DNA of 64,000 bases, taken from the IMG/VR virus record IMGVR_UViG_3300027828_000003; one strand, given 5' to 3'. This DNA comes from an uncultured virus (IMG/VR IMGVR_UViG_3300027828_000003) (lineage: Duplodnaviria > Heunggongvirae > Uroviricota > Caudoviricetes). Below the pieces are notes generated by a model that saw only the letters and a program-made list of their open reading frames with translations, ran no database searches and was not told where the DNA came from. Shown in pieces: positions 1 through 64,000 of this stretch. Numbering within the stretch: position 1 is the stretch's first letter; each line of letters opens with the position of its first letter. The position numbers were made by a program, and so were the translations under genes.

Positions 1-1368
1 GTCCGTGACCTAGCAAATGAAACCGAAAACGTCGCTCCGTGGTTCCGCGACTTCATGAACGACCCGATGGGAACCATGGGAATAGAAACAAGCCAAATGC
101 CGTCAGGCTCATTGCTTGGATCGTCAAGTGATACGAGATCCTTGCAGAAGGACGTGGAGGGAGTTCTTGATCGCATTCGGGCGAAGATCGCCGAAAACAG
201 AGCGGAGGCCGAGGCTGCAGCCGCGACTGCTTCCGCCGGCATTCCTCAGTCTGGAACAGGATCGCCAGCCGACACTCGCATCGACGAACTGAGCCGGGAG
301 CGCGACGAACTGAACCGGTTGGTAGCAGCCCGGAAGATCAGCCAGCAGGCCTATGAAGCGGAAAAGCGCGCGATCGACGCTGAAAACGAGGCGCGCGACG
401 AAGGGATTCAAAGCTCATCCCTCGAATTCAAGCTCATCAACTGGCTGACGAAGGGCAACCTCGAACTCGAACAAACCATCCGCGACCTCGAGCAAGCGGA
501 GAAGGACCACAAGCAGGCCGTCGAAGATATCAACAGCACGATGGCCTCGTTGTTCCCGACCTATGACAATCTGAAGATCGAAGCGGACGAGTGGCGCCGG
601 CAAGCGCTTGAGAACCTGGACGAGACCGCGGCCGGATATGCTGATTTCGCGGCGGACGTCGAGACGATATATGCCGAAATGCTCCGCAAGGCCCGTGACG
701 AGGATCTGGACAACAGCAAGCGGTGGCAGGACGGCGTAACCCGGGCGCTGCGCGACTATGTCAACGATGCGACCGACGCCGCCACGCAATGGGAGAACGT
801 CACTACCAACGCATTGGGCGGCATGGAGGACGCTTTCGTCCAATGGCGCAAGACGGGCGAATTCAACGCCAAAGCCATGGTCGACTCCATTCTCGATGAT
901 CTCACGCGCCTGTCTTTCAGGAAATTCATCACCGGCCCTCTTTTCGACGCGTTCGGCCTTCAGTTCCACACCGGTGGCATCATCGGATCAGGAGGATCGC
1001 CGCGCGGCATCCATCCCGGCGCATTTGCCGGCGCGCAACGGTACCACTCTGGCGGAATGGCCGGCCTCGGGCCGAATGAGGTGCCCATCATCGCGGAGCG
1101 CAATGAAGAGGTCTTGACCCGACAGGATCCACGTCACCGGTTCAACGGCGGGATGATGGGCGGCTACACCTTCGTCTTCCAGAACCAAATCACGATCCAG
1201 GGCGGCGCTGGCGGCGGTAAAGACGACGACCGGCAGGCAATAGCCGAAGAACTCGGCGCGCACCTCGAGAACGCGATGGACGCACGTATGGCCGAATGGA
1301 CCCGACGCCAGCTTCGGCCTGGCGGCATGCTGAACCCTCAAGGCAATCCTATGGCGGGGCACTACTGA
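1..1368 (+). CDS. Tail tape measure protein, C-terminal part (5' truncated by window)
   Basis: Frame open from position 1; helical Ala/Glu-rich; lambda-type C-terminus (WQDGVTRALRDY...FHTGG...NEVPIIAERNEEVL); lies upstream of M-L-K-I-J. Confidence 0.9.
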   Translation, partial: VRDLANETENVAPWFRDFMNDPMGTMGIETSQMPSGSLLGSSSDTRSLQKDVEGVLDRIRAKIAENRAEAEAAAATASAGIPQSGTGSPADTRIDELSRERDELNRLVAARKISQQAYEAEKRAIDAENEARDEGIQSSSLEFKLINWLTKGNLELEQTIRDLEQAEKDHKQAVEDINSTMASLFPTYDNLKIEADEWRRQALENLDETAAGYADFAADVETIYAEMLRKARDEDLDNSKRWQDGVTRALRDYVNDATDAATQWENVTTNALGGMEDAFVQWRKTGEFNAKAMVDSILDDLTRLSFRKFITGPLFDAFGLQFHTGGIIGSGGSPRGIHPGAFAGAQRYHSGGMAGLGPNEVPIIAERNEEVLTRQDPRHRFNGGMMGGYTFVFQNQITIQGGAGGGKDDDRQAIAEELGAHLENAMDARMAEWTRRQLRPGGMLNPQGNPMAGHY

Positions 1369-1369
1369 T

Positions 1370-1723
1370 ATGGTCGAGACCTTCACCCCTCCCCGCGCGC
1401 CGGATCAGTCGTCGTCGAAGGACACCATGTCCAAGACGCTCGAGGTAGAATTCGGCGACGGCTACAGCCAAGGCGCTCCGGACGGGCTGAACCCGGTTCG
1501 AGACAAGTGGAATCTGACGTGGTCGGTACTGACGGATAGCGAGGCCACAGCCATCGAAACCTTCTTCAAGGCCCGCGGTGGTCATGAACCGTTCCTTTGG
1601 ACTGCACCCGACAACAACACCGCTCAACAATGGAAGATTCCGCAAGGTCAATACACGAAGGTTGATACCGGCGGCGCGATGTACCGGATCACGGTAGTCT
1701 TCAAGGAGGACTTCTCGCTGTGA
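1370..1723 (+). CDS. Distal/minor tail protein (lambda gpM-like)
   Basis: FGDGYSQ..PDGLN motif, FFKARGGHEPFLWT; synteny. Confidence 0.9.
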   Translation: MVETFTPPRAPDQSSSKDTMSKTLEVEFGDGYSQGAPDGLNPVRDKWNLTWSVLTDSEATAIETFFKARGGHEPFLWTAPDNNTAQQWKIPQGQYTKVDTGGAMYRITVVFKEDFSL

Positions 1724-2436
1724 CCAACGCCAAGATCGCGGCAGAAAATCAGAAGCTATCCGGCGACACACAAATCCACCTTTACAAACTCGATGCCACG
1801 GCTATCGGCGGTGACGTCTACTGCTTCACGTCGGCAGCATATTCGGACAGCGCAATCGTGTTCGACGGACAGGCTTACACTCCGGTCGACATCAAGGTGG
1901 AGGGCTTTGAGTGGAACGGCCAAGGATCATTGCCTACGCCCCGAGTCCACCTCGAGAAAATCACGCTATCAATGCGCGCCATACTTCGGTCGACGAGCAA
2001 CCTACAAGGCGCGATTTTCACCAGAACACGCACCTATGCGAAGTTCCTTGATGACGGGTCCGATCCCGATCCGGACGCCATCCAATCATACGACGTCTAT
2101 ATCGTCGAACGTCTCATTGGAGCGTCGAAGCGTGAAGTGGAGCTCGAACTGGCGGCGAGCATCGACCAACAGGGTCGCCGCATCGGCAAACAGATGCTTC
2201 GTGACTACTGCCCGCTGATCTACCGGGTTTTCGACCCTGTCACGGAAACGTTCGACTACACCAAGGCCACCTGTCCCTACGACGGCAACGATTTCTTCAA
2301 GGCCGACGGAACCCAAACGGACAACCCGGCAGAAGACGTTCCTTCGAAGACCTTCAACAACTGCTGTCGGAAGCGTTTCGGCAGCGCTCCAAAGCCATTC
2401 GGCGGGTATCCCGGTTTGGCGAAAGTGAGAGCTTGA
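1720..2436 (+). CDS. Minor tail protein L (lambda gpL-like)
   Basis: RTRTYAKFLD, C-terminal Cys cluster and FGGYPG; synteny. Confidence 0.9.
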   Translation: MTNAKIAAENQKLSGDTQIHLYKLDATAIGGDVYCFTSAAYSDSAIVFDGQAYTPVDIKVEGFEWNGQGSLPTPRVHLEKITLSMRAILRSTSNLQGAIFTRTRTYAKFLDDGSDPDPDAIQSYDVYIVERLIGASKREVELELAASIDQQGRRIGKQMLRDYCPLIYRVFDPVTETFDYTKATCPYDGNDFFKADGTQTDNPAEDVPSKTFNNCCRKRFGSAPKPFGGYPGLAKVRA

Positions 2437-3323
2437 TGTTTCCAGAAGCGACAATCTCGGCCGCCGTGCAACATGCGGTCGAGGAATACCCGAACGAATC
2501 CTGCGGTTTCGTGATCGACGGGCAGTATCATCGTTTCGCAAACGTATCGAAAAAGCCGGAATCCGCCTTTGAGATCGACCCTGTCGATTGGGTGACTGCG
2601 GAACTGACCGGCACCATCGAGGCCGTGATCCACTCCCACCCCGACGGGCCGGCCTGCCCTACCGCAGCAGACATGAAGAGCCAGGTTTCGACGGGCGTCC
2701 CTTGGGGCATCATCGTCAGCAGCTCGGAAGGGGCGAAGGACGTCTTCTGGTTCGGTGATCAAGTACCGATCGACATGGGATCAACCGGTACGCCACCGCT
2801 TGTCGGTCGGGGATTCCGGCACGCCGTCACGGATTGTTACGACTGCATCCGCGACTGGTATCGCCTCAACACGTCGCTCGTTCTGCCAAATTTCGCGCGG
2901 GATTGGGAATGGTGGCTGCCGGCAGTAGAATATCAGGGCGAGATCATCGACCGCGTCGCCTACAACGAGACCATGAGATGGTCACATGACGGCCGGGAAT
3001 TCACCTATGAAGGCCGAGTAGACGAACCGGTCGAAGTCGGCAAGTTCACCCTGCTGCCGCCCCACAAGCTCTATGCCGAGAACTTCGAAGAACTGGGGTT
3101 CTATCGCATTTCCCAATCAGAGGTTCGTGAGGGCGATGCCTTTCTCGTCGCGATCGGCTCGAGGGGAAACCTGAACCATGGTGGCGTCTACGTAGGCAAC
3201 GGACTCGCTCTCCACCACCTGACATCCAGAAAGGCCGTGGATCCTACCCGGCTTTCAAAGCGCGATCCGGTCGCGCGTTGGCAACGCAAAATCGACATCT
3301 GGTTGAGGAACGACGATGCGTGA
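2436..3323 (+). CDS. Tail assembly protein K (JAB/MPN + NlpC/P60)
   Basis: YPNESCG, HSHPDG..P+.AD JAB motif; DCY and NHGGVYVG NlpC/P60 motifs. Confidence 0.9.
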   Translation: MFPEATISAAVQHAVEEYPNESCGFVIDGQYHRFANVSKKPESAFEIDPVDWVTAELTGTIEAVIHSHPDGPACPTAADMKSQVSTGVPWGIIVSSSEGAKDVFWFGDQVPIDMGSTGTPPLVGRGFRHAVTDCYDCIRDWYRLNTSLVLPNFARDWEWWLPAVEYQGEIIDRVAYNETMRWSHDGREFTYEGRVDEPVEVGKFTLLPPHKLYAENFEELGFYRISQSEVREGDAFLVAIGSRGNLNHGGVYVGNGLALHHLTSRKAVDPTRLSKRDPVARWQRKIDIWLRNDDA

Positions 3324-3984
3324 CATCTACCTTCATGGGAAGCTCGGTCAGGAGTTCGGCGAACACTATCGCTTGGACGTTCAAACACCGGCCCAAGCGC
3401 TGCGCCTCCTGAACGCCAATTTCCCTGGCTTTCAGCAATCCATTCGCCTCGGCACGTTCCGGATCGTTCGGGGCGACTTGGAAAACGGGTTCGATCACTC
3501 ACACGAAAACCTGAACATGCGGCTCGGTGCGAAAGACCTGCACATCGTCCCCGTCGCCGCGGGCGGTAAGGGCAAGGGCAAGGCGATCGCCGGCATTCTC
3601 ATCGTTGTCGCTGCTTTCGCCTTGGCGCCGGCGACCGGCGGCACGTCCTTCGGCACCCTGGCCAGCGCCGGTCTCAGTGGCGTTGCGCCCGCGGCTACTG
3701 GTCTCGGGGCCACGGCTTTCACGCTGTTCGGCACGTCAATCACCTACGGCAACATCGCGCTGTTCGGTCTGTCCATGGCTTTGACCGGCGTGTCGCAGAT
3801 GCTTTCCCCGCAACCGCAGGCTCCCGCGGCCGGATCGCTTGAACGGCCTGACGAACGGCCTTCGTTCGTCTTCACAAGACCGGTCAACACCGCGGAACAG
3901 GGAAACATCCTGCCCATCGTCGTCGGTAGGCATCTCACTGGCAGTGTCGTGATCTCTGGCGGTTTGGAGGTTGAGCAGATCTGA
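3316..3984 (+). CDS. Tail assembly protein I (lambda gpI-like)
   Basis: IYLHGKLGQEFG, IVPVAAGG, NTAEQGNILPIVVG. Confidence 0.9.
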   Translation: MRDIYLHGKLGQEFGEHYRLDVQTPAQALRLLNANFPGFQQSIRLGTFRIVRGDLENGFDHSHENLNMRLGAKDLHIVPVAAGGKGKGKAIAGILIVVAAFALAPATGGTSFGTLASAGLSGVAPAATGLGATAFTLFGTSITYGNIALFGLSMALTGVSQMLSPQPQAPAAGSLERPDERPSFVFTRPVNTAEQGNILPIVVGRHLTGSVVISGGLEVEQI

Positions 3985-6900
3985 TGAACGCGATTTCCGG
4001 ACGAAAAGCACCCTATCAGGTCAGAGGACGGAAAGGCTGCTTTGCGGCCGGTACATTCCTTCAGACCAAAGATGGTCGACAAGTACCCATCGAGGACATC
4101 ACCATTGGCACGGAGGTCTTGTGCTTCGACGACACGGGCGGCCTGGATTGGGGATCCGTCACCGACGTCCAGAAACATGAAGACGAAGACATCTACCGCT
4201 ATCGCTTTTGGGGTGGGAAGCATCTGGACGCCACGCCGAACCACTGGGTTCTAAATCAGTTCCAGACATTCTCGGCGATTGCCACCCTCACCTTCGAAGA
4301 CGGCATTGTCGACGAGAACGGACATATCAGGCCGTTCATCAATTCGGAACCCGTCGGCGCCGGCGATGTCTTCACCGTTATCGTCGATCCTCATCACACG
4401 TTCGTCGCGAATGGCCTTCGCGTCCACAACGGTGGTCTGGGGGTCGGGGTACGCGACAAGTTCGTTGCGGGTCGCAAGGGCGGCGGCAAAGGTGACGGTG
4501 GCAGCACCAGAACCGCCCAAGAGGCGCCCAACACGCTGCGGTCTAGGTCTACGGCTCGCCTCGTCGATGCCGTCGCGCAGGGCCCTATCAAAGGACTGGT
4601 CGGGGACGCCAAGGGCATCTTTCTGAACGAGACCGCTGTCGAGGCTGACGACGGCACCGCCAACTTCGATGGGGTAGAATGGGATTTCCGGGCTGGGACG
4701 CCTGACCAGGATCACCTGCCGGGATTTCCGAGCATCCAATCGGAAACCGTCGTCGGCGTCGAAGTCACGAATGCAACTCCCGTTATCCGAACCCTGCCAT
4801 CCACGGATATTGACGCCGTCCGGATCACCCTTCAATTCCGCGCCTTGACGTACCAGAACCCAACCAATGGTGACTTGCTGGGAACGTCCGTCAAAATCGC
4901 CATCGACGTCAGAGAAAACGGTGGTTCCTTCCAGGAGGTGATCGCCGATACGATCGAAGGGAAGACAACGTCCCTCTACGAGTATTCGAAACGCATCAAT
5001 CTCGAGCCAGGGACCGGTCCTTGGGATGTTCGAGTCCGTCGTGTCACCGAGGACTACGACAAAGCGATCTACCAAACCGACTTCACTTGGGCCAGGTTCA
5101 CCGAGATTGTCGACGAAAAGCTGATCTATCCGAACACAGCCTTGGTCGGATTGGCGGCGGACAGCGAGTTTTTCGGCGGCAGTCCGCCAGAACGAGCCTA
5201 CCTGCTCGATGGCCTCATTTGCCGCGTCCCTACCAATTACGACCCGGAGACGCGGGAATATACCGGCATTTGGGACGGCACATTCAAGATCGCATGGACA
5301 AACTGCCCGCCGTGGATCCTCCTGGAAATGATCACCAACACCGAATGGGGTGTTGGCGAATTCATCGATATCGACGCCGTCGACACCGCATCGCTCTATA
5401 CAATCGCCCAATATTGCGACGAATTGGTCGATGACGGCTATGGCGGCCAGGAACCGCGATTCACCTGCAACGGCGTGATCCGGACCCAAGAAGAGGTCTA
5501 CCGCCTGATCCAGACCATCACGAGCGTCTTCCGGGGCATGGGGTACTGGTCGAGCGGAGCCGTTTCTTTCAGCAACGACATGCCGAAAGACCCAAGCAAA
5601 CTCGTGACGGCCGCCAACGTGTTGGACGGCGAGTTCATCTACAGCGAGACAGGCCAAAAGGCCCGTCATTCCGTCGCTATCGTCTATTTCAACGATCCCG
5701 ACGACTTCTATCGACCGGCGCCGGAGGTTTACGAAGATACAGCGCTCATCAAGAAGATGGGATGGGTGCCCAAATCCACACAGGCGGCTTTCTGCACGTC
5801 GCGCGGTCAAGCGCACCGGATGGGCCGCTGGCTGATCGAATCCGAGAATTCCGAGAAGGAGACCGTCACCTACAAAGCCTCTATGGACCACGCCGACGTT
5901 GTTCCTGGCGAAATCATCTCCATCCTCGATCCTGATCGTGCTGCAGTTCGTTTCGGCGGACGGACGAAAAATGCCACCCTTTCCTCAGTGACGCTGGACG
6001 CAGAAGTCACCCTCGTCGCAGATGAAACCTATGTCTTGGCGGTAACATTGCCGGACGGCACCATTGAAGAGCGTCCTGTCACCAACACCGCCGGTGTCTA
6101 TTCGGTCCTCAACCTGGAAACGGATCTGTCGGCCGCGCCGGCCGCGAACGCTGTTTGGCTGCTTATCGGTTCTGATGTCGCGCCGACGAACTGGAAAGTC
6201 GTTGCGAACCGAGAGGAAAAAACAAACGTCTTCGAGATCACCGGCCTATATCACGACAAGACCAAATATGCTCGCGTCGAGCAGAACGTCATCCTGGACT
6301 CTGCCAATACGAGCACACTGCCGACTGGGCCGCTTGGCAAGCCGTCCGACATCGATCTGACGGAATACCTATACAAAGCTGGGCCAGCCACGAAAGCTGC
6401 GGTCACAGTGTCGTTCAAAGCGACTTCTGACGTGCGGGCGGTCTACTACGAGAAACAGGTCAAACGCCCGGGCGGAACATTCAAGACCATCGAGCTCAAC
6501 TCTGAACTTTCGTTCGATGTTTTGGATATTACGAAGGGCGAATACAGCTTCCGTATCCGGGCAGTGAACGCACTCGGCGCCCCGAGCGCATGGGAGACAG
6601 AGACCAAAATCCTGCTTGGTACCCAGAATCCCGCATCGGATGTCGAAGAGTTCAACATCAACGTCATTGACGACGAGGCGCATCTGAGTTGGAGACCTGT
6701 CACCGATCTGGATCTTGCCTACTATGTGCTGAAGTTTTCACCGAAAACCAGTGGCGCGATCTATTCGGAAGCGGTGATCCTGGTCGAGAAAATTGCACCG
6801 GATTCCACCACGATCACCGTTCCGGCCATGGTCGGCACTTACTTCATCAAGGCGGTCGATCAATCCGACCCACCTGTTGAATCGCTCAACGCCGCGTCCG

Positions 6901-7694
6901 TCATCAGCAATGTTGCGGGCCTGCGGAACATGAACAGCGTCGAAACCGTCACGGAATCACCAACCTTCGCCGGTGACAAAGAAAACTGCTACGTCGAGAA
7001 CGGTGCGCTGCGAACGATGTCTTCGGACACTATCGCCGATTGGACCAGTCTGGACTTGGTAAAATCCATTGCTGAAGGTCTCTCCGGCACCGCTGCCGTC
7101 GCCTACTATTATCTGGATCAGTATGTCGATCTACTGGCGGCGTACACTTGTCGAGTCTCTGCCTCTGTGAAGGCGTCCGGCGTCAGCTTGGATTACCCCA
7201 TATCGGCGTGGACAACCCTGGACGAGGTAGAGCGGATCGACGGCTTGAACCCTGAAGACTGGGACGTCGTCATTCAAATCCGCACGACCCCGGACGATCC
7301 CAACGACGGTGGCGCCGTCTGGACCAACTGGAAGACGTTCACGATCGGCGATTATCACGCCCGCGGCTTCGATTTTCGCGTGATCCTGACTTCGACGCGC
7401 GGAACCGTTCAGGTGGTGCTTGAAGAGCTTGTCTTCACGATCGACATGCCTGACCGGTTTTACCGGCTGAACGATCAAACCTGTCCGGCCGGCGGTCTCC
7501 ACGTCACTTTCGACCCTGCATTTGCAGTCGCCCCTACAATCGCCATCGATGCGCAGAACATGCAGTCCGGCGATTACTACACGAAGTCGAACATCACCGC
7601 GTCAGGCTTCGATCTTCGATTCTTCAACTCTTCTGATGCCGGGATCGAAAGAACCTTCGATCTGCTGGCTCAAGGCTACGGCTCCGCAACGTAA
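3984..7694 (+). CDS. Host-specificity/central tail tip protein J with N-terminal Hint domain
   Basis: EAPNTLRS, VPTNYDP..R.Y.G.WDGTFK.AWT, AQYCDELV.DG.GG.EPRFTCN gpJ motifs; Hint at aa 19-149. Confidence 0.92.
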   Translation: MNAISGRKAPYQVRGRKGCFAAGTFLQTKDGRQVPIEDITIGTEVLCFDDTGGLDWGSVTDVQKHEDEDIYRYRFWGGKHLDATPNHWVLNQFQTFSAIATLTFEDGIVDENGHIRPFINSEPVGAGDVFTVIVDPHHTFVANGLRVHNGGLGVGVRDKFVAGRKGGGKGDGGSTRTAQEAPNTLRSRSTARLVDAVAQGPIKGLVGDAKGIFLNETAVEADDGTANFDGVEWDFRAGTPDQDHLPGFPSIQSETVVGVEVTNATPVIRTLPSTDIDAVRITLQFRALTYQNPTNGDLLGTSVKIAIDVRENGGSFQEVIADTIEGKTTSLYEYSKRINLEPGTGPWDVRVRRVTEDYDKAIYQTDFTWARFTEIVDEKLIYPNTALVGLAADSEFFGGSPPERAYLLDGLICRVPTNYDPETREYTGIWDGTFKIAWTNCPPWILLEMITNTEWGVGEFIDIDAVDTASLYTIAQYCDELVDDGYGGQEPRFTCNGVIRTQEEVYRLIQTITSVFRGMGYWSSGAVSFSNDMPKDPSKLVTAANVLDGEFIYSETGQKARHSVAIVYFNDPDDFYRPAPEVYEDTALIKKMGWVPKSTQAAFCTSRGQAHRMGRWLIESENSEKETVTYKASMDHADVVPGEIISILDPDRAAVRFGGRTKNATLSSVTLDAEVTLVADETYVLAVTLPDGTIEERPVTNTAGVYSVLNLETDLSAAPAANAVWLLIGSDVAPTNWKVVANREEKTNVFEITGLYHDKTKYARVEQNVILDSANTSTLPTGPLGKPSDIDLTEYLYKAGPATKAAVTVSFKATSDVRAVYYEKQVKRPGGTFKTIELNSELSFDVLDITKGEYSFRIRAVNALGAPSAWETETKILLGTQNPASDVEEFNINVIDDEAHLSWRPVTDLDLAYYVLKFSPKTSGAIYSEAVILVEKIAPDSTTITVPAMVGTYFIKAVDQSDPPVESLNAASVISNVAGLRNMNSVETVTESPTFAGDKENCYVENGALRTMSSDTIADWTSLDLVKSIAEGLSGTAAVAYYYLDQYVDLLAAYTCRVSASVKASGVSLDYPISAWTTLDEVERIDGLNPEDWDVVIQIRTTPDDPNDGGAVWTNWKTFTIGDYHARGFDFRVILTSTRGTVQVVLEELVFTIDMPDRFYRLNDQTCPAGGLHVTFDPAFAVAPTIAIDAQNMQSGDYYTKSNITASGFDLRFFNSSDAGIERTFDLLAQGYGSAT
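4038..4430 (+). other. Hint (intein-like/BIL) domain inside gpJ
   Basis: Block A CFAAGT, block B ATPNH, terminal HTFVANGLRVHN; residue +1 is Gly. Confidence 0.85.
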
Positions 7695-7705
7695 AGGAAA
7701 AGGCG

Positions 7706-8623
7706 ATGACACAGTTCACCCTTGGGGAAATTCTCGGCAGCACTTCCGGGCCGGCGTTGGCCGATATGATTGAAGGCGTCTATGCCGCCTGCAAGACCAT
7801 GCATCGAGGCACCTCGCGGCCTGCCTATGCCGTTAAAGGCATGCTCTGGGCGGATGAGACGAACGACCCGATCATCGTCGTGAACTACTACGACGGGACG
7901 GATGATATACCCGTTTTCGAGGTAGATGAGACCAACAACAAAACGCGGCTCTACAACAACGGGACGGCCTTGCGGACGCTACTGGAAGCCACTTCGGCGA
8001 AATCCGGGGCCTATACGATCCAGACGACCGACCGCGGCAAAGTGATCATCGCTGACGCCAGTTCCGCCGGCTTCACAATCGGACTGCCGGCGGCCGCCAC
8101 AGCGAAGGACGGTTTCGCCGTGACCGTCGTAAAGATCGACTCCACATCAAACGCCGTCACGATCGACGGAAACTCGTCGGAAACACTCAACGGTGCCGCA
8201 ACACGCGATTTGGACGCCCAGTACCAGTCCGAAACCTACATTTGCAACGGCACCGCATGGTTCGTCGCAACTGCCTTTAATGCCAAGAACGTTCGGTCGG
8301 ACAAGACGGCAAACCTCACTGCCGGATATGGGCAGACATGGAAGGACGACGGGAACCAGGCGTCTGGCACCTACACGCCTGACATCACTCAGTCCAACAA
8401 ACACAAGGCTACCGTGACCGGGAACATCTCTATCGGTGCTTTGAGCCAGGATGGCGCCTGCCTCGTGAGGCTGGCAATGGACGGAACCGGTGGACACACG
8501 ATCACGACTACCGCCTTCAGCAAGGTTTATGGCGCGATCAACACGGACGCCAGCAAGGTCAACCTTCTCCTGCTTACAAAAGACGGTTCCACCCACGAAA
8601 TTTGGATCAATCCGGAGTCCTAA
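7706..8623 (+). CDS. Tail fibre-associated protein
   Basis: Thr/Ala-rich; TIGLPAAA..KIDSTSNAVTIDG..ETLNGA module typical of tail fibres; follows gpJ. Confidence 0.65.
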   Translation: MTQFTLGEILGSTSGPALADMIEGVYAACKTMHRGTSRPAYAVKGMLWADETNDPIIVVNYYDGTDDIPVFEVDETNNKTRLYNNGTALRTLLEATSAKSGAYTIQTTDRGKVIIADASSAGFTIGLPAAATAKDGFAVTVVKIDSTSNAVTIDGNSSETLNGAATRDLDAQYQSETYICNGTAWFVATAFNAKNVRSDKTANLTAGYGQTWKDDGNQASGTYTPDITQSNKHKATVTGNISIGALSQDGACLVRLAMDGTGGHTITTTAFSKVYGAINTDASKVNLLLLTKDGSTHEIWINPES

Positions 8624-8625
8624 CC

Positions 8626-11127
8626 ATGTCGCACCCATTTCTGCCGAAGCGTTCGCCGATCGGCTCCAGGCTCGAGGACCGGCTCACGTCCCGTCTGACA
8701 CCGAAACTGGACTTCGGCGCCGAGGCGGCCGGTGTTTTCCGCAAGCCACCTTATGAAACCGGTCGCGTATCCCAATCGGCATGGTTTGACGGAACGGACG
8801 ACCGCCTATCCAAGACGTTCGCCAGCGCAGCCACTAACCTGAAAGAAGGCATCATATCCGCATGGGTGCTGCGGAACTCCTTCTCGAACACCTTCGACAT
8901 GATCATCGACGTCGACACGGCGGGCCGGGACTTCATCGGCTTCAACAGCAGCAACAAGTTGTGTGTGACTGTGAACGGCTCCAACTGGGTGTCGACGCCC
9001 GTGTTCAGAGACATCGGCTGGTACCACATGGTCGCCAGCTGGGATACTTCTCAAGGAACCGCGACTGACCGTCTCAGGGTCTGGGTGAACGGCTCCGAGA
9101 TAACCTCCTGGGACAGCCAGGGCACGATCACTTTGAACGGCAACTCCAAGTTCTTCGGCACCGCAGCGCACTACGTCGGTGGAGGGACCGCCGGCCAGCG
9201 GTTCCACGGATACGTCGCCCAGTTCACCGCTCTGAACGAGGTCTCCATTCAACAAGGCGACTACGCGATTACCGATTTTGGCTCTTTCTACTCCTTCAGC
9301 GCGAACGGGCAGGAATGGACGCCACTTACAGATGCTCAAGCTGAGGCTTTGGCAGCTGGCGTAGGAGGCAACGCCTTCTGCCTGACAAACGAGATCGGCG
9401 ACGGAGTAGATGCGAGCGGCAACGCGAACGGGTTCACCGCAACCAATATGTCCAGTTCTGCGAACGGGTCAGACAACACCCCTTCTCTCCAGTACCCGAT
9501 ATTGAATGTGCTTGATCGGTCGGACACCGGTCTGGCCACTTATGCGGGGGGCTTGGGGTTCACCTTGAGCAACGCAGCCGCAGGCTTCATGCGCACGACG
9601 ATGGGCATGTATGCGGGCAAGTTCTACTCGGAGCTTGAGATAGACGGCTTGCCGACTGCCAATTGGCACTGGGGCATCACAGACGCCGACGCCGTCTGCA
9701 ATACCTCCAATGGCCCCTCTGACGGCGGGGTCACGATAACACTGAACAGTTCCGGCACAGTAACTCTGTACCAAGGCGGCGCCAGCATCGGGACGCTGGA
9801 CACCGGAGTGACGGATGCCGCTCACACGTTCATGTGCGCCGTGGATATCGACAACGGTCGGATCTGGTTCGGCATGGACGGGACTTGGTACAGCAGCGGA
9901 GACCCGGCGGCGGGCACGAACGAGACGGACACATTCGCAACCGGGCTGACATACAAGTTTGTGGTTGGGCGTGAGAGTTCTAATGCCACCGTCGAGGAGC
10001 AGCGACTCGTCTTTTCTGATTTGTCGGAGACGGTGCCGTCGGGCTTTGAAAAGCTGAACAGCGCAACCGTGCTTACACCAGAACACCAAGGCTGTGACTG
10101 GTTCAACGGGGTCGGCCACACTGGCGATGCCACCACTTCACGATCTTTTACCGGCACAGGCTTCCAGCCTGATTGGGAATGGATCAAGGACCGATCTGGC
10201 CCTGGCTCTGGGAACTTGCTTTTCGACGTTCTGCGCGGCGCAGAGGAAGCTATTTTCTCCCAAACCACCACAGTAGAAACGAACCAGCCGACCAACGGCT
10301 ATCTGACTTCGTTTGACAGTGATGGCGCTTCTTACGCGAACGGCGGATCCGGAGACAATAACTACAACGACAATGCCAACACCTATATTCGGTGGTCTTG
10401 GAAGGCGGGCGGCGCCGGCGTTGCAAATACAGACGGCACAATCAGCAGCACCGTGTCTGTGTCAGCACCAAGGCACCTCTCAATCATCAGTTTCACGGGA
10501 ACAGGAGCTAATGCCACTGTCGGTCACGGCATGGGAGGATCCCCCGAGTTGATCCTGTTCAAGAACCTGGACAACGTGGACAACTGGGGCGTCTACGAAG
10601 GATTGGTCGACGGAGGTACACACTACCTGACCCTCGATACCTCTTCCGCAAACGTTGCGGACAGCACCTTCTTCAACAACACAAACGCCAACTCGACGGT
10701 GTTCAGTGTCGGCTCTCAGAACCGCACGAATGGCAGCGGCGACAGAATGATCGCCTACGCCTTCAGGTCAGTTGCAAATGTCTGCAAAGTGGGCAGCTAC
10801 ATAGGAAACGGCAGCACGGACGGCCCCTTTATTCACACGGGCTTCCGACCACGTTGGATACTGATCAAGAGGGTGATAGGAGGAACGTCCAACTGGATCA
10901 TCTTCGACACCGCCAGAAACAAGTTCAACTTGGTGGACGATTACTTGTACGCGAACCTTTCTAACGCTGAGACCGACGTAGGCACGCGCGAAATCGACAT
11001 CCTGGCAAGCGGCTTCAAGCTCCGCGGCATTGAGGATGAAGTAAACACCAGCGGTTCAAGCTACCTCTTCTTGGCTATGGCGGACGTCGCCGGTGGCGGA
11101 ATCGCACCACCGCTCCTGGCGGCCTAG
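8626..11127 (+). CDS. Tail fibre/adhesin with LamG (ConA-like) and SPRY-like domains
   Basis: FDGTDD..ISAWV..WYHMVASWD; GKFYSELE..AVDIDNGRIWFG; GFQPDW.WIK.R and GFRPRWILIK repeats. Confidence 0.75.
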   Translation: MSHPFLPKRSPIGSRLEDRLTSRLTPKLDFGAEAAGVFRKPPYETGRVSQSAWFDGTDDRLSKTFASAATNLKEGIISAWVLRNSFSNTFDMIIDVDTAGRDFIGFNSSNKLCVTVNGSNWVSTPVFRDIGWYHMVASWDTSQGTATDRLRVWVNGSEITSWDSQGTITLNGNSKFFGTAAHYVGGGTAGQRFHGYVAQFTALNEVSIQQGDYAITDFGSFYSFSANGQEWTPLTDAQAEALAAGVGGNAFCLTNEIGDGVDASGNANGFTATNMSSSANGSDNTPSLQYPILNVLDRSDTGLATYAGGLGFTLSNAAAGFMRTTMGMYAGKFYSELEIDGLPTANWHWGITDADAVCNTSNGPSDGGVTITLNSSGTVTLYQGGASIGTLDTGVTDAAHTFMCAVDIDNGRIWFGMDGTWYSSGDPAAGTNETDTFATGLTYKFVVGRESSNATVEEQRLVFSDLSETVPSGFEKLNSATVLTPEHQGCDWFNGVGHTGDATTSRSFTGTGFQPDWEWIKDRSGPGSGNLLFDVLRGAEEAIFSQTTTVETNQPTNGYLTSFDSDGASYANGGSGDNNYNDNANTYIRWSWKAGGAGVANTDGTISSTVSVSAPRHLSIISFTGTGANATVGHGMGGSPELILFKNLDNVDNWGVYEGLVDGGTHYLTLDTSSANVADSTFFNNTNANSTVFSVGSQNRTNGSGDRMIAYAFRSVANVCKVGSYIGNGSTDGPFIHTGFRPRWILIKRVIGGTSNWIIFDTARNKFNLVDDYLYANLSNAETDVGTREIDILASGFKLRGIEDEVNTSGSSYLFLAMADVAGGGIAPPLLAA

Positions 11128-11190
11128 AAACCGCGCGTCATCTAAACCCATCCACCCCTTTTCTCTCTTCAGAACACCAGGAGAAACGCC

Positions 11191-11856
11191 ATGGTGAACA
11201 AGATCGCTGTGACCAATCTGGCCGACGAAATCGTCGTTGGGCCGCGGAACGCATCCGGCACGCTGACCCTGCCGGCTGGCGCGGTAGTGCACCTCGGCCG
11301 CAATTTTCCGGTCACTGTCGTCGATAAGGACGCCACGACTTATGTGGTTCGCGAAGTGTCGATTATCCCTGCGTCGAAACAGACATTTCAGACCATCCAA
11401 ACCGGCGCTCCGTCGGTTTCCGGCAACGTGGTTGAGATCGTCGAGTCAGCTGTCGATATCCCGCTCGAAAACGCCCAGGCCCAGGCGCGCACGACCGTGA
11501 ACAACAAGCGGGTCGGAATTCTCGTCCAGAACGTGCTGGCGCCCTTCCCAGGCGGCGACGCGCCGGTGCAGGTCCGTGACGATCGCGACATCCAGAACAT
11601 TAACGGTGTCGCAACAGCCGCCTTGGCGGCCGTTCTGGCGTCGTCTGGAACCACTTTCAAGTTCCGCGATGCGAACGACGTCACCCACACCCTGACCGCT
11701 GCGGAAGCTATCACGATGGCAAGCACCGTCCTTTCCAAGCTGACCGCGGTCTACGACCACTCCTGGACCTTGAAAGACGATATCGAGAACGCGGCCGATC
11801 TGACGGCACTTCGCGCCATCGACCTCGAGACTGGGTGGCCCGACCCCGGCGCCTAA
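11191..11856 (+). CDS. DUF4376-like tail fibre-associated protein
   Basis: FRDANDVTHTLTAAE...LKDDIENAADL..L.AI..GWP; GGAG RBS. Confidence 0.65.
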   Translation: MVNKIAVTNLADEIVVGPRNASGTLTLPAGAVVHLGRNFPVTVVDKDATTYVVREVSIIPASKQTFQTIQTGAPSVSGNVVEIVESAVDIPLENAQAQARTTVNNKRVGILVQNVLAPFPGGDAPVQVRDDRDIQNINGVATAALAAVLASSGTTFKFRDANDVTHTLTAAEAITMASTVLSKLTAVYDHSWTLKDDIENAADLTALRAIDLETGWPDPGA

Positions 11857-11878
11857 TTTAGCCCCACATATTCACCCC

Positions 11879-11910
11879 GAGAGCCCGCCGTTTGGCGGGT
11901 TCTCTTGTTT
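11879..11910 (+). terminator. Probable intrinsic terminator between tail and lysis genes
   Basis: GAGAGCCCGCC GTTT GGCGGGTTCTC followed by TTGTTT. Confidence 0.55.
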
Positions 11911-11924
11911 ATGGAGATAGAGCT

Positions 11925-12740
11925 ATGGAAGACCTTTCAGCTACAGGAATTGTCATTTTCTCTTTTGCCCTGAAACTTGTTGGTTTCGTCGTCGCCGCCG
12001 TGTTGGTCGTCGCCGTGTCCCGAATCCTGGACAAGAAGACCGGCTTCCCCTTCTCACACATCGCCGGCCTAATCCGGCAGGAATCCAGATCGACCGCTCT
12101 CTACTATGGTCTTCGGATCCTCGCGCTCTGCATCTTGGCTGCGGCTATCCTCGGCTGCGAGCAAGCACAAGAAACGGTCTCTGAGGCTCCTGCAGTTGAG
12201 GTGGAAGCGGCCGCGGTCCCGGCTACCAGCAAATCGTCGATCTTCACCGACGAGTACGATCTGGTCATCGCAGACGCGGTTGGGACCTGGTGGCCAGACT
12301 ATCCCTACAAGAACGCGTGGAAGGCGCAGCTCTACCAGGAGAGCCGTTTGGATCCAGACGCAGTGTCACCGGTCGGCGCACGAGGGCTGGCGCAGTTCAT
12401 GCCCGGTACCTGGCGCGAAGTCGGCGCGAAGCTCGGATACGACGCTCTCAGTCCGCATATGGTCGAACCGGCTATCATGGCAGGCGCCTACTACATGCGG
12501 CAGCTTCGGAAACAATGGTCTGCACCACGACCGCAGGATCAGCGTCACATGCTGGCGCAGGCTTCCTATAACGCCGGATTGGGCAACATCCTGGCCGCGC
12601 AGAAGCAATGCGGCGGGCCCAATCTCTATCCCGAGATTATCGCCTGTCTGCCGGACGTAACCGGGCGGCATTCCGAAGAAACGATCATCTACGTCCAGCG
12701 CATCAAGAAATGGTGGACCATGATGGAGGTGACGTCATGA
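11925..12740 (+). CDS. Endolysin (SLT lytic transglycosylase) with N-terminal membrane segments
   Basis: QES..PDAVSPVGARGLAQFMPGTW, ASYNAGLGN, ET..YV; two hydrophobic helices and ILG-C at N-terminus. Confidence 0.88.
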   Translation: MEDLSATGIVIFSFALKLVGFVVAAVLVVAVSRILDKKTGFPFSHIAGLIRQESRSTALYYGLRILALCILAAAILGCEQAQETVSEAPAVEVEAAAVPATSKSSIFTDEYDLVIADAVGTWWPDYPYKNAWKAQLYQESRLDPDAVSPVGARGLAQFMPGTWREVGAKLGYDALSPHMVEPAIMAGAYYMRQLRKQWSAPRPQDQRHMLAQASYNAGLGNILAAQKQCGGPNLYPEIIACLPDVTGRHSEETIIYVQRIKKWWTMMEVTS

Positions 12741-13033
12741 ACATCGTCAAAGGAAAGCTGGTCGACTCGCTATTCACCAGAACGCCGGATCCAGGAGATT
12801 TCCAGTTCTACAAGGAGTCGGCGACGAGTGATGCCATCGGCGGCATGATGTTCTCTTGCCCGTGCGGCTGTGGTGCCGTCATTGGCGTCAATCTTTCGCC
12901 CAATACCGGCAACGGTCCTCCGTGGAACTGGGACGGCAACAAAGAGGCCCCGACGATCACCCCCAGCGTTCGTCACCTTGACGGATGCAAATGGCAAGGA
13001 TGGATCAAAAACGGGGAGTTTCACACATGCTGA
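12737..13033 (+). CDS. DUF6527-like small Zn-binding protein
   Basis: CPCGCG..W.WDG...PTITPSV...C.W.GWI.NG; GGAGG RBS; ATGA overlap with endolysin. Confidence 0.65.
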   Translation: MNIVKGKLVDSLFTRTPDPGDFQFYKESATSDAIGGMMFSCPCGCGAVIGVNLSPNTGNGPPWNWDGNKEAPTITPSVRHLDGCKWQGWIKNGEFHTC

Positions 13034-13641
13034 CTTCGGCGCTCGGCTTTCTGGGATTTGTTACATCCAGCAAAGGCAAGACCATCGCGATCGTCATCGC
13101 GGTCGTCGTGGGCGTCTTTGGGCTATGGCTCTACATAAACGGTCTGAACGCCGATATCGAAACACTAAAAGCGCAGAAGGCCATTGCCCAAAAGAACCTG
13201 GCGATTGCCTCCGAAGTCGCGCGTCGAAACGCAGAGTCGGCTCAAAGACTGCTCGAGGACGCCAAGCGGCGCGAGGCTGCACTGATGCGCGAACGAGACG
13301 CCTACGCTGCCCGGGCGGCACACCTTCATTCCATGATTGGGGAGATCAAAAATGCGCCAGAAGTCGAAAACGGTCCTGTCGCTCCTGTCTTGCGCGATAC
13401 TCTTGACCGGTTGCGGCACCTCATTGATCCCGCCGCCGGAGGTGATCACGGAGATCAAGGTGGAGAAGACAAAGGTCCCAGAGAGCCTGCTAACGTGCCC
13501 GTCCGCCCCGGCGCCGCCGGCCGCAAACAGCCAGCGCGACGTTGCGCTGTACATTCTCGATCTTTGGGATGCGGGGGAAGAATGCAGGACCAAGTTGCAG
13601 GAAGTCAGAAACCTCGTCGAGGCAGACACCGAAAACGGTGA
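13027..13641 (+). CDS. Inner-membrane spanin (Rz-like)
   Basis: N-terminal TM helix plus coiled coil in lysis cassette; overlaps a lipoprotein gene. Confidence 0.75.
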   Translation: MLTSALGFLGFVTSSKGKTIAIVIAVVVGVFGLWLYINGLNADIETLKAQKAIAQKNLAIASEVARRNAESAQRLLEDAKRREAALMRERDAYAARAAHLHSMIGEIKNAPEVENGPVAPVLRDTLDRLRHLIDPAAGGDHGDQGGEDKGPREPANVPVRPGAAGRKQPARRCAVHSRSLGCGGRMQDQVAGSQKPRRGRHRKR

Positions 13642-13645
13642 CTAG
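13352..13645 (+). CDS. Outer-membrane spanin lipoprotein (Rz1-like)
   Basis: Lipobox LLTG-C, Pro-rich VPESLLTC..P; nested in alternative frame of Rz. Confidence 0.8.
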   Translation: MRQKSKTVLSLLSCAILLTGCGTSLIPPPEVITEIKVEKTKVPESLLTCPSAPAPPAANSQRDVALYILDLWDAGEECRTKLQEVRNLVEADTENGD

Positions 13646-14217
13646 CTCTCGCCGCGGCGCCACCCTTCGCAACTGTATGTCCCTGGCACGCCGCAGCACT
13701 GTTCTCGCGGCAGCCCTGCCTTCGCGTGCGGACATCGGCTTGTGTCACCGTCCTGCCTCAATTCCGAAAAGCCAGCGCTTGGTGCGTCGCCCATCACCAG
13801 CGAGACAATATCGTCGATATCCAGCTTCTTGACGTCGATTGCGATGACAGCGCCAGCGTCGAGCGATTGGCCAGCGAGATAGCGGATGTAGGTTTCCGTC
13901 CCTAGATCCTGGGCCATCGACACGTTCTGGAACGTCTCCCCACGAGCCGCAGCTATAGACCGAATTCTGCGAATTTCTGTCTCGATCGTGGACTGCCGCA
14001 AGACTACGTCTATGCGACCATAGTCCTCCCGTCCAGATACCTTAACGATACCGGGCTGGCGCTTGAACGGCGTCGTTCCATGCAGCAACACGACGTCTGG
14101 CGCACGTTCAAAACGAGCATTTAAGACTTTGATTTCGTCCTGTTCGCCAGTCCGGTACCTGATAAGGGCAAAGGCGTCTAAGACGCTTTTACAAGAGTTT
14201 GGTTCATCATACTGCAT
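13642..14217 (-). CDS. Hypothetical protein (start uncertain)
   Basis: Open frame convergent on lysis cassette; ATG at 14217 chosen. Confidence 0.45.
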   Translation of the reverse strand: MQYDEPNSCKSVLDAFALIRYRTGEQDEIKVLNARFERAPDVVLLHGTTPFKRQPGIVKVSGREDYGRIDVVLRQSTIETEIRRIRSIAAARGETFQNVSMAQDLGTETYIRYLAGQSLDAGAVIAIDVKKLDIDDIVSLVMGDAPSAGFSELRQDGDTSRCPHAKAGLPREQCCGVPGTYSCEGWRRGES

Positions 14218-14433
14218 TGCTACTTTGTCGGGTGTATAACTCAACGTCGAAAAGCAAATGTACACTTGCAAACCGCGTTGGTGACAGCCGCCTCCCGCAA
14301 CTACCCACGATGTGATTTTCCGAACATCGTAGTTTGATATTACGAATTTCACAAACGAATAATTGCAATATTACATCCATTTCGTGTATAATGGATTGTT
14401 TGGAACCGTCTTATATGTACAGAAAGGACTATA

Positions 14434-14895
14434 ATGGGAAACGTGCAAAAAGATATCCACAATTGTGGATGCAACCTCATTCAAGGAATTGGCGATAGAC
14501 TACGCAAGGTGGAGAAGGACCACTTCAAAAATCGTCAAGAGATGGCGGACTTCTGTGGCCGTTCAAAATCCACGGTCCATGCGTGGATGAACGGAACCGA
14601 TGCATCGCTCTCTGCGATCGCCTACCTTTGTCAAAAGAAAGGAATAGATCTGAATTGGCTTGTCTATGGCCTGCCGGCTGTTCCGCATGCTGACGCGGAT
14701 GCCGGTATTGATGTTGCGTTGCTCGAAACTGTGATCCGGGAGCTTACCATCCGTCTGGCCAAGAACGGCATCCAGGTGAATGGTGACAAACTGCCAACCT
14801 TAATAGCTCTTTGCTATGAATTTTTCCGCCGATCCGGAAATGATAGACCGACCAAGGAGGCTGACGCCTTCATGGAAATGCTACTGAGGGTTTGA
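14434..14895 (+). CDS. XRE-family HTH regulator
   Basis: QEMADFCGRSKSTVHAWMNG..IDLNWLVYG; AAGGA RBS. Confidence 0.75.
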   Translation: MGNVQKDIHNCGCNLIQGIGDRLRKVEKDHFKNRQEMADFCGRSKSTVHAWMNGTDASLSAIAYLCQKKGIDLNWLVYGLPAVPHADADAGIDVALLETVIRELTIRLAKNGIQVNGDKLPTLIALCYEFFRRSGNDRPTKEADAFMEMLLRV

Positions 14896-14896
14896 C

Positions 14897-15136
14897 ATGG
14901 ATCATAGACCGGAAAAGATCGCATCAGAAATCCAGGCAATCATTCAAGACGCCATAGACGCACAGGGCGGGTTTCGAACAATGACCCCTGAACTTCGAAC
15001 GGTTATTGAAGAGACCGTTCGGCAACAGTTAAGGTTCGAGCCGAGCAGCGATCGAATGATGGTGCCTATCGAAGAGATACTGGATGTCATTCAAACGGTA
15101 TTGAACCTAGTCGCCAGGACGGAGGGTTCATCATGA
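14897..15136 (+). CDS. Hypothetical protein
   Basis: Coupled ORF in small operon. Confidence 0.5.
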   Translation: MDHRPEKIASEIQAIIQDAIDAQGGFRTMTPELRTVIEETVRQQLRFEPSSDRMMVPIEEILDVIQTVLNLVARTEGSS

Positions 15137-15615
15137 AGTTTGAGCGTGTTCCACTGTCTCGGTTGATCGAGGTCGACAGCAGCTATGCCAAATTTTTCTC
15201 TGACCCAGGAAGCCGGTTCGACAAAACGGGTCTGCTCAGGCAGATGCAGTTCTTCGCCCCCCAGCCGGACGGTACGGCGCCATACATCTTTTGCGGAGAC
15301 AAATCTACTACCGCATTGCTCTACAGCAGGGTGTTCGCCCGTTCGGTAATTGGGAAATCTGCCCTCCCGAGTGTCGATGCGGAATTTCTTGATTTCGTTG
15401 ATCGGGATTTTCGGAACGTAGCTGAAAAACAGCAAATGTCGACTGGTAGGGTCGAATTGGATATCGATGCGCCAGAAGACAAGCCGATCCGGATCAAGTT
15501 TTGGAGGTTGGTTTTCCCATTCGACACCGGACGTGGGACCGCGGTCGGTGCACTGACTAGGTTTTGCGAGGATGGTATGCCCGAAGCATACGATTTAGTT
15601 CACCGGCAGACATAA
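15133..15615 (+). CDS. Hypothetical protein, possibly PAS-like
   Basis: GGAGG RBS, ATGA overlap; C-terminal FWRLVFPF resembles PAS_5-type proteins. Confidence 0.45.
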   Translation: MKFERVPLSRLIEVDSSYAKFFSDPGSRFDKTGLLRQMQFFAPQPDGTAPYIFCGDKSTTALLYSRVFARSVIGKSALPSVDAEFLDFVDRDFRNVAEKQQMSTGRVELDIDAPEDKPIRIKFWRLVFPFDTGRGTAVGALTRFCEDGMPEAYDLVHRQT

Positions 15616-16237
15616 AACCGACGAAGTCGTCATTGTCGAGGAAAGGTGAGCCCCACTGCCATTCGTCGAACAGCGGCTGCCAGTTCAGATAACCTTCTCT
15701 GATGCCGAAGCCCGATAGAAGGACCGGCTTTACCTGAAGGCCGTAGACCCAGTCCAACCGCCATCGAATAGCCGCACATGCCATGGCATATCGTGCAGCG
15801 ACCGCGGCAACGCCGCCGCCCCTGAACCCCTCCTGAACGAACAGGTCGCCGTGATAAGCTACGACGCCAGATATCTCGTCAAGAATGGGTGTTTGGTTCT
15901 CGATCGTGATGGCTGAAATATCGTTCCCATACCATCGTGCGAGTTGGATCTTCCAGAGATCCCGTAAAGACGAGCTCCCAAGGTCGTCCACGCGGATTGC
16001 TTGGGTAATCACGATTTTCTGACTATCTACTGACTTTGCGCCTATCCAAAATCCGCTGTGCGGCAGAAAATCGTTTAGTGTTGAATCGAAGAAGGCACTT
16101 GCTTTCGGCCAACCATCTCCTGACCGCAGTTCGTTATACGCTTTGAAGTCGGTGCTGATGAAAACTGAGAGCCCGCTTTCCCTCAATTCTTCTTCGCAGA
16201 TTGTGATTGCACGGGCTGCTGAAAGCCAAAGCTCCAA
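15557..16237 (-). CDS. GNAT/acyltransferase-fold protein
   Basis: YHGDLFVQEGFRGGG resembles GNAT acyl-CoA binding motif A. Confidence 0.5.
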   Translation of the reverse strand: MELWLSAARAITICEEELRESGLSVFISTDFKAYNELRSGDGWPKASAFFDSTLNDFLPHSGFWIGAKSVDSQKIVITQAIRVDDLGSSSLRDLWKIQLARWYGNDISAITIENQTPILDEISGVVAYHGDLFVQEGFRGGGVAAVAARYAMACAAIRWRLDWVYGLQVKPVLLSGFGIREGYLNWQPLFDEWQWGSPFLDNDDFVGFMSAGELNRMLRAYHPRKT

Positions 16238-16300
16238 AGGATCCCCCCAATTTCCAATACCAATAGTTGAATATTATATATTCACTGCTACGCAACTTTT

Positions 16301-17485
16301 TCACTTTTTCGACTGGTCTTCACCGGATATCCAGTTAGAAATCTCCTTGTGAACAGCATTCCCGACGTCACGATGCGTCGTTTGTTCCAGATGAGCATAG
16401 CGCTTCGTTGACAACGGTGATGAATGGCCGAGCAGTTTACCTATCGCCAGCAGTGACAAACCCCCAGACAACCCCATAGACGCGAAACTGTGGCGAAGAT
16501 CGTGTCGGCGAAGGTCCGAAACGCCTACGGACGTCAACAATCTCTTCCAAAGTTTACCGGCATTGACCAGATGCCGGGCTCGTCTTCGCCCGACGATGAG
16601 ATATGGATTACCATCGACAGACGGAAGTTGATTGATGATCTCCAACGCCAGGTCGTTGAGATGGATCTTCCGGGCACCAGACTTGCTATCATCGAGGTAT
16701 AGGAAGTCTTTCACGATCCATTCGCGCTTCGCTGTTATTATCTCGCTGATCCGCGCGCCGGTCAGGATCAACAACATGACCAATCCGGCGAAGGACCTAT
16801 CCGTTATCGCATCGGACTTCCAGAACGGTTCAAGACCTTCCACGATCTTTTGAAGCTCCGGCCTGGACAGGTAACGCTGTCGCTCGACTTCCTTGAATTT
16901 GTCGACCCCTTTGACTGGGTTAGAGTTTTTCGGCCGCCATTTCCACGACCTCTTTTCACACAGGGCAAAAGCCTTCGACAATAGGGACAAAACGCGGTTC
17001 GCTTGCGTCGGTGTTCCTTTCATTTTCTCTTTCAGGTCCTCGATGTCGTCCGAGGTGATTTCGACAACCTTTTTCTTGATGCCCAAGCGAGGGAGGACAC
17101 ATTGCTTCCACAGCCGTTCATCCTCTTTCCGGGACCGCTCCTTCTTGTTTGGGGCATGTCGCGCCATGTACTCCCTGTATAGGTCATCTATGGTCGGACT
17201 GTTCTTGACTCGCCTGCCGGCGGTCGGATCCTCCCCCTTCGCTGCTTTGTAGGACCAATCCTGGGCGATCTCTCTGGCTTGATCACACGTCATTTGCTGA
17301 CTGTGAACGCCGATCTTCGGCTTGCGATCCGTTCCGTGCTTGTCTCGATATCGAAAGAGATACGTCCGCCGGCCGGACGGCATAATCCGAACGCCGAAAC
17401 CAGCGATCTGGGTGTCCCAGACGATGTATTCCCGCTGACGAGGCTCCAAGGCCTCGACCACACGCTTCGTCAGTTTTGTCGCCAT
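16301..17485 (-). CDS. int: Tyrosine recombinase/integrase with arm-binding domain
   Basis: N-terminal WD...GFGVR..PSG; catalytic TGARISE, HDLRH, LLGH, RYAH. Confidence 0.95.
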   Translation of the reverse strand: MATKLTKRVVEALEPRQREYIVWDTQIAGFGVRIMPSGRRTYLFRYRDKHGTDRKPKIGVHSQQMTCDQAREIAQDWSYKAAKGEDPTAGRRVKNSPTIDDLYREYMARHAPNKKERSRKEDERLWKQCVLPRLGIKKKVVEITSDDIEDLKEKMKGTPTQANRVLSLLSKAFALCEKRSWKWRPKNSNPVKGVDKFKEVERQRYLSRPELQKIVEGLEPFWKSDAITDRSFAGLVMLLILTGARISEIITAKREWIVKDFLYLDDSKSGARKIHLNDLALEIINQLPSVDGNPYLIVGRRRARHLVNAGKLWKRLLTSVGVSDLRRHDLRHSFASMGLSGGLSLLAIGKLLGHSSPLSTKRYAHLEQTTHRDVGNAVHKEISNWISGEDQSKK

Positions 17486-17495
17486 GTTCGGAGCG

Positions 17496-18221
17496 TCAGG
17501 CGGCGCGCGGCATGTCGTTGATATTCATGTGATGGACCTGGAACTTGACCACCATCACCCACGGGTTTTTGTCCCAACTGAAGCCGCGGTCTGCGTTCAA
17601 TCGGTCCCAAAGGTCTTTGTAAGCGTCGACCGCATACTCGAAACCCGATTCCAGATCATCATGAGTACCGGGAACGCGAAAAAGGTATTCGGTGATATCC
17701 ATCGGCTGACCCGTTCCAGGATGCGGCCTAATGTCGACGATCTCCCGATCCTGGACGACTCCTTCTGCAATGGCGCCGGCTTCGGTGATCTCCTGCAGTT
17801 GTTCGATAGAGACGTCCACAACTGTGAGGGTGAGACGGCTCGCCCAACGAGGCATGAACATTCCAGGCCGCGGCCGTCCGGGCAGCTCGTCCTTCTCGTT
17901 CGCATAGAAAATCGTTGTCTGCGGCAATGAACACGGCTTGTAGGAGTCGAACCGTGCGTCGACCGCCCAAGCCTCTCTCACGCAGATGCGATCACCGACC
18001 TGGATCGGCATGGCCCTGACCCACGCCTTCATGATTCCACGGACATTCACCGTATGGAAGTAATCGGCGCCAGCCCCATTGTCGTACCTCCTATGCGACC
18101 AATGCCACGCACCACTTATCAAGTTTGGCTGCGGCTTGATCAATCGGCGTGTTTCCCACTTCATTCCGGCCAACATCTGGCTGACCATAGACCCGCTGAA
18201 AAGCATGAACCTATCCGTCAT
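17496..18221 (-). CDS. Conserved phage protein (ASCH/PUA-like)
   Basis: K.ETRR, GDR..VREAW, MPRWASRLTL.V, W..NPWV.V. Confidence 0.7.
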   Translation of the reverse strand: MTDRFMLFSGSMVSQMLAGMKWETRRLIKPQPNLISGAWHWSHRRYDNGAGADYFHTVNVRGIMKAWVRAMPIQVGDRICVREAWAVDARFDSYKPCSLPQTTIFYANEKDELPGRPRPGMFMPRWASRLTLTVVDVSIEQLQEITEAGAIAEGVVQDREIVDIRPHPGTGQPMDITEYLFRVPGTHDDLESGFEYAVDAYKDLWDRLNADRGFSWDKNPWVMVVKFQVHHMNINDMPRAA

Positions 18222-18744
18222 CGGTTCGTCCCTTCTTTTTGTAGTGTTCATCTCTGTATCGAAACTTCTCCGACACGCTCATGTTGGCCACTGCTTCGTT
18301 GCAGAACTGATGGGCCAGGACCAAATTGGCGATGTGACTTGTTCCGCCGTTCGACCGCTCGAAGACGTGATCCACCGTCATCCGCAACGGATCGTTCCCT
18401 TCGTGATCCGTGTGAGGGAACCCGCCGCCGCAGTAGAAGCACTCGCGGCCGTCACGCTCGATCAACGTCGCGATCTTGTTCGGGGTCGTCTGTTGCCGCT
18501 TTTTCAGCTTGGGAGCGAATGAGGGGCGCCGGCTCTGCTTGTAGCCCAGATAGGCGATCCGCATGCCTTTGTTGACCGCATAAATCCGCTTCGTGTCGCT
18601 CGGGGAGTGCATCGCTATGCCGACAACATTTCCCCAGTTGAACCGGATCACTTCATGCTGTTGAATCGGCACAACCAGTTCGGCGCCGTTGGCCGAAAGC
18701 CATTGTTTGAACGGGTCCAGTTTGTCGATGCGAGCTCCGATCAT
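18211..18744 (-). CDS. HNH endonuclease domain protein
   Basis: RDG..CFYCG..TVDHV..S.GG....NLVLAH..CN. Confidence 0.85.
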   Translation of the reverse strand: MIGARIDKLDPFKQWLSANGAELVVPIQQHEVIRFNWGNVVGIAMHSPSDTKRIYAVNKGMRIAYLGYKQSRRPSFAPKLKKRQQTTPNKIATLIERDGRECFYCGGGFPHTDHEGNDPLRMTVDHVFERSNGGTSHIANLVLAHQFCNEAVANMSVSEKFRYRDEHYKKKGRTDDG

Positions 18745-19015
18745 GACCTATTCCGTTTTGGCACCAAATTGGTCCAGCATGTGGGTGGTAAACAATGCTA
18801 AATCATAGGATTATATGATTTACACTCATACTGTAACACGGCTCTATTGGGCGCAAAACCTCATATTTTGTCATTTTACGACATAGTAATGCACTTGGAG
18901 TGCTGACTTTTAAACTGTTCATCTGCTTTCCAGACTGATAGTAACGTATTGGAGTGATTATACTTTTTTGAACTAACTCGTAAACGTCCAATTTCTGGCA
19001 CCGTATTGGTCCAGG

Positions 19016-19091
19016 GCGCCCGTAGCTCAGCTGGTAGAGCATTCGACTTTTAATCGACAGGTCCCAGGTTCGAATCCTGGCGGGCGCACCA
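19016..19091 (+). tRNA. tRNA-Lys(UUU)
   Basis: Cloverleaf: GCGCCCG/CGGGCGC acceptor, TAGCTCAGCTGGTAGAGC D-arm, CTTTTAA loop, GGTTCGAATCC, encoded CCA. Confidence 0.95.
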
Positions 19092-19171
19092 CCTCCACCT
19101 TTCTACAAAAATGCCGGCCGCACAAACGACGACCGGCACATGATGACCAAAAGGTCGATCATTCAGAAGGG

Positions 19172-19540
19172 TTAGTCGTCTTCTTCCTTGTCTGTGTCCG
19201 GTCGACGAAAATAGTCAATCCCAGTGCAAACGGCGAATTCTGACGTCTCCACACCGGGAAGCGCCTTCTGCACTGATCCTGGTAGTTGATATCGCGCCGT
19301 CGGTGCGTGTCTCAATGCTTGGGCTTTGCTCAAAGGCGTCACCGCGTAGATCGAACCGCTTCCGTACCAGGCCGCCGACAGAAGTTTGCCCTCGAACAGA
19401 GCTTCGACTTGGAGCATTTTTGATCCGAATCGCTCGACCTCTTCTATTCGACCGACTAGCGTCCGATGCCCCAAGAACTCAACGAAGGCATATTCGCCAT
19501 CCGGCAGCGCGTCATGCGGTTCAATCGGTTCTGCTTCCAT
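19172..19540 (-). CDS. Conserved hypothetical phage protein
   Basis: AGGAGG RBS; VEFLGHRTLVG..EVERFG motif. Confidence 0.65.
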   Translation of the reverse strand: MEAEPIEPHDALPDGEYAFVEFLGHRTLVGRIEEVERFGSKMLQVEALFEGKLLSAAWYGSGSIYAVTPLSKAQALRHAPTARYQLPGSVQKALPGVETSEFAVCTGIDYFRRPDTDKEEDD

Positions 19541-19556
19541 GCCCTGGATCCTCCTG

Positions 19557-21206
19557 TTAACGGAATAGCTCGTTCACACGAACGCGACCGTCGCTCGTTT
19601 CTTCGATCAGGCTATTGTCTCTGAGCGTCTTCCGGCCGGTGTTCCAATGCCCGCCCATCGGTTTCAAGGACAGAGCTGCGGCCACGTCGTCCCAAGTGGT
19701 GTGTCTAATGCCACCCTTTGCGATCGTCTCAAGCATTCGGTCGGCGGGCCCGGGCAGCTTTTCCAGCCACATGGCCAGCACTTGTTCCTTGGTATGCGGT
19801 TCCTGCCGGACCCCGCCGACGGCTTCTATTCCTGCTTCCGAAGCGCCGATCAGGTCGGTCCCTTCGACATATCCGCTGTCCAACAGGGATTTACGACCGG
19901 AATTGAAGTGGCCGCCGCGCGGCTTGAGCCCTGACAGGGTGGCGATCTGGGTCCATCCGAACTTGGCCGGGTGATGTTGGACGATCGTCCCAAGCATCTT
20001 GCGGCCAGCAGCATGGAGAGACGCCTCATGCGTTTTGCCGACCCGCCGGCCGCCTTTCATGATGACGGTTTTCACGAAATCGTTAACGGGCCGGTCAAGC
20101 TTTTCTTCGGTTTCTGGAAGGGGGATCGCCGTCCACCCATCCGGCGCCTGTGCATTATCAAACCAAGCCATCACGCCATTCCGAGCTGCTGCAACGCCTT
20201 CCTTGCGGCCGTCTTTCAGCCCGTTCCGATAGGCAATCTCTTCCAACCGGCCCGTGTCTTGCCTTTCCTTCACCAATTGCCTTTCCAAGTCGGCAATGCG
20301 ATGGCTGGTTGCCTGTCCGGTTTCTTGATCGACCGGAACATCCGCGAGGCTGGCCCGAAGCTTTTCGACGAATTCACCGACGTCTACCGCGACAGTCGAG
20401 ACCTCGATATCGCCGCGCATGGCGCGCCGGTCAGGGTGGAACGATGCCTTGGGCTGGACGTGGATGCGCTCTATTGTCTCGGCAGCCTCCAACCACGCCC
20501 AACACTCGCCTTGGGGCAGCGTAGGAAGGCTGGCGATGATTTCCTTGCGGTTCGCCATCTCCGCTAGGTCGAGCCATTTGCCCAACGAGGTGAGCGAATT
20601 CTTGCCCTTCTGCCGGTGCAGGAAGAGATTGTCGCAGAGTTCCAACAGCGCCTTGTTCACCTCTTCGGCACGCTGATTGATCAACGTGTAGCCGAGACGG
20701 GAGTTTCCGCCCATTCGGGCCAGCTTTTCGATTTCGGCGTAGACAAGACCGTCTGTTACCTTCTGCGGCGCGAATTCCGCCGCTTCCTCGATAAAGACGT
20801 GGCGAAGGCCATGGGCGCCGTTCTTGTGAAGCAGCAAACGAACCGATTCCCTGACGATCTTTCGCCAATCGGCTTTGCTCAAGTTGATGTCGAAAAGGTC
20901 GATCACCAAAGAGATACCGTTTTCCATCGCTGCTTCGACGATTTGCGGCGCCGTATCGGGCGTCAGGGCAAGGTCGCCATCCTTCCCGCCCGCCACAACG
21001 ATCGGGTATCCCTTGCCCTGCCCAGGAACCCGCAGAAACCGCCATACGCCGATCGGATCGAACGCGATGAAGGGAATGCCGGCATCGAACAACTGCTCTG
21101 CCAACACCGTTGCGGTGTAGGTTTTTCCGCTGTCTCGAATGCCCAGGATCGCGTTTCCCTGCGACCCATAGGCCACCGGGTCAATGCTCAGGATACCGAG
21201 TTTCAT
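19557..21206 (-). CDS. HerA/DUF87-like P-loop ATPase
   Basis: Walker A GIRDSGKT, FDPIG, Walker B VFIEEA, INQR. Confidence 0.8.
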   Translation of the reverse strand: MKLGILSIDPVAYGSQGNAILGIRDSGKTYTATVLAEQLFDAGIPFIAFDPIGVWRFLRVPGQGKGYPIVVAGGKDGDLALTPDTAPQIVEAAMENGISLVIDLFDINLSKADWRKIVRESVRLLLHKNGAHGLRHVFIEEAAEFAPQKVTDGLVYAEIEKLARMGGNSRLGYTLINQRAEEVNKALLELCDNLFLHRQKGKNSLTSLGKWLDLAEMANRKEIIASLPTLPQGECWAWLEAAETIERIHVQPKASFHPDRRAMRGDIEVSTVAVDVGEFVEKLRASLADVPVDQETGQATSHRIADLERQLVKERQDTGRLEEIAYRNGLKDGRKEGVAAARNGVMAWFDNAQAPDGWTAIPLPETEEKLDRPVNDFVKTVIMKGGRRVGKTHEASLHAAGRKMLGTIVQHHPAKFGWTQIATLSGLKPRGGHFNSGRKSLLDSGYVEGTDLIGASEAGIEAVGGVRQEPHTKEQVLAMWLEKLPGPADRMLETIAKGGIRHTTWDDVAAALSLKPMGGHWNTGRKTLRDNSLIEETSDGRVRVNELFR

Positions 21207-21211
21207 TGTTT

Positions 21212-21691
21212 CTACCCCGCGGCCCCGGAATTCGCTTGCGCCTTCACGAGGTTGAATACCTGCTTGCGGACCGATGGGTCTTTGATCTTGTAGTAGGCCC
21301 GCGCAAGCTCCAAAGTCTCGCGCTTCACCATCGGATCGGCCTCGAATTCGACTTCTGGCGTCGCGGCGCCGGTCACGCCGGCGCGTAGCCGAGGACTGTT
21401 ACCGGAAACGTCGGATGGCATGTTCTCGTAGAAGAACACCAGCGGAACGTCCAAAACGTTGGCCAGATCCCAAAGTCGAGATGCGCCGACGCGGTTCGTG
21501 CCGCGCTCGTACTTCTGCACTTGCTGAAAAGTCAGACCGAGAGAATCGCCTAGTTTCTGCTGGCTCATGCCGAGAATGATGCGACGTTCACGTATGCGCC
21601 TGCCGACATGGATGTCGATCGGATTCGGGACACCAGGCCGACCGGCCGGGATCACCTTCGAGAGGGTTGCAGTGGTTGTTACCTGATCCAT
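21212..21691 (-). CDS. XRE-family HTH regulator
   Basis: IDIHVG.RIR.RR...GMSQ.KLG..LGLTFQQVQKYERG.NRVGASRL. Confidence 0.9.
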   Translation of the reverse strand: MDQVTTTATLSKVIPAGRPGVPNPIDIHVGRRIRERRIILGMSQQKLGDSLGLTFQQVQKYERGTNRVGASRLWDLANVLDVPLVFFYENMPSDVSGNSPRLRAGVTGAATPEVEFEADPMVKRETLELARAYYKIKDPSVRKQVFNLVKAQANSGAAG

Positions 21692-21716
21692 GGTTCTCTC
21701 CTATCTCCGTTCAGGT

Positions 21717-21974
21717 TTACTCAGTGGTTGACGTCCGTTCGTTGGCGTCCACCCAGTCCAGCAAGTCGCCTCGCCGATATCGAACAGGTGCCCGAGGGCC
21801 CTTGCCGAGCTTCAGATACTTCGGACCGATCCCTTTGATCCGATAGTTGCCGAGTGTGCCGGTGCTCAAGTTCAGCAGCTTTGCTGCAGCAGATGGGGTC
21901 AGACGATCCTCCAACCCCTGATCATGCTGGTTATCTCGCCGCTCGTTCGTTTGGGTATGCTCTTGAACCTGCAT
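21717..21974 (-). CDS. Excisionase/AlpA-like HTH protein
   Basis: LTP..AA..L.LS.GTL...R..G.GPKYLK...VRYR. Confidence 0.8.
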   Translation of the reverse strand: MQVQEHTQTNERRDNQHDQGLEDRLTPSAAAKLLNLSTGTLGNYRIKGIGPKYLKLGKGPRAPVRYRRGDLLDWVDANERTSTTE

Positions 21975-23668
21975 CAAGCTGCCTCACGATTCTTGCTTAT
22001 CAGTTGAGAGAACGGCACCGCATTGCCATTTTCCATCCAATAGCTGATACCGGCGCCGGCTTTCTCGAGATCCGGAACGGTCGAGATTTTCTCGGTCATC
22101 AATGCAATGACGGCAGAGATTCCGGTCTTTTGGACCGCACGAATGACGCCACCCCGCGTTGACGGTGGCAAAACATCCAGATCGTCGATCACAACGATCC
22201 CGGAACCATCACACATGGCCATCGCCAATTGCAGGATTATTCGGCCCCTCGCCTTCTCGGAACGGCTCAGGTCCGGATACTCCCGACCGTCGAAGGTCAC
22301 ACTCAAATCTGGCGTGAGTTCGATCGTGGGCCACTTGGCTGCGGCGCACAGCGGTTCCATTTTCTCTTCGTTGAACGCCTTGATCCCGCGCAACAGCACC
22401 AGTTTCCGGACCCCATCTTGCTCCAAGGCGTTGATGATGGACTGGTTCGTCTGGATCGACCGGTGATGCTTGTGCGCCGATGTGTACTTGTTGAAGGCGT
22501 TAATCCGAGAATCCGCCTCGCGCAACGCTTCGCGCGCTTTGTCGACTTCCTCCTGAGAGACGCGCTCCGAACCTTCGATTTCGTCCAGCTCTTTCTGAGC
22601 CTTTTTTGCGTCCTCGACCGCGGTTTCCTGAGTTCGAACGTCACCTTTCGCGGTGGACAGTTCTCGTTGAACCTTCGCCAAGTTGTCCTGCAGTCGGTTC
22701 CGTTGTTCGGTGCGTTCAGCCGGTTCGTCAACGTCGGGATCGTCAAGCTTCACCAACTTGACTTCGAGACCCTTCTCGACCCCGACTTCACAACCACACT
22801 CTGGGCAGATCGTTTTCGGCAATGACGCCGGCGGTGACGGGATTTTGTCCAGTTCTCGCTGGACCCGAGACGCGTCGTCACTCAGCACATCATGGCGTTC
22901 CTTGGCTTTTTCCAAGGCCGCCTCGGCATCTTCCAAGATTGATGCCCGCTGGCGTAGCGATTCCAGCCGGTCTTCGGAGACCGCCGCTTTGCCGATCGCC
23001 TTCTCAAGAACCTGGTTCGCTTCAGAGCGTTCCCGTTGGAGCGAATCCAACGACGTGGCATCCAGCCCGTCGAACCAATCGTCGGGCACCCACGTTTCGG
23101 CTTTCTTCGACCCGTATTCTTGACCGGTGATTTCCCGCCATAAACCCTTCAATTCGATGCGCCGCGCCTTACCCTGTTCCAAGGTGCCGTCCCAGCCATG
23201 CTCCTGGATCTTCTCCCAGACCTTATCGACCACATTTTCATTCACGCCTTCGTCGCCCAGGAAATGGATCAGATCCTTCTTGGTCGGCTCGACAGAGATG
23301 TATTCGCTCATCTCCCCGCCGCGTTTCTTCGGGTCGAGCTCGGGCAAGCTCAGCGTGCCGATCGCGTACGCCGAGGCTGTTACAGGGTCGCCGAAGACAT
23401 TGTATTCAGCTTTTGGGTAGGCGATATCGGCCTGCCCGCCTTCACTCTCGACGATGACGCTTCCTTTCGAACACCCGACACGGATCAGTTCGCCGGCCCG
23501 GGACTTCGCCTTGACGCCGCCGACAACCGGCTGACCGGTGGAAACAGCGGAAATAGCGAAACATGCCGAGGACTTCCCTGCCCCACCGGTACCGGCCAAT
23601 ATCGCGATCGGTGAGACGTCAATGTCGGCGCGCTCGACGCCGCGGATATTCCTGATCTGAAACTTCAT
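21974..23668 (-). CDS. SbcC/Rad50-like ATPase
   Basis: Walker A GTGGAGKSS, coiled coil with CPECG zinc hook, LS..E signature, VVIDD Walker B. Confidence 0.8.
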   Translation of the reverse strand: MKFQIRNIRGVERADIDVSPIAILAGTGGAGKSSACFAISAVSTGQPVVGGVKAKSRAGELIRVGCSKGSVIVESEGGQADIAYPKAEYNVFGDPVTASAYAIGTLSLPELDPKKRGGEMSEYISVEPTKKDLIHFLGDEGVNENVVDKVWEKIQEHGWDGTLEQGKARRIELKGLWREITGQEYGSKKAETWVPDDWFDGLDATSLDSLQRERSEANQVLEKAIGKAAVSEDRLESLRQRASILEDAEAALEKAKERHDVLSDDASRVQRELDKIPSPPASLPKTICPECGCEVGVEKGLEVKLVKLDDPDVDEPAERTEQRNRLQDNLAKVQRELSTAKGDVRTQETAVEDAKKAQKELDEIEGSERVSQEEVDKAREALREADSRINAFNKYTSAHKHHRSIQTNQSIINALEQDGVRKLVLLRGIKAFNEEKMEPLCAAAKWPTIELTPDLSVTFDGREYPDLSRSEKARGRIILQLAMAMCDGSGIVVIDDLDVLPPSTRGGVIRAVQKTGISAVIALMTEKISTVPDLEKAGAGISYWMENGNAVPFSQLISKNREAA

Positions 23669-23671
23669 CGA

Positions 23672-24823
23672 CTATTCTCCGAAATCAAGGCCGTCTTGAT
23701 CCGAAGCGCCTTCGTCATTGGGCTGCGGACGATTAAGAAATTCAGGGATTTGGGGGGCGCCATCGGCAACCGTTTCTTCATCTGCCGACGTTTGCTCTCC
23801 CTCATCGGTATCGGTCTCGTCCGACTCGTCGTCCTCACCTTCGGTAGTAGAGGCCGTCGTCTCAGTGTCGGTTTCTGCTTTCTTCGTCGCGGCTTTCTTG
23901 GCGGCGGCCTTCTTCGCGGGAGGCTTGTTGGCCGGTGGCGCATCGTCTTCAGCGAGCTCTTGCTTCCGCTCGGCCGACCGCCGTTCGTAAACCTCGTTGG
24001 CGTGTTCGGCTGCCGGAAAAACGTCCTGGGCAGAGGCCATTCCTTCCTCGATACTGCGTAGGTTGACCAACACGCGAGCCGTATCGTTGACCAACCATTC
24101 CTTCCGTTTCTTCCCGACCACCGCTTCAATTCGGCTGATGTCGAGATTGTGTCGGGCGCAGACATCGTCGATGAACCGATCAGCCTTTTCCTTGTTGTTC
24201 TCGACCCAGGAGCTCAGATTCTTCTTCGCCTCCTGCATCGCGAAATTCACATAGGTGGAGAGTGCGTTCGTGACGACGTTCCTGATCGCTTTCGACGACC
24301 CAATTTGATAGACGATATCAAGCGCTCGCTCGGCGTCCTTCATGCCGATATTCTGTTCGCGCCGCTGCCTGAACGAACGGGCCATCATGAAACCGGACTC
24401 TCTATCGACAAAGAGAGCGACGAACTCCCAATAGTCGCCCAAGTCCTTGACGTCGATTACACCGGCAAAGCAGTTTCCGTAGAGCCGAGCGATATCGTTC
24501 GCCAATTTGATCGTCGGCCCCTCCACCGTGTCGACCGTACCTTGCCGCCGGTTCTTCACCGGCCAGGAATAGTAATAGGTTTGCGCATTCGCGGCCGCAT
24601 GTGCACGGATTTGGTTGAGGATCCACCCGTGATCGCGAGGCCTTACAATCGGCGTCGTCAACGCCATTCCCAAACCGGCCAGAGCCATCTGGCTTCCCTG
24701 ATTGGGGGACAGTGCCGGCGGCTTGCCGTTCATTTCTACGGACATCTCACCCAGCATCTCGAAATCACCTGCCCCGAACCCTGACGGATGCGCCAGGTCC
24801 GGTGCGTTTCGACCGTTGCTCAT
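23672..24823 (-). CDS. Putative recombination/single-strand annealing protein with acidic tail
   Basis: VEGPTIKLA..IAR.YGN motif; lies between nuclease and SbcC-like genes. Confidence 0.55.
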   Translation of the reverse strand: MSNGRNAPDLAHPSGFGAGDFEMLGEMSVEMNGKPPALSPNQGSQMALAGLGMALTTPIVRPRDHGWILNQIRAHAAANAQTYYYSWPVKNRRQGTVDTVEGPTIKLANDIARLYGNCFAGVIDVKDLGDYWEFVALFVDRESGFMMARSFRQRREQNIGMKDAERALDIVYQIGSSKAIRNVVTNALSTYVNFAMQEAKKNLSSWVENNKEKADRFIDDVCARHNLDISRIEAVVGKKRKEWLVNDTARVLVNLRSIEEGMASAQDVFPAAEHANEVYERRSAERKQELAEDDAPPANKPPAKKAAAKKAATKKAETDTETTASTTEGEDDESDETDTDEGEQTSADEETVADGAPQIPEFLNRPQPNDEGASDQDGLDFGE

Positions 24824-25665
24824 TGCTGCTCCTTGTATTCCCATTCTTTGCAGAAGGAAGTGCCCCATGCAGGACACCACTTGTCGCTGCACAACGACGA
24901 CATGGGGTTGACGTCGAAGGCATATTCAGGTGGACCGAAATCGTGTTCGACACGCGCCCGAAATTCCTTGAGATCGCCGATCACCCTGCGGACGCGGGAA
25001 ATCGCCAACTGCTCGATATCTTTGACTGGATAGGTAGTTGTCACCGCCGGCGGTTGTTCCTTATTCGGCGCGACACGCTGGATGAAATCGACCTTGCCGT
25101 GGTGGATCAGGCGGCCATGCGAACGTGACAGAAGCGAATAGGCTCCCAGCTGCGCCGCGTGCGTTCGCGATGCGACACCTGTCTTCAGATCACGGATTGC
25201 ACCAGGTTCAATGGTTTCGTTGTCGGCGGTGCCGCCAAGGACGAACCCATCCTCGATTTTGGCTTCAAGCCTGGTTTCCACTGCGATGGGAGCGATCTTC
25301 GGCGCCAACTGTTCATGAAATACCCGAACCATTCGCCGGACTTGTTTTTCAGCAACACGGCGCGTTTCGGTTTTCGTATCGAAGACCGCCCCCTTCTGCA
25401 TCGCTTGGTTGAGAGATTCGATGCCGACTTCGGTTCCAGAATCGAGAGACCCAGGCTCGCCGGTTTTGAGTTTTGTTCTCAGGATATCAGCCGCACCTTC
25501 GTGAACGGCCGTCCCGAGGACCGGCGCAATGCCGGTAGCTGTTTCGCGCAAGAGGAAGCCAGCGGCCTCGATTTCAAAACGGAAAAGTTTCGCGGCTTCA
25601 CGCCGCGGACAGTCACCATAACCTGACAGTGAAGACGGACGGATGATGGTTAGGTGTTTGGTCAT
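24820..25665 (-). CDS. PD-(D/E)XK RecB/Cas4-like exonuclease
   Basis: SSL...DCPR, GTAVH, GTAD..IRDLKTG, QL.AY, C-terminal C..KWCP...C. Confidence 0.85.
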   Translation of the reverse strand: MTKHLTIIRPSSLSGYGDCPRREAAKLFRFEIEAAGFLLRETATGIAPVLGTAVHEGAADILRTKLKTGEPGSLDSGTEVGIESLNQAMQKGAVFDTKTETRRVAEKQVRRMVRVFHEQLAPKIAPIAVETRLEAKIEDGFVLGGTADNETIEPGAIRDLKTGVASRTHAAQLGAYSLLSRSHGRLIHHGKVDFIQRVAPNKEQPPAVTTTYPVKDIEQLAISRVRRVIGDLKEFRARVEHDFGPPEYAFDVNPMSSLCSDKWCPAWGTSFCKEWEYKEQQ

Positions 25666-25760
25666 AGGCTCGGCGATAATGTGTTTTGCTCATACTGTAT
25701 TAGTTTTTCTCATACTCCAAGGCAAGTGAAAAAATGATAAATTATGAAAAAAACTCGTAA

Positions 25761-26384
25761 TCAGTCAGTATGATTCTGGGAACGTTTCACCCAAGTGACC
25801 GGTGCGCACCAATCGACCCGGACATTCATCAGCTCCGGCGCGTTGTAGGAAGCAAGGGTATAAACGCCTTTTTTGGATCCAGACATGATCCTCTTTACGA
25901 CGATCGGACCGTCTTTCATTTTCACGACACACTCTCGACCGATGGCATCACCTGCATCGAGAGACTCGTTGTCGTTGTAGAAGATTTGATCGCCGTCGCG
26001 ATAGACCGGCCACATCGAAGTTCCACGGACGATCACGCATTTGGTAGGAGCCGGCGTATCCTTGTCGGCTGCCGGTGGCGCGACTGTATCCTGGATCACC
26101 CCATCACTTACGCCATGCACTTCGTTCCCGGGTCCGACGAACCCAACCACCGGCACGATTTTTTCCTTGGCGCCGTCTCCGCCAGTGTCGCCGAACATCA
26201 AAAATTCAGGCGTCAAATACAGAACGCCGGCAAGTTCGACCAGCTTTTCCTGTCGTGGTTTCGTCTTTCCGGTTTCCCAAAGTGCTATGGACGACTGGTC
26301 GACTCCAACCAATTCCGCCAAACGTGTTTGGGAGATACGAAGTGCAATTCGCGCCTCTTTAATGCGCGTTGCGAAAGTGTTCAT
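25761..26384 (-). CDS. CI-like repressor (XRE HTH + S24 peptidase)
   Basis: HTH N-terminus; VRGTSMWP and VVKR catalytic Ser/Lys; divergent from cro-like gene. Confidence 0.9.
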   Translation of the reverse strand: MNTFATRIKEARIALRISQTRLAELVGVDQSSIALWETGKTKPRQEKLVELAGVLYLTPEFLMFGDTGGDGAKEKIVPVVGFVGPGNEVHGVSDGVIQDTVAPPAADKDTPAPTKCVIVRGTSMWPVYRDGDQIFYNDNESLDAGDAIGRECVVKMKDGPIVVKRIMSGSKKGVYTLASYNAPELMNVRVDWCAPVTWVKRSQNHTD

Positions 26385-26471
26385 GCTCTATCCTAACCTG
26401 CATCCGTCTAACAGGTACCCAACACATAATATGAAATATGCCCATAAGGCAACGCAATGTGCGTTTTTTCA

Positions 26472-26501
26472 TTGACGAATGAGATTAACTCATAATTTAA
26501 T
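26472..26501 (+). promoter_or_regulatory. PR-like promoter with overlapping operator ATGAGATTAACTCAT (26479-26493)
   Basis: TTGACG-N18-TTTAAT upstream of cro-like gene; palindrome in spacer. Confidence 0.6.
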
Positions 26502-26526
26502 CCCTAAGTTAATGCAGAGGTAGACA

Positions 26527-26814
26527 ATGTCTGTTCAGACACAGATCGTTGACAGAATAATCCGACTTTTCGGAACCCAGGAAAAATTGGCGTCTCGGCT
26601 CAATCTCGACCAGTCGACCATTTCCTTGTGGAAGAAGAAAGGCAGTATCCCTTCGGCCAGACAGCCGCAAATCATTGAAGAGTCGCACAAGTTGGTTGCT
26701 GAAAACCAACTCCGGTACCCTCTTGTGCCAGACGACTTCTTTTACCTCCCGACGGATGAGAGGTATCGCGGTCACGGGGAGGATATCGAGATTCCGGTCG
26801 ACACTGCTGCCTGA
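26527..26814 (+). CDS. Cro-like HTH protein
   Basis: FGTQEKLA..L.LDQSTISLWKKKGSIP. Confidence 0.85.
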   Translation: MSVQTQIVDRIIRLFGTQEKLASRLNLDQSTISLWKKKGSIPSARQPQIIEESHKLVAENQLRYPLVPDDFFYLPTDERYRGHGEDIEIPVDTAA

Positions 26815-26834
26815 AGCTGAAAGCGAGGCACAGC

Positions 26835-27278
26835 ATGGACAACCAATCCCAGAACGAAACGGGCGTGAGTCAATCGCTCGGCGTGACCGGCGAAAGACTG
26901 CGGTCGTTCATCGAACGGATCGAGCGGCTGGAAGAGGAAAAGGCCGCCCTGGCGGAAGACATCAAGGAAGTCTTCGCGGAGGCCAAAGACACCGGCTTCG
27001 ATGTGAAGATCATGCGCAAGATCATCCGCATGCGGAAGCAGGACCTGAACGAGCGCAAGGAAGAAGAGGCGCTGCTGGAAACCTACATGGCCGCACTCGG
27101 CATGGACGGCACCCCGCTCGGTGACTATGCGGATCGAGTGAGCGAAAAGATCGATGCTCTCGGAGAACCCCGTGAATTGACTGCCGAAGAGAAGGAAAAA
27201 GGCGTCTTCGCTGCCTTTGAGAAAGACGGCCACAGGATGACCTTGTCGACGGGCCCGGGCCGACCTGAAGCCGCATAG
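26835..27278 (+). CDS. gapR: GapR/DUF2312 DNA-binding protein
   Basis: LRSFIERIERLEEEK..L.EDIKEVFAEAK..GFDVK.MR.II.MRK. Confidence 0.9.
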   Translation: MDNQSQNETGVSQSLGVTGERLRSFIERIERLEEEKAALAEDIKEVFAEAKDTGFDVKIMRKIIRMRKQDLNERKEEEALLETYMAALGMDGTPLGDYADRVSEKIDALGEPRELTAEEKEKGVFAAFEKDGHRMTLSTGPGRPEAA

Positions 27279-27280
27279 CG

Positions 27281-27709
27281 GTGGGCGTCCCTTATCAGTT
27301 GGTCAGGGTACTAAACCGGCCAACACTTTCCCAGAACGTCAAGCTGAAGCCCGAACAAGGCATATGCGTCGATTTGGCGAACCGGCTGCGGGCTTTCTCT
27401 CTTGAAGGGCGTCTTCGGTGCGTTTGGTGGCATACGCCGAACGAGATCGGTTTCGTTCCTGGTCGGTTGGGAAAACTGAAATACGCGGTCGCCCGCGCCA
27501 TGGGGCTCATCGCCGGTGCGCCGGACTACGTGTTTATTGGCGAGAAAGTCGCTCTCCTGGTCGAGATGAAAACCGAAACCGGGACTCGGAGCGAACAACA
27601 GAAGGACTTCGAGACATGGTGTGTATTCATGGGATTACAGGTCCATTTATGCCGCAGCGTGGCCGACGTCGAAACCCTGCTGACGAAAAACGGACTCTTG
27701 CTCAAATAG
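27281..27709 (+). CDS. VRR-NUC family nuclease
   Basis: H.PN, G..AG.PD, EMK...G..S..QK.F. Confidence 0.8.
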   Translation: MGVPYQLVRVLNRPTLSQNVKLKPEQGICVDLANRLRAFSLEGRLRCVWWHTPNEIGFVPGRLGKLKYAVARAMGLIAGAPDYVFIGEKVALLVEMKTETGTRSEQQKDFETWCVFMGLQVHLCRSVADVETLLTKNGLLLK

Positions 27710-27908
27710 AGGCCGAGGCCGAACTCGTGGCGCGCGAGCATGTGGACTACTGCCACAACCAGCTCTGCCATCCCTTTTACGAGATCATCCAAAATGTCGG
27801 TGAGGTTCCGCCGGCGCGGAGCATTGTCGGTCGCGACGACGCCATAGCGGCCGTCGTCATCGCTTGGCGCAAGCTGACACATGACGCTGCGACTGTACTG
27901 GCCGCTTG

Positions 27909-28565
27909 ATGTCCGTCTCTGCCACACGGGCTGGAAACGTCGGCGTCGCCGATCCGGAACGGCACCCCCACAATTTCTACCGGACACAGTCCTACGCCGT
28001 TGATGCGCTATTTGTCGCTCTAGAGCGATCAGGCTTCCCGATCTGCGGGAAAGTCGTCGATCCCTGTTGCGGCGACGGCGCCATCATGGATGCGTTAGCG
28101 AAACACGGCATTCACGTAACTGGGGCCGACTTGCACGATCGCGGCCGCGGCGTGGTCGGACTCAACTACATGGATCCACATTGGTTCGAGCGGACCGGAT
28201 TTCAGAGGCCGGACTGGGTCGTGATGAACCCGCCCTACGGTGACGGCCTCCCAGTTCTCATGCTCGATAGAGCGCTTGGCATGGCCTCGAAAGGTGTCGC
28301 TGCTCTTGTCAGGGCCGGATTCATCCCACCTATCGGCGAGCGCGACATGCCGTGTCAACGCTGGGATTTCCTGGAAGACCCTAGAATGTTCCTTGAGGTT
28401 CATGTCGGCCGGATGCGCTTTCTTCCACCGGGACGAGACAAAGGCAAGAACGGGCTTGCCGATTTCGTGTGGCTCGTTTTTCGCCAAGACAAGACTACGC
28501 CTGGTTTTGTCAGAATGCACTTCAAACGACTGATAGGAGAGAACAATGGCGGTGAACTACAATAA
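27909..28565 (+). CDS. Putative amino-methyltransferase
   Basis: FY.T, DPCCGDGAI SAM motif, MNPPY. Confidence 0.75.
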   Translation: MSVSATRAGNVGVADPERHPHNFYRTQSYAVDALFVALERSGFPICGKVVDPCCGDGAIMDALAKHGIHVTGADLHDRGRGVVGLNYMDPHWFERTGFQRPDWVVMNPPYGDGLPVLMLDRALGMASKGVAALVRAGFIPPIGERDMPCQRWDFLEDPRMFLEVHVGRMRFLPPGRDKGKNGLADFVWLVFRQDKTTPGFVRMHFKRLIGENNGGELQ

Positions 28566-28959
28566 AGCGATCCTGTTGGGGAACGTCGGGAAAGATCCGG
28601 AAATCAGAACGACCCAAGGGGGCACAAAGGTTGCGAATTTCTCTCTCGCGACCAATGAAAGCTGGAAAGACGACAATGGTAACTGGCAACAGTCTACCGA
28701 ATGGCACCGCATTGTCGTTTTCGGGCCCCTCGTCGACATGGTTGCAAATAGAATCCGGTCAGGAAGCATTGTTCACGTCGACGGGAAGATCAAATACCGG
28801 AAATGGACCGATCGGCGCACCAACCAGGAACGCATAACTACAGAGATTCATGTGACCCAGTTCAAAGGCGAATTGAAGGTCTTGGACAAGAGCACCGAAA
28901 GTAATCATCAACAAAACCTACTGCCGGAACCGTCTGACTTCGACGAGCAGTACGGATGA
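28546..28959 (+). CDS. ssb: Single-stranded DNA-binding protein
   Basis: NKAILLGNVGKDPEIR, ANFSLATNESWKD, TEWHRIV. Confidence 0.95.
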   Translation: MAVNYNKAILLGNVGKDPEIRTTQGGTKVANFSLATNESWKDDNGNWQQSTEWHRIVVFGPLVDMVANRIRSGSIVHVDGKIKYRKWTDRRTNQERITTEIHVTQFKGELKVLDKSTESNHQQNLLPEPSDFDEQYG

Positions 28960-29044
28960 TATGAGAAAAAGCCATATCAAATAATTGCTGAACGAAAAAA
29001 CATGAGCTAAACTCATTTTCTAGAGTTGTTTGGGATGAGGATTT

Positions 29045-30067
29045 ATGAGGGACTACGCCAAATTAAAGGTTGGTGTCTGGGGTAGCAGTCAAAAACTGAA
29101 AAGCCTACAAGGCGACAAGCCGAGAATATTCTACTTCTACCTTCACACATGCAGCCACGTTAACTCGATCGGATGCTTCGTGCTTCCGAAAGGGTATGCG
29201 TATACGGACCTAGAGCCTCACGGCTTCGAATTGACTGATATAGATAGGTCTATCCAAGAACTATCGAGAGTTGGATTGATAGGCTGGAACGCCTCGGAAC
29301 AGGTCGTCAGGATCATCAATTTCCTGGTCGAATCCAACATCACGAACGGAAAACATGCCAAGGGTGCTGCGAAGCTGGCTCTAGCACTCCCTGAATGTGA
29401 TCAAAAATGGATGGCGATCAATGAGTTAGCTCAGGACAAGTATTGCCAAGAGCTTGATGAACTGTCGGCTTACCTAACACGTAATCGAAACCGCTACGAT
29501 AGCCCTATCCATACAACCGAGACCGAACCCGAGACCGAGACCGAACCCGAGACCGAGAAAAGTACCCCGCCGCAGAACGGCGGGCCCTCCCCTCGCCCAC
29601 CAGACGATCAGTTGTTCGAAGCGAATGCTCTCGTCACCGACCCGTCATTCGCGAGGCAACAGAACGACGAGGCGATGATCCGGGAATGCGTCGAAGCCTG
29701 GAACGTCATGGCAAGCAAGAACGGCTTGGCCCAGGTCCAACAACTGAACAAAACCCGCAAATCGTCGTTGCGAGTGCGCTTGCGCGAATGCGGCGGGATC
29801 GAAGGCTGGGATTTACTGTTGGAGAAGATCGCCGCTTCCCCCTTCCTGCTCGGCCAGAACAGTCGGAATTGGCGTGCGGATTTCGACTTCGCAGTACGTC
29901 AATCATCGTTCACGAAGATCCTCGAGGGGTCATACGACCCAACCCACACGAATGGCGGCGGCCGATCTTTGGACGATGCTTTCGATCGCATTCGAGACCA
30001 CTCGTCCGACGATGACGATGAACCTGGCCCAACCGGGCCGCAAGACGACGATCCAGAGGCCATCTGA
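29045..30067 (+). CDS. Phage replication initiator protein
   Basis: wHTH-like N-terminus, ETEPETE linker, C-terminal W.ADFDF.....F.KILEG.Y. Confidence 0.75.
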   Translation: MRDYAKLKVGVWGSSQKLKSLQGDKPRIFYFYLHTCSHVNSIGCFVLPKGYAYTDLEPHGFELTDIDRSIQELSRVGLIGWNASEQVVRIINFLVESNITNGKHAKGAAKLALALPECDQKWMAINELAQDKYCQELDELSAYLTRNRNRYDSPIHTTETEPETETEPETEKSTPPQNGGPSPRPPDDQLFEANALVTDPSFARQQNDEAMIRECVEAWNVMASKNGLAQVQQLNKTRKSSLRVRLRECGGIEGWDLLLEKIAASPFLLGQNSRNWRADFDFAVRQSSFTKILEGSYDPTHTNGGGRSLDDAFDRIRDHSSDDDDEPGPTGPQDDDPEAI

Positions 30068-30753
30068 TGAACAACGTTCCCGTAACCTTCAGAAGTGTGA
30101 CCGTCCTGTCACCAAACAAATTTCCGATTTCGGCGGAAAACCAGTCTCGAATCCTCGCAGCTTCCGGCGCCGTGAGCGAATTGACCAAATTGATACCACG
30201 ACACATCTGCGAACAGGTCATCGCTGAACTGGAAGACAGCCTTACGCCGGCCGGAATGAAAACGGCTTCGGCTTGGGCAAAAATGCTCATGGGCGCCTAT
30301 CCGCAAAAGGAACTCCGTGACCCGGAAGTCTTCGCCCTTTCGGTATCATTCGATCTTCAGGAATTTCCCGCGGATGTGATCGAGGCGACGGTTCATCATG
30401 TCAGACGGACGTGCAGATTCACGCCGACTTGCGCTGACGTCTACGACGCCGCAACAAAGCTGTTGAGCGAGCGCACGACGATCCTACGACGCTGTCAGGC
30501 GCATCTGTACGAACACAAGCGCAGACTGGAAGCGAAAACGACCTCACCGCGCCCCAAACAGATGGTAGGCCCAAGACCGGTGGCGCAGATCGAGAAGCAA
30601 GCTGGCGCCAAGGTTAGACACAATTACGAAGATGACGAAACTGTGGCCAGAATGAGAAAGATCCGCGATACCCTGGCCCAACAACAGAATCGAGAAGACA
30701 ACGGTGGCAAAGTCGAAGAAAGCACGGAAGAAAAAGCCGCGGAGCAAGCTTGA
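30067..30753 (+). CDS. Replication-associated hypothetical protein
   Basis: Coupled to initiator; L.EFPADVI......F.PT.A motif. Confidence 0.55.
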   Translation: MNNVPVTFRSVTVLSPNKFPISAENQSRILAASGAVSELTKLIPRHICEQVIAELEDSLTPAGMKTASAWAKMLMGAYPQKELRDPEVFALSVSFDLQEFPADVIEATVHHVRRTCRFTPTCADVYDAATKLLSERTTILRRCQAHLYEHKRRLEAKTTSPRPKQMVGPRPVAQIEKQAGAKVRHNYEDDETVARMRKIRDTLAQQQNREDNGGKVEESTEEKAAEQA

Positions 30754-31555
30754 GACTTTGATCCGGCAAGGTATGGAGGCAAAGGGCTTCCGGTCGATAC
30801 GTCAGCTCGAAATGCACTGCAAATTACCGACGGATTCGGTCCGGGACATGCTCCGCGGTCGAACCATCCGGAACAAGTCCCTAAAGCTCGGCAGGCTCGG
30901 CCGAGTATCGGGCGCCATCGGCATCCCACAAGAGGATTTGGCCATTGCGGCTGGCATAATTGTCGCCGGCAAGAGCAATTTCGACCTTGGGCCCGAACTG
31001 CAGCAGTCAAGAAGGCTTCTCTATGCCCGCGGCGGCGATCCTAGCCTGTGCACGACCCCTCTAGGCCTGTTCAATGCATGGTACCAAGGCGGACACGAAG
31101 GGATCACCTACCAGCAGCACAATGCCGGGTGCGTCTTCGCGTCCCTCTATTTTCGGGTCAAACGCGGCGACGAGATGCAAGCCCGTTCATGCCTGTATCG
31201 TATCCTCTATCCCCAGCTTCTAGGGGAAAACTTGATGGAGACAGAAGAGGAACGGGAAGCACGCGAACGTCGGTACCGGTTCAATTTCCTGCAAGCGCAG
31301 CAGCTCTTCGACGGCGCATGCGCGACACTGGTTTCCGGACAGACAGGAGATGGTGTGTCGAGATACCATATCGTCAAGCAGGCCGCAGTCGACTGCTTCG
31401 TGCCGCCGGGTCTGTTCGTAATCTCTGACGATGGGGATCTCTACTCGGAAACGGTTCTCGACGACGGGGATACGTTCTTGGAACTCTATCTGAAGCAGCT
31501 CAGGGATGGCTTGGACCGGCTGGCGAGCTTCTTCAACATCAACACCAAAGGTTAA
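30704..31555 (+). CDS. Hypothetical protein with N-terminal HTH-like region
   Basis: Last gene of rightward operon. Confidence 0.5.
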   Translation: MAKSKKARKKKPRSKLETLIRQGMEAKGFRSIRQLEMHCKLPTDSVRDMLRGRTIRNKSLKLGRLGRVSGAIGIPQEDLAIAAGIIVAGKSNFDLGPELQQSRRLLYARGGDPSLCTTPLGLFNAWYQGGHEGITYQQHNAGCVFASLYFRVKRGDEMQARSCLYRILYPQLLGENLMETEEEREARERRYRFNFLQAQQLFDGACATLVSGQTGDGVSRYHIVKQAAVDCFVPPGLFVISDDGDLYSETVLDDGDTFLELYLKQLRDGLDRLASFFNINTKG

Positions 31556-33216
31556 CCCCGTTTTGTCAGATAGCGCTCCACGAGCTTCCGCAGGCGATCC
31601 TGGTCACGGTGGATGACTTCCAAACCGCTGCCAGGGTCCACAATCTGCTTCGCCTCGCTCGCTTTGATCCCCAAGACTTCCATCATCGGTGGATCAGATC
31701 CGTCTTCCGACACCAGGAAGAATGCATCGACGTGGTTCTGAACGCCGTCCTCTCGATCGCGGGCCAGCCGGCCGATCCACTGTTTGTGGATTTCAGGCGA
31801 CCAGTCCAGTTCTCCGAAGATCATCGTCTGGCACCGGTACTGAAGTTCGTCCAGCCCGGCGCCGGACCGAAGAGAAGCGAACATCAGGTCCGTTTCTCCG
31901 GACATGAACCGCTTCAACTCCTTCAGCTTTTTCGTGTTCGTCTCCGAGCCGGTGTACATTGCCGGTTCGAAATCCCCAAGCTTTTCGAGCCAGATGTCAT
32001 AGACATCTCGATGCCATCCTATGAGGACGACCGGTACGCCGCTTTCGACGACGATGCGTGTGAATTCGGCGACGCTGGACGCTTTCGACACCCCGGTGAC
32101 GTGACGCATCATCACGTCCAGTTCCCGGGTGGCTTGACCTCTCTCTTCGAATGTTCCGGTCGTAGCCTTGATGGCCAGCTGACGGGCGAGTGCTTCGGCG
32201 TCCTTCACTGCTTTCATGTCATGGGAGACGTGCTCGACGAGCGAGTTGACGGGCGGCAGTTCTCGTCCGACGTCTTTTCTTGTCCGGCGTAGGAAAACGT
32301 GCCGTTCCCGAAGGTAGCTTCCTAGCGCTTCTGGGTCGCGAATCCGCCCCATATACCCACACCACTCCCGGTAAAACTCGTCGTAACTACCGAACACCGA
32401 AGGGTCTATGAAACTGAGAATCTCGAAAATCTCAGATCCATAATTGTAGATCGGCGTTGCTGTCAGGCCGAGCCGATAGCGCGCTGCATCTCTGAGTTTG
32501 ATAGAAGCCCTTCCCTTCTGTGAATCCGTTCCCTTTCTCAAACTCTGGATTTCGTCCCATGCAACCAGACCGACTTTTGTGTCGGCGATCACATCGACCC
32601 AACCGGCAATGTTCGAATATCGGTACAGGTAGACATCGGCTTCTGGCAGGGAAGCGGGCTTGGTCGTCTGTATCTTGTGCGTCCGCAGATCAGTGAACTG
32701 CTGGATCCTGTCTTCCCATTGTTGGTGAACATGACCTTCGACGACAATGTGCGCGGGCAAGGCATCCGGCAGCATCATGCAGCCGATCGTGGATATCGTC
32801 TTCCCAAGCCCGATGTCATCGCCCAACAACAAGGAACCGCGGCGGGCCAGAACTTCCGGGACTTGGCCTTGATAATCACGAAGCCGCTTTCCTTCCTTCA
32901 GCCCGAGAACCGATGGCGGGCGATATTCAGGATGAACAATGCGATCGAGTTCCGCTTGAAATGTCTCGTAGTCCTGTCGACGGTGACGAAGCAACCGCTT
33001 GTCCTCGTCGGTCATCCTCATCGGATAACGTTTCAGGAACCACTCAAGGTCCGCGCAGACTTCCGGTTCGTTTCGGAACATGAAGGGCGCCGTGTCCGTC
33101 TTCCTAATTGAGGCGAATATGTTCTTCAGCTTGATCGCTACGTGAGGGGCGATTTCGTCCATCTCCCACCGTTGTCCGTCTTTCAGGACAAGCGATCCGT
33201 ATGAATGTCTCGCCAT
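31552..33216 (-). CDS. SNF2-family helicase/ATPase
   Basis: LLGDDIGLGKT, WDEIQ, LTATP, RRT, G.GLD.LQ, Q..GRL.R. Confidence 0.9.
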   Translation of the reverse strand: MARHSYGSLVLKDGQRWEMDEIAPHVAIKLKNIFASIRKTDTAPFMFRNEPEVCADLEWFLKRYPMRMTDEDKRLLRHRRQDYETFQAELDRIVHPEYRPPSVLGLKEGKRLRDYQGQVPEVLARRGSLLLGDDIGLGKTISTIGCMMLPDALPAHIVVEGHVHQQWEDRIQQFTDLRTHKIQTTKPASLPEADVYLYRYSNIAGWVDVIADTKVGLVAWDEIQSLRKGTDSQKGRASIKLRDAARYRLGLTATPIYNYGSEIFEILSFIDPSVFGSYDEFYREWCGYMGRIRDPEALGSYLRERHVFLRRTRKDVGRELPPVNSLVEHVSHDMKAVKDAEALARQLAIKATTGTFEERGQATRELDVMMRHVTGVSKASSVAEFTRIVVESGVPVVLIGWHRDVYDIWLEKLGDFEPAMYTGSETNTKKLKELKRFMSGETDLMFASLRSGAGLDELQYRCQTMIFGELDWSPEIHKQWIGRLARDREDGVQNHVDAFFLVSEDGSDPPMMEVLGIKASEAKQIVDPGSGLEVIHRDQDRLRKLVERYLTKRG

Positions 33217-33218
33217 GT

Positions 33219-33608
33219 TCAGATCCACGCCTGCCCGAGCGACAAAACACACGCCGGCTTACCGTCGATTTCTGACGGTAGCGTCATCGCTATGTTCGTG
33301 ACGAGAATGATTGACTCTAGATCGCCGAACTGGGCGTAACGCTTGAGTTGCCGGTAGATACTCTTCTTGACCTGACCCCGGATTTTACACTCCACGCCTA
33401 TCCGTCCGTCGACAAAGAAGTCGATTATATCCGACCTGGAGAACCGATATTCTCGCTCGAAGGCGACTTGATGCTTCATCAGGACGGCCTCGATGTCTTT
33501 CTGCAGAACGGATTCAGATTGAGTGCGAAACCGGTATTGCGACAGAACGGACAGCAGCGTCCGAACCTGAACATCGACTGCCTGCCGATCCATCAACACT
33601 TCCCGCAT
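33219..33608 (-). CDS. PD-(D/E)XK-like small nuclease
   Basis: E..LQ, RE.....IIDF....IGVECK, QL.RY. Confidence 0.6.
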   Translation of the reverse strand: MREVLMDRQAVDVQVRTLLSVLSQYRFRTQSESVLQKDIEAVLMKHQVAFEREYRFSRSDIIDFFVDGRIGVECKIRGQVKKSIYRQLKRYAQFGDLESIILVTNIAMTLPSEIDGKPACVLSLGQAWI

Positions 33609-33862
33609 TTCGCCACCGACAGCCCATCGATCATTGCCTCTTCGACGCTGCTCAGCGACCAAAGACTGAGTTGGCCTGGCAGAGCGGGAGGTTTCGGATT
33701 GTGCTCGCAAAGGACGACCGGCGCCGCATCGTCGTTTCCAGACACCTTTACGACCTCCATCATCTGACCGAACCAGAAAAATGTCTGACCGACGACAAGG
33801 CGCTCGCGCTTCACGATCGCGGTCGGTGCTAGGTGATGGGCCTGAAAGGGAATAATGGACAT
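33593..33862 (-). CDS. Hypothetical protein
   Basis: Coupled ORF downstream of operator at 33918. Confidence 0.45.
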   Translation of the reverse strand: MSIIPFQAHHLAPTAIVKRERLVVGQTFFWFGQMMEVVKVSGNDDAAPVVLCEHNPKPPALPGQLSLWSLSSVEEAMIDGLSVAKCGKC

Positions 33863-33951
33863 CGGTCGAGGCTCTTCGGTCGGATGAAGAACCTAGCACC
33901 GCACGTCATACAAAACAATGAGTAAAACTCATTATTCGTCGTTGACTAAAT

Positions 33952-34401
33952 TCAGGACAGTTTACTGGCTGCCAAATCCAAATTGGTTTTCTGCACCCTA
34001 TCGCGCATGGTCACGCCGTCGAACATCCAAAGGATCACAAGCGCGACCATGAACAACGGCCAAGCAATTCCGGACATCCCCAACCCAAACAACAAGATGT
34101 ACAGGAGCCCTGTTTTCGGAGACCGGAGGTAAAATCGGTGCGCGCCGACTGGGAACAATACGAGCCAAAGAATATAGGCCGTCCCAACCGCCCTTTGCGG
34201 GATACGTATGTCCGCGGTTGCCATGGTTTCACCTTCATTTTTGATTCCATCAGGCATGACAAATTGCACAAACTTCCTGCCACCGTAAAGCATCGGTCCA
34301 GCAAAATAGTCCACCAGTAGACCTATAAATAGTCCTATAGCCACCCAAATCAGCGTTTCATCGTTGCCTGTGCCAAACATCGATTTCACCCTATTTGTCA
34401 C
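33952..34401 (-). CDS. TM2/NINE domain membrane protein (start uncertain)
   Basis: AYILWL....GAHRFYL....G.LY. Confidence 0.75.
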   Translation of the reverse strand: MTNRVKSMFGTGNDETLIWVAIGLFIGLLVDYFAGPMLYGGRKFVQFVMPDGIKNEGETMATADIRIPQRAVGTAYILWLVLFPVGAHRFYLRSPKTGLLYILLFGLGMSGIAWPLFMVALVILWMFDGVTMRDRVQKTNLDLAASKLS

Positions 34402-34696
34402 GCGCGAAAGACCGGTCTCGAATGTCTTTGAGAAAGGCTTGCCCAGCGGGCGTAACCCGGAACACGACTGGACCTGTCCTGCGATCTCCCTCGACTACCG
34501 CATGCAGTCCTTCCCGCTCCCGGTCGTTCATGTTCCGCCATTTTGCGATTAGGATGTTAGGTGTGAACAAGATGCCAACAGGTGCATTCGCTGAGGTTTG
34601 ACCAACGGAGAATCGATGCATCTTCAGCCAATTACAGCAAGCATTCCACGCCTCGAAAGTGCCGCGCTCATTAAAGCATTGGTCTTCTATTCTCAT
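34391..34696 (-). CDS. Hypothetical protein
   Basis: Coupled ORF, GGAGG RBS. Confidence 0.55.
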   Translation of the reverse strand: MRIEDQCFNERGTFEAWNACCNWLKMHRFSVGQTSANAPVGILFTPNILIAKWRNMNDREREGLHAVVEGDRRTGPVVFRVTPAGQAFLKDIRDRSFARDK

Positions 34697-34895
34697 GCGG
34701 TATGCCCTCCGATCTTCGTCACTTCATGGACAACCAAGAGACAGCGGCGCTTTCGGTCCTCGTCCAGACGATCCCAAAACTCCATCGATCCACCTTTCTG
34801 CGCGGCATATTCTCGCCCCCAGATAATCATGGCGACACGCGCTGCCGGCGTCGGATTCAGATTTCTCTTTTGATCTTGCATTGGGACTCCGAAGC

Positions 34896-35630
34896 TCAAA
34901 TTGCCAATTGATATTGTGCCGTTCCCACACGGCGGGCGCCGGCTAGAACGACCGACTGACGTACCTTCGCCTTCCAGTGCATACGGCCTCTGGTTTTCGG
35001 GTGGTCTTCGATCCTCTGGTATATCTGTTGCAAACTGGCTTTTCCGCCCAAATCCTTAAATATCTCCCGGACAAGCTCGATCCATGTCTGTTCGGTGTAA
35101 CGCTCAATCTCTTTTGCGAAGACGAACAGGGCTGCATGAGGTGCGATCGGAATGAAGCGACCGTCCAGTTCACATTGATGAAGGCATTCGGCGTTGTCGG
35201 CACCATAGGCCACCAGGACGGACGGGGCGCCTGCATTACGCCGAGACCGTTTTCCGTCCGGCCGGTGGAAGTTCAAGCGGCCGCGCAGAAACAAGGCGGC
35301 ATCCGCTCTGCTCCAAATGTAGTCCTGGAAGAAACTTGTTTCGGTGCGCGCGAAGATCAAAGCTACACCGTTGTGCCTAGACAACTTCTCCATCCAGCGA
35401 CCGATCACGTTTCTGGAATACGGCGGATTTAGCCAAATCCGTTGATTAGTCCAGTCGGCAACCAGGCCGTCATCCGGCAGCGTGATATGTGCCTTTGCGG
35501 TCGGCCACAAATGGAAATCGGGCGCGGCGGCCGGATCAAGGTCAAACTCTCCGAGCGCGTCCAAGATGTACCGCGGCGTGAGCCAAATATCCGTCTCACC
35601 GAATGTTTTTTCATGCGATCCCATCCCCAC
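34896..35630 (-). CDS. Phage DNA N6-adenine methyltransferase
   Basis: W.TP, FDLDPAA, DGL..DW, WLNPPY, ARTET, GRL.F. Confidence 0.85.
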   Translation of the reverse strand: MGMGSHEKTFGETDIWLTPRYILDALGEFDLDPAAAPDFHLWPTAKAHITLPDDGLVADWTNQRIWLNPPYSRNVIGRWMEKLSRHNGVALIFARTETSFFQDYIWSRADAALFLRGRLNFHRPDGKRSRRNAGAPSVLVAYGADNAECLHQCELDGRFIPIAPHAALFVFAKEIERYTEQTWIELVREIFKDLGGKASLQQIYQRIEDHPKTRGRMHWKAKVRQSVVLAGARRVGTAQYQLAI

Positions 35631-36287
35631 GGCTTGTTCCTATCCGCACCTGTTCAACGCTTCGGTCGCGTTTTTCGCTATCCATATGTGAAGCCCAAGC
35701 ATCTTTCTGCCTACCCAAGCGAACGGATAAGCCAACACAAAGGCGGTAGACCAAACGATCAACTTGAATGTATTCATGAAATGTTCCTACATCATCCGTA
35801 CCAAACAAAGAACATTGTCACGCCGACCCCAAAAGGGATTCCTGCCGCAAGCCCGGCCAGGAAGAAGTCCAGGCGATCCGCTGGCGGTATATCGGGCGGG
35901 TCGATGTCGAAATACTCGTAGTGGCGACGCATCTTTCAGCCCTCCTTCATCTAAAGACATTCACGAAGGAGCGAACCGGCCCTTGCACCGCGCTGCGTGC
36001 ACGTCCCGGGTGTTCGCCTTTCGGAGGACCATCGTTTTTCATGCCCGGTCGCTCCTTCGTGAATGTCCGTCAATCGACTATCCTTCATTTCCAGTATTGG
36101 CGTAGATCGGCGTTGACGATGACCTGCGTGTCCAAACAGGCAAAGCGCCAGCGACCCCACTTCCACGATCCAGGCCCGCCGACATCAGCAGGGACCGCCT
36201 GCCGCACCATCAGGACCGGGATAAACCCGAAGATTTCGCGAACTTCGATCTGTTGGCTATCGTGCCTAACCATAGCGATCCCCCATC

Positions 36288-36527
36288 CTATTTGATTGCG
36301 TCGTAGGGCAGGCGCGCGACGGGGAAGTCCGCCACAAAGGCGTTCCAGGCCCGGCACAGGTTTCCGAACGCTTCCGTTGACCGCAGGTCCAGGCACGGGC
36401 CTAGCGCCGGTTCGTTTCGAAACCGCTGGATGGCGTAAGCCAGTTCCAGGGCGTGTTCCTCTGTCGTCATGCCGGAAGGTTCCCGGCTGTCTGCCGTGGC
36501 AAGGAAGTCTCTTAGCCATTCATCCAT
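36288..36527 (-). CDS. Hypothetical protein
   Basis: ORF in leftward operon. Confidence 0.4.
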   Translation of the reverse strand: MDEWLRDFLATADSREPSGMTTEEHALELAYAIQRFRNEPALGPCLDLRSTEAFGNLCRAWNAFVADFPVARLPYDAIK

Positions 36528-36540
36528 CGCTCAGCCATCC

Positions 36541-37053
36541 CTAATTTACATACGGCTGCGGAACGATACCGCGCCTCTGATAGAGCGGGTGCGCAGGCTG
36601 ACCAGAAGCCGTCACAGCAAGACAAAGCGGGTCCGCACCCATCTTGCGAAGCCCTTCCGCGACTTCTGTGCCACGCCCCAAATAGGCCCCGTGGTTGCCC
36701 CATGCGCAGACCAATTTCCCGCCGCGCTCTCTACTGTCCTGGGCGGCTAGAATGATGTAGGAATTGTTGAACGGTCCAACCGGGTCTTTGGCCATCTTGA
36801 TGGCCGCTGGGTTGACCGAACGGATAGCAAAGAGATTGACGACTACGATCCCGCCGCAGCCCCATTCACGGGCGAAACCCATACACCGCCGGATAGTGGC
36901 GTCGTCTTCGCGTTCGTCTGCCGTTGAAGGGTTGAGCATCACGAACACGGCGGCAGGATCGGAACTCCACATCCGACGCAGCCGATAACGGTATTTCCGG
37001 CAATCGGACAAGACCGCATCGGCTTCCATGAGTAAGTCGTCCATCCGGGTCAA
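36541..37053 (-). CDS. DUF1643 family protein
   Basis: YRY.L.R.W, MLNPSTAD...DD.TIRRC, NLFA, CAWG, HPLY. Confidence 0.85.
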   Translation of the reverse strand: MTRMDDLLMEADAVLSDCRKYRYRLRRMWSSDPAAVFVMLNPSTADEREDDATIRRCMGFAREWGCGGIVVVNLFAIRSVNPAAIKMAKDPVGPFNNSYIILAAQDSRERGGKLVCAWGNHGAYLGRGTEVAEGLRKMGADPLCLAVTASGQPAHPLYQRRGIVPQPYVN

Positions 37054-37544
37054 CCCTCCCTATCGGTTGCCCGAAATAGTCTTGCCGCACTTTGGACATT
37101 TCGTTGACCAGATCGGAATTTTCTTCCGGCAGTGCGGGCACTTTTCTTTCGGTTCTTTGCTCATCGCGATCACCTCTCCCAATTCAGATGATTTGTTGAA
37201 GCCGGTACACCCAGCCGTCCATCCTGATGAACGTGTAGATGCCGGCAAGGAACATCGTTTCCATCGTAATCTTGATTTCATGCTCAAGTTCGGTGATCTG
37301 CTCCGGCCCTAGAACGTGGTCGATGGTGTCGCGCTCATGCCGTGCGGTAACTCTAATCAGTGCCATCGGTCAGCCCTCCTAGAATGGGAGTTCGATTTCG
37401 TCGTGCGGGTCGATGCCGCGCCATTGTAGGCGATGTCCGACCGCTTCGAACCACGTCCCGACTTTCCATTGCGCCCAGCGCCAGCACGAAACCGGCGCGT
37501 CGCAGTAAGGGTGATCTATCCAGAACGTCATTGGATGCTCCCAA

Positions 37545-37874
37545 TCAGGTGCCGACTTTTTCATCGGTGCCGTCCCAAACAAATTCGCCATCGGCACCAA
37601 CCGGGAAGTGCGCGCCGCAGCCGACGCAGAATGTCCCGGAATAGAAGTGCGGATCGCGGGCGTAGGTTTCCGCCAGGGCTTGCCCCATCTTCGTGACAGT
37701 GCCGCATTTCTCATGCACGTAGGACCGCCGGACGGGTCGCACGAAACCCTTGGCGCGTTCCTCTGCCGAAAGGACGATGTAGCCTTTCTGCATCCCTGTC
37801 TTGGGGTCGATTTCGCGGTGATCCGGTGTTACCGGCGTGCCGTCCGTCATAGTCACTTTCGGTTCTTCGCTCAT
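37545..37874 (-). CDS. Conserved hypothetical phage protein (Cys/His-rich)
   Basis: RAKGFVRPVR..Y.H..CG, AETYARDP.FY..TFC..C. Confidence 0.65.
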   Translation of the reverse strand: MSEEPKVTMTDGTPVTPDHREIDPKTGMQKGYIVLSAEERAKGFVRPVRRSYVHEKCGTVTKMGQALAETYARDPHFYSGTFCVGCGAHFPVGADGEFVWDGTDEKVGT

Positions 37875-38083
37875 TGCTTCCTCTGTGCTTTGAAGTGGAA
37901 AACGCCGTCTGTGACGCTGAACGCCAGCGTATAGCCGCCAGTCGCGTCAACGTCGGCAACGGGAAGGTCCAGGGTGCCGCCGTTCTTCACGACCATTGCG
38001 ATAAGCAACTGGTCTTTGAAGTCGTCCAGCAACGCCGCGTGTTCGGGTCCGATAGACCGCGCCAAGTCAATTCCCTTACCCAT
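37871..38083 (-). CDS. Hypothetical protein
   Basis: AGGAGAGG RBS, ATGA coupling. Confidence 0.55.
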   Translation of the reverse strand: MGKGIDLARSIGPEHAALLDDFKDQLLIAMVVKNGGTLDLPVADVDATGGYTLAFSVTDGVFHFKAQRKQ

Positions 38084-38099
38084 GTCTTTGTCCTCTCCT

Positions 38100-38738
38100 T
38101 CACTTGGCTAGGGCGGCGGCGACCAGATCTAAGCGGTATTCTTCCGCCGCCTGGATCGCCTGCTCATGTGTGGCGGTGTGTTCACCGACGAACCGCGCAA
38201 CCTCCTGCTCGCCTTGCGGCTTGGTTAGGTCGCGAACCACATTTCTGGTTTCACGTCCCGCCCCATACGTGAACGTCTGGACTTGGCTTCGATGGTATTC
38301 AGTCGCGGCCAATGCGGCCATCAAATCGGCCCCTCGCAACTGCGTACCGTTATGGGATGGGTCGGAATCACCCTCCAGGGGACGGGGCGGGACCGGTTCT
38401 GGCATAGCGGTTTTGGCAGTGTCGTTGAGGGTCTCCGGTGCGTAGAAAGACCGCAGAACTAGTTCTTCTTCGAGCGCATTCAGTGGCTCAAAATCCCGTG
38501 CGTCTGACACGTCCGACGTTTTGACAGTCTCAGGTGTGTCAATTCCCTGGCCGCCATCGGCGGTGTTCTGCGGATCGGGTGCGGTTTCAGGGTGTCGTGA
38601 GCATTCCACGGTTTGGGGCAAGCCGCAGAAATTATTGCCGCCGTTCGATCCGCAGTTCAGATTGACGCAATTGATAATTCCGTCTTCCTTGCGCATGTCC
38701 GGTTCGTCGCATATGGGGCAGTTGACCCAATCACGCAT
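38100..38738 (-). CDS. Hypothetical protein with N-terminal Zn-finger
   Basis: CPIC..C....C; starts after junction repeat. Confidence 0.5.
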   Translation of the reverse strand: MRDWVNCPICDEPDMRKEDGIINCVNLNCGSNGGNNFCGLPQTVECSRHPETAPDPQNTADGGQGIDTPETVKTSDVSDARDFEPLNALEEELVLRSFYAPETLNDTAKTAMPEPVPPRPLEGDSDPSHNGTQLRGADLMAALAATEYHRSQVQTFTYGAGRETRNVVRDLTKPQGEQEVARFVGEHTATHEQAIQAAEEYRLDLVAAALAK

Positions 38739-39027
38739 TGTTCTGTTCCTCTCGCTGGACGGATCGGGTGGCTCTGACCCGCGCATCAACGACTTCAATC
38801 ATCGCCCGCCCTACGGAATTCAGCGCGAACGAGTAGAATGTATGGTCAACGCCCTGCCCGGTGTCGGCGTAGCTACCGAGGCCCAACCGCCGCAGCACGT
38901 CCGTCGATGCGTCCATGCCAACTAGACCGGTCGCGGCCATCTGCATGACCGCCTTTTGCGGGGCAGATAATTGGTCGTAAGATGCCACCAAAAACGCCTG
39001 CAATTCGTCTTCGTTGATTTCAGTCAT
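38731..39027 (-). CDS. Hypothetical protein
   Basis: Coupled ORF ending SVQREEQNNA. Confidence 0.5.
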   Translation of the reverse strand: MTEINEDELQAFLVASYDQLSAPQKAVMQMAATGLVGMDASTDVLRRLGLGSYADTGQGVDHTFYSFALNSVGRAMIEVVDARVRATRSVQREEQNNA

Positions 39028-39373
39028 TTTTGCTCACATCCTGATAGGGGGACCGGGCCTGCATCTTGGCGATGAAGGCTTTCTGTTTCCCGTCAACGGT
39101 TTCCAGAAGGTCCAGGGGCGACATGCCCAGCGCGTCGGCGAGCATGATGTTGTAGGCGAACACGTCCGCGCACTCTTTGCGCAGGTCGGTCAGGTGCGCG
39201 TCACCGTCGCGCCACCGCTTCTTGATGAAGTTCGCGACCTCGCCCGCTTCGCCGGCCAGACCCAGCCCGAAAAAGCGGATATCTTCTTCGGTCGATCCGG
39301 TCGCGGAATACTGGGCATGGTTCCGCTGGGCCTGTGCCCAAACGTCCAAGAATTTTTCGCCTAACTCACCCAT
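39020..39373 (-). CDS. MazG-like nucleotide pyrophosphohydrolase
   Basis: LGLAGEAGEVAN..KK, ECADV. Confidence 0.85.
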   Translation of the reverse strand: MGELGEKFLDVWAQAQRNHAQYSATGSTEEDIRFFGLGLAGEAGEVANFIKKRWRDGDAHLTDLRKECADVFAYNIMLADALGMSPLDLLETVDGKQKAFIAKMQARSPYQDVSKND

Positions 39374-39656
39374 CGGGGTTTTCTCCTGTGTGTCGATCAA
39401 GGGACCGGTCCCGCAGCCGTTTCGCGGCCTTCCTGGCGCGTTTCGACGCGGCGCGGTAATACCGCGTTATGTCTTCCGTGGATGGCTCGCGCGGCCTTGC
39501 CTGCGGCGGCGCGCGGCGCTTCCGGGGACGGTCGTCGATCAGGTCAAAGTCATCGTCCGCGTCGATCCGTATGACGTTCGGCACGCTTCTTTCGTCCGCC
39601 CAAGCCATTGCGGCCATCGCCAGCGCCATTGGCCCAACCATCGCGGACCTGCGTCG

Positions 39657-39887
39657 ATCAGCCATTTTCTTGACCCTCTCGCTGGACGGACCGTGTTTCG
39701 CGCACGTCTTTCCAGTCGATAACATCCCAGCAACCGGGGCATGTCCGCTCGGTTAGTCCCTTGTGCCGGTGGAACGCGGCAACCGATCCGTCGCCGCCTT
39801 TCGGCACGCAGACCGCAATATCTTTTCCGCAATTCGAACAGGTAGCGTAGCCATCAGCCATTTTCTTGACCCTCTCGCTGGACGGAC
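39657..39887. repeat. 35-bp exact direct repeats (39657-39691, 39853-39887) flanking a 67-aa ORF
   Basis: ATCAGCCATTTTCTTGACCCTCTCGCTGGACGGAC twice; 16-bp core again at 38748-38763. Confidence 0.9.
39658..39861 (-). CDS. Small Zn-finger hypothetical protein
   Basis: CSNCG..H..C; bounded by the direct repeats. Confidence 0.55.
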   Translation of the reverse strand: MADGYATCSNCGKDIAVCVPKGGDGSVAAFHRHKGLTERTCPGCWDVIDWKDVRETRSVQREGQENG

Positions 39888-40225
39888 GGCCAACCCGGCT
39901 CTACGTCGAGCGGATGGCTGTTCATCACGCGGTCGCAGCCGGGGCGGGCGAATTGGACGTAATGCCCGTCATAGGAAACCTTGAATGCCGGTTTTCCGCC
40001 GACCGTGATTTTATCGCCCATTCCTGGTGTGTTTGGTGCGCGGATGACGCGTGATATTTTTAGAAAGTCGCCAAACTTGCAGCGGCTATCGCAGTGCGTG
40101 TAACTCAGCCAAGCATCACGGCGGGCCTTTCCGTGCGACGCGGCAAAGTAGTGACCAGGGTCGAACCCGTCGACGACGACCAGATATCGCTTGATCAGAA
40201 ATGCGCCCATTATCGCCTCTGTCAT
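39854..40225 (-). CDS. Hypothetical protein
   Basis: Coupled ORF ending SVQREGQENG. Confidence 0.55.
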   Translation of the reverse strand: MTEAIMGAFLIKRYLVVVDGFDPGHYFAASHGKARRDAWLSYTHCDSRCKFGDFLKISRVIRAPNTPGMGDKITVGGKPAFKVSYDGHYVQFARPGCDRVMNSHPLDVEPGWPSVQREGQENG

Positions 40226-40518
40226 CTAGGGGGCCGGCCCGCCGCCTTATCCAGCGCGGCTTGCGCCCGTTTCTGCCAGCCCTTCCTTCCGTCCAAAGCC
40301 GCCTGCAAAGCGGCCTTCATTTCCGGTGCGGCAGTAGCCACCTGAGCGCATGAAATCCGGGCGTTAAAATCCTGAATGTCGGAACTGTCGAAGCCGGGCC
40401 AAGCGATCACTTCAAACGGCCGGCCGTCTTTCCGTGTGCGTTGTTCGTGGAAGATCGCGATAGTCTTTGCGCTCCAACCGACAAACAGTTTCCACGGCCC
40501 GTCCGCGTACCTAGTCAT
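40222..40518 (-). CDS. Hypothetical phage protein
   Basis: GPW...A.AAPEM..AL...A.AAL.KA motif common in phage early proteins. Confidence 0.6.
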   Translation of the reverse strand: MTRYADGPWKLFVGWSAKTIAIFHEQRTRKDGRPFEVIAWPGFDSSDIQDFNARISCAQVATAAPEMKAALQAALDGRKGWQKRAQAALDKAAGRPPR

Positions 40519-40862
40519 CGTTCGTCGCTCCGAGATACCTCGCGAAGGAGCAACCCGCCCTTGCGAACGTGCTGACGCTCCCCGTCGGATATTTGCTGGG
40601 CGGCCGGCGGCCGGTACCATTCGAAGTCCGCACGCATCGTTTGGTCGAAGACGCGATACAAGCTGCTCGTCATCTTGCCTTCGCAACCAGGTGTCGACCT
40701 GCAACGAGAAACGATGAAAGGAGTCACACCGGCGTCAATATCGACCGTCACGATATGTCCGCGGCAAGTGTCGCAGACATAGATGTTCTTCTTGCCGACC
40801 GGGCACTGTGCAGCGAAGTCATCCGGTACGCCGTTCGAATAGTCAGGTTCTTCGGACCGCAT
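40515..40862 (-). CDS. Hypothetical Cys-rich protein
   Basis: NIY.C..C, GVTPF, EWYRP. Confidence 0.55.
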   Translation of the reverse strand: MRSEEPDYSNGVPDDFAAQCPVGKKNIYVCDTCRGHIVTVDIDAGVTPFIVSRCRSTPGCEGKMTSSLYRVFDQTMRADFEWYRPPAAQQISDGERQHVRKGGLLLREVSRSDER

Positions 40863-41085
40863 GCGATCTTTCCTTTCCTGTTACTGCGAAGAATGCGTCG
40901 GGCATGATCTCGCGACACGGTGATGAGCGCCGGCCTCAACATGCGTCGTGAGGATTCGATCCGCCTCCCGGCATGCCTTGTCTCGACGGGCCCGGGCGGC
41001 GGTAAGCTGACGTTCGACGTCAGCGACTTCCCGTTCGCACAAAGTCACGAAATGCAAAACCTGCATCGGTGTCATCTTGGATGGA

Positions 41086-41490
41086 TCAGCCACGGTTCTT
41101 CCTCCGAGACCACATGAAGTCCGGCGGCTCCGGCAGGATGAAAAGATGCCGCATGTTCGCGACGTTTATGACCTCGTCGTCTGGCGGGAATACTTCGACT
41201 GCGCATCGATCGCCGCGACCGCATTCGGACTTGAGCCGTTGCAGCTCTTCCCATTCGATACAGTCGTCCCAGCCGCCGCCCTTTAGACGGGTTCGGTTGA
41301 CACTCAAACGCTCGAAACCGTTCCCCAAGGCGAATACCTGAACCAGGAAATGCCGTGATCGCCATACCTCTACGCGGTTGGAATCTGCCTGATACAAGTC
41401 CAGGTCAATGCCTTGCACCAAGATCAACTTGTTTGGCCATCGCCTGTTTTCAGCAGCAATTGCCTGACGTTCCCGCTTTGTCGGACCCAT
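41086..41490 (-). CDS. Conserved hypothetical phage protein
   Basis: W.ELQ.LK.E...AVEVFPP...IN.ANM.HL. Confidence 0.65.
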   Translation of the reverse strand: MGPTKRERQAIAAENRRWPNKLILVQGIDLDLYQADSNRVEVWRSRHFLVQVFALGNGFERLSVNRTRLKGGGWDDCIEWEELQRLKSECGRGDRCAVEVFPPDDEVINVANMRHLFILPEPPDFMWSRRKNRG

Positions 41491-41503
41491 AGAAAAATCC
41501 CAA

Positions 41504-41734
41504 CTATCGAATGCTCAAGGCGTTGAAGACGGTGCAACGAATGCTGCTCGACAGGTTGAAGGAACCTCTGTTGTCGTCGATCTCAGTGACAATCTGGTTC
41601 ACGGACTTCTTCCGCAGTGCAGACAACTTGCACAGGCCGTCCCAAAACACTTCCTCGAGCGAAACACTGGTCCGATGACCGTTGACGATCACCGAACGTT
41701 TTTTGATCAGGCAAGGATTACTGACTTGCGACAT
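41504..41734 (-). CDS. Ribbon-helix-helix (RHH_4) DNA-binding protein
   Basis: KRSV.V.GHRTSVSLE..FW..L...NLSS.IR. Confidence 0.9.
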   Translation of the reverse strand: MSQVSNPCLIKKRSVIVNGHRTSVSLEEVFWDGLCKLSALRKKSVNQIVTEIDDNRGSFNLSSSIRCTVFNALSIR

Positions 41735-42130
41735 TTTTGTGTCCTCCCGTTCCGGCGCCGTCCAAATGCTCTTTCAACGCAACAAGTGTCTCTTCCTGCC
41801 GCTTGAGCTTTGCGAGCCGATCTTCAGCGAGCCGACGATCGAACCGAACGTCGTTCAGGAGCAGTTCGATCCCGACCCGAAGTTGATGGATGCTTTTCCC
41901 CATTGGGCCGGCCTAACTGGTGTATTCGATGAACTTGAACTCACCGCCGCCGAAACTTTCCATCCGCCCGCCCAAGGGACCGGTGAAGCGTTCCTCGATT
42001 TCGTGCCGCTGCACACCTTCCTGATAGCGTCCGCTGATTTCCCTGCCGGCGCGTGTGTTGATGTCGCGGATGACCTGGATCCTCTGGTCAATACTGTCTT
42101 GCATGTCTCTACTCCCTACCATGATATGAA

Positions 42131-42208
42131 AGAATATCATCTGATTTATGAGTGTCAATCATATTTATGTGTACTTCTCATTGACTTTGCCAGCCAGACA
42201 ATCATAAT
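42131..42208. promoter_or_regulatory. Divergent sigma70-like promoters with two operator-like palindromes
   Basis: Minus TTGACA-N16-TATTCT; plus TTGACT-N16-CATAAT; ATGAGTGTCAATCAT (42148) and ATGTGTACTTCTCAT (42167). Confidence 0.6.
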
Positions 42209-42344
42209 CGGCAAATCGGCACGCACACCGATTCCTACCCAAACCACTTCCCAAGGCCGGGCCTGAAATATGGTCCGGCCAATTTTTCTTGACCCTATGA
42301 ACGCCGTCGATAATGATTTTTCCTCATTATCCATGAGGGAACGA

Positions 42345-42923
42345 ATGTCTGAAAAACTTAAAATCGCCACCGTTGGCATCGGCAGCATAATCGCAAACCC
42401 CAAGAATGCTCGATCTCATCCGGATGAGCAGATTCAACACTTGGTCGCGAGCATCAAACGGTTCGGTCAACCGCGTCCGATCCTCGTCCGTAAAGAAAAC
42501 AAGATGATTGTCGGTGGTCACGGCATCTTTACGGCCTGTAAACTTGCCGGCCTCGAGCATGTCTCCGCCATTCTATGGGACGTCGATCAAGCGACGGCGG
42601 ATGCCTACATGCTCGCCGACAACCGGCTCGGCGATCTGTCGACCGATGACGAAGATCGAGTGGCCGCCCTTCTCCGCGAAATCAACGCAGACGACTATTT
42701 CGCGATCGGTTTCGACGACACTGAGGTGTCTCGGCTTCTGGATGAACTGGAAGAAGACGCGATCGAAGTCGAGGAACTTTCCGCAGACTTGGTTTCGGAT
42801 AGCTTCTGGATCACCATCAGAGGGCCGCTCGCGAACCAAGCCGCGGCACTCGACCGATTGAAGGCCGCGATGGTGGACCTCGAAGATGTCGACGTGGAGC
42901 TCGGCACGACGCCGGGAATGTAG
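42345..42923 (+). CDS. ParB/Srx N-terminal domain protein
   Basis: NPKNARSH..QI..L..SI..FG..PI, I.GHG, Y..ADNR. Confidence 0.85.
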   Translation: MSEKLKIATVGIGSIIANPKNARSHPDEQIQHLVASIKRFGQPRPILVRKENKMIVGGHGIFTACKLAGLEHVSAILWDVDQATADAYMLADNRLGDLSTDDEDRVAALLREINADDYFAIGFDDTEVSRLLDELEEDAIEVEELSADLVSDSFWITIRGPLANQAAALDRLKAAMVDLEDVDVELGTTPGM

Positions 42924-42925
42924 GG

Positions 42926-43558
42926 ATGAAGAAACTGAACCGATTTTCGTCGACTCTGAATAAGAATAAGAAAAAGGCCAACAACCACCCTGCAGCCGAG
43001 AAGGCCAAGGCACAGATCCGCCAGAACGTCCTGGACGTTATCGGCGCCGACGATGCTTCCGTCTTCGACGCTTTCGCCGGCGAGGGCGTCATGCATACCG
43101 CGGTCTGGCATGCCGCAAAGAGCTATATCGGCTGCGATCTGGTCTGGTACCGAGACACGCGAACCGCCTTCGTCTGCGACAACACCCGCGTCTTGCGAGC
43201 GGTCGACCTTCAGCAGTTCAACATCTTCGATTTCGATGCTTACGGGTCGCCATGGGAACAGGCGTTCATCCTCGCTTCGAGGCGTGAGGTCAAACCGGGC
43301 GAACGCATCGGTCTGATTCTCACAGAGGGAAGCGGACTCAATCTGAAGCTGGGGGGATTGCCGATCGCCCTCCGCAAGCTGGCTGGCGTGCGGAAGACCT
43401 TCGCCGGGGGGAACCGGCATCATGACGACCTGATCGACATGGCATTGGCCGGCGTGTGCCGGCGCATGAACGTCAAGATCGTGAAGCGGTGGCGGGCGGT
43501 CCGCAAAGGCGGCGCTGCCATGCGCTATATCGGCGTTGTGTTGGAAGGAATCTCCTGA
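42926..43558 (+). CDS. SAM-dependent methyltransferase-like protein
   Basis: VFDAFAGEG motif I; FDFDAYGSPW. Confidence 0.55.
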   Translation: MKKLNRFSSTLNKNKKKANNHPAAEKAKAQIRQNVLDVIGADDASVFDAFAGEGVMHTAVWHAAKSYIGCDLVWYRDTRTAFVCDNTRVLRAVDLQQFNIFDFDAYGSPWEQAFILASRREVKPGERIGLILTEGSGLNLKLGGLPIALRKLAGVRKTFAGGNRHHDDLIDMALAGVCRRMNVKIVKRWRAVRKGGAAMRYIGVVLEGIS

Positions 43559-43624
43559 GCCGCAGGCGCCGCCCAGATCGAAACCTGGACGGCTCCCCTG
43601 CAACGGAGATCTGACTTGGCGGCT

Positions 43625-43683
43625 GCCTCATCAGGCCACGGGTACCACCCGTGACGACCAGCCCGAAAAGGGCTGGTTTCGGC
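43625..43683 (-). ncRNA. Hammerhead ribozyme, type II; predicted cleavage 3' of C at 43656
   Basis: GCC-GAAA-CCAGCCC UUUUC GGGCUGG-UC-GUCACGGG UGGUA CCCGUGGC-CUGAUGA-GGC. Confidence 0.8.
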
Positions 43684-43702
43684 TTGTTCCGGCCGATGCC
43701 GG

Positions 43703-43885
43703 TCAGTCCTGGCTCATCCTGGCCTTGAATGACCGGATGGTCATGGTTTCGACTTCACCTTTCGGGTCCGTCGGATAGAACTCACCGTGGATGCAGTCTT
43801 TCGCGAAAGCCACGGCTTCCGAACGTGTACAGGGTTTGTCCGTCTTGAGGACGATGCAGATTTCATGGCGTCTGCTTTTGGCCAT
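43703..43885 (-). CDS. Hypothetical protein
   Basis: AAGGAG RBS; last gene of leftward operon. Confidence 0.5.
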   Translation of the reverse strand: MAKSRRHEICIVLKTDKPCTRSEAVAFAKDCIHGEFYPTDPKGEVETMTIRSFKARMSQD

Positions 43886-44129
43886 GGGTTTCTCCTTTCT
43901 CGCTGAAGAGCGGTAAATCCAGACCCTGTCTCTCCGAAGGCAGCGGCCGCTCATCCGGACGGCAGATATTCCAGGGACATTCCTTGAAGTGCCCTTCGTC
44001 GTAAGCCTGCAAAATCCGGGGTTTGTGGTAGGTGCATTCGTGGCCGGACGGCCGCCGGCAGTGACTACCGACTTTCGCTTTGCACTCCGAACACGGGACT
44101 TCCAACGCGGGATGGCGCCGCCAAGTCAT
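43863..44129 (-). CDS. Zn-finger domain protein
   Basis: AL.V.C..C.A..G..C.RPSG...H..R. Confidence 0.55.
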   Translation of the reverse strand: MTWRRHPALEVPCSECKAKVGSHCRRPSGHECTYHKPRILQAYDEGHFKECPWNICRPDERPLPSERQGLDLPLFSEKGETHGQKQTP

Positions 44130-44155
44130 GCCGCACCCTTTGTTGCACCCGACCG

Positions 44156-44575
44156 TCATAACAGACCGATCCGGTTGTCGGGCCCGGTCCATTCCATCAA
44201 GGCAACGCCCTTCAGGAATTCATGGTCCACGATGTCCGACTCCAACACCGACTTGGCGCGGTGCAGAGCCTGATGGTCGATATCGCCGCCGCGGCGGGCG
44301 ACAATCTCGATCATCATTCCATCGTAGTCGTCGGAGAACCGGAACACGCCCGGCCAACAGTCGAAGTGGATGTCCGGCGTTGCGCCGGCGCCGCCCCAGT
44401 TCTCCCAATCTCCATCGGGATTCTTGATGAGGTCCGGATAGCCGTACATGCCATGCGGCGCCAACCGGTCCTTGACCCAGAGCCATGCCGCATGTTGCCG
44501 TTCACGCAGCTTCGCCTCGATCAAATCCGGATGGGATTGGCTCCCGACTTCCGTATCAAACAGACTTTGCTGCAT
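44156..44575 (-). CDS. Hypothetical protein
   Basis: GGAGG RBS before ATG. Confidence 0.5.
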   Translation of the reverse strand: MQQSLFDTEVGSQSHPDLIEAKLRERQHAAWLWVKDRLAPHGMYGYPDLIKNPDGDWENWGGAGATPDIHFDCWPGVFRFSDDYDGMMIEIVARRGGDIDHQALHRAKSVLESDIVDHEFLKGVALMEWTGPDNRIGLL

Positions 44576-44891
44576 GGCTGCCTCCCATTGGTCGATGGTC
44601 GAAAAGCGGCAGGCCATCCCCCAATTCGGGTTTGGTCTCGTAACGCCGGATTCCTTCCTCGGTCACATAGTAATCACCGGCCGGGCCTGGTCCTTTCAGG
44701 CTGCCGTTTCCCATCAGGACTTCGAAAGCCGCATAAATGCGCGTCCTCTTCCAGCCATAGGGATCGGCACCCGGCCGTCCACCCATCTGGTGTTGAATGG
44801 CGAACATAGACATGGCGCCTATACCAGACGGGCTCCACCGACGGATACGCGCAAAAAGCACGGCATCGTCCGGTTTCTTTTCGTCTTTCAT
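44556..44891 (-). CDS. Hypothetical protein
   Basis: Starts after shared CUGCAACAUGGAGG motif. Confidence 0.55.
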   Translation of the reverse strand: MKDEKKPDDAVLFARIRRWSPSGIGAMSMFAIQHQMGGRPGADPYGWKRTRIYAAFEVLMGNGSLKGPGPAGDYYVTEEGIRRYETKPELGDGLPLFDHRPMGGSHAAKSV

Positions 44892-44917
44892 TTCTACCTC
44901 CATGTTGCAGTGTGGTT

Positions 44918-44979
44918 TCCCACTACCGACCCCGCAGGGCCGGTTTCGACCAGTCACCAACTGGTCTCGTCAGGCAGGA
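44918..44979 (-). ncRNA. Hammerhead ribozyme, type I (GUA triplet, cleavage after 44924)
   Basis: UCCUGC-CUGACGA-GACCAG UUGGUGA CUGGUC-GAAA-CCGGCCC UGCG GGGUCGG-UA-GUGGGA. Confidence 0.9.
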
Positions 44980-47048
44980 TTTCTTGATTGGCTTACCGAT
45001 AGCGCGGTGGCGATCGGCTGCACCCAGATCGGTTCGTTCGACAGCGAAAAGGTCTGTCCGCTCCATGCCATCAGCAAGGTGCGTCCCATGGTCGAGGCGA
45101 TGGCCTGCGCTGCGGGCGGCGGGACCGCGTTTCCGATCCGTTCCCGCCATGCCGAGTCCGAAAGCCCCTCGAGCTCCATATGCTCTTCGGGACAAACGAG
45201 CCCTTGTAAAGCGGCCAACTCCAAGGTCGTGAACGGGCGATGCCACGTATTGTCGAGGGAGTGGATCACCACCACCAACCGGTCTTCCGGCGCCGGCAGT
45301 TGACAAATCGGGTCGATATTCGGATCCGGTTGCACACGCGGGTCCGCAACCGACCATCGCCCGTTGTCATGCTGAGCCGCCGCCGAGACCGCGCCGGCCG
45401 AGTCCCACCACGGGACAACACCGTAGTGCCCGCCCGATTGGTAGTGTTCCCGGCCGTCCTTGGTGAATTCAGGCCGGGGATCGGCAACGGAGAAGGCCCC
45501 GTTCCCGGTTCCGCTGGCCCCGATGACGGTGCCTGCCTGTCCATCCCAGTCGACGACACGATACTTGCCTTTCCCCTGGTAGGACGAATCCGGCCGCGGA
45601 TCGGCCACGCTCAACGCACCGGATGCAACCTGTTGGGCGCCAGTGATGGTGTAGGCCGGGTCTCCCCAGTCCGTGACCTTCAACTTGGCGCTCGATGCAC
45701 CTGGATGCCAATTGTTGTAGCGAGGATCGGCCACCGAGAACTTTCCGTTCGTCGGGAAGCTTTCCCCCGCGACAGTACCGGCCTGCTCGTTCCAGTCCGT
45801 GACGCCCATATGGCCATTGAAATGACCGCCACGGGGATCGGCCACGGACATTGCGGCGCCACCGACATGCTTCGCGCCGGTGACGACATGGGCGCTCCGG
45901 TCCCATCGCACGACACGATAGAACCCGTTGTGCCGGTTCTTCGATGGAGGCATGCGCGGATCGGCCACCGAATGGGGCCCACCACCGACCAACATCTTGC
46001 CGGTGACGACACCCGTCGATTGATCCCATTTCCGAACGCCATGCTGAACCGATCGAGGATGACCGTCGATGCGCGGGTCCGCCACGCTGTAACAGCCGTT
46101 CGTCGGCGTGCTGCGACCCTTCACCGTCACCGCCGGGCTGCCCCATGGAGTGACCCCCATGACGCCCTGGTGATAGCTTTGGTCGGGCATGATCCCGAAA
46201 TCCTTGAGAAAGCCGTCTTCAACATTCAGACGTTTCAAGGATCGCCAATCGCTACCGGCCTCGATGAAGGCCAGCCGAACCCAGGTTTTCCATTGAAGCG
46301 ACGGGATGCGATGCATGGGCCCCGCGGCCGCGACATCGCCGGGCAACGGGAAGCGTTCCAAGACCTCCCCTACCCCTTTCAAAGGCCTATGCATAGGCTC
46401 ATAGAGGAAGGGCGGAATCTTCTCCGCGTGCCGTGCCACGAGCAGGAAACGCTTCCGGCTCTGGGCCAAGCCGCCGAGATGGCCGCAATCGTGCGTCGTC
46501 TCCGCGACCAGATAGCCGTAATGCGCCAGGAGCGCGACAATCCGGTCGAGAAGCTTCCGACCGCGGTTCATGATGCGGGGAACGTTCTCAAACACGATCA
46601 GTTCCGGCGGATCATCCTGCCAGGCCTCGAGCATGAGCCAGACCCCGCGAAGGGTAAGGCTGTTCAACGCCTGATACTTGTCGCCCTTGCTGGCCGCTTC
46701 GGGCAACAAGCCCGAGAAGCCTTTGCAGGGAGCGGACAGGAACACGATATGCGGACGTTCGCCGCCCGCCGCGCGCTGGATGTCTGCCGCCGTGGCTTCG
46801 GTCCACCCATAAGGCGGCTCCTTGCCATGAAACGCCATGTACTGCTGGCGATTGAACAGGTCCAAGACCGTTCCTTTCACGCCGGCCAGCTGATCGAAAT
46901 CAGCAATGGCGCCTTGGTCGACATCGATTCCACCGATGCATTTGAACTTCGCGTTCAGGCTACCAACGCGGGCTTCGCCTTTGTTGAAGCCTTTCGCGCC
47001 GCCACCCAATCCGCAGAATAGGTGGAAGTGCCTAATCTCTACATCCAT
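44970..47048 (-). CDS. DNA (cytosine-5) methyltransferase with internal repeats
   Basis: HLFCGLGG, APCKGFS, ENV, Q.R.R, IGNAVP; seven SVADPR repeats; start moved to ATG after shared RBS. Confidence 0.9.
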   Translation of the reverse strand: MDVEIRHFHLFCGLGGGAKGFNKGEARVGSLNAKFKCIGGIDVDQGAIADFDQLAGVKGTVLDLFNRQQYMAFHGKEPPYGWTEATAADIQRAAGGERPHIVFLSAPCKGFSGLLPEAASKGDKYQALNSLTLRGVWLMLEAWQDDPPELIVFENVPRIMNRGRKLLDRIVALLAHYGYLVAETTHDCGHLGGLAQSRKRFLLVARHAEKIPPFLYEPMHRPLKGVGEVLERFPLPGDVAAAGPMHRIPSLQWKTWVRLAFIEAGSDWRSLKRLNVEDGFLKDFGIMPDQSYHQGVMGVTPWGSPAVTVKGRSTPTNGCYSVADPRIDGHPRSVQHGVRKWDQSTGVVTGKMLVGGGPHSVADPRMPPSKNRHNGFYRVVRWDRSAHVVTGAKHVGGAAMSVADPRGGHFNGHMGVTDWNEQAGTVAGESFPTNGKFSVADPRYNNWHPGASSAKLKVTDWGDPAYTITGAQQVASGALSVADPRPDSSYQGKGKYRVVDWDGQAGTVIGASGTGNGAFSVADPRPEFTKDGREHYQSGGHYGVVPWWDSAGAVSAAAQHDNGRWSVADPRVQPDPNIDPICQLPAPEDRLVVVIHSLDNTWHRPFTTLELAALQGLVCPEEHMELEGLSDSAWRERIGNAVPPPAAQAIASTMGRTLLMAWSGQTFSLSNEPIWVQPIATALSVSQSRNPA

Positions 47049-47081
47049 AACAGTTTCTCCTTGTTGCAGTTTGCGGGACAT

Positions 47082-47143
47082 CCCGCGACCGGGCGCCGAA
47101 GCACCCGGTTTCGGCTGTGTGTCAAACAGCCTCATCAGGCGGG
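47082..47143 (-). ncRNA. Hammerhead ribozyme, type I (GUC, cleavage after 47087)
   Basis: CCCGC-CUGAUGA-GGCUGU UUGACAC ACAGCC-GAAA-CCGGGUGC UUCG GCGCCCGG-UC-GCGGG. Confidence 0.92.
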
Positions 47144-47183
47144 TAATGAGTTTTACTCATTCTCACAGGTAAAAAAACACCGA

Positions 47184-48659
47184 TCATCTGTATGGAAAGG
47201 ATTTGTCCTTGTTCAGGCAGACGATCACCGTGTTGACGTTCGTGCCAACAGGCAGAAACGAGCCCGGCGGGAGATCATCCATCCGGGCCTTGTATTCATC
47301 CAGCAGCTTCCGGAAGGCCACGCTCTTCTTCGTCATCCTGAATTCCGTTCCGGCGCTCATGATCGAGATCAGATAGCCGTTCGGATTCAGGAATTTCATC
47401 GCGTGCAAGACGTGGTCAATGTCCCGTTCGAGGTCGAACGGTGGATTCATCACGACCCGGTCGTAGATCGGCTTTGGCTCGACATCCAGGAAATCACCGC
47501 AAGTCACCTTGCGGAACTTCCCGGATGCATCGAGTTCGGCCGCCAAATCTGTCTGGATTTCGACACAATCGACAACACCGCCATTCTCGACCGCTCTATA
47601 GGCCAAGCTGCCGTTACCGGCGGACGGTTCTAGAACGAGCAAAGGTCTTCGGTCTTCAGTAGGACGCCAAATCTTCGCTTGCCTCATGACGATCTCCGCG
47701 GCGTCCTCCGGCGTCGGGTAGAAGCCCCACCCTTTCGCCGGCGTGCGCTTGACCTTGAAGAGGCTGTCTTCCTCTTCCGCGGCCTTGCGGTACTTTTCGC
47801 TGCGCTCTTCGGGAATCACGTCGCCGTAGTATTCCGCCAAGAGCTTGTTGACCCGTTCAACCAGGTCGTCGCGCTGGAACCAGACGTGACAGTTTCCGTT
47901 CTTGAAAATACGGATCTTGAAATACTCTGAATCGACTTCGGTTTGACGGGGTGAAAGAGAATGACCGTCATTCCTTCGCGCTGTCTCTATGGCGTTTAGG
48001 AGTTGGCTATAAGCCGGGTTGTCCCGTTCGTCGTCGAGAACACGAAAAGTTCGCTCGATGTCGATCAGCGTGTCACGCATGTTGCTGTAATGGTTCCAAG
48101 TGCCCCACTCATCGAAACACCGGTCCAGGATCACACGGTTGCCGATTTTCCAACCGTCGTGGCTTCTGAACCGTCGATCCAGCTTGGAAAAGCAAGTGGC
48201 GATTCCGCGCTTGAAGATCGTGTCACGGTCCAGGAACAGCTGCTCTATGGTGGCAATGACGTTTTCTTCAGTGATGTCGGGTGGATCATCCACCAACTGC
48301 CTCCGAAGATCGTCCTTCGCCGTTTTGTCCATCAGCTGCTCAAGAGCCGTGATTTCGATGATCCTGGACCAGCAGTCGGAGTCGACCGCGCGCCGAACCG
48401 TCGTTTCAAAGAATTCACGCGACGGAACATTGAAGTCCGTCAGGTGGCATTTCTGAAGATGTTTCGACGAACCGTAATTGAAGCCGGTCGTGCCGGCCGC
48501 CATACGGGTTTTGGTCTTGTGCGCTTCATCGATCGCCTGCCGAGCCGATTCCAAGGCGTCATAGGCGCAACCGTAGAGACGGAGCGCCTCGTCCCTGTAC
48601 CGGACCAGTTCGGCGACAGTGATGCGAAGTGCTGGAAGTTGACCGTCAGGCATGACCAT
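47184..48659 (-). CDS. DUF4942 domain + amino-methyltransferase
   Basis: YF..R.FKNGN.H..F.R.DLV...N; FYPTP, LEPSAG.G, MNPPF. Confidence 0.85.
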   Translation of the reverse strand: MVMPDGQLPALRITVAELVRYRDEALRLYGCAYDALESARQAIDEAHKTKTRMAAGTTGFNYGSSKHLQKCHLTDFNVPSREFFETTVRRAVDSDCWSRIIEITALEQLMDKTAKDDLRRQLVDDPPDITEENVIATIEQLFLDRDTIFKRGIATCFSKLDRRFRSHDGWKIGNRVILDRCFDEWGTWNHYSNMRDTLIDIERTFRVLDDERDNPAYSQLLNAIETARRNDGHSLSPRQTEVDSEYFKIRIFKNGNCHVWFQRDDLVERVNKLLAEYYGDVIPEERSEKYRKAAEEEDSLFKVKRTPAKGWGFYPTPEDAAEIVMRQAKIWRPTEDRRPLLVLEPSAGNGSLAYRAVENGGVVDCVEIQTDLAAELDASGKFRKVTCGDFLDVEPKPIYDRVVMNPPFDLERDIDHVLHAMKFLNPNGYLISIMSAGTEFRMTKKSVAFRKLLDEYKARMDDLPPGSFLPVGTNVNTVIVCLNKDKSFPYR

Positions 48660-48727
48660 GGCCCCCTTCCCGCTTTTTCAAGTGTTTCATCGTAGTTCTC
48701 CATGTTGCAGTTGTGGGGTAGTGACTT

Positions 48728-48785
48728 CCCACGACCGCCCCAAAAGGGCGGTTTCGGCCCGTGTCACGGGGCCTCGTCAGGTGGG
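48728..48785 (-). ncRNA. Hammerhead ribozyme, type I (GUC, cleavage after 48733)
   Basis: CCCAC-CUGACGA-GGCCC CGUGACAC GGGCC-GAAA-CCGCCC UUUUG GGGCGG-UC-GUGGG. Confidence 0.92.
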
Positions 48786-49454
48786 TTTGAGATCGAACGG
48801 TGGCGGCGTTTGGGAGATTTTGTGAATCCAGCCGCCGGGTTGCCAGTCCGGATCGTCTTTTGGCGCTTCCGGCATGATCAACTCCGCTTCCTCGCCGGAA
48901 TGCCTCTTGTACCCGAGCGGGACAGTTCCGTCTTTTCGGTCAAGCTGGATCGTCTTCACGACCTGATCGACCAGACCTGTCTTCTCGGCAAATGATCCGA
49001 AGAAATTCGCATAGGAGCGATAACCGGTCGGCGATATGAAAGGACGGTCGAAGTCGACCGCATGGGCGCTGAACCCCAAACCGAACAAACCCCGATAGTC
49101 GATCAACACACGGCATTCGAGGACATTCACAATGAACCGTCCCGGCTGACCGAACATTGGCACTTCGCCGCCACTGGATTGAATGGCGTCGATAATGCGA
49201 CCGTAGGCACCTTCCTTCGTGGCGATTGCGAAAATGGTGCCGTCATTCATGCGAACAGCCAGGTTTCGAACCTGTTCCAAGATCGCCACACCGGTCTCGC
49301 CGTCCCCATTGAGGACCGCTTGATCGTAACGGACAAGTTCGTCCCAGATCGCGGCGATCAGGTCGTCCTCATCCGTCGGTAGAGCGTCCAAGGCAGCGCG
49401 TTGCGCCCGTTCTGCGTCAGTGGGAAGGTCCATTCCCAAAGCAAGCTGTGTCAT
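48777..49454 (-). CDS. KlcB-like protein
   Basis: GEVPMFGQ.G.F..., HAVDFDRPFIS.TGYRS resembles IncP KlcB (recognised by eye). Confidence 0.6.
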   Translation of the reverse strand: MTQLALGMDLPTDAERAQRAALDALPTDEDDLIAAIWDELVRYDQAVLNGDGETGVAILEQVRNLAVRMNDGTIFAIATKEGAYGRIIDAIQSSGGEVPMFGQPGRFIVNVLECRVLIDYRGLFGLGFSAHAVDFDRPFISPTGYRSYANFFGSFAEKTGLVDQVVKTIQLDRKDGTVPLGYKRHSGEEAELIMPEAPKDDPDWQPGGWIHKISQTPPPFDLKPT

Positions 49455-49488
49455 ATTGGTCTCCGTGTTGCAGTTACGGTATCGGCTA

Positions 49489-49558
49489 CCGCGACGGCCA
49501 ACTTAACGCATGACGTTAAGTTGACCGTTTCGGCCCCGCCACGGGCCTCGTCAGGCGG
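49489..49558 (-). ncRNA. Hammerhead ribozyme, type I (GUC, cleavage after 49493)
   Basis: CCGC-CUGACGA-GGCCC GUGGCG GGGCC-GAAA-long stem III-UC-GCGG. Confidence 0.92.
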
Positions 49559-50369
49559 ATCCATGGTGTTGCGGAACCCGAAGCGGATTCGGGTATCCTT
49601 CCGGCAGGAACGGCTGAAGGTCTTTCTTGATGTAGTGCCGTGCCCCAAGCTCCTGCAGGAGCTCGATCATCCGGTGGGTATAGTCTTCCCAGTCGGTCGT
49701 TTTCGTCATGGACAGGTAGTTCACCCGCCCGACCTTGTAGAGATCGACGAATTCATGGGTTTCGCGAACGATTTCCATGCTGCTTTCGACATCCAGGGTC
49801 GGCTCGAGGCTGACCCAGGTGAAGATGCCGGCCGCATGAAAGGCCTTGATCGCTTCAATCCGATCTGCCGGCGCCGCGGCGTCGCGTTCCCATTTCCGGG
49901 AAAATCCTTCGTCGAGGCTGGTCAGTGTCGAGGCAAAAGCATCACGATCGCGTCGAAACAGGTCGATATCCCGCAACGCCCTGGTTCCACCCTTGGTCAA
50001 GGTGCAGAAGCCCAGACCATGATCCCGCAGGACGATCAGGGTTTCCCGGGTCAGCGAATTGTCGCCCGGGTGATACGGATCGGTCGTGAACGAGAGCATG
50101 ACCTGGCCCGTCAATCCGGCCGCCCTGTACTTCTTGGCGTCCTTGACGAGGTTGGCCATGTAGTTCTTGCGCGGCACCGCGCCGGCATCGAACTCTTTCC
50201 GGTCCTGCTTGGTGACGCGCGGCACATAGCAATAGGCGCATTTGTGCCCGCAGCCGCGATATGGGTTTGCGGCCAGTGGCGCATATTCTCCGGCCTGACC
50301 TTTCGGCGCGTAGATATGCGTGCATCCCTTCAGCGAAAGGCCATCGGGATTGATTGTTGGTGTATGCAT
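49551..50369 (-). CDS. Radical SAM protein (SPL-like)
   Basis: NPYRGCGHKCAYCY CxxxCxxC; TDPY; LTK; WVSLEP. Confidence 0.85.
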   Translation of the reverse strand: MHTPTINPDGLSLKGCTHIYAPKGQAGEYAPLAANPYRGCGHKCAYCYVPRVTKQDRKEFDAGAVPRKNYMANLVKDAKKYRAAGLTGQVMLSFTTDPYHPGDNSLTRETLIVLRDHGLGFCTLTKGGTRALRDIDLFRRDRDAFASTLTSLDEGFSRKWERDAAAPADRIEAIKAFHAAGIFTWVSLEPTLDVESSMEIVRETHEFVDLYKVGRVNYLSMTKTTDWEDYTHRMIELLQELGARHYIKKDLQPFLPEGYPNPLRVPQHHGSA

Positions 50370-50390
50370 TCAAATTCTCCATGTTGCACG

Positions 50391-50419
50391 ATAGTATGAG
50401 TTTAACTCATTATTGCGAA
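50391..50419 (-). promoter_or_regulatory. Putative promoter with operator ATGAGTTTAACTCAT (50396-50410)
   Basis: TTCGCA-N17-TACTAT on minus strand. Confidence 0.5.
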
Positions 50420-50637
50420 GATGCCAAAACATATGTAACTGCCTGCATCTTCACGATTTTCTTGGATAAACGATATGTCTACTTATAGCCCTATTGAATA
50501 CCTATTTAGAGAGCCTTCCTATTGACTATTCGGGCGACTTCCCCAATTAAGAAACATCCATGTTGCAGTGGATTTCACCGACCTTGATCGGTGCATCTAC
50601 ACCCGAGCCGGATCACTCCGCGCTCGGGTGTTGTGCA

Positions 50638-50943
50638 TCAGGACATCAGGTTGTCGAAATAGGCCTTCGCCGACTCGTAGTCGCGATATTGCCGACCGTG
50701 CTGCGCGCCACCCATTTCGAAGTGGACCGCATAATGGCCGTTCGTCCATCGCATCATCGAGCCGGCAGCATGCCAACCGGCAGTCACGGCCTTCAACTGA
50801 ACCTCTCGGCCGCCGAGCGCCTTTCTGGTTTCCAAAACGGTGATCTCCGGCCGCGGTTCAAGCCTGCTATTCGGCTCTTCAAGCAAGCACTTCCCTGCCG
50901 GGATGTACTTATCTCGAAAATGGACATTCGGGATTTCAAGCAT
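50638..50943 (-). CDS. Hypothetical protein
   Basis: Starts after shared RBS motif. Confidence 0.6.
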   Translation of the reverse strand: MLEIPNVHFRDKYIPAGKCLLEEPNSRLEPRPEITVLETRKALGGREVQLKAVTAGWHAAGSMMRWTNGHYAVHFEMGGAQHGRQYRDYESAKAYFDNLMS

Positions 50944-50969
50944 ATCGGTTCTCCATGTTGCAGTTGCGG

Positions 50970-51035
50970 TTTCCCACGACCGACCCCGCAGGGCCGGTTT
51001 CGGCCAGTCACCAACTGGCCTCGTCAGGCAGGAAA
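50970..51035 (-). ncRNA. Hammerhead ribozyme, type I (GUC, cleavage after 50978)
   Basis: UUUCCUGC-CUGACGA-GGCCAG UUGGUGA CUGGCC-GAAA-CCGGCCC UGCG GGGUCGG-UC-GUGGGAAA. Confidence 0.92.
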
Positions 51036-51452
51036 GTAGTCACAGGCGATCTGCTCGTCGGTGATCTCGAGTTCGAAGGTCGAACCCGGTTTGAGCTTTT
51101 CGGGCAGTTCGTCCAAATGGAAGACTTCGACGAAATCGTCGCCGCCGACCGCATCCCGGCTCCGTTCCCAGAACCCTGGATCATCAGGCGAATATCCGAG
51201 CGCGTAGACGACCTTCTTCTTGCCCGGCCGGTCCGGATCGAGCATGGCCGGGAAGCCATTCGATACCAAGTAGATGCCGTCGTCTTTGACGATCAACAAA
51301 CCCGGCTGTCCCAGTTTTTCCTCGCCGTCCTGGGGATCAATACTCCCGGTCAGGTCGAGACGTTCGCCGAAAGTCAGGCTATGTTCGTTCGAAGCGCGTG
51401 CATGCACCATCAACAAATTGACCGAGTCGGCAGGGAAACGAAGTTTCGTCAT
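51024..51452 (-). CDS. DUF3085-like protein
   Basis: L.VKDDGIYL.SNG, VYA.G..P, GGDDFVE. Confidence 0.7.
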   Translation of the reverse strand: MTKLRFPADSVNLLMVHARASNEHSLTFGERLDLTGSIDPQDGEEKLGQPGLLIVKDDGIYLVSNGFPAMLDPDRPGKKKVVYALGYSPDDPGFWERSRDAVGGDDFVEVFHLDELPEKLKPGSTFELEITDEQIACDYFPA

Positions 51453-51958
51453 TTCCTGTCCTCCTCGATCGACTGTTGGACGCCCGGCAGACGATAGATG
51501 TTCTCCGGATCCGTGTCCGACGCGTTGAAGTAGTCGATCTGCGCCTTGACCTCTTTGATGTCATCAGCCTCGTCCTCCTGCCACCGATAGCTATACCGGC
51601 GTTCCGTATCACCCTTCTCGGGCGGCACGAGGTAGACCGAAAATCCACCATACTTGAAGGCTTCGACCTCGCCGGCCGGCCGCCGCATGCTCGACATCAC
51701 GATCTCCGCGGCGCGTTTTTGACCGATCAGGAGAATGTCCCGGTTCAGTTCGTCCGCGTGCTGCGCCATCTCGTCGTAGCTATCGCCGTTGCACCAGAAC
51801 ACCGGTACAGGGTGGTAACCTGGCTCGTTCTCGACAGCGATACCGAGGCCGAACCCTTCAGATTTGGCAACCACTGGGACAAACGCCCAGTTCTTGCCGT
51901 CGACGACCGTAAAAAGGTCACATTCGGCCATGCCTTCCGTTGTCAATTGTTTCAGCAT
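51449..51958 (-). CDS. Hypothetical protein
   Basis: Starts after shared RBS motif; GIAVENEPGY. Confidence 0.6.
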   Translation of the reverse strand: MLKQLTTEGMAECDLFTVVDGKNWAFVPVVAKSEGFGLGIAVENEPGYHPVPVFWCNGDSYDEMAQHADELNRDILLIGQKRAAEIVMSSMRRPAGEVEAFKYGGFSVYLVPPEKGDTERRYSYRWQEDEADDIKEVKAQIDYFNASDTDPENIYRLPGVQQSIEEDRK

Positions 51959-51993
51959 TTCAGCTTCTCCATGTTGCAGTTACGGTAATGCAT

Positions 51994-52064
51994 ACCGCGA
52001 CCATCACCCCCGGCTGGCGCCGGGGGCTAGGTTTCGCCGGGATTGCACCGGCTCGTCAGGCGGC
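51994..52064 (-). ncRNA. Hammerhead ribozyme, type I (GUC, cleavage after 51999)
   Basis: GCCGC-CUGACGA-GCCGG UGCAAUC CCGGC-GAAA-CC..GCCCCCGGC GCCA GCCGGGGGU..GG-UC-GCGGU. Confidence 0.9.
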
Positions 52065-52469
52065 TTCTGCTTCTTCGGGCTGATGACCCTGCATGATGAT
52101 GTTCTGCAGCCATTGGGCCAGGAAATCGTTCTGGCCCTTCTTTTCCTTCGGATAGACCTTGCCCGGTTCGGGGTAGACCTCCCGGAAGGAGCTCAGGTAG
52201 TCCTGCTGAATGTGAAGGGCTTCCGCCATCTTCAGCTTCGGGACGACCGCGACCAGCATTTCGGGATCCGCCATGAGATCGCCGTTTTGCAGCCCATAGT
52301 GCGCCAGGGAGACCTTGACCCGGTCCTTCTCGCGCTCGACGACCTCGACGCACAGATCCATGAATCCGGACGCCTTCAACTTGGTGTGGAAGCCGACCTC
52401 ACGGTCCTCGATCCCCGGAATGATTTTCGTCAAACGGGCGTAGATCGTCTTGTAGATTTTGTGTTCCAT
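52056..52469 (-). CDS. DUF1249/DUF6908-like protein
   Basis: GFMDL.VE, SLAHY..QNGDLMADPEM, FL..WL.NI..QG. Confidence 0.7.
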   Translation of the reverse strand: MEHKIYKTIYARLTKIIPGIEDREVGFHTKLKASGFMDLCVEVVEREKDRVKVSLAHYGLQNGDLMADPEMLVAVVPKLKMAEALHIQQDYLSSFREVYPEPGKVYPKEKKGQNDFLAQWLQNIIMQGHQPEEAEAA

Positions 52470-52505
52470 CTCGAAATTCTCCATGTTGCAGTTACGGTAT
52501 TGGCT

Positions 52506-52562
52506 ACCGCGACCGGTCCCGAAGAACCGGTTTCGGCCCCGCCACGGGCCTCGTCAGGCGGC
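52506..52562 (-). ncRNA. Hammerhead ribozyme, type I (GUC, cleavage after 52511)
   Basis: GCCGC-CUGACGA-GGCCC GUGGCG GGGCC-GAAA-CCGGUUC UUCG GGACCGG-UC-GCGGU. Confidence 0.93.
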
Positions 52563-53027
52563 GTTCAATTCGCGATTGACGCGCGATCTGAAATCAATAA
52601 GAGCGGGCGCATATGCCTCGTGATAGTGCCCATGGTACCGGCCACCATCCTCGAGGTTCTGCCACCATGTCGCGTAGGGATGGCGCACGTTGTCGATGCA
52701 GCAGAGCAGAAAACGACCGGGGGCCGTCATTTGACCGTCTGGTGACGGGTGTTCCGCTACAATGAAGCCGGTCGACCCGGCGCCCTTGACCCCCTCGATA
52801 ATCGAGCCAGGGAACACGTATTTCGTCCGCTCCTGGATTTGAGCTTCGGAAACGCTGCCGACCTTTTCGAAGTCAATGCCCTTGTGGATGCACCACAGTT
52901 CGGCGATTTCCTCGACTTGGGTCTGATTTTCGCCCTCGATGTGCTTATGCAGCCAATTCGTGAAGCCGACCCCTGGCCCGCCGTGAACGGTCTCGGCCAG
53001 CTTGATCGACGCAAAATAGATCGTCAT
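52554..53027 (-). CDS. Hypothetical protein
   Basis: Starts after shared RBS; HPYATW....G...GHY. Confidence 0.6.
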   Translation of the reverse strand: MTIYFASIKLAETVHGGPGVGFTNWLHKHIEGENQTQVEEIAELWCIHKGIDFEKVGSVSEAQIQERTKYVFPGSIIEGVKGAGSTGFIVAEHPSPDGQMTAPGRFLLCCIDNVRHPYATWWQNLEDGGRYHGHYHEAYAPALIDFRSRVNRELNAA

Positions 53028-53058
53028 TAGATTCTCCCATGTTGCAGTTTGCGGACAT

Positions 53059-53127
53059 ACCGCGACCAGCCGTCGCACAACTTGCGACAACTGGTTTCGC
53101 CGGGATTGCACCGGCTCATCAGGCGGC
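53059..53127 (-). ncRNA. Hammerhead ribozyme, type I (GUC, cleavage after 53064)
   Basis: GCCGC-CUGAUGA-GCCGG UGCAAUC CCGGC-GAAA-CCAGUUGUCGCA AGUUG UGCGACGGCUGG-UC-GCGGU. Confidence 0.92.
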
Positions 53128-53601
53128 TTGATTGACCTGGCGCGGGTCGTTCCAGACCTGGGCGCCGGCGTCGACGTAAAGGCCGACGTAATGGTCAAGG
53201 GGACAGTGAGAAAACCCGTTGTAGGGTGGTGCGTCGGGTGTCACGCCTGTGATGAAAGACGGGCCGGAAATGACCAGATCGATCAGCTTTTCATGCGGTA
53301 TTTGACGCATATCGACCACAGGGACACCTAGACCTTTCAGAATGCTGGCGTAGGGCTCGCCCTCGCCATATCCTTCCAGTCGGCATCCTGAAACGCGCGT
53401 ATTGGCGTCTTCATAGTGGACTGTCCAGCCACCGTGGCCGATGGTCATCAAGACCGCCCGACGGATGGTCGCCAAACTCGACTTGATCGAAAAACGCTCC
53501 TTTGTCCGCGCCTCGATGTGTTTTCCGTTTTCCCGCAATTCCATGTGATACCACCAAGTTTTGGCATGGTGATTCAACTTTTTGTAAATGACGGTTCTCA
53601 T
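53119..53601 (-). CDS. Hypothetical protein
   Basis: Starts after shared RBS motif. Confidence 0.6.
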   Translation of the reverse strand: MRTVIYKKLNHHAKTWWYHMELRENGKHIEARTKERFSIKSSLATIRRAVLMTIGHGGWTVHYEDANTRVSGCRLEGYGEGEPYASILKGLGVPVVDMRQIPHEKLIDLVISGPSFITGVTPDAPPYNGFSHCPLDHYVGLYVDAGAQVWNDPRQVNQAA

Positions 53602-53646
53602 CGTGGACTCCGTGTTGCAGATGGCGAAATTGCCTAACGAATTCAG

Positions 53647-53687
53647 GAGAAAAGGCCGGGGGCGAGCGATGAATAAGCCCGCCCCCG
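53647..53687 (-). terminator. Putative intrinsic terminator after clamp-like gene
   Basis: CGGGGGCGGGC UUAUUCAUC GCUCGCCCCCG then GCCUUUUCUC. Confidence 0.5.
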
Positions 53688-53707
53688 ATTGATTGACCTA
53701 GTGAAGT

Positions 53708-54943
53708 TTAAGCGGCGATTGCTTCCGCCTGTTCGGCCGCCTTGGCTGCCTTACGGCCCCGATTGTTCCGGCCTTTGGTGGCCTTGGGGGCCTTCGTGGT
53801 CTCGGCCTTGGCAGCTGCCGGCGCCGTTTCGGGCTCCGGCTTGGCTTCCGGTTCCGCCTTGGGCTCGGGTTGCGGTTCCTGTTCCGGTTCCGCCGGTTCC
53901 GTGGTTTCTGGTTCGGACGTTTCCGGCTCCGTGGTTTCGGGTTCCGTTTCCGTCGTTTCCTCGCCAAGTTCCATCCCGAGCGGCTGCCCGTCGATCGCCT
54001 CGTCGCCACCCTGTTCGGGCGCGGGCAAGGCTTTCTCGCTCGTGCGAGCCATCAAGGCTTCAATCCGTTCCCGGTATTCGTCGGCCTTCGCGGAAAGCTT
54101 GGCCTTCTCAAGCGGGTCCGTCGTTTCGTCCGCCCATGCCTGATTGCGCGTTTGATGCGCCTTCAGAGCGGCGAGCGTCCGATTGACGGCCGGACTGATA
54201 AGACGTGCCGTCTCCGGCGCGATGCTTTGCTTGACCCTGACGGGCATCAGAATAAGCATCGCCCCCGGATATTCCGGAAACGTCGCCATGGCCGCTTCCG
54301 TCGCGGAATGGGCGTACAGGCTCACGTTTCCGTCCTTCCCGCCCAAGAGCTTCGCGATATCGCCAACGGATTTGAGATATTTTCCGTTGAACGACACCGG
54401 TTCGAAGTCCTTAGCGCGGGCGTCGTCTTTGTCCGTCACCCCGCCGGTCAGACTTTCCATGATCATTTGGTAATCAGGAAACGTGCCGGACACGATCGGG
54501 CACTTGATGCGCGCGTCTTGCTTGGCGTCCGTGAGGTACGCGCTCGACGCGTTCACCGCGTTCTCGATCTTGATCAGCTCATCCTCGCCGAGCTTCTGCA
54601 AAAGCTTCAGCTTGGGAGCGAGATTTTCGCTGTGCAGGATCGCGCCTTGTTCCAGCCATGCCGGGGCTTGCCCGACAAGCGGCTGAGTGGCGATGAACAA
54701 ACGGTGACCATCCGTGGCCACGGCCCGGATCCTGTCCTCGACGACATGGAAAAAGATTCCGTTGAGATAGTAGCGGGTCTCTTCCGTGCTGGCGCACGCC
54801 AAAGCGGCATGCATCAGGGTCGCCGGAAACAGGATCGATTCGGAGGCTCCGACCTCGACGGCCTGGGCGTTGTCGTCCTGGCGCGCGTTGTTCTCGGCTT
54901 CCGTGGTCTGTTCCGTGGTGGTGACGTGGTTTTGGTCAGTCAT
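53708..54943 (-). CDS. DNA polymerase III beta-clamp-like protein with acidic/Pro-rich tail
   Basis: EETRYYLNGI, AVATDGHRL, GTFPDY, FNGKYL, LMPVR. Confidence 0.75.
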   Translation of the reverse strand: MTDQNHVTTTEQTTEAENNARQDDNAQAVEVGASESILFPATLMHAALACASTEETRYYLNGIFFHVVEDRIRAVATDGHRLFIATQPLVGQAPAWLEQGAILHSENLAPKLKLLQKLGEDELIKIENAVNASSAYLTDAKQDARIKCPIVSGTFPDYQMIMESLTGGVTDKDDARAKDFEPVSFNGKYLKSVGDIAKLLGGKDGNVSLYAHSATEAAMATFPEYPGAMLILMPVRVKQSIAPETARLISPAVNRTLAALKAHQTRNQAWADETTDPLEKAKLSAKADEYRERIEALMARTSEKALPAPEQGGDEAIDGQPLGMELGEETTETEPETTEPETSEPETTEPAEPEQEPQPEPKAEPEAKPEPETAPAAAKAETTKAPKATKGRNNRGRKAAKAAEQAEAIAA

Positions 54944-54965
54944 TGGATTTTCTCCGTGTTGCAGT

Positions 54966-55335
54966 GTGACCGGCGGCGGATGCGCTGCCGGGGCCTAGTT
55001 TGAAAATGGCCTAAGCGGGCGCACCCTCGCGGGCGCGCCCAATGGAGAATCTGCAATGTGGAGAATGTCGTTATTCACAATGTCCGAGAACGGGACGAAA
55101 GCGGGCGGCGGCTGCCTGTCGCGTTGTGGAATGCCGGATAAACGGACTGGATACCGCCGCACCGGTCACTGCCTTCCCAGCCGATCCCGTAGGACCGTGC
55201 CACGTTCCGAAAGCCTTGACGCGAAGGCCTAGCCCAAAGGGCCAGAGCCGATCCCGATTCACGATGTCCAATAACCAGACCCGAGGGGCCTGACGGCGCT
55301 CTGACCGCCGCGCACGGCGCAGGCATTGCCCTAAC
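54966..55335 (-). ncRNA. Long structured 5' leader/putative sRNA containing antisense copy of the shared RBS motif
   Basis: About 370 nt with no credible ORF; several hairpins; AUUCUCCACAUUGCAG at 55066-55051. Confidence 0.55.
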
Positions 55336-55339
55336 CGAT

Positions 55340-55373
55340 ATGAGATAGTCTCATATTATGGGGTATAGTTCAA
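55340..55373 (-). promoter_or_regulatory. Promoter for the ribozyme-punctuated operon with overlapping operator
   Basis: TTGAAC-N17-(TGn)GACTAT; ATGAGATAGTCTCAT at 55340-55354. Confidence 0.6.
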
Positions 55374-55530
55374 GGCTTTTTATCGCAAACTCATATGGTT
55401 ATGGTTGGGCATTAATGAGCCGGTTTAAGGGCCGTTGGTGGCTGTAGGGGTATGTGAGGGGTAGACGTAGGGGTATGAGGTTGCGCGAATGTGGGGGCGT
55501 TAGAGAGGCTGTAGACCTGGCTTTGTATGA

Positions 55531-55801
55531 GGCAGGGAGAGAGAGCCGTAGGGGCTGGGCTGGGTGTAGGGACAGGGAGAGAGAGCCGTAGGGGCTGGGC
55601 CGGGTGTAGGGACAGGGAGAGAAGGCCGTAGGGGCTGGGCTGGGTGTAGGGACAGGGAGAGAGAGCCGTAGGGGCTGGGCTGGGTGTAGGGACAGGGAGA
55701 GAGAGCCGTAGGGGCTGGGCCGGGTGTAGGGACAGGGAGAGAGAGCCGTAGGGGCTGGGCCGGGTGTAGGGACAGGGAGAGAAGGCCGTAGGGGCTGGGC
55801 T
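55531..55801. repeat. Tandem array of 40-bp G-rich unit, about 6.8 copies
   Basis: GACAGGGAGAGA(GA/AG)GCCGTAGGGGCTGGGC(T/C)GGGTGTAGG at 40-nt period. Confidence 0.97.
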
Positions 55802-55835
55802 GATGGTGCCCGATGTGTTGGGGCTTGAGGTAGGG

Positions 55836-55869
55836 CAAAAGAAAAGGGCCCGCGCAGCGGCGGGCCCTT
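55836..55869 (-). terminator. Intrinsic terminator
   Basis: AAGGGCCCGC..GCGGGCCC UUUUCUUUUG. Confidence 0.8.
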
Positions 55870-55892
55870 GGTGGTGTAGGTGACGGCGCTTG

Positions 55893-56129
55893 TTAGGCGG
55901 CGGCTTCCAGGGTGCCCCCGGTCTCGAGCGTTTCAAGTTTCGCATAGAGCGGATTCAATTGCTTGGTCACAAGGCCCTTATCGTAGCCGGTCAAGGCGTC
56001 GCGGGTGCGTTCCAGCCGGGTGATGCGGGCCTTGGTGGCGGCGATCTGGTGGCCGATGGTGCCCTTGGTGGCGGCCGCCTTGGCGCCGGCGTTCAAACGG
56101 GTCTGGCTGTCGATGTTCACGTTACGCAT
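55893..56129 (-). CDS. Small hypothetical protein (early)
   Basis: Own promoter, shared RBS motif and terminator. Confidence 0.65.
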   Translation of the reverse strand: MRNVNIDSQTRLNAGAKAAATKGTIGHQIAATKARITRLERTRDALTGYDKGLVTKQLNPLYAKLETLETGGTLEAAA

Positions 56130-56185
56130 GGTTCAATCTCCTGTTGCAGTGTCCGGCGGGGACCGTCCCCGTCGTCGATGGTTAG

Positions 56186-56214
56186 AATATAGGGTGTGAT
56201 ATGAATTTTGTCAA
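56186..56214 (-). promoter_or_regulatory. Near-consensus sigma70 promoter
   Basis: TTGACA-N17-TATATT. Confidence 0.75.
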
Positions 56215-56960
56215 TATTATCAGCAATCTAGCGGCCATCCTGCATCCGTTGTAAACCGGGCGATCTGGCGCGGCGCGAAATTTTTTTGAAAAAAAATGCA
56301 CGGGCTGGTTGCGGTTTTTGTGGGGCGAAGGCCGGGGGCGATCGTATGGGGCGCGTATATATAAGGGCTATGTGTAGGCCTATGGATAGGGCTGATGTTA
56401 TGGGCGCCGGGTGTATGGGTAGCGGTATGCCTAGTCGGGCTGTAGGGCTTCCAGGGTTGCGCCTGGCTGAGGGGCGAGGAAACGGACCGGCGAAAATCTC
56501 AAGGCGCTATGCGCGCGGCGGGCGGCGGGCCTGTGTGGGTTTAGGTTGTGATCCATGGGCGATCCATGCCCAGCTGGCACGTAGGCGGCTGCGCACCCAC
56601 GGCCCGAGCGAACGGCGCAATAAACTATCAGCTTTTTATAAATATTATTTCAATTGGAGAGTATTAAATATGAATCCAGTTTAAGAAAGAGTGACACCCT
56701 ACCCCCCTTCCCTGTCAAGAGACCGCGACCAAATCTCACAGCTCTTTGCTCTACCCAGGTCCAAACCGAGAGATAGTCGGCGACACCACAACTAGGTGTG
56801 ACGACTTGAACGACTTGAAACGACTTGCAGATCGCCACTATTGCCTCGGTTATGAGAAAGATACATAAATAGCGACTTGTTTATGGCGGCGTAATGAGAG
56901 GGACTCATGTCTCTCTCGCTGGACCGGAGGAACGGCACGCGCGTGGGAAAGGGTCAGCCG

Positions 56961-57572
56961 GTGGCTGAGAACTCAGACAGCCCTATGGAAGGCAAACTGG
57001 TATGCGGAGCGAAGACCAGGAGCGGCGGCACCTGTCAGAAACCGCCTATCAAGGGGAAAAAGCGGTGTCGTCTTCATGGCGGCGCCAGCAACAACCCTGC
57101 GCCGAAGGGCAACACCCGCGCTCTCAAGCACGGCCTCTACAGCTCGGTCATATCCGACGAGGAAAAGCGGCTTTGGGAACACATCGAGCTCGGCACGATC
57201 GACGACGAGCTTCGACTGGCTCGGGTCAAGCTACGACGCCTGTTGGCCTTCGAGAACGCCCAGAACACGCCCCAGGACGCCGGTGGGGCGACGAATTCGT
57301 CTCGAAAAGGCATGACGCTCGAGGAAGTCCGCGTCTTGACCGACGGCCGCAGCCGGCAAACCGAGATGGTTCAACGCCGAGTCGATTACACACCAGAGAT
57401 CCGCGGCTTACTCAAAACGATCGGCGATCTCGAGAAAACGCGCGCGGCAATCGGAACCGGAGCGGACGACCCGGAAACGATGGCCAGAAAGGTCCAGGAC
57501 GCATTGCACGCGATTCATCTGATCCAGGAAGGAATACCGGTTGGACCCGATGAGGCATATGAGGCCGCTTGA
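56961..57572 (+). CDS. Terminase small subunit-like protein (HGGxSTG domain); start uncertain
   Basis: CGAKTRSG..C.......RC.LHGG, GN..ALKHGLYS; directly upstream of TerL. Confidence 0.75.
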   Translation: MAENSDSPMEGKLVCGAKTRSGGTCQKPPIKGKKRCRLHGGASNNPAPKGNTRALKHGLYSSVISDEEKRLWEHIELGTIDDELRLARVKLRRLLAFENAQNTPQDAGGATNSSRKGMTLEEVRVLTDGRSRQTEMVQRRVDYTPEIRGLLKTIGDLEKTRAAIGTGADDPETMARKVQDALHAIHLIQEGIPVGPDEAYEAA

Positions 57573-58930
57573 TGCAGCCGCCAGACGCTTTTCTGACCGC
57601 GCAGCAGAAGGCAGCTATGGCGACGCTTGGGCCGCGGTGGTACCCACTGCGGCAGCATCCTGTTCAACTGCGGCTTTGGAACGACGACTACCGATTCAAG
57701 GTCGTCCCGGCCGGCCGGCGTTCGGGCAAGACCGAGAACGCCAAACGCCGCATTGTGAACTGCGCCATTCGATCAAATCGGTACGGAAACGCCAGGTTCT
57801 TCGCCGCGGCGCCGACTTGGGCCCAGGCCAAACGCATCTTCTGGGCCGATCTGAAGGCGATGGTGCCGAAATGGCTGCTTGCCGGCGCGCCGTCGGAAGG
57901 CGAGCTGACGATCAGGCTCAACACCGGCTCGGAAATCTGCGTTTTCGGCATGGACAAGCCGGAACGCATCGAGGGTTCACCTTGGGATGGCGGCGTCCTC
58001 GACGAATACGCCAACATGAAGGAACAAGCCTGGGGGGCGCACGTCCGCCCTGCCCTCTCGGATCGCCGCGGCTGGTGTTGGCTGACCGGCGTCCCGGAAG
58101 GCCGCAACCACTACTACGACATCTACAAACGGGCCCAGGCCGACACGACCGGCGAATGGGGACACTACACCTGGAAATCGTCCGAAGTTCTGCCGCTTTC
58201 AGAAATCGAAGCGGCGCGAAAGGACCTCGACGAACTGACCTTCCTGCAGGAATACGAAGCGAGTTTCGTCAACTTCCTGGGTCAGGCCTACTATTCGTTC
58301 GACGACAAAATTCATTGCGCGCCTCTGACGTACCGGCCGGACGATCTGATCGTCTTCTGCTTCGACTTCAACGTGGCGCCGGGCATAGCTGCGATCTGCC
58401 AGGAGCAGCACTTGCCGTCCGGTCAGTACGGCACAGGCGTGATCGGCGAAGTTCACATCCCACAACATTCGAACACGGTTCGGGTCTGCAACCGATTAAT
58501 TCAGGATTGGGGGCACCATCGCGGGAAAATCCTCTGCTACGGCGACGCATCCGGCGGCGCGGGTGGCAGTGCGAAGGTAGCCGGCTCGGACTGGGACCTG
58601 GTCCGAAAGACGCTCAAAGAGAAGTTCGGCGATCGGCTCGATTTTCGGGTGCCGTCCGCCAACCCGTCGGAACGCGCCCGCATCAACGCGGTCAACACGC
58701 GACTGAAGTCGATAAGCGGCGAGGTTCGTCTGATGGTCGATCCACGATTTGCACCGAATGTCGTCATCGACTTCGAGGGTGTGCGCCTCGTCAAGGGTGG
58801 TTCGGGCGAGATCGACAAGAAAGCCACCCCGAAGCTGACGCATGTCACCGACGCGATCGGCTACTACGTCTTCTACGAATTCCCGGTCATCAAACAAACG
58901 GCGACGCAAGCCACCATCATCGGAGTCTGA
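57572..58930 (+). CDS. terL: Terminase large subunit
   Basis: AGRRSGKT, APT..QA, LDEYA, GVP.G.NHYY, F.QEY.ASF, DFN, H..DA. Confidence 0.95.
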   Translation: MQPPDAFLTAQQKAAMATLGPRWYPLRQHPVQLRLWNDDYRFKVVPAGRRSGKTENAKRRIVNCAIRSNRYGNARFFAAAPTWAQAKRIFWADLKAMVPKWLLAGAPSEGELTIRLNTGSEICVFGMDKPERIEGSPWDGGVLDEYANMKEQAWGAHVRPALSDRRGWCWLTGVPEGRNHYYDIYKRAQADTTGEWGHYTWKSSEVLPLSEIEAARKDLDELTFLQEYEASFVNFLGQAYYSFDDKIHCAPLTYRPDDLIVFCFDFNVAPGIAAICQEQHLPSGQYGTGVIGEVHIPQHSNTVRVCNRLIQDWGHHRGKILCYGDASGGAGGSAKVAGSDWDLVRKTLKEKFGDRLDFRVPSANPSERARINAVNTRLKSISGEVRLMVDPRFAPNVVIDFEGVRLVKGGSGEIDKKATPKLTHVTDAIGYYVFYEFPVIKQTATQATIIGV

Positions 58931-58934
58931 TCCA

Positions 58935-60365
58935 ATGCCGGTAAACACCCCCCACAACGAGTATTTGGCGAACAAACCAGATTGGGAACTCATGCGCGAC
59001 GCCATCGCCGGCGAACGCACCATCAAGGAACGCGGCACGACCTACTTGCCCAAACTGTCGGGCCAGACCGACGAGGAATACAACGCCTATAGGACCCGGG
59101 CGATGTTCTTCGGCGCGACCGGTCGCACCCATGACGGCTTGCTCGGCGCGGTATTCCGCAAAGCGCCGAGCTACGAACTGCCGAGCCGCATCGACGCTAT
59201 CGCGAAGGATGCCGATCTGAATGGCACGCCGCTCGAAATGCTCGCCGTGTCGCTCGTCTCTGAAATTCTCGGCGTCGGCCGCGTCGCGATTCTGACAGAT
59301 TGGCCTGAGAATCCGGTTGCCGAGCAAGCCAGGCCATACCTCTCCCTCTACTTGACCGAACAGATCACCAACTGGCGCACGCGAGTGATTAACGATGTTC
59401 CGGTCCTCGACCAAGTCATTCTCTACGAAACCACCGACGAGCCCGCAGAAGACGGCTATGGCACGGTCGTCAAGCAGAACTATCGTGTCCTGAAACTCGA
59501 CGACACTTCCGGATCCCTCGTGTACACGGTCGAAATCTGGGAGAAAATGAAGGAAAAGGAGGAATGGTTCCTTTCCGAGACGCACATTCCGACCCACCGT
59601 GGCAAACCACTCGACTGGATACCGATCACCATTTTCTCACCGCACGATCTGTCGCCGAAAGTCGAAAAGCCGCCACTGCTCGACCTGGCCACCGTTAACG
59701 TCTCGCACTACCGGACCTCCGCCGACCTGGAACATGGTTGCCACTGGACGGCGATCCCGACGCCTTGGGTCTCTGGTCTCACCGACCACACCACGACCTT
59801 ACACGTCGGCGGGCAAACGGCATGGGTGCTGCCGGAAAACGCTCAAGCTGGCATGCTCGAGTTCACCGGAACCGGCCTTGCGGCGCTCGAAAAGCGTCTT
59901 CAGGAGAAACAGGCGAATATGGCCCGTTTGGGCGCTCGGCTCCTGGAAGACCAAAAGCGCGCCGCCGAGACCGAGGGATCGAAGCGCCTGGACTATTCCG
60001 GCGACAATTCAGTCCTAGCCTCCGTGGCGAACGCTGCGAGCGAAGGCTTAACGCGAAACCTCAACTGGGCCAACTATTGGGCCGGCGGCGGCGAGGAAGA
60101 GGTCGAGTTCGCGGTCAACAAGGACTTCTTCGACAACCCGCTCGGGGCGCAGGATGTGCTTCACCTTGTCGCCGCATGGCAATCCGGCGGACTGCCGCGA
60201 TCGGCGCTCTACTGGAACCTGCATCAGGGCGAGCGGCTGCCTCCCGACATGACGGAGGATGAATTCGTTCGCCAGATCGAACAGGAAGGGCCGGCACTCG
60301 GTACGATCGGCGAGAACGACGAGGACGATCCTGAACCGTCGCCGGACCCAATCGAAGACGAATAG
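58935..60365 (+). CDS. Portal protein (DUF4055 family)
   Basis: YLP.....Y..Y..RA.F, PPLLDLA..N..HY..SAD; follows TerL. Confidence 0.9.
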   Translation: MPVNTPHNEYLANKPDWELMRDAIAGERTIKERGTTYLPKLSGQTDEEYNAYRTRAMFFGATGRTHDGLLGAVFRKAPSYELPSRIDAIAKDADLNGTPLEMLAVSLVSEILGVGRVAILTDWPENPVAEQARPYLSLYLTEQITNWRTRVINDVPVLDQVILYETTDEPAEDGYGTVVKQNYRVLKLDDTSGSLVYTVEIWEKMKEKEEWFLSETHIPTHRGKPLDWIPITIFSPHDLSPKVEKPPLLDLATVNVSHYRTSADLEHGCHWTAIPTPWVSGLTDHTTTLHVGGQTAWVLPENAQAGMLEFTGTGLAALEKRLQEKQANMARLGARLLEDQKRAAETEGSKRLDYSGDNSVLASVANAASEGLTRNLNWANYWAGGGEEEVEFAVNKDFFDNPLGAQDVLHLVAAWQSGGLPRSALYWNLHQGERLPPDMTEDEFVRQIEQEGPALGTIGENDEDDPEPSPDPIEDE

Positions 60366-60373
60366 GACCGATC

Positions 60374-60820
60374 ATGACCTATGCTCGGGACCAATTCACC
60401 GGCAACATTATTGCGCTCGACTTCTTCTCGACGTTCTGCGGAGATTTGATCTCGAAGGGCACAGCGAGGGAGGTCTACGTCTATGCGCCAGACCCGCGAT
60501 ACGTCGTGAAAATCGAAGTCGCCGCCAAGAGCTTCCAGAACATGCGGGAATGGGAGTTCTGGCGCGATTTCAATTTCGTCGACGACATCGCCAAATGGCT
60601 GGCGCCATGCAAGAGCATAAGTCCCTCCGGGATCATTCTCATTCAGCGGCGCACCAAGCCGATACCTGCCCACCGGTATCCCGATCGTCTGCCCCAATTC
60701 CTGACCGACATCAAACGAGAAAATTTCGGACTTATCGGCAACAGAGTGGTTGCCCACGACTATGGACGAGTTGTGACTTCGGCCCCAACCACCGCCCGGA
60801 AAGCGCTTTGGAGGTACTAG
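60374..60820 (+). CDS. Protein kinase-like protein
   Basis: G..R.VY, VVK, N..E, D.K..N.G, DYG. Confidence 0.6.
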   Translation: MTYARDQFTGNIIALDFFSTFCGDLISKGTAREVYVYAPDPRYVVKIEVAAKSFQNMREWEFWRDFNFVDDIAKWLAPCKSISPSGIILIQRRTKPIPAHRYPDRLPQFLTDIKRENFGLIGNRVVAHDYGRVVTSAPTTARKALWRY

Positions 60821-61894
60821 ATGCCCCAATCCCTGAACGAAGAACTGCTCGACGCCGTTGTCCGCCATCAGATCTACCTTCAGCGATACTCCACGAGCGT
60901 CGTTCGGAAGATCATCAAACTCCTGAACAAGACGGATGCCGACATCGTCTCCCAGATCCTTGAGAAAGACCCGCTGAACCAAAACGGCACTTGGTCGGCC
61001 CGGCGCCTGAAAGCCCTGCTCAATGCGATCCGCGGCATCAACCGGGACGCCTTCAATCGGGTCGAGAACGCCGTCAGGTCGGAATTGACGGCCGCGGCCG
61101 CCTACGAGGCAGACTTTTCCGCCCGTATGATCACGCTCAACCTGCCGGTCGAGTTCAACATCGTGCAGCCTTCTGAAGAGCTTTTGGCAACGGTTGTGAC
61201 CAAGAACCCCATCCACGGCCAATTGATCGGCGGATGGGTCGATCACCTGAGCAACAGCCGCATTCGCTCGATCGAGCAACAGCTTAGGATCGGCCTCGTC
61301 GAGGGCGAGACAATCGATCAGCTCGTCCGGCGCCTGCGCGGGACCAAAGCACGACAGTATCGCGATGGCGTGCTCGATCTCGGCCGCCGGCACGCCGAGT
61401 CCTTCGTTAGAACCGCGGTCAACCATGCAACGACACAAGCCCGCGAAGCACTTTACGGCCACAACCGAGACCTCATCAAAAAAGTGAAATGGGTATCGAC
61501 GCTCGATTCCCGCACCACACCTATCTGCCGGGCCCGGGACGGCAAACTGTTCGAAGTCGACAAAGGCCCACGACCGCCGGCGCATCCTGGATGCCGGTCC
61601 ACGACCGTCCCGATCGTGCCAAGTTGGCGTGAACTCGGGTTCGACCTGGATGAACTCGACCCCGGCACGCGCGCGAGCATGAACGGCCAGGTTCCGGCCG
61701 ATCTGACCTATGGCCCATGGTTGAAGCGGCAGCCGACGGAATTCGTCGAAGACGTTCTCGGCAAGACAAAGGCGAAACTGTTCCTCAAGGGAGAACTGCC
61801 CATCGACCGCTTCGTCGACGATCGGGGATTCGAACTGACCTTGGATCAGTTACGGCAGCGCGAGGCGGCAGCTTTCGCGAAAGCGGGCCTGTAA
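60821..61894 (+). CDS. Minor head protein (SPP1 gp7/Mu F family)
   Basis: RTA.NH, W.STLD.RT..IC..RDG, PPAH..CRS. Confidence 0.9.
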   Translation: MPQSLNEELLDAVVRHQIYLQRYSTSVVRKIIKLLNKTDADIVSQILEKDPLNQNGTWSARRLKALLNAIRGINRDAFNRVENAVRSELTAAAAYEADFSARMITLNLPVEFNIVQPSEELLATVVTKNPIHGQLIGGWVDHLSNSRIRSIEQQLRIGLVEGETIDQLVRRLRGTKARQYRDGVLDLGRRHAESFVRTAVNHATTQAREALYGHNRDLIKKVKWVSTLDSRTTPICRARDGKLFEVDKGPRPPAHPGCRSTTVPIVPSWRELGFDLDELDPGTRASMNGQVPADLTYGPWLKRQPTEFVEDVLGKTKAKLFLKGELPIDRFVDDRGFELTLDQLRQREAAAFAKAGL

Positions 61895-62026
61895 CGACGG
61901 CGATCAACGACAAGTAATGATTTACTGTGAACGACTATGAGTAACGTCAATATTACTTGGATCGACTTTGTCGACTTTGCATGAGATTCTTGCATATGGA
62001 TCGAATTCGGGTATTATTCCCGCGTC

Positions 62027-62278
62027 ATGGAAGGCTCACACAATCGTCTCACGATCATTCGAGGCGGTTGCCAGGGGAAGCCTTACGCGAGACGGACGAA
62101 AGGGGAAGCTGAACAACTGGTATGCCGAACTTGCGAACACGACATTGGTGTCGCTACTTCGGAATGGCTGGAAATTCAGATTGCCCCCATGATCCAAGGG
62201 AACGAAGTGAAACCCGGTACGCCAGGTTTGATCTGCGTTCACTGCCTGTCTCGCGGAAAGGTAACGCGGGCGACATGA
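62027..62278 (+). CDS. Small Zn-finger hypothetical protein
   Basis: CxxC...CxxC. Confidence 0.45.
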   Translation: MEGSHNRLTIIRGGCQGKPYARRTKGEAEQLVCRTCEHDIGVATSEWLEIQIAPMIQGNEVKPGTPGLICVHCLSRGKVTRAT

Positions 62279-62318
62279 CTTTTTTTGCAACAGGAAATGA
62301 GTAAAACTCATTTATTGT

Positions 62319-62395
62319 AGCGGGTTGGCGCAGTCTGGTAGCGCGGTTGGCTCATTACCAACAGGACGTCGGTTCGAATCCGACACCCGCCCCCA
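62319..62395 (+). tRNA. tRNA with CAU anticodon (Met/fMet-like, atypical)
   Basis: GCGGGT/ACCCGC acceptor with 1:72 mismatch, GCGC D-stem, GTTGG CTCATTA CCAAC, GGTTCGAATCC, CCA. Confidence 0.85.
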
Positions 62396-62506
62396 ATGCC
62401 AGAGAGAGGCCGTCCGGCGCGTCCCACACATATTCGGGCCGTCGGGCGGCCAAATATCTAAACAAAGACCATCGCGGCGCGATGGCATCTAAGCCGGAGG
62501 CGGACC

Positions 62507-63304
62507 ATGAAGCTTAAACCGACCATCAAGGATCTCTCGGAAGTCGACGAAAAGTATCGCGACCTCTACGTCGAAACCGACGGGGGTTATGTGCTCGAAG
62601 TCGAAGGGATGGTCGATCGCGCGAAAGTGGCCGAATTCCGCGACAACAACATCAAACTTCAGAAAGACCTGACCGACACGCAGGAAAAGCTGACCGCGTT
62701 GAGCGCCAAGTTCGAAGGCATCGACCCGGAAAAGATCAAGGAACTTCAGGAAACCGAAGCCAAACTCCGCGACAAGCAGTTGATCGACGCCGGCCGCGTG
62801 GACGAATTGATCGACATGAAGCTCGCCGAACAGCGGAAGAACTTCCAGAAGGACTTGGCCCAGCGCGACGAAACGATCGGCAACCTGACCAAAGAACGCG
62901 ACGAATCACGCGGCACCGTGAAACGCCTGCACGTCGAGAAAGTCGTCGGAGACGCCGCTCTCAAACACGGCGTTCGTGAAGGCGCGTTGGATGACGTCTT
63001 CAATCATGCTCATGCCTACGGCTTCGATCTCGCCGAAGACGGCAACGACGTCGTCATCAAGGGTCCGAGCGGAGATCCGCGCCGCTCTTTGTCGGACCCG
63101 AGCAAAACAATGTCGGTGGAGGAATACTTCAACGACGTTCTCGCCGAGTCCAAGCCCTTCTACTTCAAGGAGAGCGCGGGCGGTGGCAGCAAGGGTGGCG
63201 GCGGCGGCCCGGCGGGTCGGCGTGTCAGCTTGTCTGACTCTGGCGCCATCAACGCAAACATCGAAGGCATCGCGTCCGGGAAAGTCCAAGTCTCCGACAA
63301 CTAG
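62507..63304 (+). CDS. Capsid scaffolding protein
   Basis: YRDLY.E..G.YVL.VEG, coiled coil, GGG tail; precedes capsid gene. Confidence 0.8.
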   Translation: MKLKPTIKDLSEVDEKYRDLYVETDGGYVLEVEGMVDRAKVAEFRDNNIKLQKDLTDTQEKLTALSAKFEGIDPEKIKELQETEAKLRDKQLIDAGRVDELIDMKLAEQRKNFQKDLAQRDETIGNLTKERDESRGTVKRLHVEKVVGDAALKHGVREGALDDVFNHAHAYGFDLAEDGNDVVIKGPSGDPRRSLSDPSKTMSVEEYFNDVLAESKPFYFKESAGGGSKGGGGGPAGRRVSLSDSGAINANIEGIASGKVQVSDN

Positions 63305-63405
63305 CCTTCCTTCAGCGCATCCGGCGGCTGCGCTAGTCCGGACCCGGTGGGTCCAATTCACCTGAAAACTGACCTCCCACCGGGGTCGAACTAGGAGTAT
63401 TGGCT

Positions 63406-64000
63406 ATGTCCAACACCATTACCGCCATCATGCCGAAAATCCTTGCGCGCGGCCTTCTGGCCCTTCGCGAGCGCGTTGTCATGCCGCGCCTCGTCAACGG
63501 CGATTACTCCGCCGAGGCGGCGCAGAAAGGCGCGACCATCGACGTCCCGTACAGCCAGTCCAAGACGGCCAAGGACGTCACGCCGAGCAACACGGATCCG
63601 GCCGCGGACAATTCCGAGCCGAAGTTCGTGCAGATCACGCTCGACCACTGGAAGCACTCCGACTTCCATCTGACCGACAAGGAAATGGCCCAGATCGACG
63701 CCAACGAGCACTTCATCCCGCTCGAAATGCAGGAATCGATCAACGCGCTGGCCACCTTCGTCAACGCCACCATCCTCGCCGAGTACAAGGGCGTCTACGG
63801 CTACGCCGGTACCGCCGGCACCACGCCGTTCGGCGGCTCCGGTGACGCGGCTGGCGTCAAGGGTGCGACCCTGGCTCGGAAAGTTCTGAACGAGCAGAAA
63901 GCGCCGCTTGCCTCCCGGTTCGGCGTTCTCGACTTCACGGCGGAAGCTGAAGCCCTTGGCCTGTCTGCCTTCTCCGACGCCGAGAAGATCGGTTCCAACG
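63406..64000 (+). CDS. Major capsid protein (P22 coat-like), 3' truncated
   Basis: AGGAG RBS; MSNTITAIMPKILARGLLALRERVVMPRLVNGDY..GATIDVP..ITLDHWK. Confidence 0.85.
   Translation, partial: MSNTITAIMPKILARGLLALRERVVMPRLVNGDYSAEAAQKGATIDVPYSQSKTAKDVTPSNTDPAADNSEPKFVQITLDHWKHSDFHLTDKEMAQIDANEHFIPLEMQESINALATFVNATILAEYKGVYGYAGTAGTTPFGGSGDAAGVKGATLARKVLNEQKAPLASRFGVLDFTAEAEALGLSAFSDAEKIGSN

Follow-up and report, generated by a model that had tools for sequence, protein, structure and literature searches.

Stop codons of upstream genes within the cores of type I hammerhead motifs arrayed along a phage operon

Background

Clustered hammerhead ribozymes have been described in prophages, where they flank single genes and cleave both in vitro and in vivo (Perreault et al. 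2011, PMC3088659). Cleavage during in vitro transcription was reported in that paper's text for the arrays of Clostridium scindens, Azorhizobium caulinodans and Agrobacterium tumefaciens and in vivo cleavage for Agrobacterium tumefaciens, and the role proposed was the cutting of a long phage transcript into gene-length messages. What hammerheads of bacteria and phages do biologically is still called an open question in reviews (PMC6765202, PMC6155905). Start or stop codons overlap the hammerhead in some zeta viruses and betaviroid-like circular RNAs, according to a recent preprint (bioRxiv 10.64898/2026.09.16.752053). Stop codons within hammerheads of bacteria or phages did not turn up in our literature search, whose coverage did not extend to Jimenez 2011 (PMC3048661) or Weinberg 2015 (PMC4509812), which may bear on the subject.

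The DNA analysed here is a 64,000-nt stretch of the uncultured Caudoviricetes virus IMGVR_UViG_3300027828_000003, and "the window" refers to that whole stretch. The window is a temperate siphophage, with PHROGs matches for 50 of its 81 greedy ORFs that include tape measure, tail, endolysin, integrase, terminase and portal proteins. Many of the window's genes touch or overlap each other. The array, which spans 44.9 to 53.1 kb of the minus strand, consists of eight type I hammerheads and punctuates a methylase-rich accessory operon. The layout of hammerheads flanking phage genes has been known since Perreault et al. 2011, and the locus has it: several motifs in the same orientation flank single genes or short blocks, with one gene in six of the seven intervals between type I motifs and two genes in the interval 51027-52059. 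Over 9.5 kb, one strand carries the eight type I motifs and one type II hammerhead.

Results

The motifs were located by a motif scan using a regular expression and by a structure-aware detector. The detector alone found seven of the eight and missed 52059 because of a mismatch in stem III, and the regular expression recovered it. The C3 positions of the eight motifs, all on the minus strand, are 53122, 52557, 52059, 51027, 49554, 48780, 47138 and 44973, and in each motif CUGAYGAG leads into the stem II hairpin and CGAAAC into the stem III hairpin, followed by GUC or GUA; stem I has 4-8 bp. The invariant positions listed in the Methods of PMC3088659 (C3 U4 G5 A6 N7 G8 A9, G12 A13 A14, A15.1-U16.1 and H17 not G) are intact in all eight, which have CUGAYGA, GAAA and either GUC (seven) or GUA (one). 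All three helices are present; stems II and III reach at least 5 bp in seven motifs, and 52059 has the internal stem III mismatch. The topology is type I throughout, in the order 2.x strand, CUGANGA, hairpin, GAAA, hairpin, UH and 1.x strand, with stem I open. Stem I also covaries with the upstream coding strand: among 146 related hammerheads in the matches listed, pair 1.2-2.2 is C:G in 94 of 100, and in the remaining 46 it is U:A in 31 and U:G in 7 (38 of 46 together). In some modules, by eye, loop II could form a pseudoknot with the sequence that follows stem I, for example GUGAC/GUCAC in 48780.

None of the eight motifs reaches the gathering score of the Rfam hammerhead models (clan CL00010), and the type I model RF00163 gives no match to them at E<=10. 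The best scores were 22.4 bits for Hammerhead_3 (cutoff 48.5) at 53089-53141 and 20.3 bits for Hammerhead_II (cutoff 37) at 48699-48759. It is thus the core, the helices and the covariation that identify the eight as hammerheads. The type II hammerhead, downstream of the array on the minus strand at 43617..43684, passes with RF02276 (52.6 bits), and the upstream stop (43703-43705) lies 18 nt ahead of it. A further candidate at 50556-50650 was rejected by eye and by folding, as it has C in place of A9, G at position 17 and no stem I.

In seven of the eight motifs the core UGA is the in-frame stop codon of the upstream gene, and the 5' strand of stem I encodes its last two residues. The lowest plus-strand coordinates of these stops are 53119, 52554, 52056, 51024, 49551, 48777 and 44970, and the ORFs they end have 160, 157, 137, 142, 272, 225 and 692 codons for amino acids, respectively. 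The motif scan and the ORF frames thus agree with the original prediction made from the DNA letters, which had placed seven stops at these positions; the C-termini that it listed were recovered from the ORF translations, and its reading of the stem I 5' strand as the last codons holds structurally. The ORFs upstream of the ribozymes look like real genes, and four of them contain Pfam families (C5 methylase, radical SAM, DUF3085 and DUF6908).

The modules and genes, all on the minus strand, are given here in the direction of transcription. The 160-aa gene (53119..53601), which has relatives in four Rhodobacter phages, ends in QAA-UGA within hammerhead 1 (module 53035..53127), whose stem I 5' strand is at 53127-53123 and whose core UGA, at 53121-53119, is part of a tandem UGAUGA; predicted cleavage after C53064 is followed by a 5' hairpin and the leader CUGCAACAUGGGA. 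The 157-aa gene (52554..53027), with a single weak relative, ends in NAA-UGA in hammerhead 2 (52479..52562; core UGA 52556-52554), where predicted cleavage after C52511 precedes a 6-bp 5' hairpin (52510-52494) and the leader CUGCAACAUGGAG. The 137-aa DUF6908/DUF1249 gene (52056..52469) ends in EAA-UGA in hammerhead 3 (51967..52064; core UGA 52058-52056; predicted cleavage after C51999), which also has a 6-bp 5' hairpin and the leader. The next gene (51452-51958) has no ribozyme at its end and shares an ATGA overlap (51449-51452) with the start of the 142-aa DUF3085 gene (51024..51452), which ends in FPA-UGA in hammerhead 4 (50951..51035; core UGA 51026-51024; predicted cleavage after C50978; 5' hairpin with a GAAA loop; leader). 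The 272-aa radical SAM gene (49551..50369) ends in GSA-UGA in hammerhead 5 (49461..49558; core UGA 49553-49551; predicted cleavage after C49493), which continues into a 5' hairpin and the leader CUGCAACACGGAG. The 225-aa gene (48777..49454), with 356 relatives at E<=0.001, ends in KPT-UGA in hammerhead 6 (48698..48785; core UGA 48779-48777; predicted cleavage after C48733; 5' hairpin; leader), and a 14-codon uORF (48649-48690) comes after this module. The exception is hammerhead 7 (47057..47143; C3 at 47138; predicted cleavage between 47087 and 47086), where no gene ends at the core UGA (47137-47135): the 491-aa gene with DUF4942 and N6 methylase-like regions (47184..48659) has its own UGA at 47184-47186, 46 nt before the hammerhead, and the spacer holds a 17-nt palindrome. 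Finally, the 692-aa C5 cytosine DNA methylase fusion (44970..47048) ends in NPA-UGA in hammerhead 8 (44898..44979; core UGA 44972-44970), which has the GUA cleavage site (A44924), a 5' hairpin with a GAAA loop and the leader.

Were frames random and independent, seven of eight stops would share a frame with p=0.0026, and against the base rate of 24-35% in the listed relatives p is about 0.0003-0.004. The junctions are not fully independent, because three module pairs (53122/52059, 52557/49554 and 51027/44973) are identical from stem I through the core and stem II together with the last codons. Stem III differs within these pairs, and 51027 and 44973 are 88% identical overall.

Spacing between the predicted cleavage site and the next start codon is uniform in the window, at 32-42 nt, and its median in the listed relatives is 41 nt (63 of 84). 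This interval includes a standard 13-nt leader carrying a Shine-Dalgarno sequence, which is also present at four junctions without a hammerhead; a similar leader stands at all five hammerheads of one relative (L169). A hairpin beginning at nucleotide 1.1 was found in 98 of 122 listed relatives, as against 41% in shuffled sequences. Stem I pairing and this competing 3' hairpin are both possible in all eight modules, and by nearest-neighbour folding the two are nearly isoenergetic, with an enforced stem I costing 0-3.2 kcal/mol. The minimum-energy fold contains the 3' hairpin in six of the eight and the hammerhead fold in one, so that efficient cleavage is not self-evident. When the 5' part was masked as if it lay under a ribosome, the hairpin formed in most modules. 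Among the listed relatives the competing hairpin occurs in 23 of 29 cases with the stop in the core, 28 of 34 with the stop next to the core and 19 of 21 with the stop far away or absent; since its frequency is the same at any stop position, it looks like a general feature of the 5' end. Masking of the Shine-Dalgarno sequence by the downstream 2.x' strand in the uncleaved state was considered and dropped, the pairing being a weak 4 bp in only three of the eight.

We surveyed 84 related viral hammerheads with at least 500 nt upstream, among the matches listed. They were taken from the first 126 viral stretches listed (at least 126 match the pattern), 80 of these with full flanks, and ORFs were assigned by simple rules (longest ORF or closest ORF) rather than by a gene finder. 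In these 84 listed relatives the longest-ORF rule puts the stop on the core UGA in 20 and the closest-ORF rule in 29, and a further 27-34 have it 4-20 nt before the core UGA, just 5' of stem I. At 444 control CTGA sites the corresponding values were 4.5-9.2% and 2.9-5%. A stop within 20 nt of the core was found in 47-63 of the 84, and an ORF continuing beyond the core is rare (2-5 of 84). The original prediction had proposed the core frame in homologues as a test of its reading. Frames open for at least 80 codons into the core are distributed 28/9/6 among the 84 listed relatives (p=2e-5), so the frame is non-random as it expected; the register itself is not fixed, being divided among the core, the position just 5' of stem I and, in the remainder, other places. 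Judged from these sequences, tight abutment of gene and ribozyme is the rule in the family, and the stop in the core a common but optional form of packing in related phages.

Individual relatives differ in this respect. All four stops are in the core in L171, none of three in the leader-sharing relative L152, where they come before stem I, and in L169, which also shares the leader, four of five abut stem I. The C-terminal dipeptides of the stop-in-core class among the listed relatives (PA 11, TA 8, AA 3, SA 3, PT 2, LA 1 and TT 1) agree with those predicted from stem I. Position N7 in this class (C19/T8 vs C29/T26, p=0.16) shows no shift to the stronger UGAU or tandem stop. Searching for the leader and ribozyme pattern together gave 26 stretches in metagenome contigs, of which five belong to the record of the window itself and just two, L152 and L153, are true relatives; the two stretches in genome contigs are both chance matches inside genes, and the 14 in viral contigs all represent a single coding-region match that arose by chance.

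C-termini of the form [APST][AT] occur in 15 of 55 DUF6908 proteins, 1 of 12 DUF3085 proteins and 23 of 150 relatives of the 225-aa gene, where composition predicts about 5%. Of 67 viral DUF6908 loci listed, the DNA of 66 was examined and one ran off its contig. A hammerhead lies downstream in three loci only (L193, L208 and L214, seen by eye and missed by the detector), with the stop before stem I in all three. EAA-ending homologues L174 and L178/L179 have no hammerhead downstream, and the dipeptide was dropped as an unreliable proxy for a stop in the core. In Rhodobacter phage RcTiptonus, which has a homologue of the 160-aa gene, no CTGANGA was found near annotated gene ends in the 12.4 kb examined.

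Discussion

The array is probably best understood as a set of active-looking type I hammerheads that serve as intercistronic processing modules, with the stop codons packed to a zero-length 3' UTR. Each module would have three parts: a ribozyme whose stems II and III, after the cut, would stay on the upstream message as a 43-58 nt hairpin-capped 3' end; a short hairpin starting exactly at the new 5'-OH end, so that both ends may be protected; and the 13-nt leader with its Shine-Dalgarno sequence ahead of the next start codon. The upstream gene would have to stop before the cleavage site, or else the cut would leave a message without a stop codon. The 5' strand of stem I (CCRC-like) cannot hold a stop, and U4G5A6, the one stop that is invariant on the 5' side, is therefore the last one available before the cleavage site, which would account for the frame bias. 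In a compact phage genome genes may extend to this core UGA, and stem I would then fix their last two residues as [APST][AT]. A gene that runs up to the last available stop is thus packed maximally against its ribozyme, and the ATGA gene overlap in the same operon, where the ribozyme is absent, supports packing. Genome compaction had been named in the original prediction as the alternative to a sensor, and it fits better, the frame bias being explained by this simpler stop rule. The seven of eight stops found here and the four of four in L171 exceed the family's 24-35%, and some lineages therefore seem to prefer the layout, for which packing alone names no reason; the module, with its 32-42 nt leader, is not minimal, so the 8-12 nt saved at the stop would be a small gain. 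The high count in this array is likely due to the spread of one module together with its last codons.

That the last two codons, UGA, ribozyme, hairpin and leader spread as a portable block through recombination, either from phage to phage or inside one genome, so that common stops in the core reflect shared descent of junctions and not selection on each gene, agrees with the three pairs of modules that share stem I, core and stem II but differ in stem III, with the unrelatedness of the flanked genes to one another, and with the leader's presence at junctions without a hammerhead and at every L169 hammerhead. Such a history accounts for the high count in this virus but not for what the module does, and so is compatible with processing. 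Against it, homologues of the DUF6908 gene that lack a downstream hammerhead (L174 and L178) likewise end in EAA, so at least one tail predates its junction. As an explanation in place of processing, we regard it as distinctly improbable. We give hardly any credence to the reading that the hammerheads are decayed and inactive and that the UGA overlap has no meaning at the RNA level. It would suit the Rfam results and the folding preference for the competing hairpin, but the invariant core is intact in all eight motifs, the three helices are present, stem I covaries strongly in relatives, and at least 126 viral stretches match the pattern.

The original prediction proposed that a terminating ribosome would block cleavage and make each ribozyme a translation sensor. 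A bacterial ribosome terminating with UGA in its A site covers the 5' strand of stem I, CUGANGA and the start of stem II, and the hammerhead therefore cannot be folded during termination. This structural part of the proposal holds, and ribosome gating of the putative cleavage is physically plausible. In such a scheme the 1.x strand (GYGG) would pair either with the in-gene 2.x strand, giving stem I and an active ribozyme, or with a second, decoy copy of 2.x lying 4-10 nt downstream, giving the inactive 5' hairpin; a ribosome hiding 2.x would favour the hairpin, so translated messages would remain polycistronic for longer and untranslated ones would be cut. The two nearly isoenergetic pairings available in every module, the hairpin's prevalence in the minimum-energy and masked folds, and a stop within 20 nt of the core, hence within reach of the terminating ribosome, in most of the listed relatives are all in keeping with this. 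The comparisons across relatives are against it: the hairpin is no commoner with the stop in or next to the core than with the stop far away or absent, the shuffled control for the hairpin already stands at 41%, N7 is not adapted, and L152 and L169, the closest relatives, do not keep the register. Ribosome gating is consequently unlikely, and the sensor finds no support in these comparisons. Its fullest form, a bistable switch in which a ribosome on the core UGA forces the decoy hairpin and putative self-cleavage reports upstream translation, seems quite unlikely; if it were true, the separation and fate of both cistrons would report translation of the upstream gene.

As a clean natural array of eight modules with uniform geometry and a standard leader, the locus is a possible test bed for whether phage hammerheads insulate and stabilise single-gene messages, whether upstream translation interferes with cleavage, and whether natural modules of ribozyme, hairpin and ribosome-binding site outperform engineered insulators. 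For annotation, the stop-in-core layout predicts [APST][AT] C-termini and puts ribozymes missed by Rfam directly at gene ends.

Synthetic insulators of the RiboJ type place a hammerhead of satellite-RNA origin, a hairpin and a ribosome-binding site after a promoter. The phage module has the same order of elements and would likewise give the downstream gene a defined 5' end; unlike the engineered RiboJ, which is not fused to coding sequence, it is fused to the end of the upstream gene. In the early genes of phage T7, intercistronic RNase III sites separate the messages and leave hairpin-capped 3' ends. Intercistronic cuts with hairpin-capped 3' ends in a phage operon are also predicted for the hammerhead array, but the T7 sites need a host nuclease, whereas the hammerhead RNA would cut itself and overlaps coding sequence. 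Coding sequence and hammerhead motif share nucleotides in the zeta viruses and betaviroid-like RNAs as well; as portrayed in the preprint, these are small circular replicons from eukaryote-associated samples that use type III ribozymes for replication, unlike a DNA-phage operon. An upstream stop on U4G5A6, a hairpin at the newly formed 5' end and a fixed leader have no description in the text of PMC3088659, where "stop" appears in the main text only as stop buffer and the text supplements do not contain "stop codon", "start codon" or "ORF". In the features that its text does describe, the present array is like those of Perreault et al. 2011, having several same-strand hammerheads around individual genes or short gene blocks close to genes for tail proteins and integrase, and anti-restriction-type cargo is found in both, ardA in those prophages and DNA methylases in IMGVR_UViG_3300027828_000003.

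Stop codons in the ribozyme cores

All of the relevant features lie on the minus strand of the window. A motif scan and a structure-aware detector identified eight type I hammerheads, named here by the coordinate of core C3 (53122, 52557, 52059, 51027, 49554, 48780, 47138 and 44973); the detector recovers seven of them, and 52059, which has a stem III mismatch, was placed by regular expression. Each reads, 5' to 3', CUGAYGAG, stem II hairpin, CGAAAC, stem III hairpin and cleavage triplet (GUC in seven, GUA in one), and has a stem I of 4-8 bp, the 5' strand of which precedes the core. In every module a 4-6 bp hairpin begins at nucleotide 1 of the 3' product, the 13-nt leader CUGCAACA(U/C/A)GGAG comes next, and 32-42 nt separate the cleavage site from the next start codon. 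None of the eight reaches the Rfam gathering score, and Rfam gave no type I match at E ≤ 10. Rfam does report a type II hammerhead on the same strand (43617-43684, 52.6 bits), which extends the array downstream and has the upstream stop 18 nt before it.

As originally predicted, in seven of the eight hammerheads the upstream gene terminates in frame at the core U4G5A6. The minus-strand ORFs concerned encode 160 aa (stop at 53119, ending QAA), 157 aa (52554, NAA), 137 aa (52056, EAA), 142 aa (51024, FPA), 272 aa (49551, GSA), 225 aa (48777, KPT) and 692 aa (44970, NPA), and these C-termini bear out the proposal that the 5' strand of stem I supplies the last codons: the final codon is always NN plus C3 and the penultimate codon is stem I. 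The exception is 47138, where the upstream gene stops at 47184-47186. By our own arithmetic, seven of eight has p = 0.0026 under random, independent frames, but the junctions are not independent because three module pairs (53122/52059, 52557/49554 and 51027/44973) are identical in stem I-core-stem II and the last codons. Modules 51027 and 44973 are 88% identical overall and have stem III in common, while stem III differs within the other two pairs, which hints at mosaic exchange or rapid stem III turnover.

The upstream ORFs are credible as real genes. Pfam matches among them include C5 DNA methylase, radical SAM, DUF3085 and DUF6908; the 225-aa protein has 356 relatives and the 160-aa protein four from Rhodobacter phages, and the ORF of 52557-53027 alone has just one, weak relative.

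Related hammerheads in viral contigs

A pattern that left the upstream sequence free matched at least 126 viral-contig stretches, 80 of which were listed with full flanks. Pair 1.2-2.2 covaries in the 146 unique matches among those listed, taken without a stem I filter (C:G in 94/100; U:A in 31/46 plus 7 U:G); by this covariation, the pairing of stem I with the upstream strand is genuine. Stops were surveyed in the 84 unique hammerheads among the matches listed that had at least 500 nt upstream, with 444 CTGA sites as controls. The core UGA terminates the adjacent gene in 20 of these 84 by the longest-ORF rule and in 29 by the closest-ORF rule (controls 4.5-9.2%); the stop directly precedes stem I, 4-20 nt upstream, in 27-34 (controls 2.9-5%), and the gene runs past the core in 2-5 (controls 24-28%). 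The core frame is not random in these 84 homologues either: counting frames that stay open for at least 80 codons into the core gives 28, 9 and 6 (binomial p = 2e-5); earlier, cruder counts among the matches listed gave 16/86 and 26/8/4 of 82. C-terminal dipeptides of the listed stop-in-core relatives are PA (11), TA (8), AA (3), SA (3), PT (2), LA (1) and TT (1).

Across homologous cassettes the stop-in-core frame is not fixed. All four stops are in the core in the array at contig locus L171, and three of five in L170, one of them ambiguous. Four of five lie just before stem I in L169 (one ambiguous), two abut in L172 (one ambiguous), L173 has no stop in the core, and L152, the only other true relative with the leader of the window, has 0/3. 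The stop-in-core arrangement varies by lineage. Hammerheads downstream of DUF6908 homologues at three further loci (L193, L208 and L214) carry CUGAUGAU, in which one additional U precedes stem II; the detector missed variants of this type, which are under-counted in the surveys.

Leader and neighboring elements

The leader, (C/G)UGCAACA(U/C/A)GGAG, precedes 11 minus-strand start codons, and its first base is found at 54964, 53620, 53047, 52491, 51979, 50963, 50568, 50389, 49473, 48710, 47069 and 44910; four of these junctions (54964, 53620, 50568 and 50389) are hammerhead-free. Similar leaders lie 3' of the hammerheads in L169 (CUGCAAUGGAG) and L152 (CUGCAAUAUGGGG). The leader may be a standardized translation-initiation site or a regulator-binding site.

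A strongly structured 95-nt element (50556-50650, minus strand; -45.3 kcal/mol, z -5.5) lies 3' of gene 50641-50943, whose stop is within CCUGAUGC, and ends with the leader motif, after which there is only a 4-12 codon ORF. It matches nothing in Rfam at E ≤ 10 and was ruled out as a hammerhead, since it lacks stem I and has C in place of A9 and G at position 17. A palindrome occurs twice, as AATGAGT-N3-ACTCATT and ATGAGT-N3-ACTCAT, at 47145-47161 and 50396-50410; one copy sits in the only gene-hammerhead spacer of the array, and the other, in an AT-rich gap, adjoins TTGGCA-17-TAAACT (50427-50399), which resembles a promoter. The palindrome may be an operator. After the sixth hammerhead, a 14-codon uORF (MKHLKKREGGHGHA, 48649-48690, minus strand) begins at the start codon of the leader and extends over the true start of the DUF4942/methylase gene (48659), an arrangement suggestive of translational coupling to that gene.

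Origin of the frame bias

A message cut before its stop would be a non-stop mRNA, and the upstream gene would therefore have to terminate 5' of the cut. The 5' strand of stem I is CCRC-like and has no room for a stop codon, and within the 5' half of the ribozyme U4G5A6 is the sole stop trinucleotide that is invariant. The frame bias follows from these three constraints, and tight packing then leaves only two stop positions, immediately before stem I or in the core, which are the two peaks observed in the relatives. Genes touch or overlap all through the window, and an ATGA overlap joins genes of the same operon where a ribozyme is absent. We thus favor the compaction alternative of the original prediction, and intercistronic self-processing with maximal packing is probably the mechanism.

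The other reading is that translation of the upstream gene sets ribozyme folding and cleavage. From the established size of the ribosome footprint, a terminating ribosome must cover the 5' strand of stem I and the core, therefore translation and ribozyme folding are mutually exclusive at termination. A structural basis for a switch exists, since the strand 3' of the cut has two possible partners, the in-gene strand (giving stem I) and a second copy of that strand that follows within a few nucleotides (giving the 5' hairpin), and the two states are near-isoenergetic: in folding of the eight modules, forcing stem I costs 0-3.2 kcal/mol, and the minimum-energy fold is the hairpin in six, the hammerhead in one and neither in one. 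The 5' hairpin, predicted in 98 of 122 relatives among those listed vs 41% in shuffles, is a family trait. However, among the listed relatives it is unlinked to stop position (23/29 core, 28/34 abutting, 19/21 far or none), and N7 is not shifted toward the tandem stop UGAUGA in the stop-in-core class (C19/T8 vs C29/T26, p = 0.16); within the window, only one of seven stop-in-core hammerheads has UGAUGA. The proposal that each ribozyme is a translation sensor is therefore unsupported, and we consider it unlikely.

At 52557 and 44973 the core-UGA frame is open across ribozyme and leader, in frame with the next gene, and readthrough of UGA-C at either would fuse two proteins; next starts fall in the core-UGA frame in 4/8 cases in the window, no more than chance.

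Comparison with known systems

Of the 81 greedy ORFs in the window, 50 have PHROGs matches, and these (tape measure, minor tail proteins, J-like fiber, endolysin, repressors, integrase, replication genes, several methylases, small terminase, portal and scaffold) show a temperate siphophage, in which the array punctuates a DNA methylase-rich minus-strand accessory operon adjoining the packaging genes. The literature searched yielded no description of a stop codon within a hammerhead of bacteria or phages. In Perreault et al. (2011; PMC3088659), 'stop' in the main text refers only to stop buffer, and the text supplements lack 'stop codon', 'start codon' and 'ORF'; the available text of two reviews (PMC6765202, PMC6155905) treats the function of prokaryotic hammerheads as an open question, with no mention of stop codons. 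Accounts of circular RNA replicons, as far as available, describe a like overlap of ORF and ribozyme, but in a setting different from a phage operon. The closer likeness is to the prophage arrays in the available text of Perreault et al. (2011; PMC3088659), where several hammerheads flank single genes, including the anti-restriction gene ardA, three arrays were cleaved in vitro and that of Agrobacterium tumefaciens also in vivo, and the proposed role is to convert long phage transcripts into gene-length mRNAs. Here too a hammerhead array punctuates a phage operon, and the locus is an unusually regular example of a known arrangement.

Follow-up and report, generated by a model that had tools for sequence, protein, structure and literature searches.

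An antisense copy of a shared ribosome-site box in the boxA-like leader of a phage operon with predicted hammerhead ribozymes

Introduction

The C4 RNAs of phages P1 and P7 and the CI RNA of P4 are antisense elements located in the leader of the operon they control. They are complementary to repeated downstream sites, including a ribosome-binding site, and are processed to stable small RNAs by RNase P. Clusters of hammerhead ribozymes in phage operons have been known since 2011, to our knowledge without an assigned job. Such clusters occur in prophage operons, where long transcripts were suggested to be processed to gene-length mRNAs (Perreault et al. 2011, PMC3088659, available text). In Nus-type antitermination, boxA is the loading site for NusB/NusE, and rrn operons carry leader and spacer copies of it (PMC10250234 and PMC5725501, in the portions available). 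In rrn operons boxC follows boxA by 18–19 nt, and boxA-NusB is thought to anchor it for pairing with the trailer (PMC10250234, same portion). Nus complexes at boxA also act from a leader site to repress suhB and lambda N translation, and lambda ties the translation of its first cistron to the antitermination complex (excerpts of PMC5725501, citing Wilson et al. 1997, 2002).

The locus described here lies in a 64,000-nt stretch of phage DNA (the window). A long minus-strand operon carries a common box in front of its genes, and the leader of that operon contains two boxA-like elements followed by a strand complementary to the box (the anti-box). This feature is real and conserved. By analogy, the layout resembles that of lambda nutL, structured leader and N start, in which translation is tied to antitermination and RNA processing. 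As in the lambda pL leader (nutL boxA-boxB, RNase III site, N), boxA is followed by structured RNA and the first start site, going by the excerpts cited above. Unlike nutL, the leader has two boxA-like copies, and neither a boxB-like hairpin with a conserved loop nor an N-like gene was found; the strand after boxA mirrors a motif that precedes 13 genes, and (predicted) hammerheads cut the operon. The likeness to the rrn boxA-boxC leader-trailer helix (rrnTAC) consists of a putative boxA in two copies, like the word upstream of 16S in one proteobacterial class, and of a strand just after boxA that pairs, here by prediction, with downstream sequence (PMC10250234, in part). The differences are that the partner is an mRNA ribosome-binding site rather than the rRNA trailer, the helix is short (6 + 8 bp) and the window's boxA copies are degenerate. 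The Escherichia coli suhB 5′ UTR likewise has boxA near the SD and is repressed via a Nus complex (Baniulyte et al. 2017, PMC5725501, available part); that repression needs no anti-SD strand, whereas the phage leader has an explicit complementary strand. As in P1/P7 C4 and P4 CI, the anti-box is in the leader and is complementary to repeated sites (13 boxes) that include the ribosome-binding site, but there is no Rfam match and boxA flanks the element. For the hammerheads of PMC3088659, the available text describes no shared post-cleavage box, leader antisense copy or boxA, and "Shine" occurs in it 0 times. Literature on boxA with hammerheads, or on boxA in phages of Alphaproteobacteria, yielded no description of this layout.

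Results

Terminase, portal, head-morphogenesis and scaffold genes occupy the plus strand from ~56900, and the long minus-strand operon extends from 54943 to ~43600. Its products include a β-clamp-like protein, several DUF proteins, a radical-SAM protein and DNA methyltransferases. A run search recovered the sequence in three DNA runs, from marine sediment metagenomes, and in 0 RNA runs. The nearest phage portals are 31–37% identical and belong to phages of Dinoroseobacter, Rhodobacter, Ruegeria, Citromicrobium and Paracoccus. Together with the cellular relatives of the clamp, from Novosphingobium, Hyphomicrobium and Mesorhizobium, they point to an alphaproteobacterium as the likely host. The operon promoter likely coincides with a palindrome and is absent from the promoter-scan listing; the same palindrome overlaps the −10 of a promoter that the tool did list, at 50427–50399. 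In the form ATGAGN5CTCAT, the palindrome has 15 sites in the window (≤1 mismatch), 8 of them exact, against 1.5 expected, and is probably the site of a phage-wide regulator. The features that delimit the operon are:

55338–55356, minus strand: palindrome ATATGAGACTATCTCATAT, covering the probable −10 of the operon promoter, whose −35 (TTGAAC) would be at 55368–55373
53708–54943, minus strand: first gene, β-clamp-like, 411 aa (PF02767 at 7e-11; homologues P0002–P0018)
43617–43684, minus strand: type II hammerhead at the far end of the operon (Rfam RF02276, Hammerhead_II, 52.6 bits against a gathering score of 37)

The palindrome is found, for example, at 26479, 29002, 33918, 47146, 50396, 55340, 56894 and 62297; among its sites are overlaps with −10 regions of promoters and with the beginning of the small terminase gene. 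It also accompanies internal promoters at 50399–50427 (minus strand) and 47146–47160; one starts its mRNA right at a box, the GTGCAAC variant, and the other is just 5′ of a hammerhead.

The consensus box, CTGCAACATGGAGAAT, has 11 matches in the window at ≤3 mismatches against 0.31 expected, a count reached in 0 of 100 shuffles. Ten are on the minus strand before genes, and one is on the plus strand (55051–55066, 2 mismatches). A looser pattern returned one chance match within the gene at 45335 and 13 true minus-strand boxes, 4–8 nt 5′ of start codons, in agreement with the 13 motif sites of the preliminary description:

56134–56149, minus strand: box before a separate 78-aa gene with its own promoter and terminator (pattern match)
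54949–54964, minus strand: box and SD of the first gene (CTGCAACACGGAGAAA), ATG at 54943; pairs with the anti-box in predicted folds
53605–53620, minus strand: box (pattern match)
53032–53047, minus strand: box after a hammerhead
52476–52491, minus strand: box after a hammerhead, exact consensus
51964–51979, minus strand: box after a hammerhead
50948–50963, minus strand: box after a hammerhead
50553–50568, minus strand: box-like copy without a clear SD or start
50374–50389, minus strand: box at an internal promoter, GTGCAAC variant
49458–49473, minus strand: box after a hammerhead
48695–48710, minus strand: box after a hammerhead
47054–47069, minus strand: box after a hammerhead
44895–44910, minus strand: box after a hammerhead

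Eight of these 13 boxes lie 12–21 nt 3′ of a canonical hammerhead core (CTGAnGAG..CGAAAC..GTC), with GUC or GUA at the cleavage site. When the metagenome record of the window's own contig (L236) was searched with the core pattern, all eight matches fell on the operon strand and none on the opposite strand. They have the core CUGANGA..GAAA..UH with three stems and are predicted ribozymes, known from sequence. The one hammerhead that Rfam detects is of type II and lies where the operon ends.

Type II hammerheads above the gathering score close the operon in three related phages (the window, L237 at 10282–10347 and L300 at 11259–11335), and the internal hammerheads, which Rfam misses, are open at stem I. 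At the 5′ ends of the released mRNAs, for example at 52492–52510 (minus strand), the 3′ strand of stem I can refold as a small 5′ hairpin; CGGUA-GCCAA-UACCG is one such case, just 5′ of the box and after the predicted cleavage site. Such a hairpin may protect the 5′ end or prevent religation.

The preliminary description had placed an antisense copy of the shared ribosome-binding-site motif at 55017–55066 in the leader, followed directly by a second anti-SD and a strong hairpin with a GCGA loop. Each of these elements is present. The anti-box ATTCTCCACATTGCAG, a 14/16 complement of the box, is read on the minus strand, and the second anti-SD and the hairpin follow at 55050–55017, with ATTCTCCATTGGG at 55050–55038. 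The leader itself is long, ORF-poor and on the minus strand. What that description had missed are the two boxA-like elements, which recast the leader, with its antisense strand, as a putative antitermination module. In the order of transcription, the leader contains:

55258–55275, minus strand: boxA-like 1 (GTTATTGGACATCGTGAA), 3 mismatches to GCTCTTTGACATYGTGAA; the homologous position is exact in L237 and L359
55074–55091, minus strand: boxA-like 2 (GTTCTCGGACATTGTGAA), 7 nt 5′ of the anti-box
55051–55066, minus strand: anti-box ATTCTCCACATTGCAG, aligned with the anti-boxes of L300, L237 and L359
55038–55050, minus strand: second anti-SD ATTCTCCAT, inside the conserved UUCYCCAUUGGG; exact complement of AUGGAGAAU
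55017–55040, minus strand: hairpin 1, GGGCGCGCCC-GCGA-GGGTGCGCCC, 10 pairs including one G-U, with a GNRA-type GCGA loop
54992–55013, minus strand: hairpin 2, UAGGCC..UAGGCC; GGCAA/UUGCC in relatives
54970–54991, minus strand: hairpin 3, helix 5 of the consensus fold

The anti-box is the sole inverted copy of the box in the 64 kb. Its duplex with the consensus box has a predicted energy of −20.1 kcal/mol, compared with −5.8 ± 2.1 kcal/mol for shuffled sequences (0 of 500 as low). In a three-sequence alignment (window, L300 and L237), 11 of the 12 columns of UUCYCCAUUGGG are invariant.

The anti-box is also like boxA-like 2 just upstream (TTCTCGGACATTGTGAA vs. TTCTCCACATTGCAGAT; TTCTC..ACATTG.., 55051–55091, minus strand), with 13 identities in 18 alignment columns and 2 gaps. 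Judged from this likeness, part of the anti-box may have arisen by local duplication.

Relatives were retrieved by scans with an alignment of 18 clamp homologues, which identified three distant phages with the same system: L300, L237 and L359, with clamps 45%, 46% and 32% identical, respectively, to that of the window (31–46% across these phages). Hammerheads occur in them on the operon strand only (three in L300, five in L237 and six in L359). A short fragment, L255, represents a fourth locus; two hammerheads and boxes are present in it, a leader is not. Other searches were less productive: a single-protein clamp search of viral contigs and a blastn search of the leader against phages gave no match; DNA-pattern scans for the box in viral and genome contigs, with or without the hammerhead, returned single chance matches and no locus with more than one box; and among 23 loci recovered from viral contigs with GCAGWTTCYCCATTGGG, one was a true relative, on the contig of L300. 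Boxes of the relatives read ATCTGCAA..GGAG in L300, YTGCAACATGGRAG in L237 and ACTGCACA..GGAGAG in L359. They are uniform inside one phage and differ across phages: CTGCAAC in the window and L237, ATCTGCAA in L300 and CTGCACA in L359.

The order of the leader is kept in all four phages, and the segment keeps its position in each of the four leaders. An ATGA..TCAT palindrome at the likely −10 is followed by boxA-like 1, a GC-rich RNA of 170–290 nt, a degenerate second boxA copy, a gap of 3–7 nt, a CUCC...UGCAG strand mirroring the local box, and UUCYCCAUUGGG. Three hairpins and then the box, SD and AUG of the first gene complete the leader, which is ~390 nt in the window; L359 is the exception, with another structure and a hammerhead in place of the three hairpins. 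The anti-box starts 7 nt (window), 3 nt (L300), 4 nt (L237) or 6 nt (L359) past the second boxA-like 18-mer. In L359 it has a matching G (GTGCAG) for the CTGCACA box of that phage, and the L359 hammerhead separates it from the first box, so that predicted cleavage would release the leader as a separate RNA. The L300 anti-box contains a long internal spacer absent from the L300 boxes. The anti-box is not random, being the only inverted copy in the window and occupying the same place in the leaders of three relatives.

L300, L237 and L359 have a second boxA-like copy in the corresponding position, that of L237 being degenerate. In all four leaders both copies are on the operon strand, with the palindrome and promoter 5′ of them and the ATG 3′ of them, transcription start being placed from the putative promoter. 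Each window copy departs from the motif at 3 of its 18 positions, which in both copies fall in the U-rich half and leave GACATYGTGAA intact; none of the nine rRNA-leader copies of boxA has these changes. Since the window's own copies are degenerate, their assignment relies on homologous position with the exact copies of L237 and L359. The E. coli boxA word is TGCTCTTTAACAA. The word CTCTTT[GA]A[CA]A (≤1 mismatch) was found 128–284 nt upstream of 16S in 9 of 14 rRNA loci from one proteobacterial class; the 14 loci have full 16S genes and come from the class of the sole genome with the exact 18-mer. At three of these nine loci the word also occurs in the 16S-23S spacer, and the rRNA-locus motif often continues as TTGTGAAT, identical to the phage motif. 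This position upstream of 16S and the two-copy layout identify GCTCTTTGACATYGTGAA, by sequence comparison, as an rrn-type boxA, a putative NusB/NusE antitermination signal; the class compared may not be that of the host. The exact 18-mer occurs in 1 of 401 genomes sampled from one phylum, where it does not adjoin rRNA. The exact 17-mer is present in 60 viral contigs (L380–L439), most without hammerheads. Among 50 distinct phage contexts, an SD and start codon lie ≤200 nt 3′ of boxA in 31 (median 45 nt), and an anti-SD tetramer lies ≤25 nt 3′ of boxA in 11, which against a background of 14% is no clear enrichment.

Several of the viral contigs with boxA have a further hairpin motif, GAGCCGTGGGCCTTC, in common.

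Folding predictions place the anti-box opposite the start of the first gene. In the RNAalifold consensus of the window, L300 and L237, the anti-box and first box form eight pairs, with 100% of cells paired, that enclose the three-hairpin domain; over the whole structure, 90.2% are paired compared with 82.0% when shuffled (0 of 500 as high). Compensatory pairs are found in hairpin 1 (helix 3; 3 of 9) and hairpin 3 (helix 5; 5 of 9), and on account of these the conserved object is an RNA read on the operon strand. The anti-box:box helix itself has no double change in its eight pairs across three leaders (five invariant, three one-sided); read by eye, the second anti-SD has one U-A to C-G change and L359 has one A-U to C-G change. 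The partner ~100 nt downstream of the anti-box is kept in three leaders.

Minimum free energy structures of single leaders contain 12 (window), 10 (L300), 15 (L237) and 13 (L359) pairs between the anti segment and the box/SD/AUG region of the first gene. The corresponding means for shuffled segments are 2.4, 1.4, 4.0 and 2.6, and the native count is reached by 2, 4, 2 and 10 of 100 shuffles. Forcing the segment to be single-stranded costs 9.4 kcal/mol in the window, 8.6 in L300 and 6.5 in L237. The register of pairing varies. The window and L359 use anti-box:box pairing, and L300 and L237 mostly place the second anti-SD and the 3′ half of the anti-box over SD and AUG. For L359 the probability of anti-box:first box pairing is 0.25 with the full leader and 0.61 with a short construct; it is 0.72 for the window, 0.17–0.25 for L300 and 0.0 for L237. 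The Y of UUCYCC tracks the SD of the first gene, being U with GGAGAA (window) and C with GGGAAU (L300) and GGGAGA (L237). The first box of the window reaches −16.7 kcal/mol with the anti-box, compared with values as low as −21.8 kcal/mol for other boxes. Pairing of the box with boxA itself was rejected as a candidate: the energies, −8.4, −3.9 and −6.4 kcal/mol, are all inside the shuffled range.

Discussion

Our preferred reading, to which we give about an even chance, is that the segment would serve in cis as an anti-SD strand, within a leader of the Nus antitermination type at the head of a ribozyme-cut phage operon. NusB/NusE would load at boxA, and RNA polymerase would thereby resist termination along the long transcript, which is untranslated and self-cleaving by prediction. 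As the 5′ strand of a leader helix, the anti-box together with the second anti-SD would pair in cis with the first gene's box, SD or AUG ~100 nt downstream; that helix would close the three-hairpin domain and mask the first ribosome-binding site. This reading is favored by an anti-box position just after boxA, where rrn operons have boxC, that distant phages conserve, by the likeness of the motif to boxA of rRNA leaders, by the consensus fold and the pairing predicted in four leaders, by the cost of holding the segment single-stranded and by the Y base that tracks the first SD. A strictly cis role is weakened by the lack of a compensatory double change, by a first box that is not the best partner and by the L359 hammerhead, which would separate the leader from its first box. 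Against the reading stand also the register, which shifts between phages, the mismatches in the window's own boxA copies and the lack of clear anti-SD enrichment after boxA in other phage contexts. A cis-only role also leaves unexplained the same box at 12 other genes, three of them without a hammerhead, and boxes that are uniform within each phage and different between phages argue for a phage-specific partner in trans, RNA or protein.

Such a partner could be the leader itself, or a processed piece of it, acting as a stable antisense RNA in trans as C4 and CI do, pairing with the 13 boxes and blocking the ribozyme-released mRNAs. This was the direction taken by the preliminary description, and we consider it unlikely. 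All 13 boxes are complementary to the anti-box (−14.1 to −21.8 kcal/mol); 12 of them are in the best 1% of 24-nt background windows from the locus, with the weakest at 1.5%. When leaders are folded without the first box, the anti-box is more accessible than average in three of four (probability unpaired 0.55, 0.48 and 0.64, against leader averages of 0.35–0.39), although in L359 it is less so (0.25 vs. 0.34). That phage also supplies a hammerhead between anti-box and first box whose predicted cleavage frees a leader RNA, and its matching G accords with the phage-specific box type. Thus the earlier claim of an antisense element in the leader of the controlled operon, complementary to repeated ribosome-binding sites, holds. 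The expectation that cognate pairs would be clearly better than noncognate ones does not: a cross-phage matrix has no consistent cognate preference, the L237 anti-box scoring −12.8 kcal/mol with its own boxes and −14.1 with those of the window, and the spacer within the L300 anti-box mismatches the L300 boxes. Nor did hybridization scans with the anti segment single out the boxes. In a scan with the 27-nt anti segment they made up ~13 of the top 30 minima, with non-box sites equally good, and a scan with 41 nt was dominated by GC-rich non-box sites. Membership of the C4/CI class is not supported. Using cmscan, no Rfam family, C4 included, matched 54900–55420 at E ≤ 10 apart from DUF3268 (13.4 bits, E = 7.1); 42000–57000 held no relevant Rfam match, and L300, L237 and L359 gave hammerheads only. 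The leader contains no tRNA-like element (ARAGORN) or processing signal that could be found and no canonical terminator after the hairpin, and there would be one leader per 13 targets unless the leader accumulates. The C4/CI analogy is thus a guide to how the segment might work, and pairing in cis with the first start region would, from the folds, be the simpler reading.

The segment could instead have a sequence-specific role without box pairing, as a nut-like protein site after boxA or a degenerate third boxA repeat, in which case its match to the box would be incidental. UUCYCCAUUGGG and parts of the anti-box are conserved beyond the need for pairing (11 of 12 columns invariant), the anti-box resembles boxA-like 2, and the anti-box:box helix is without compensatory change. 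We nevertheless regard this role as decidedly unlikely, because a 14/16 complementarity inside the leader is very improbable by chance, the partner ~100 nt away is kept in three leaders with start-region pairing predicted in four of four, and boxA itself does not pair with the box. On the plus strand, the segment could be a real box and ribosome site for a divergent 58-aa ORF at 55056–55232; the plus strand reads GGAGAATCTGCAATG, and GGAGAA is 6 nt 5′ of the ATG of the ORF, a correct SD-ATG spacing. This is highly improbable: the best tblastn E value against the leaders of L300, L237 and L359 was 0.3, with the shared DNA in different frames, the ORF has no Pfam or PHROG match, and boxA and the hairpins with compensatory changes read on the minus strand. 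The ORF was rejected as neither conserved across the leaders of relatives nor matched to a family.

A further reading, which we advance by analogy and hold to be very doubtful, is that the anti-box is a traveling capture strand, held at the RNA polymerase exit by boxA-NusB/NusE, as has been proposed for rrn boxC, and meeting each new box in turn. A box would be met as it emerges just after the hammerhead cut, and by pairing with it the strand would link the boxA leader again to the new 5′ end of every released mRNA. The antitermination complex would then stay tethered across self-cleavage, or ribosome sites would be masked for a short time until the ribozyme folds. If true, a capture strand would account for the same box at the start of every ribozyme-released segment, for an anti-box that adjoins boxA and for the L359 hammerhead before the first box.

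One small module thus joins a host-type antitermination signal, a uniform post-cleavage ribosome-site box and a leader strand that mirrors the box. If the strand acts only in cis, the leader would be a new phage version of lambda N-leader logic, made of rrn parts; if it meets the other boxes too, a polymerase-bound leader RNA could control a repeatedly self-cutting transcript, and phage hammerheads would gain a regulatory setting. Being short, the element can be transferred to reporters in laboratory alphaproteobacteria.

Additional Observations

Upstream of the operon, a separate small transcription unit (55893–56214, minus strand) contains a box and the 78-aa gene. Of the sigma-70-like promoters in the region, its TTGACA-17-TATATT (11/12) is the best; a strong intrinsic terminator follows at 55869–55844. 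The 78-aa protein is helical and 57% identical to a protein at the same place in L300. It matched no known family and had no informative Atlas match; tblastn gave no match in phages and plasmids and, in viral contigs, retrieved only its own phage and L300. This protein could be a trans factor for the box.

Between the terminator of the small gene and the operon promoter is a tandem array (55533–55802) of 6.8 copies of a 40-nt unit with 95% matches. On the operon strand the array is rich in C and poor in G, and a C-rich stretch without repeats is found at this place in L300. The array could represent a Rho loading tract, a set of iterons or a packaging site. The plus strand also carries two phage tRNA genes, tRNA-Lys(UUU) and tRNA-Met(CAU), at 19016–19091 and 62319–62395.
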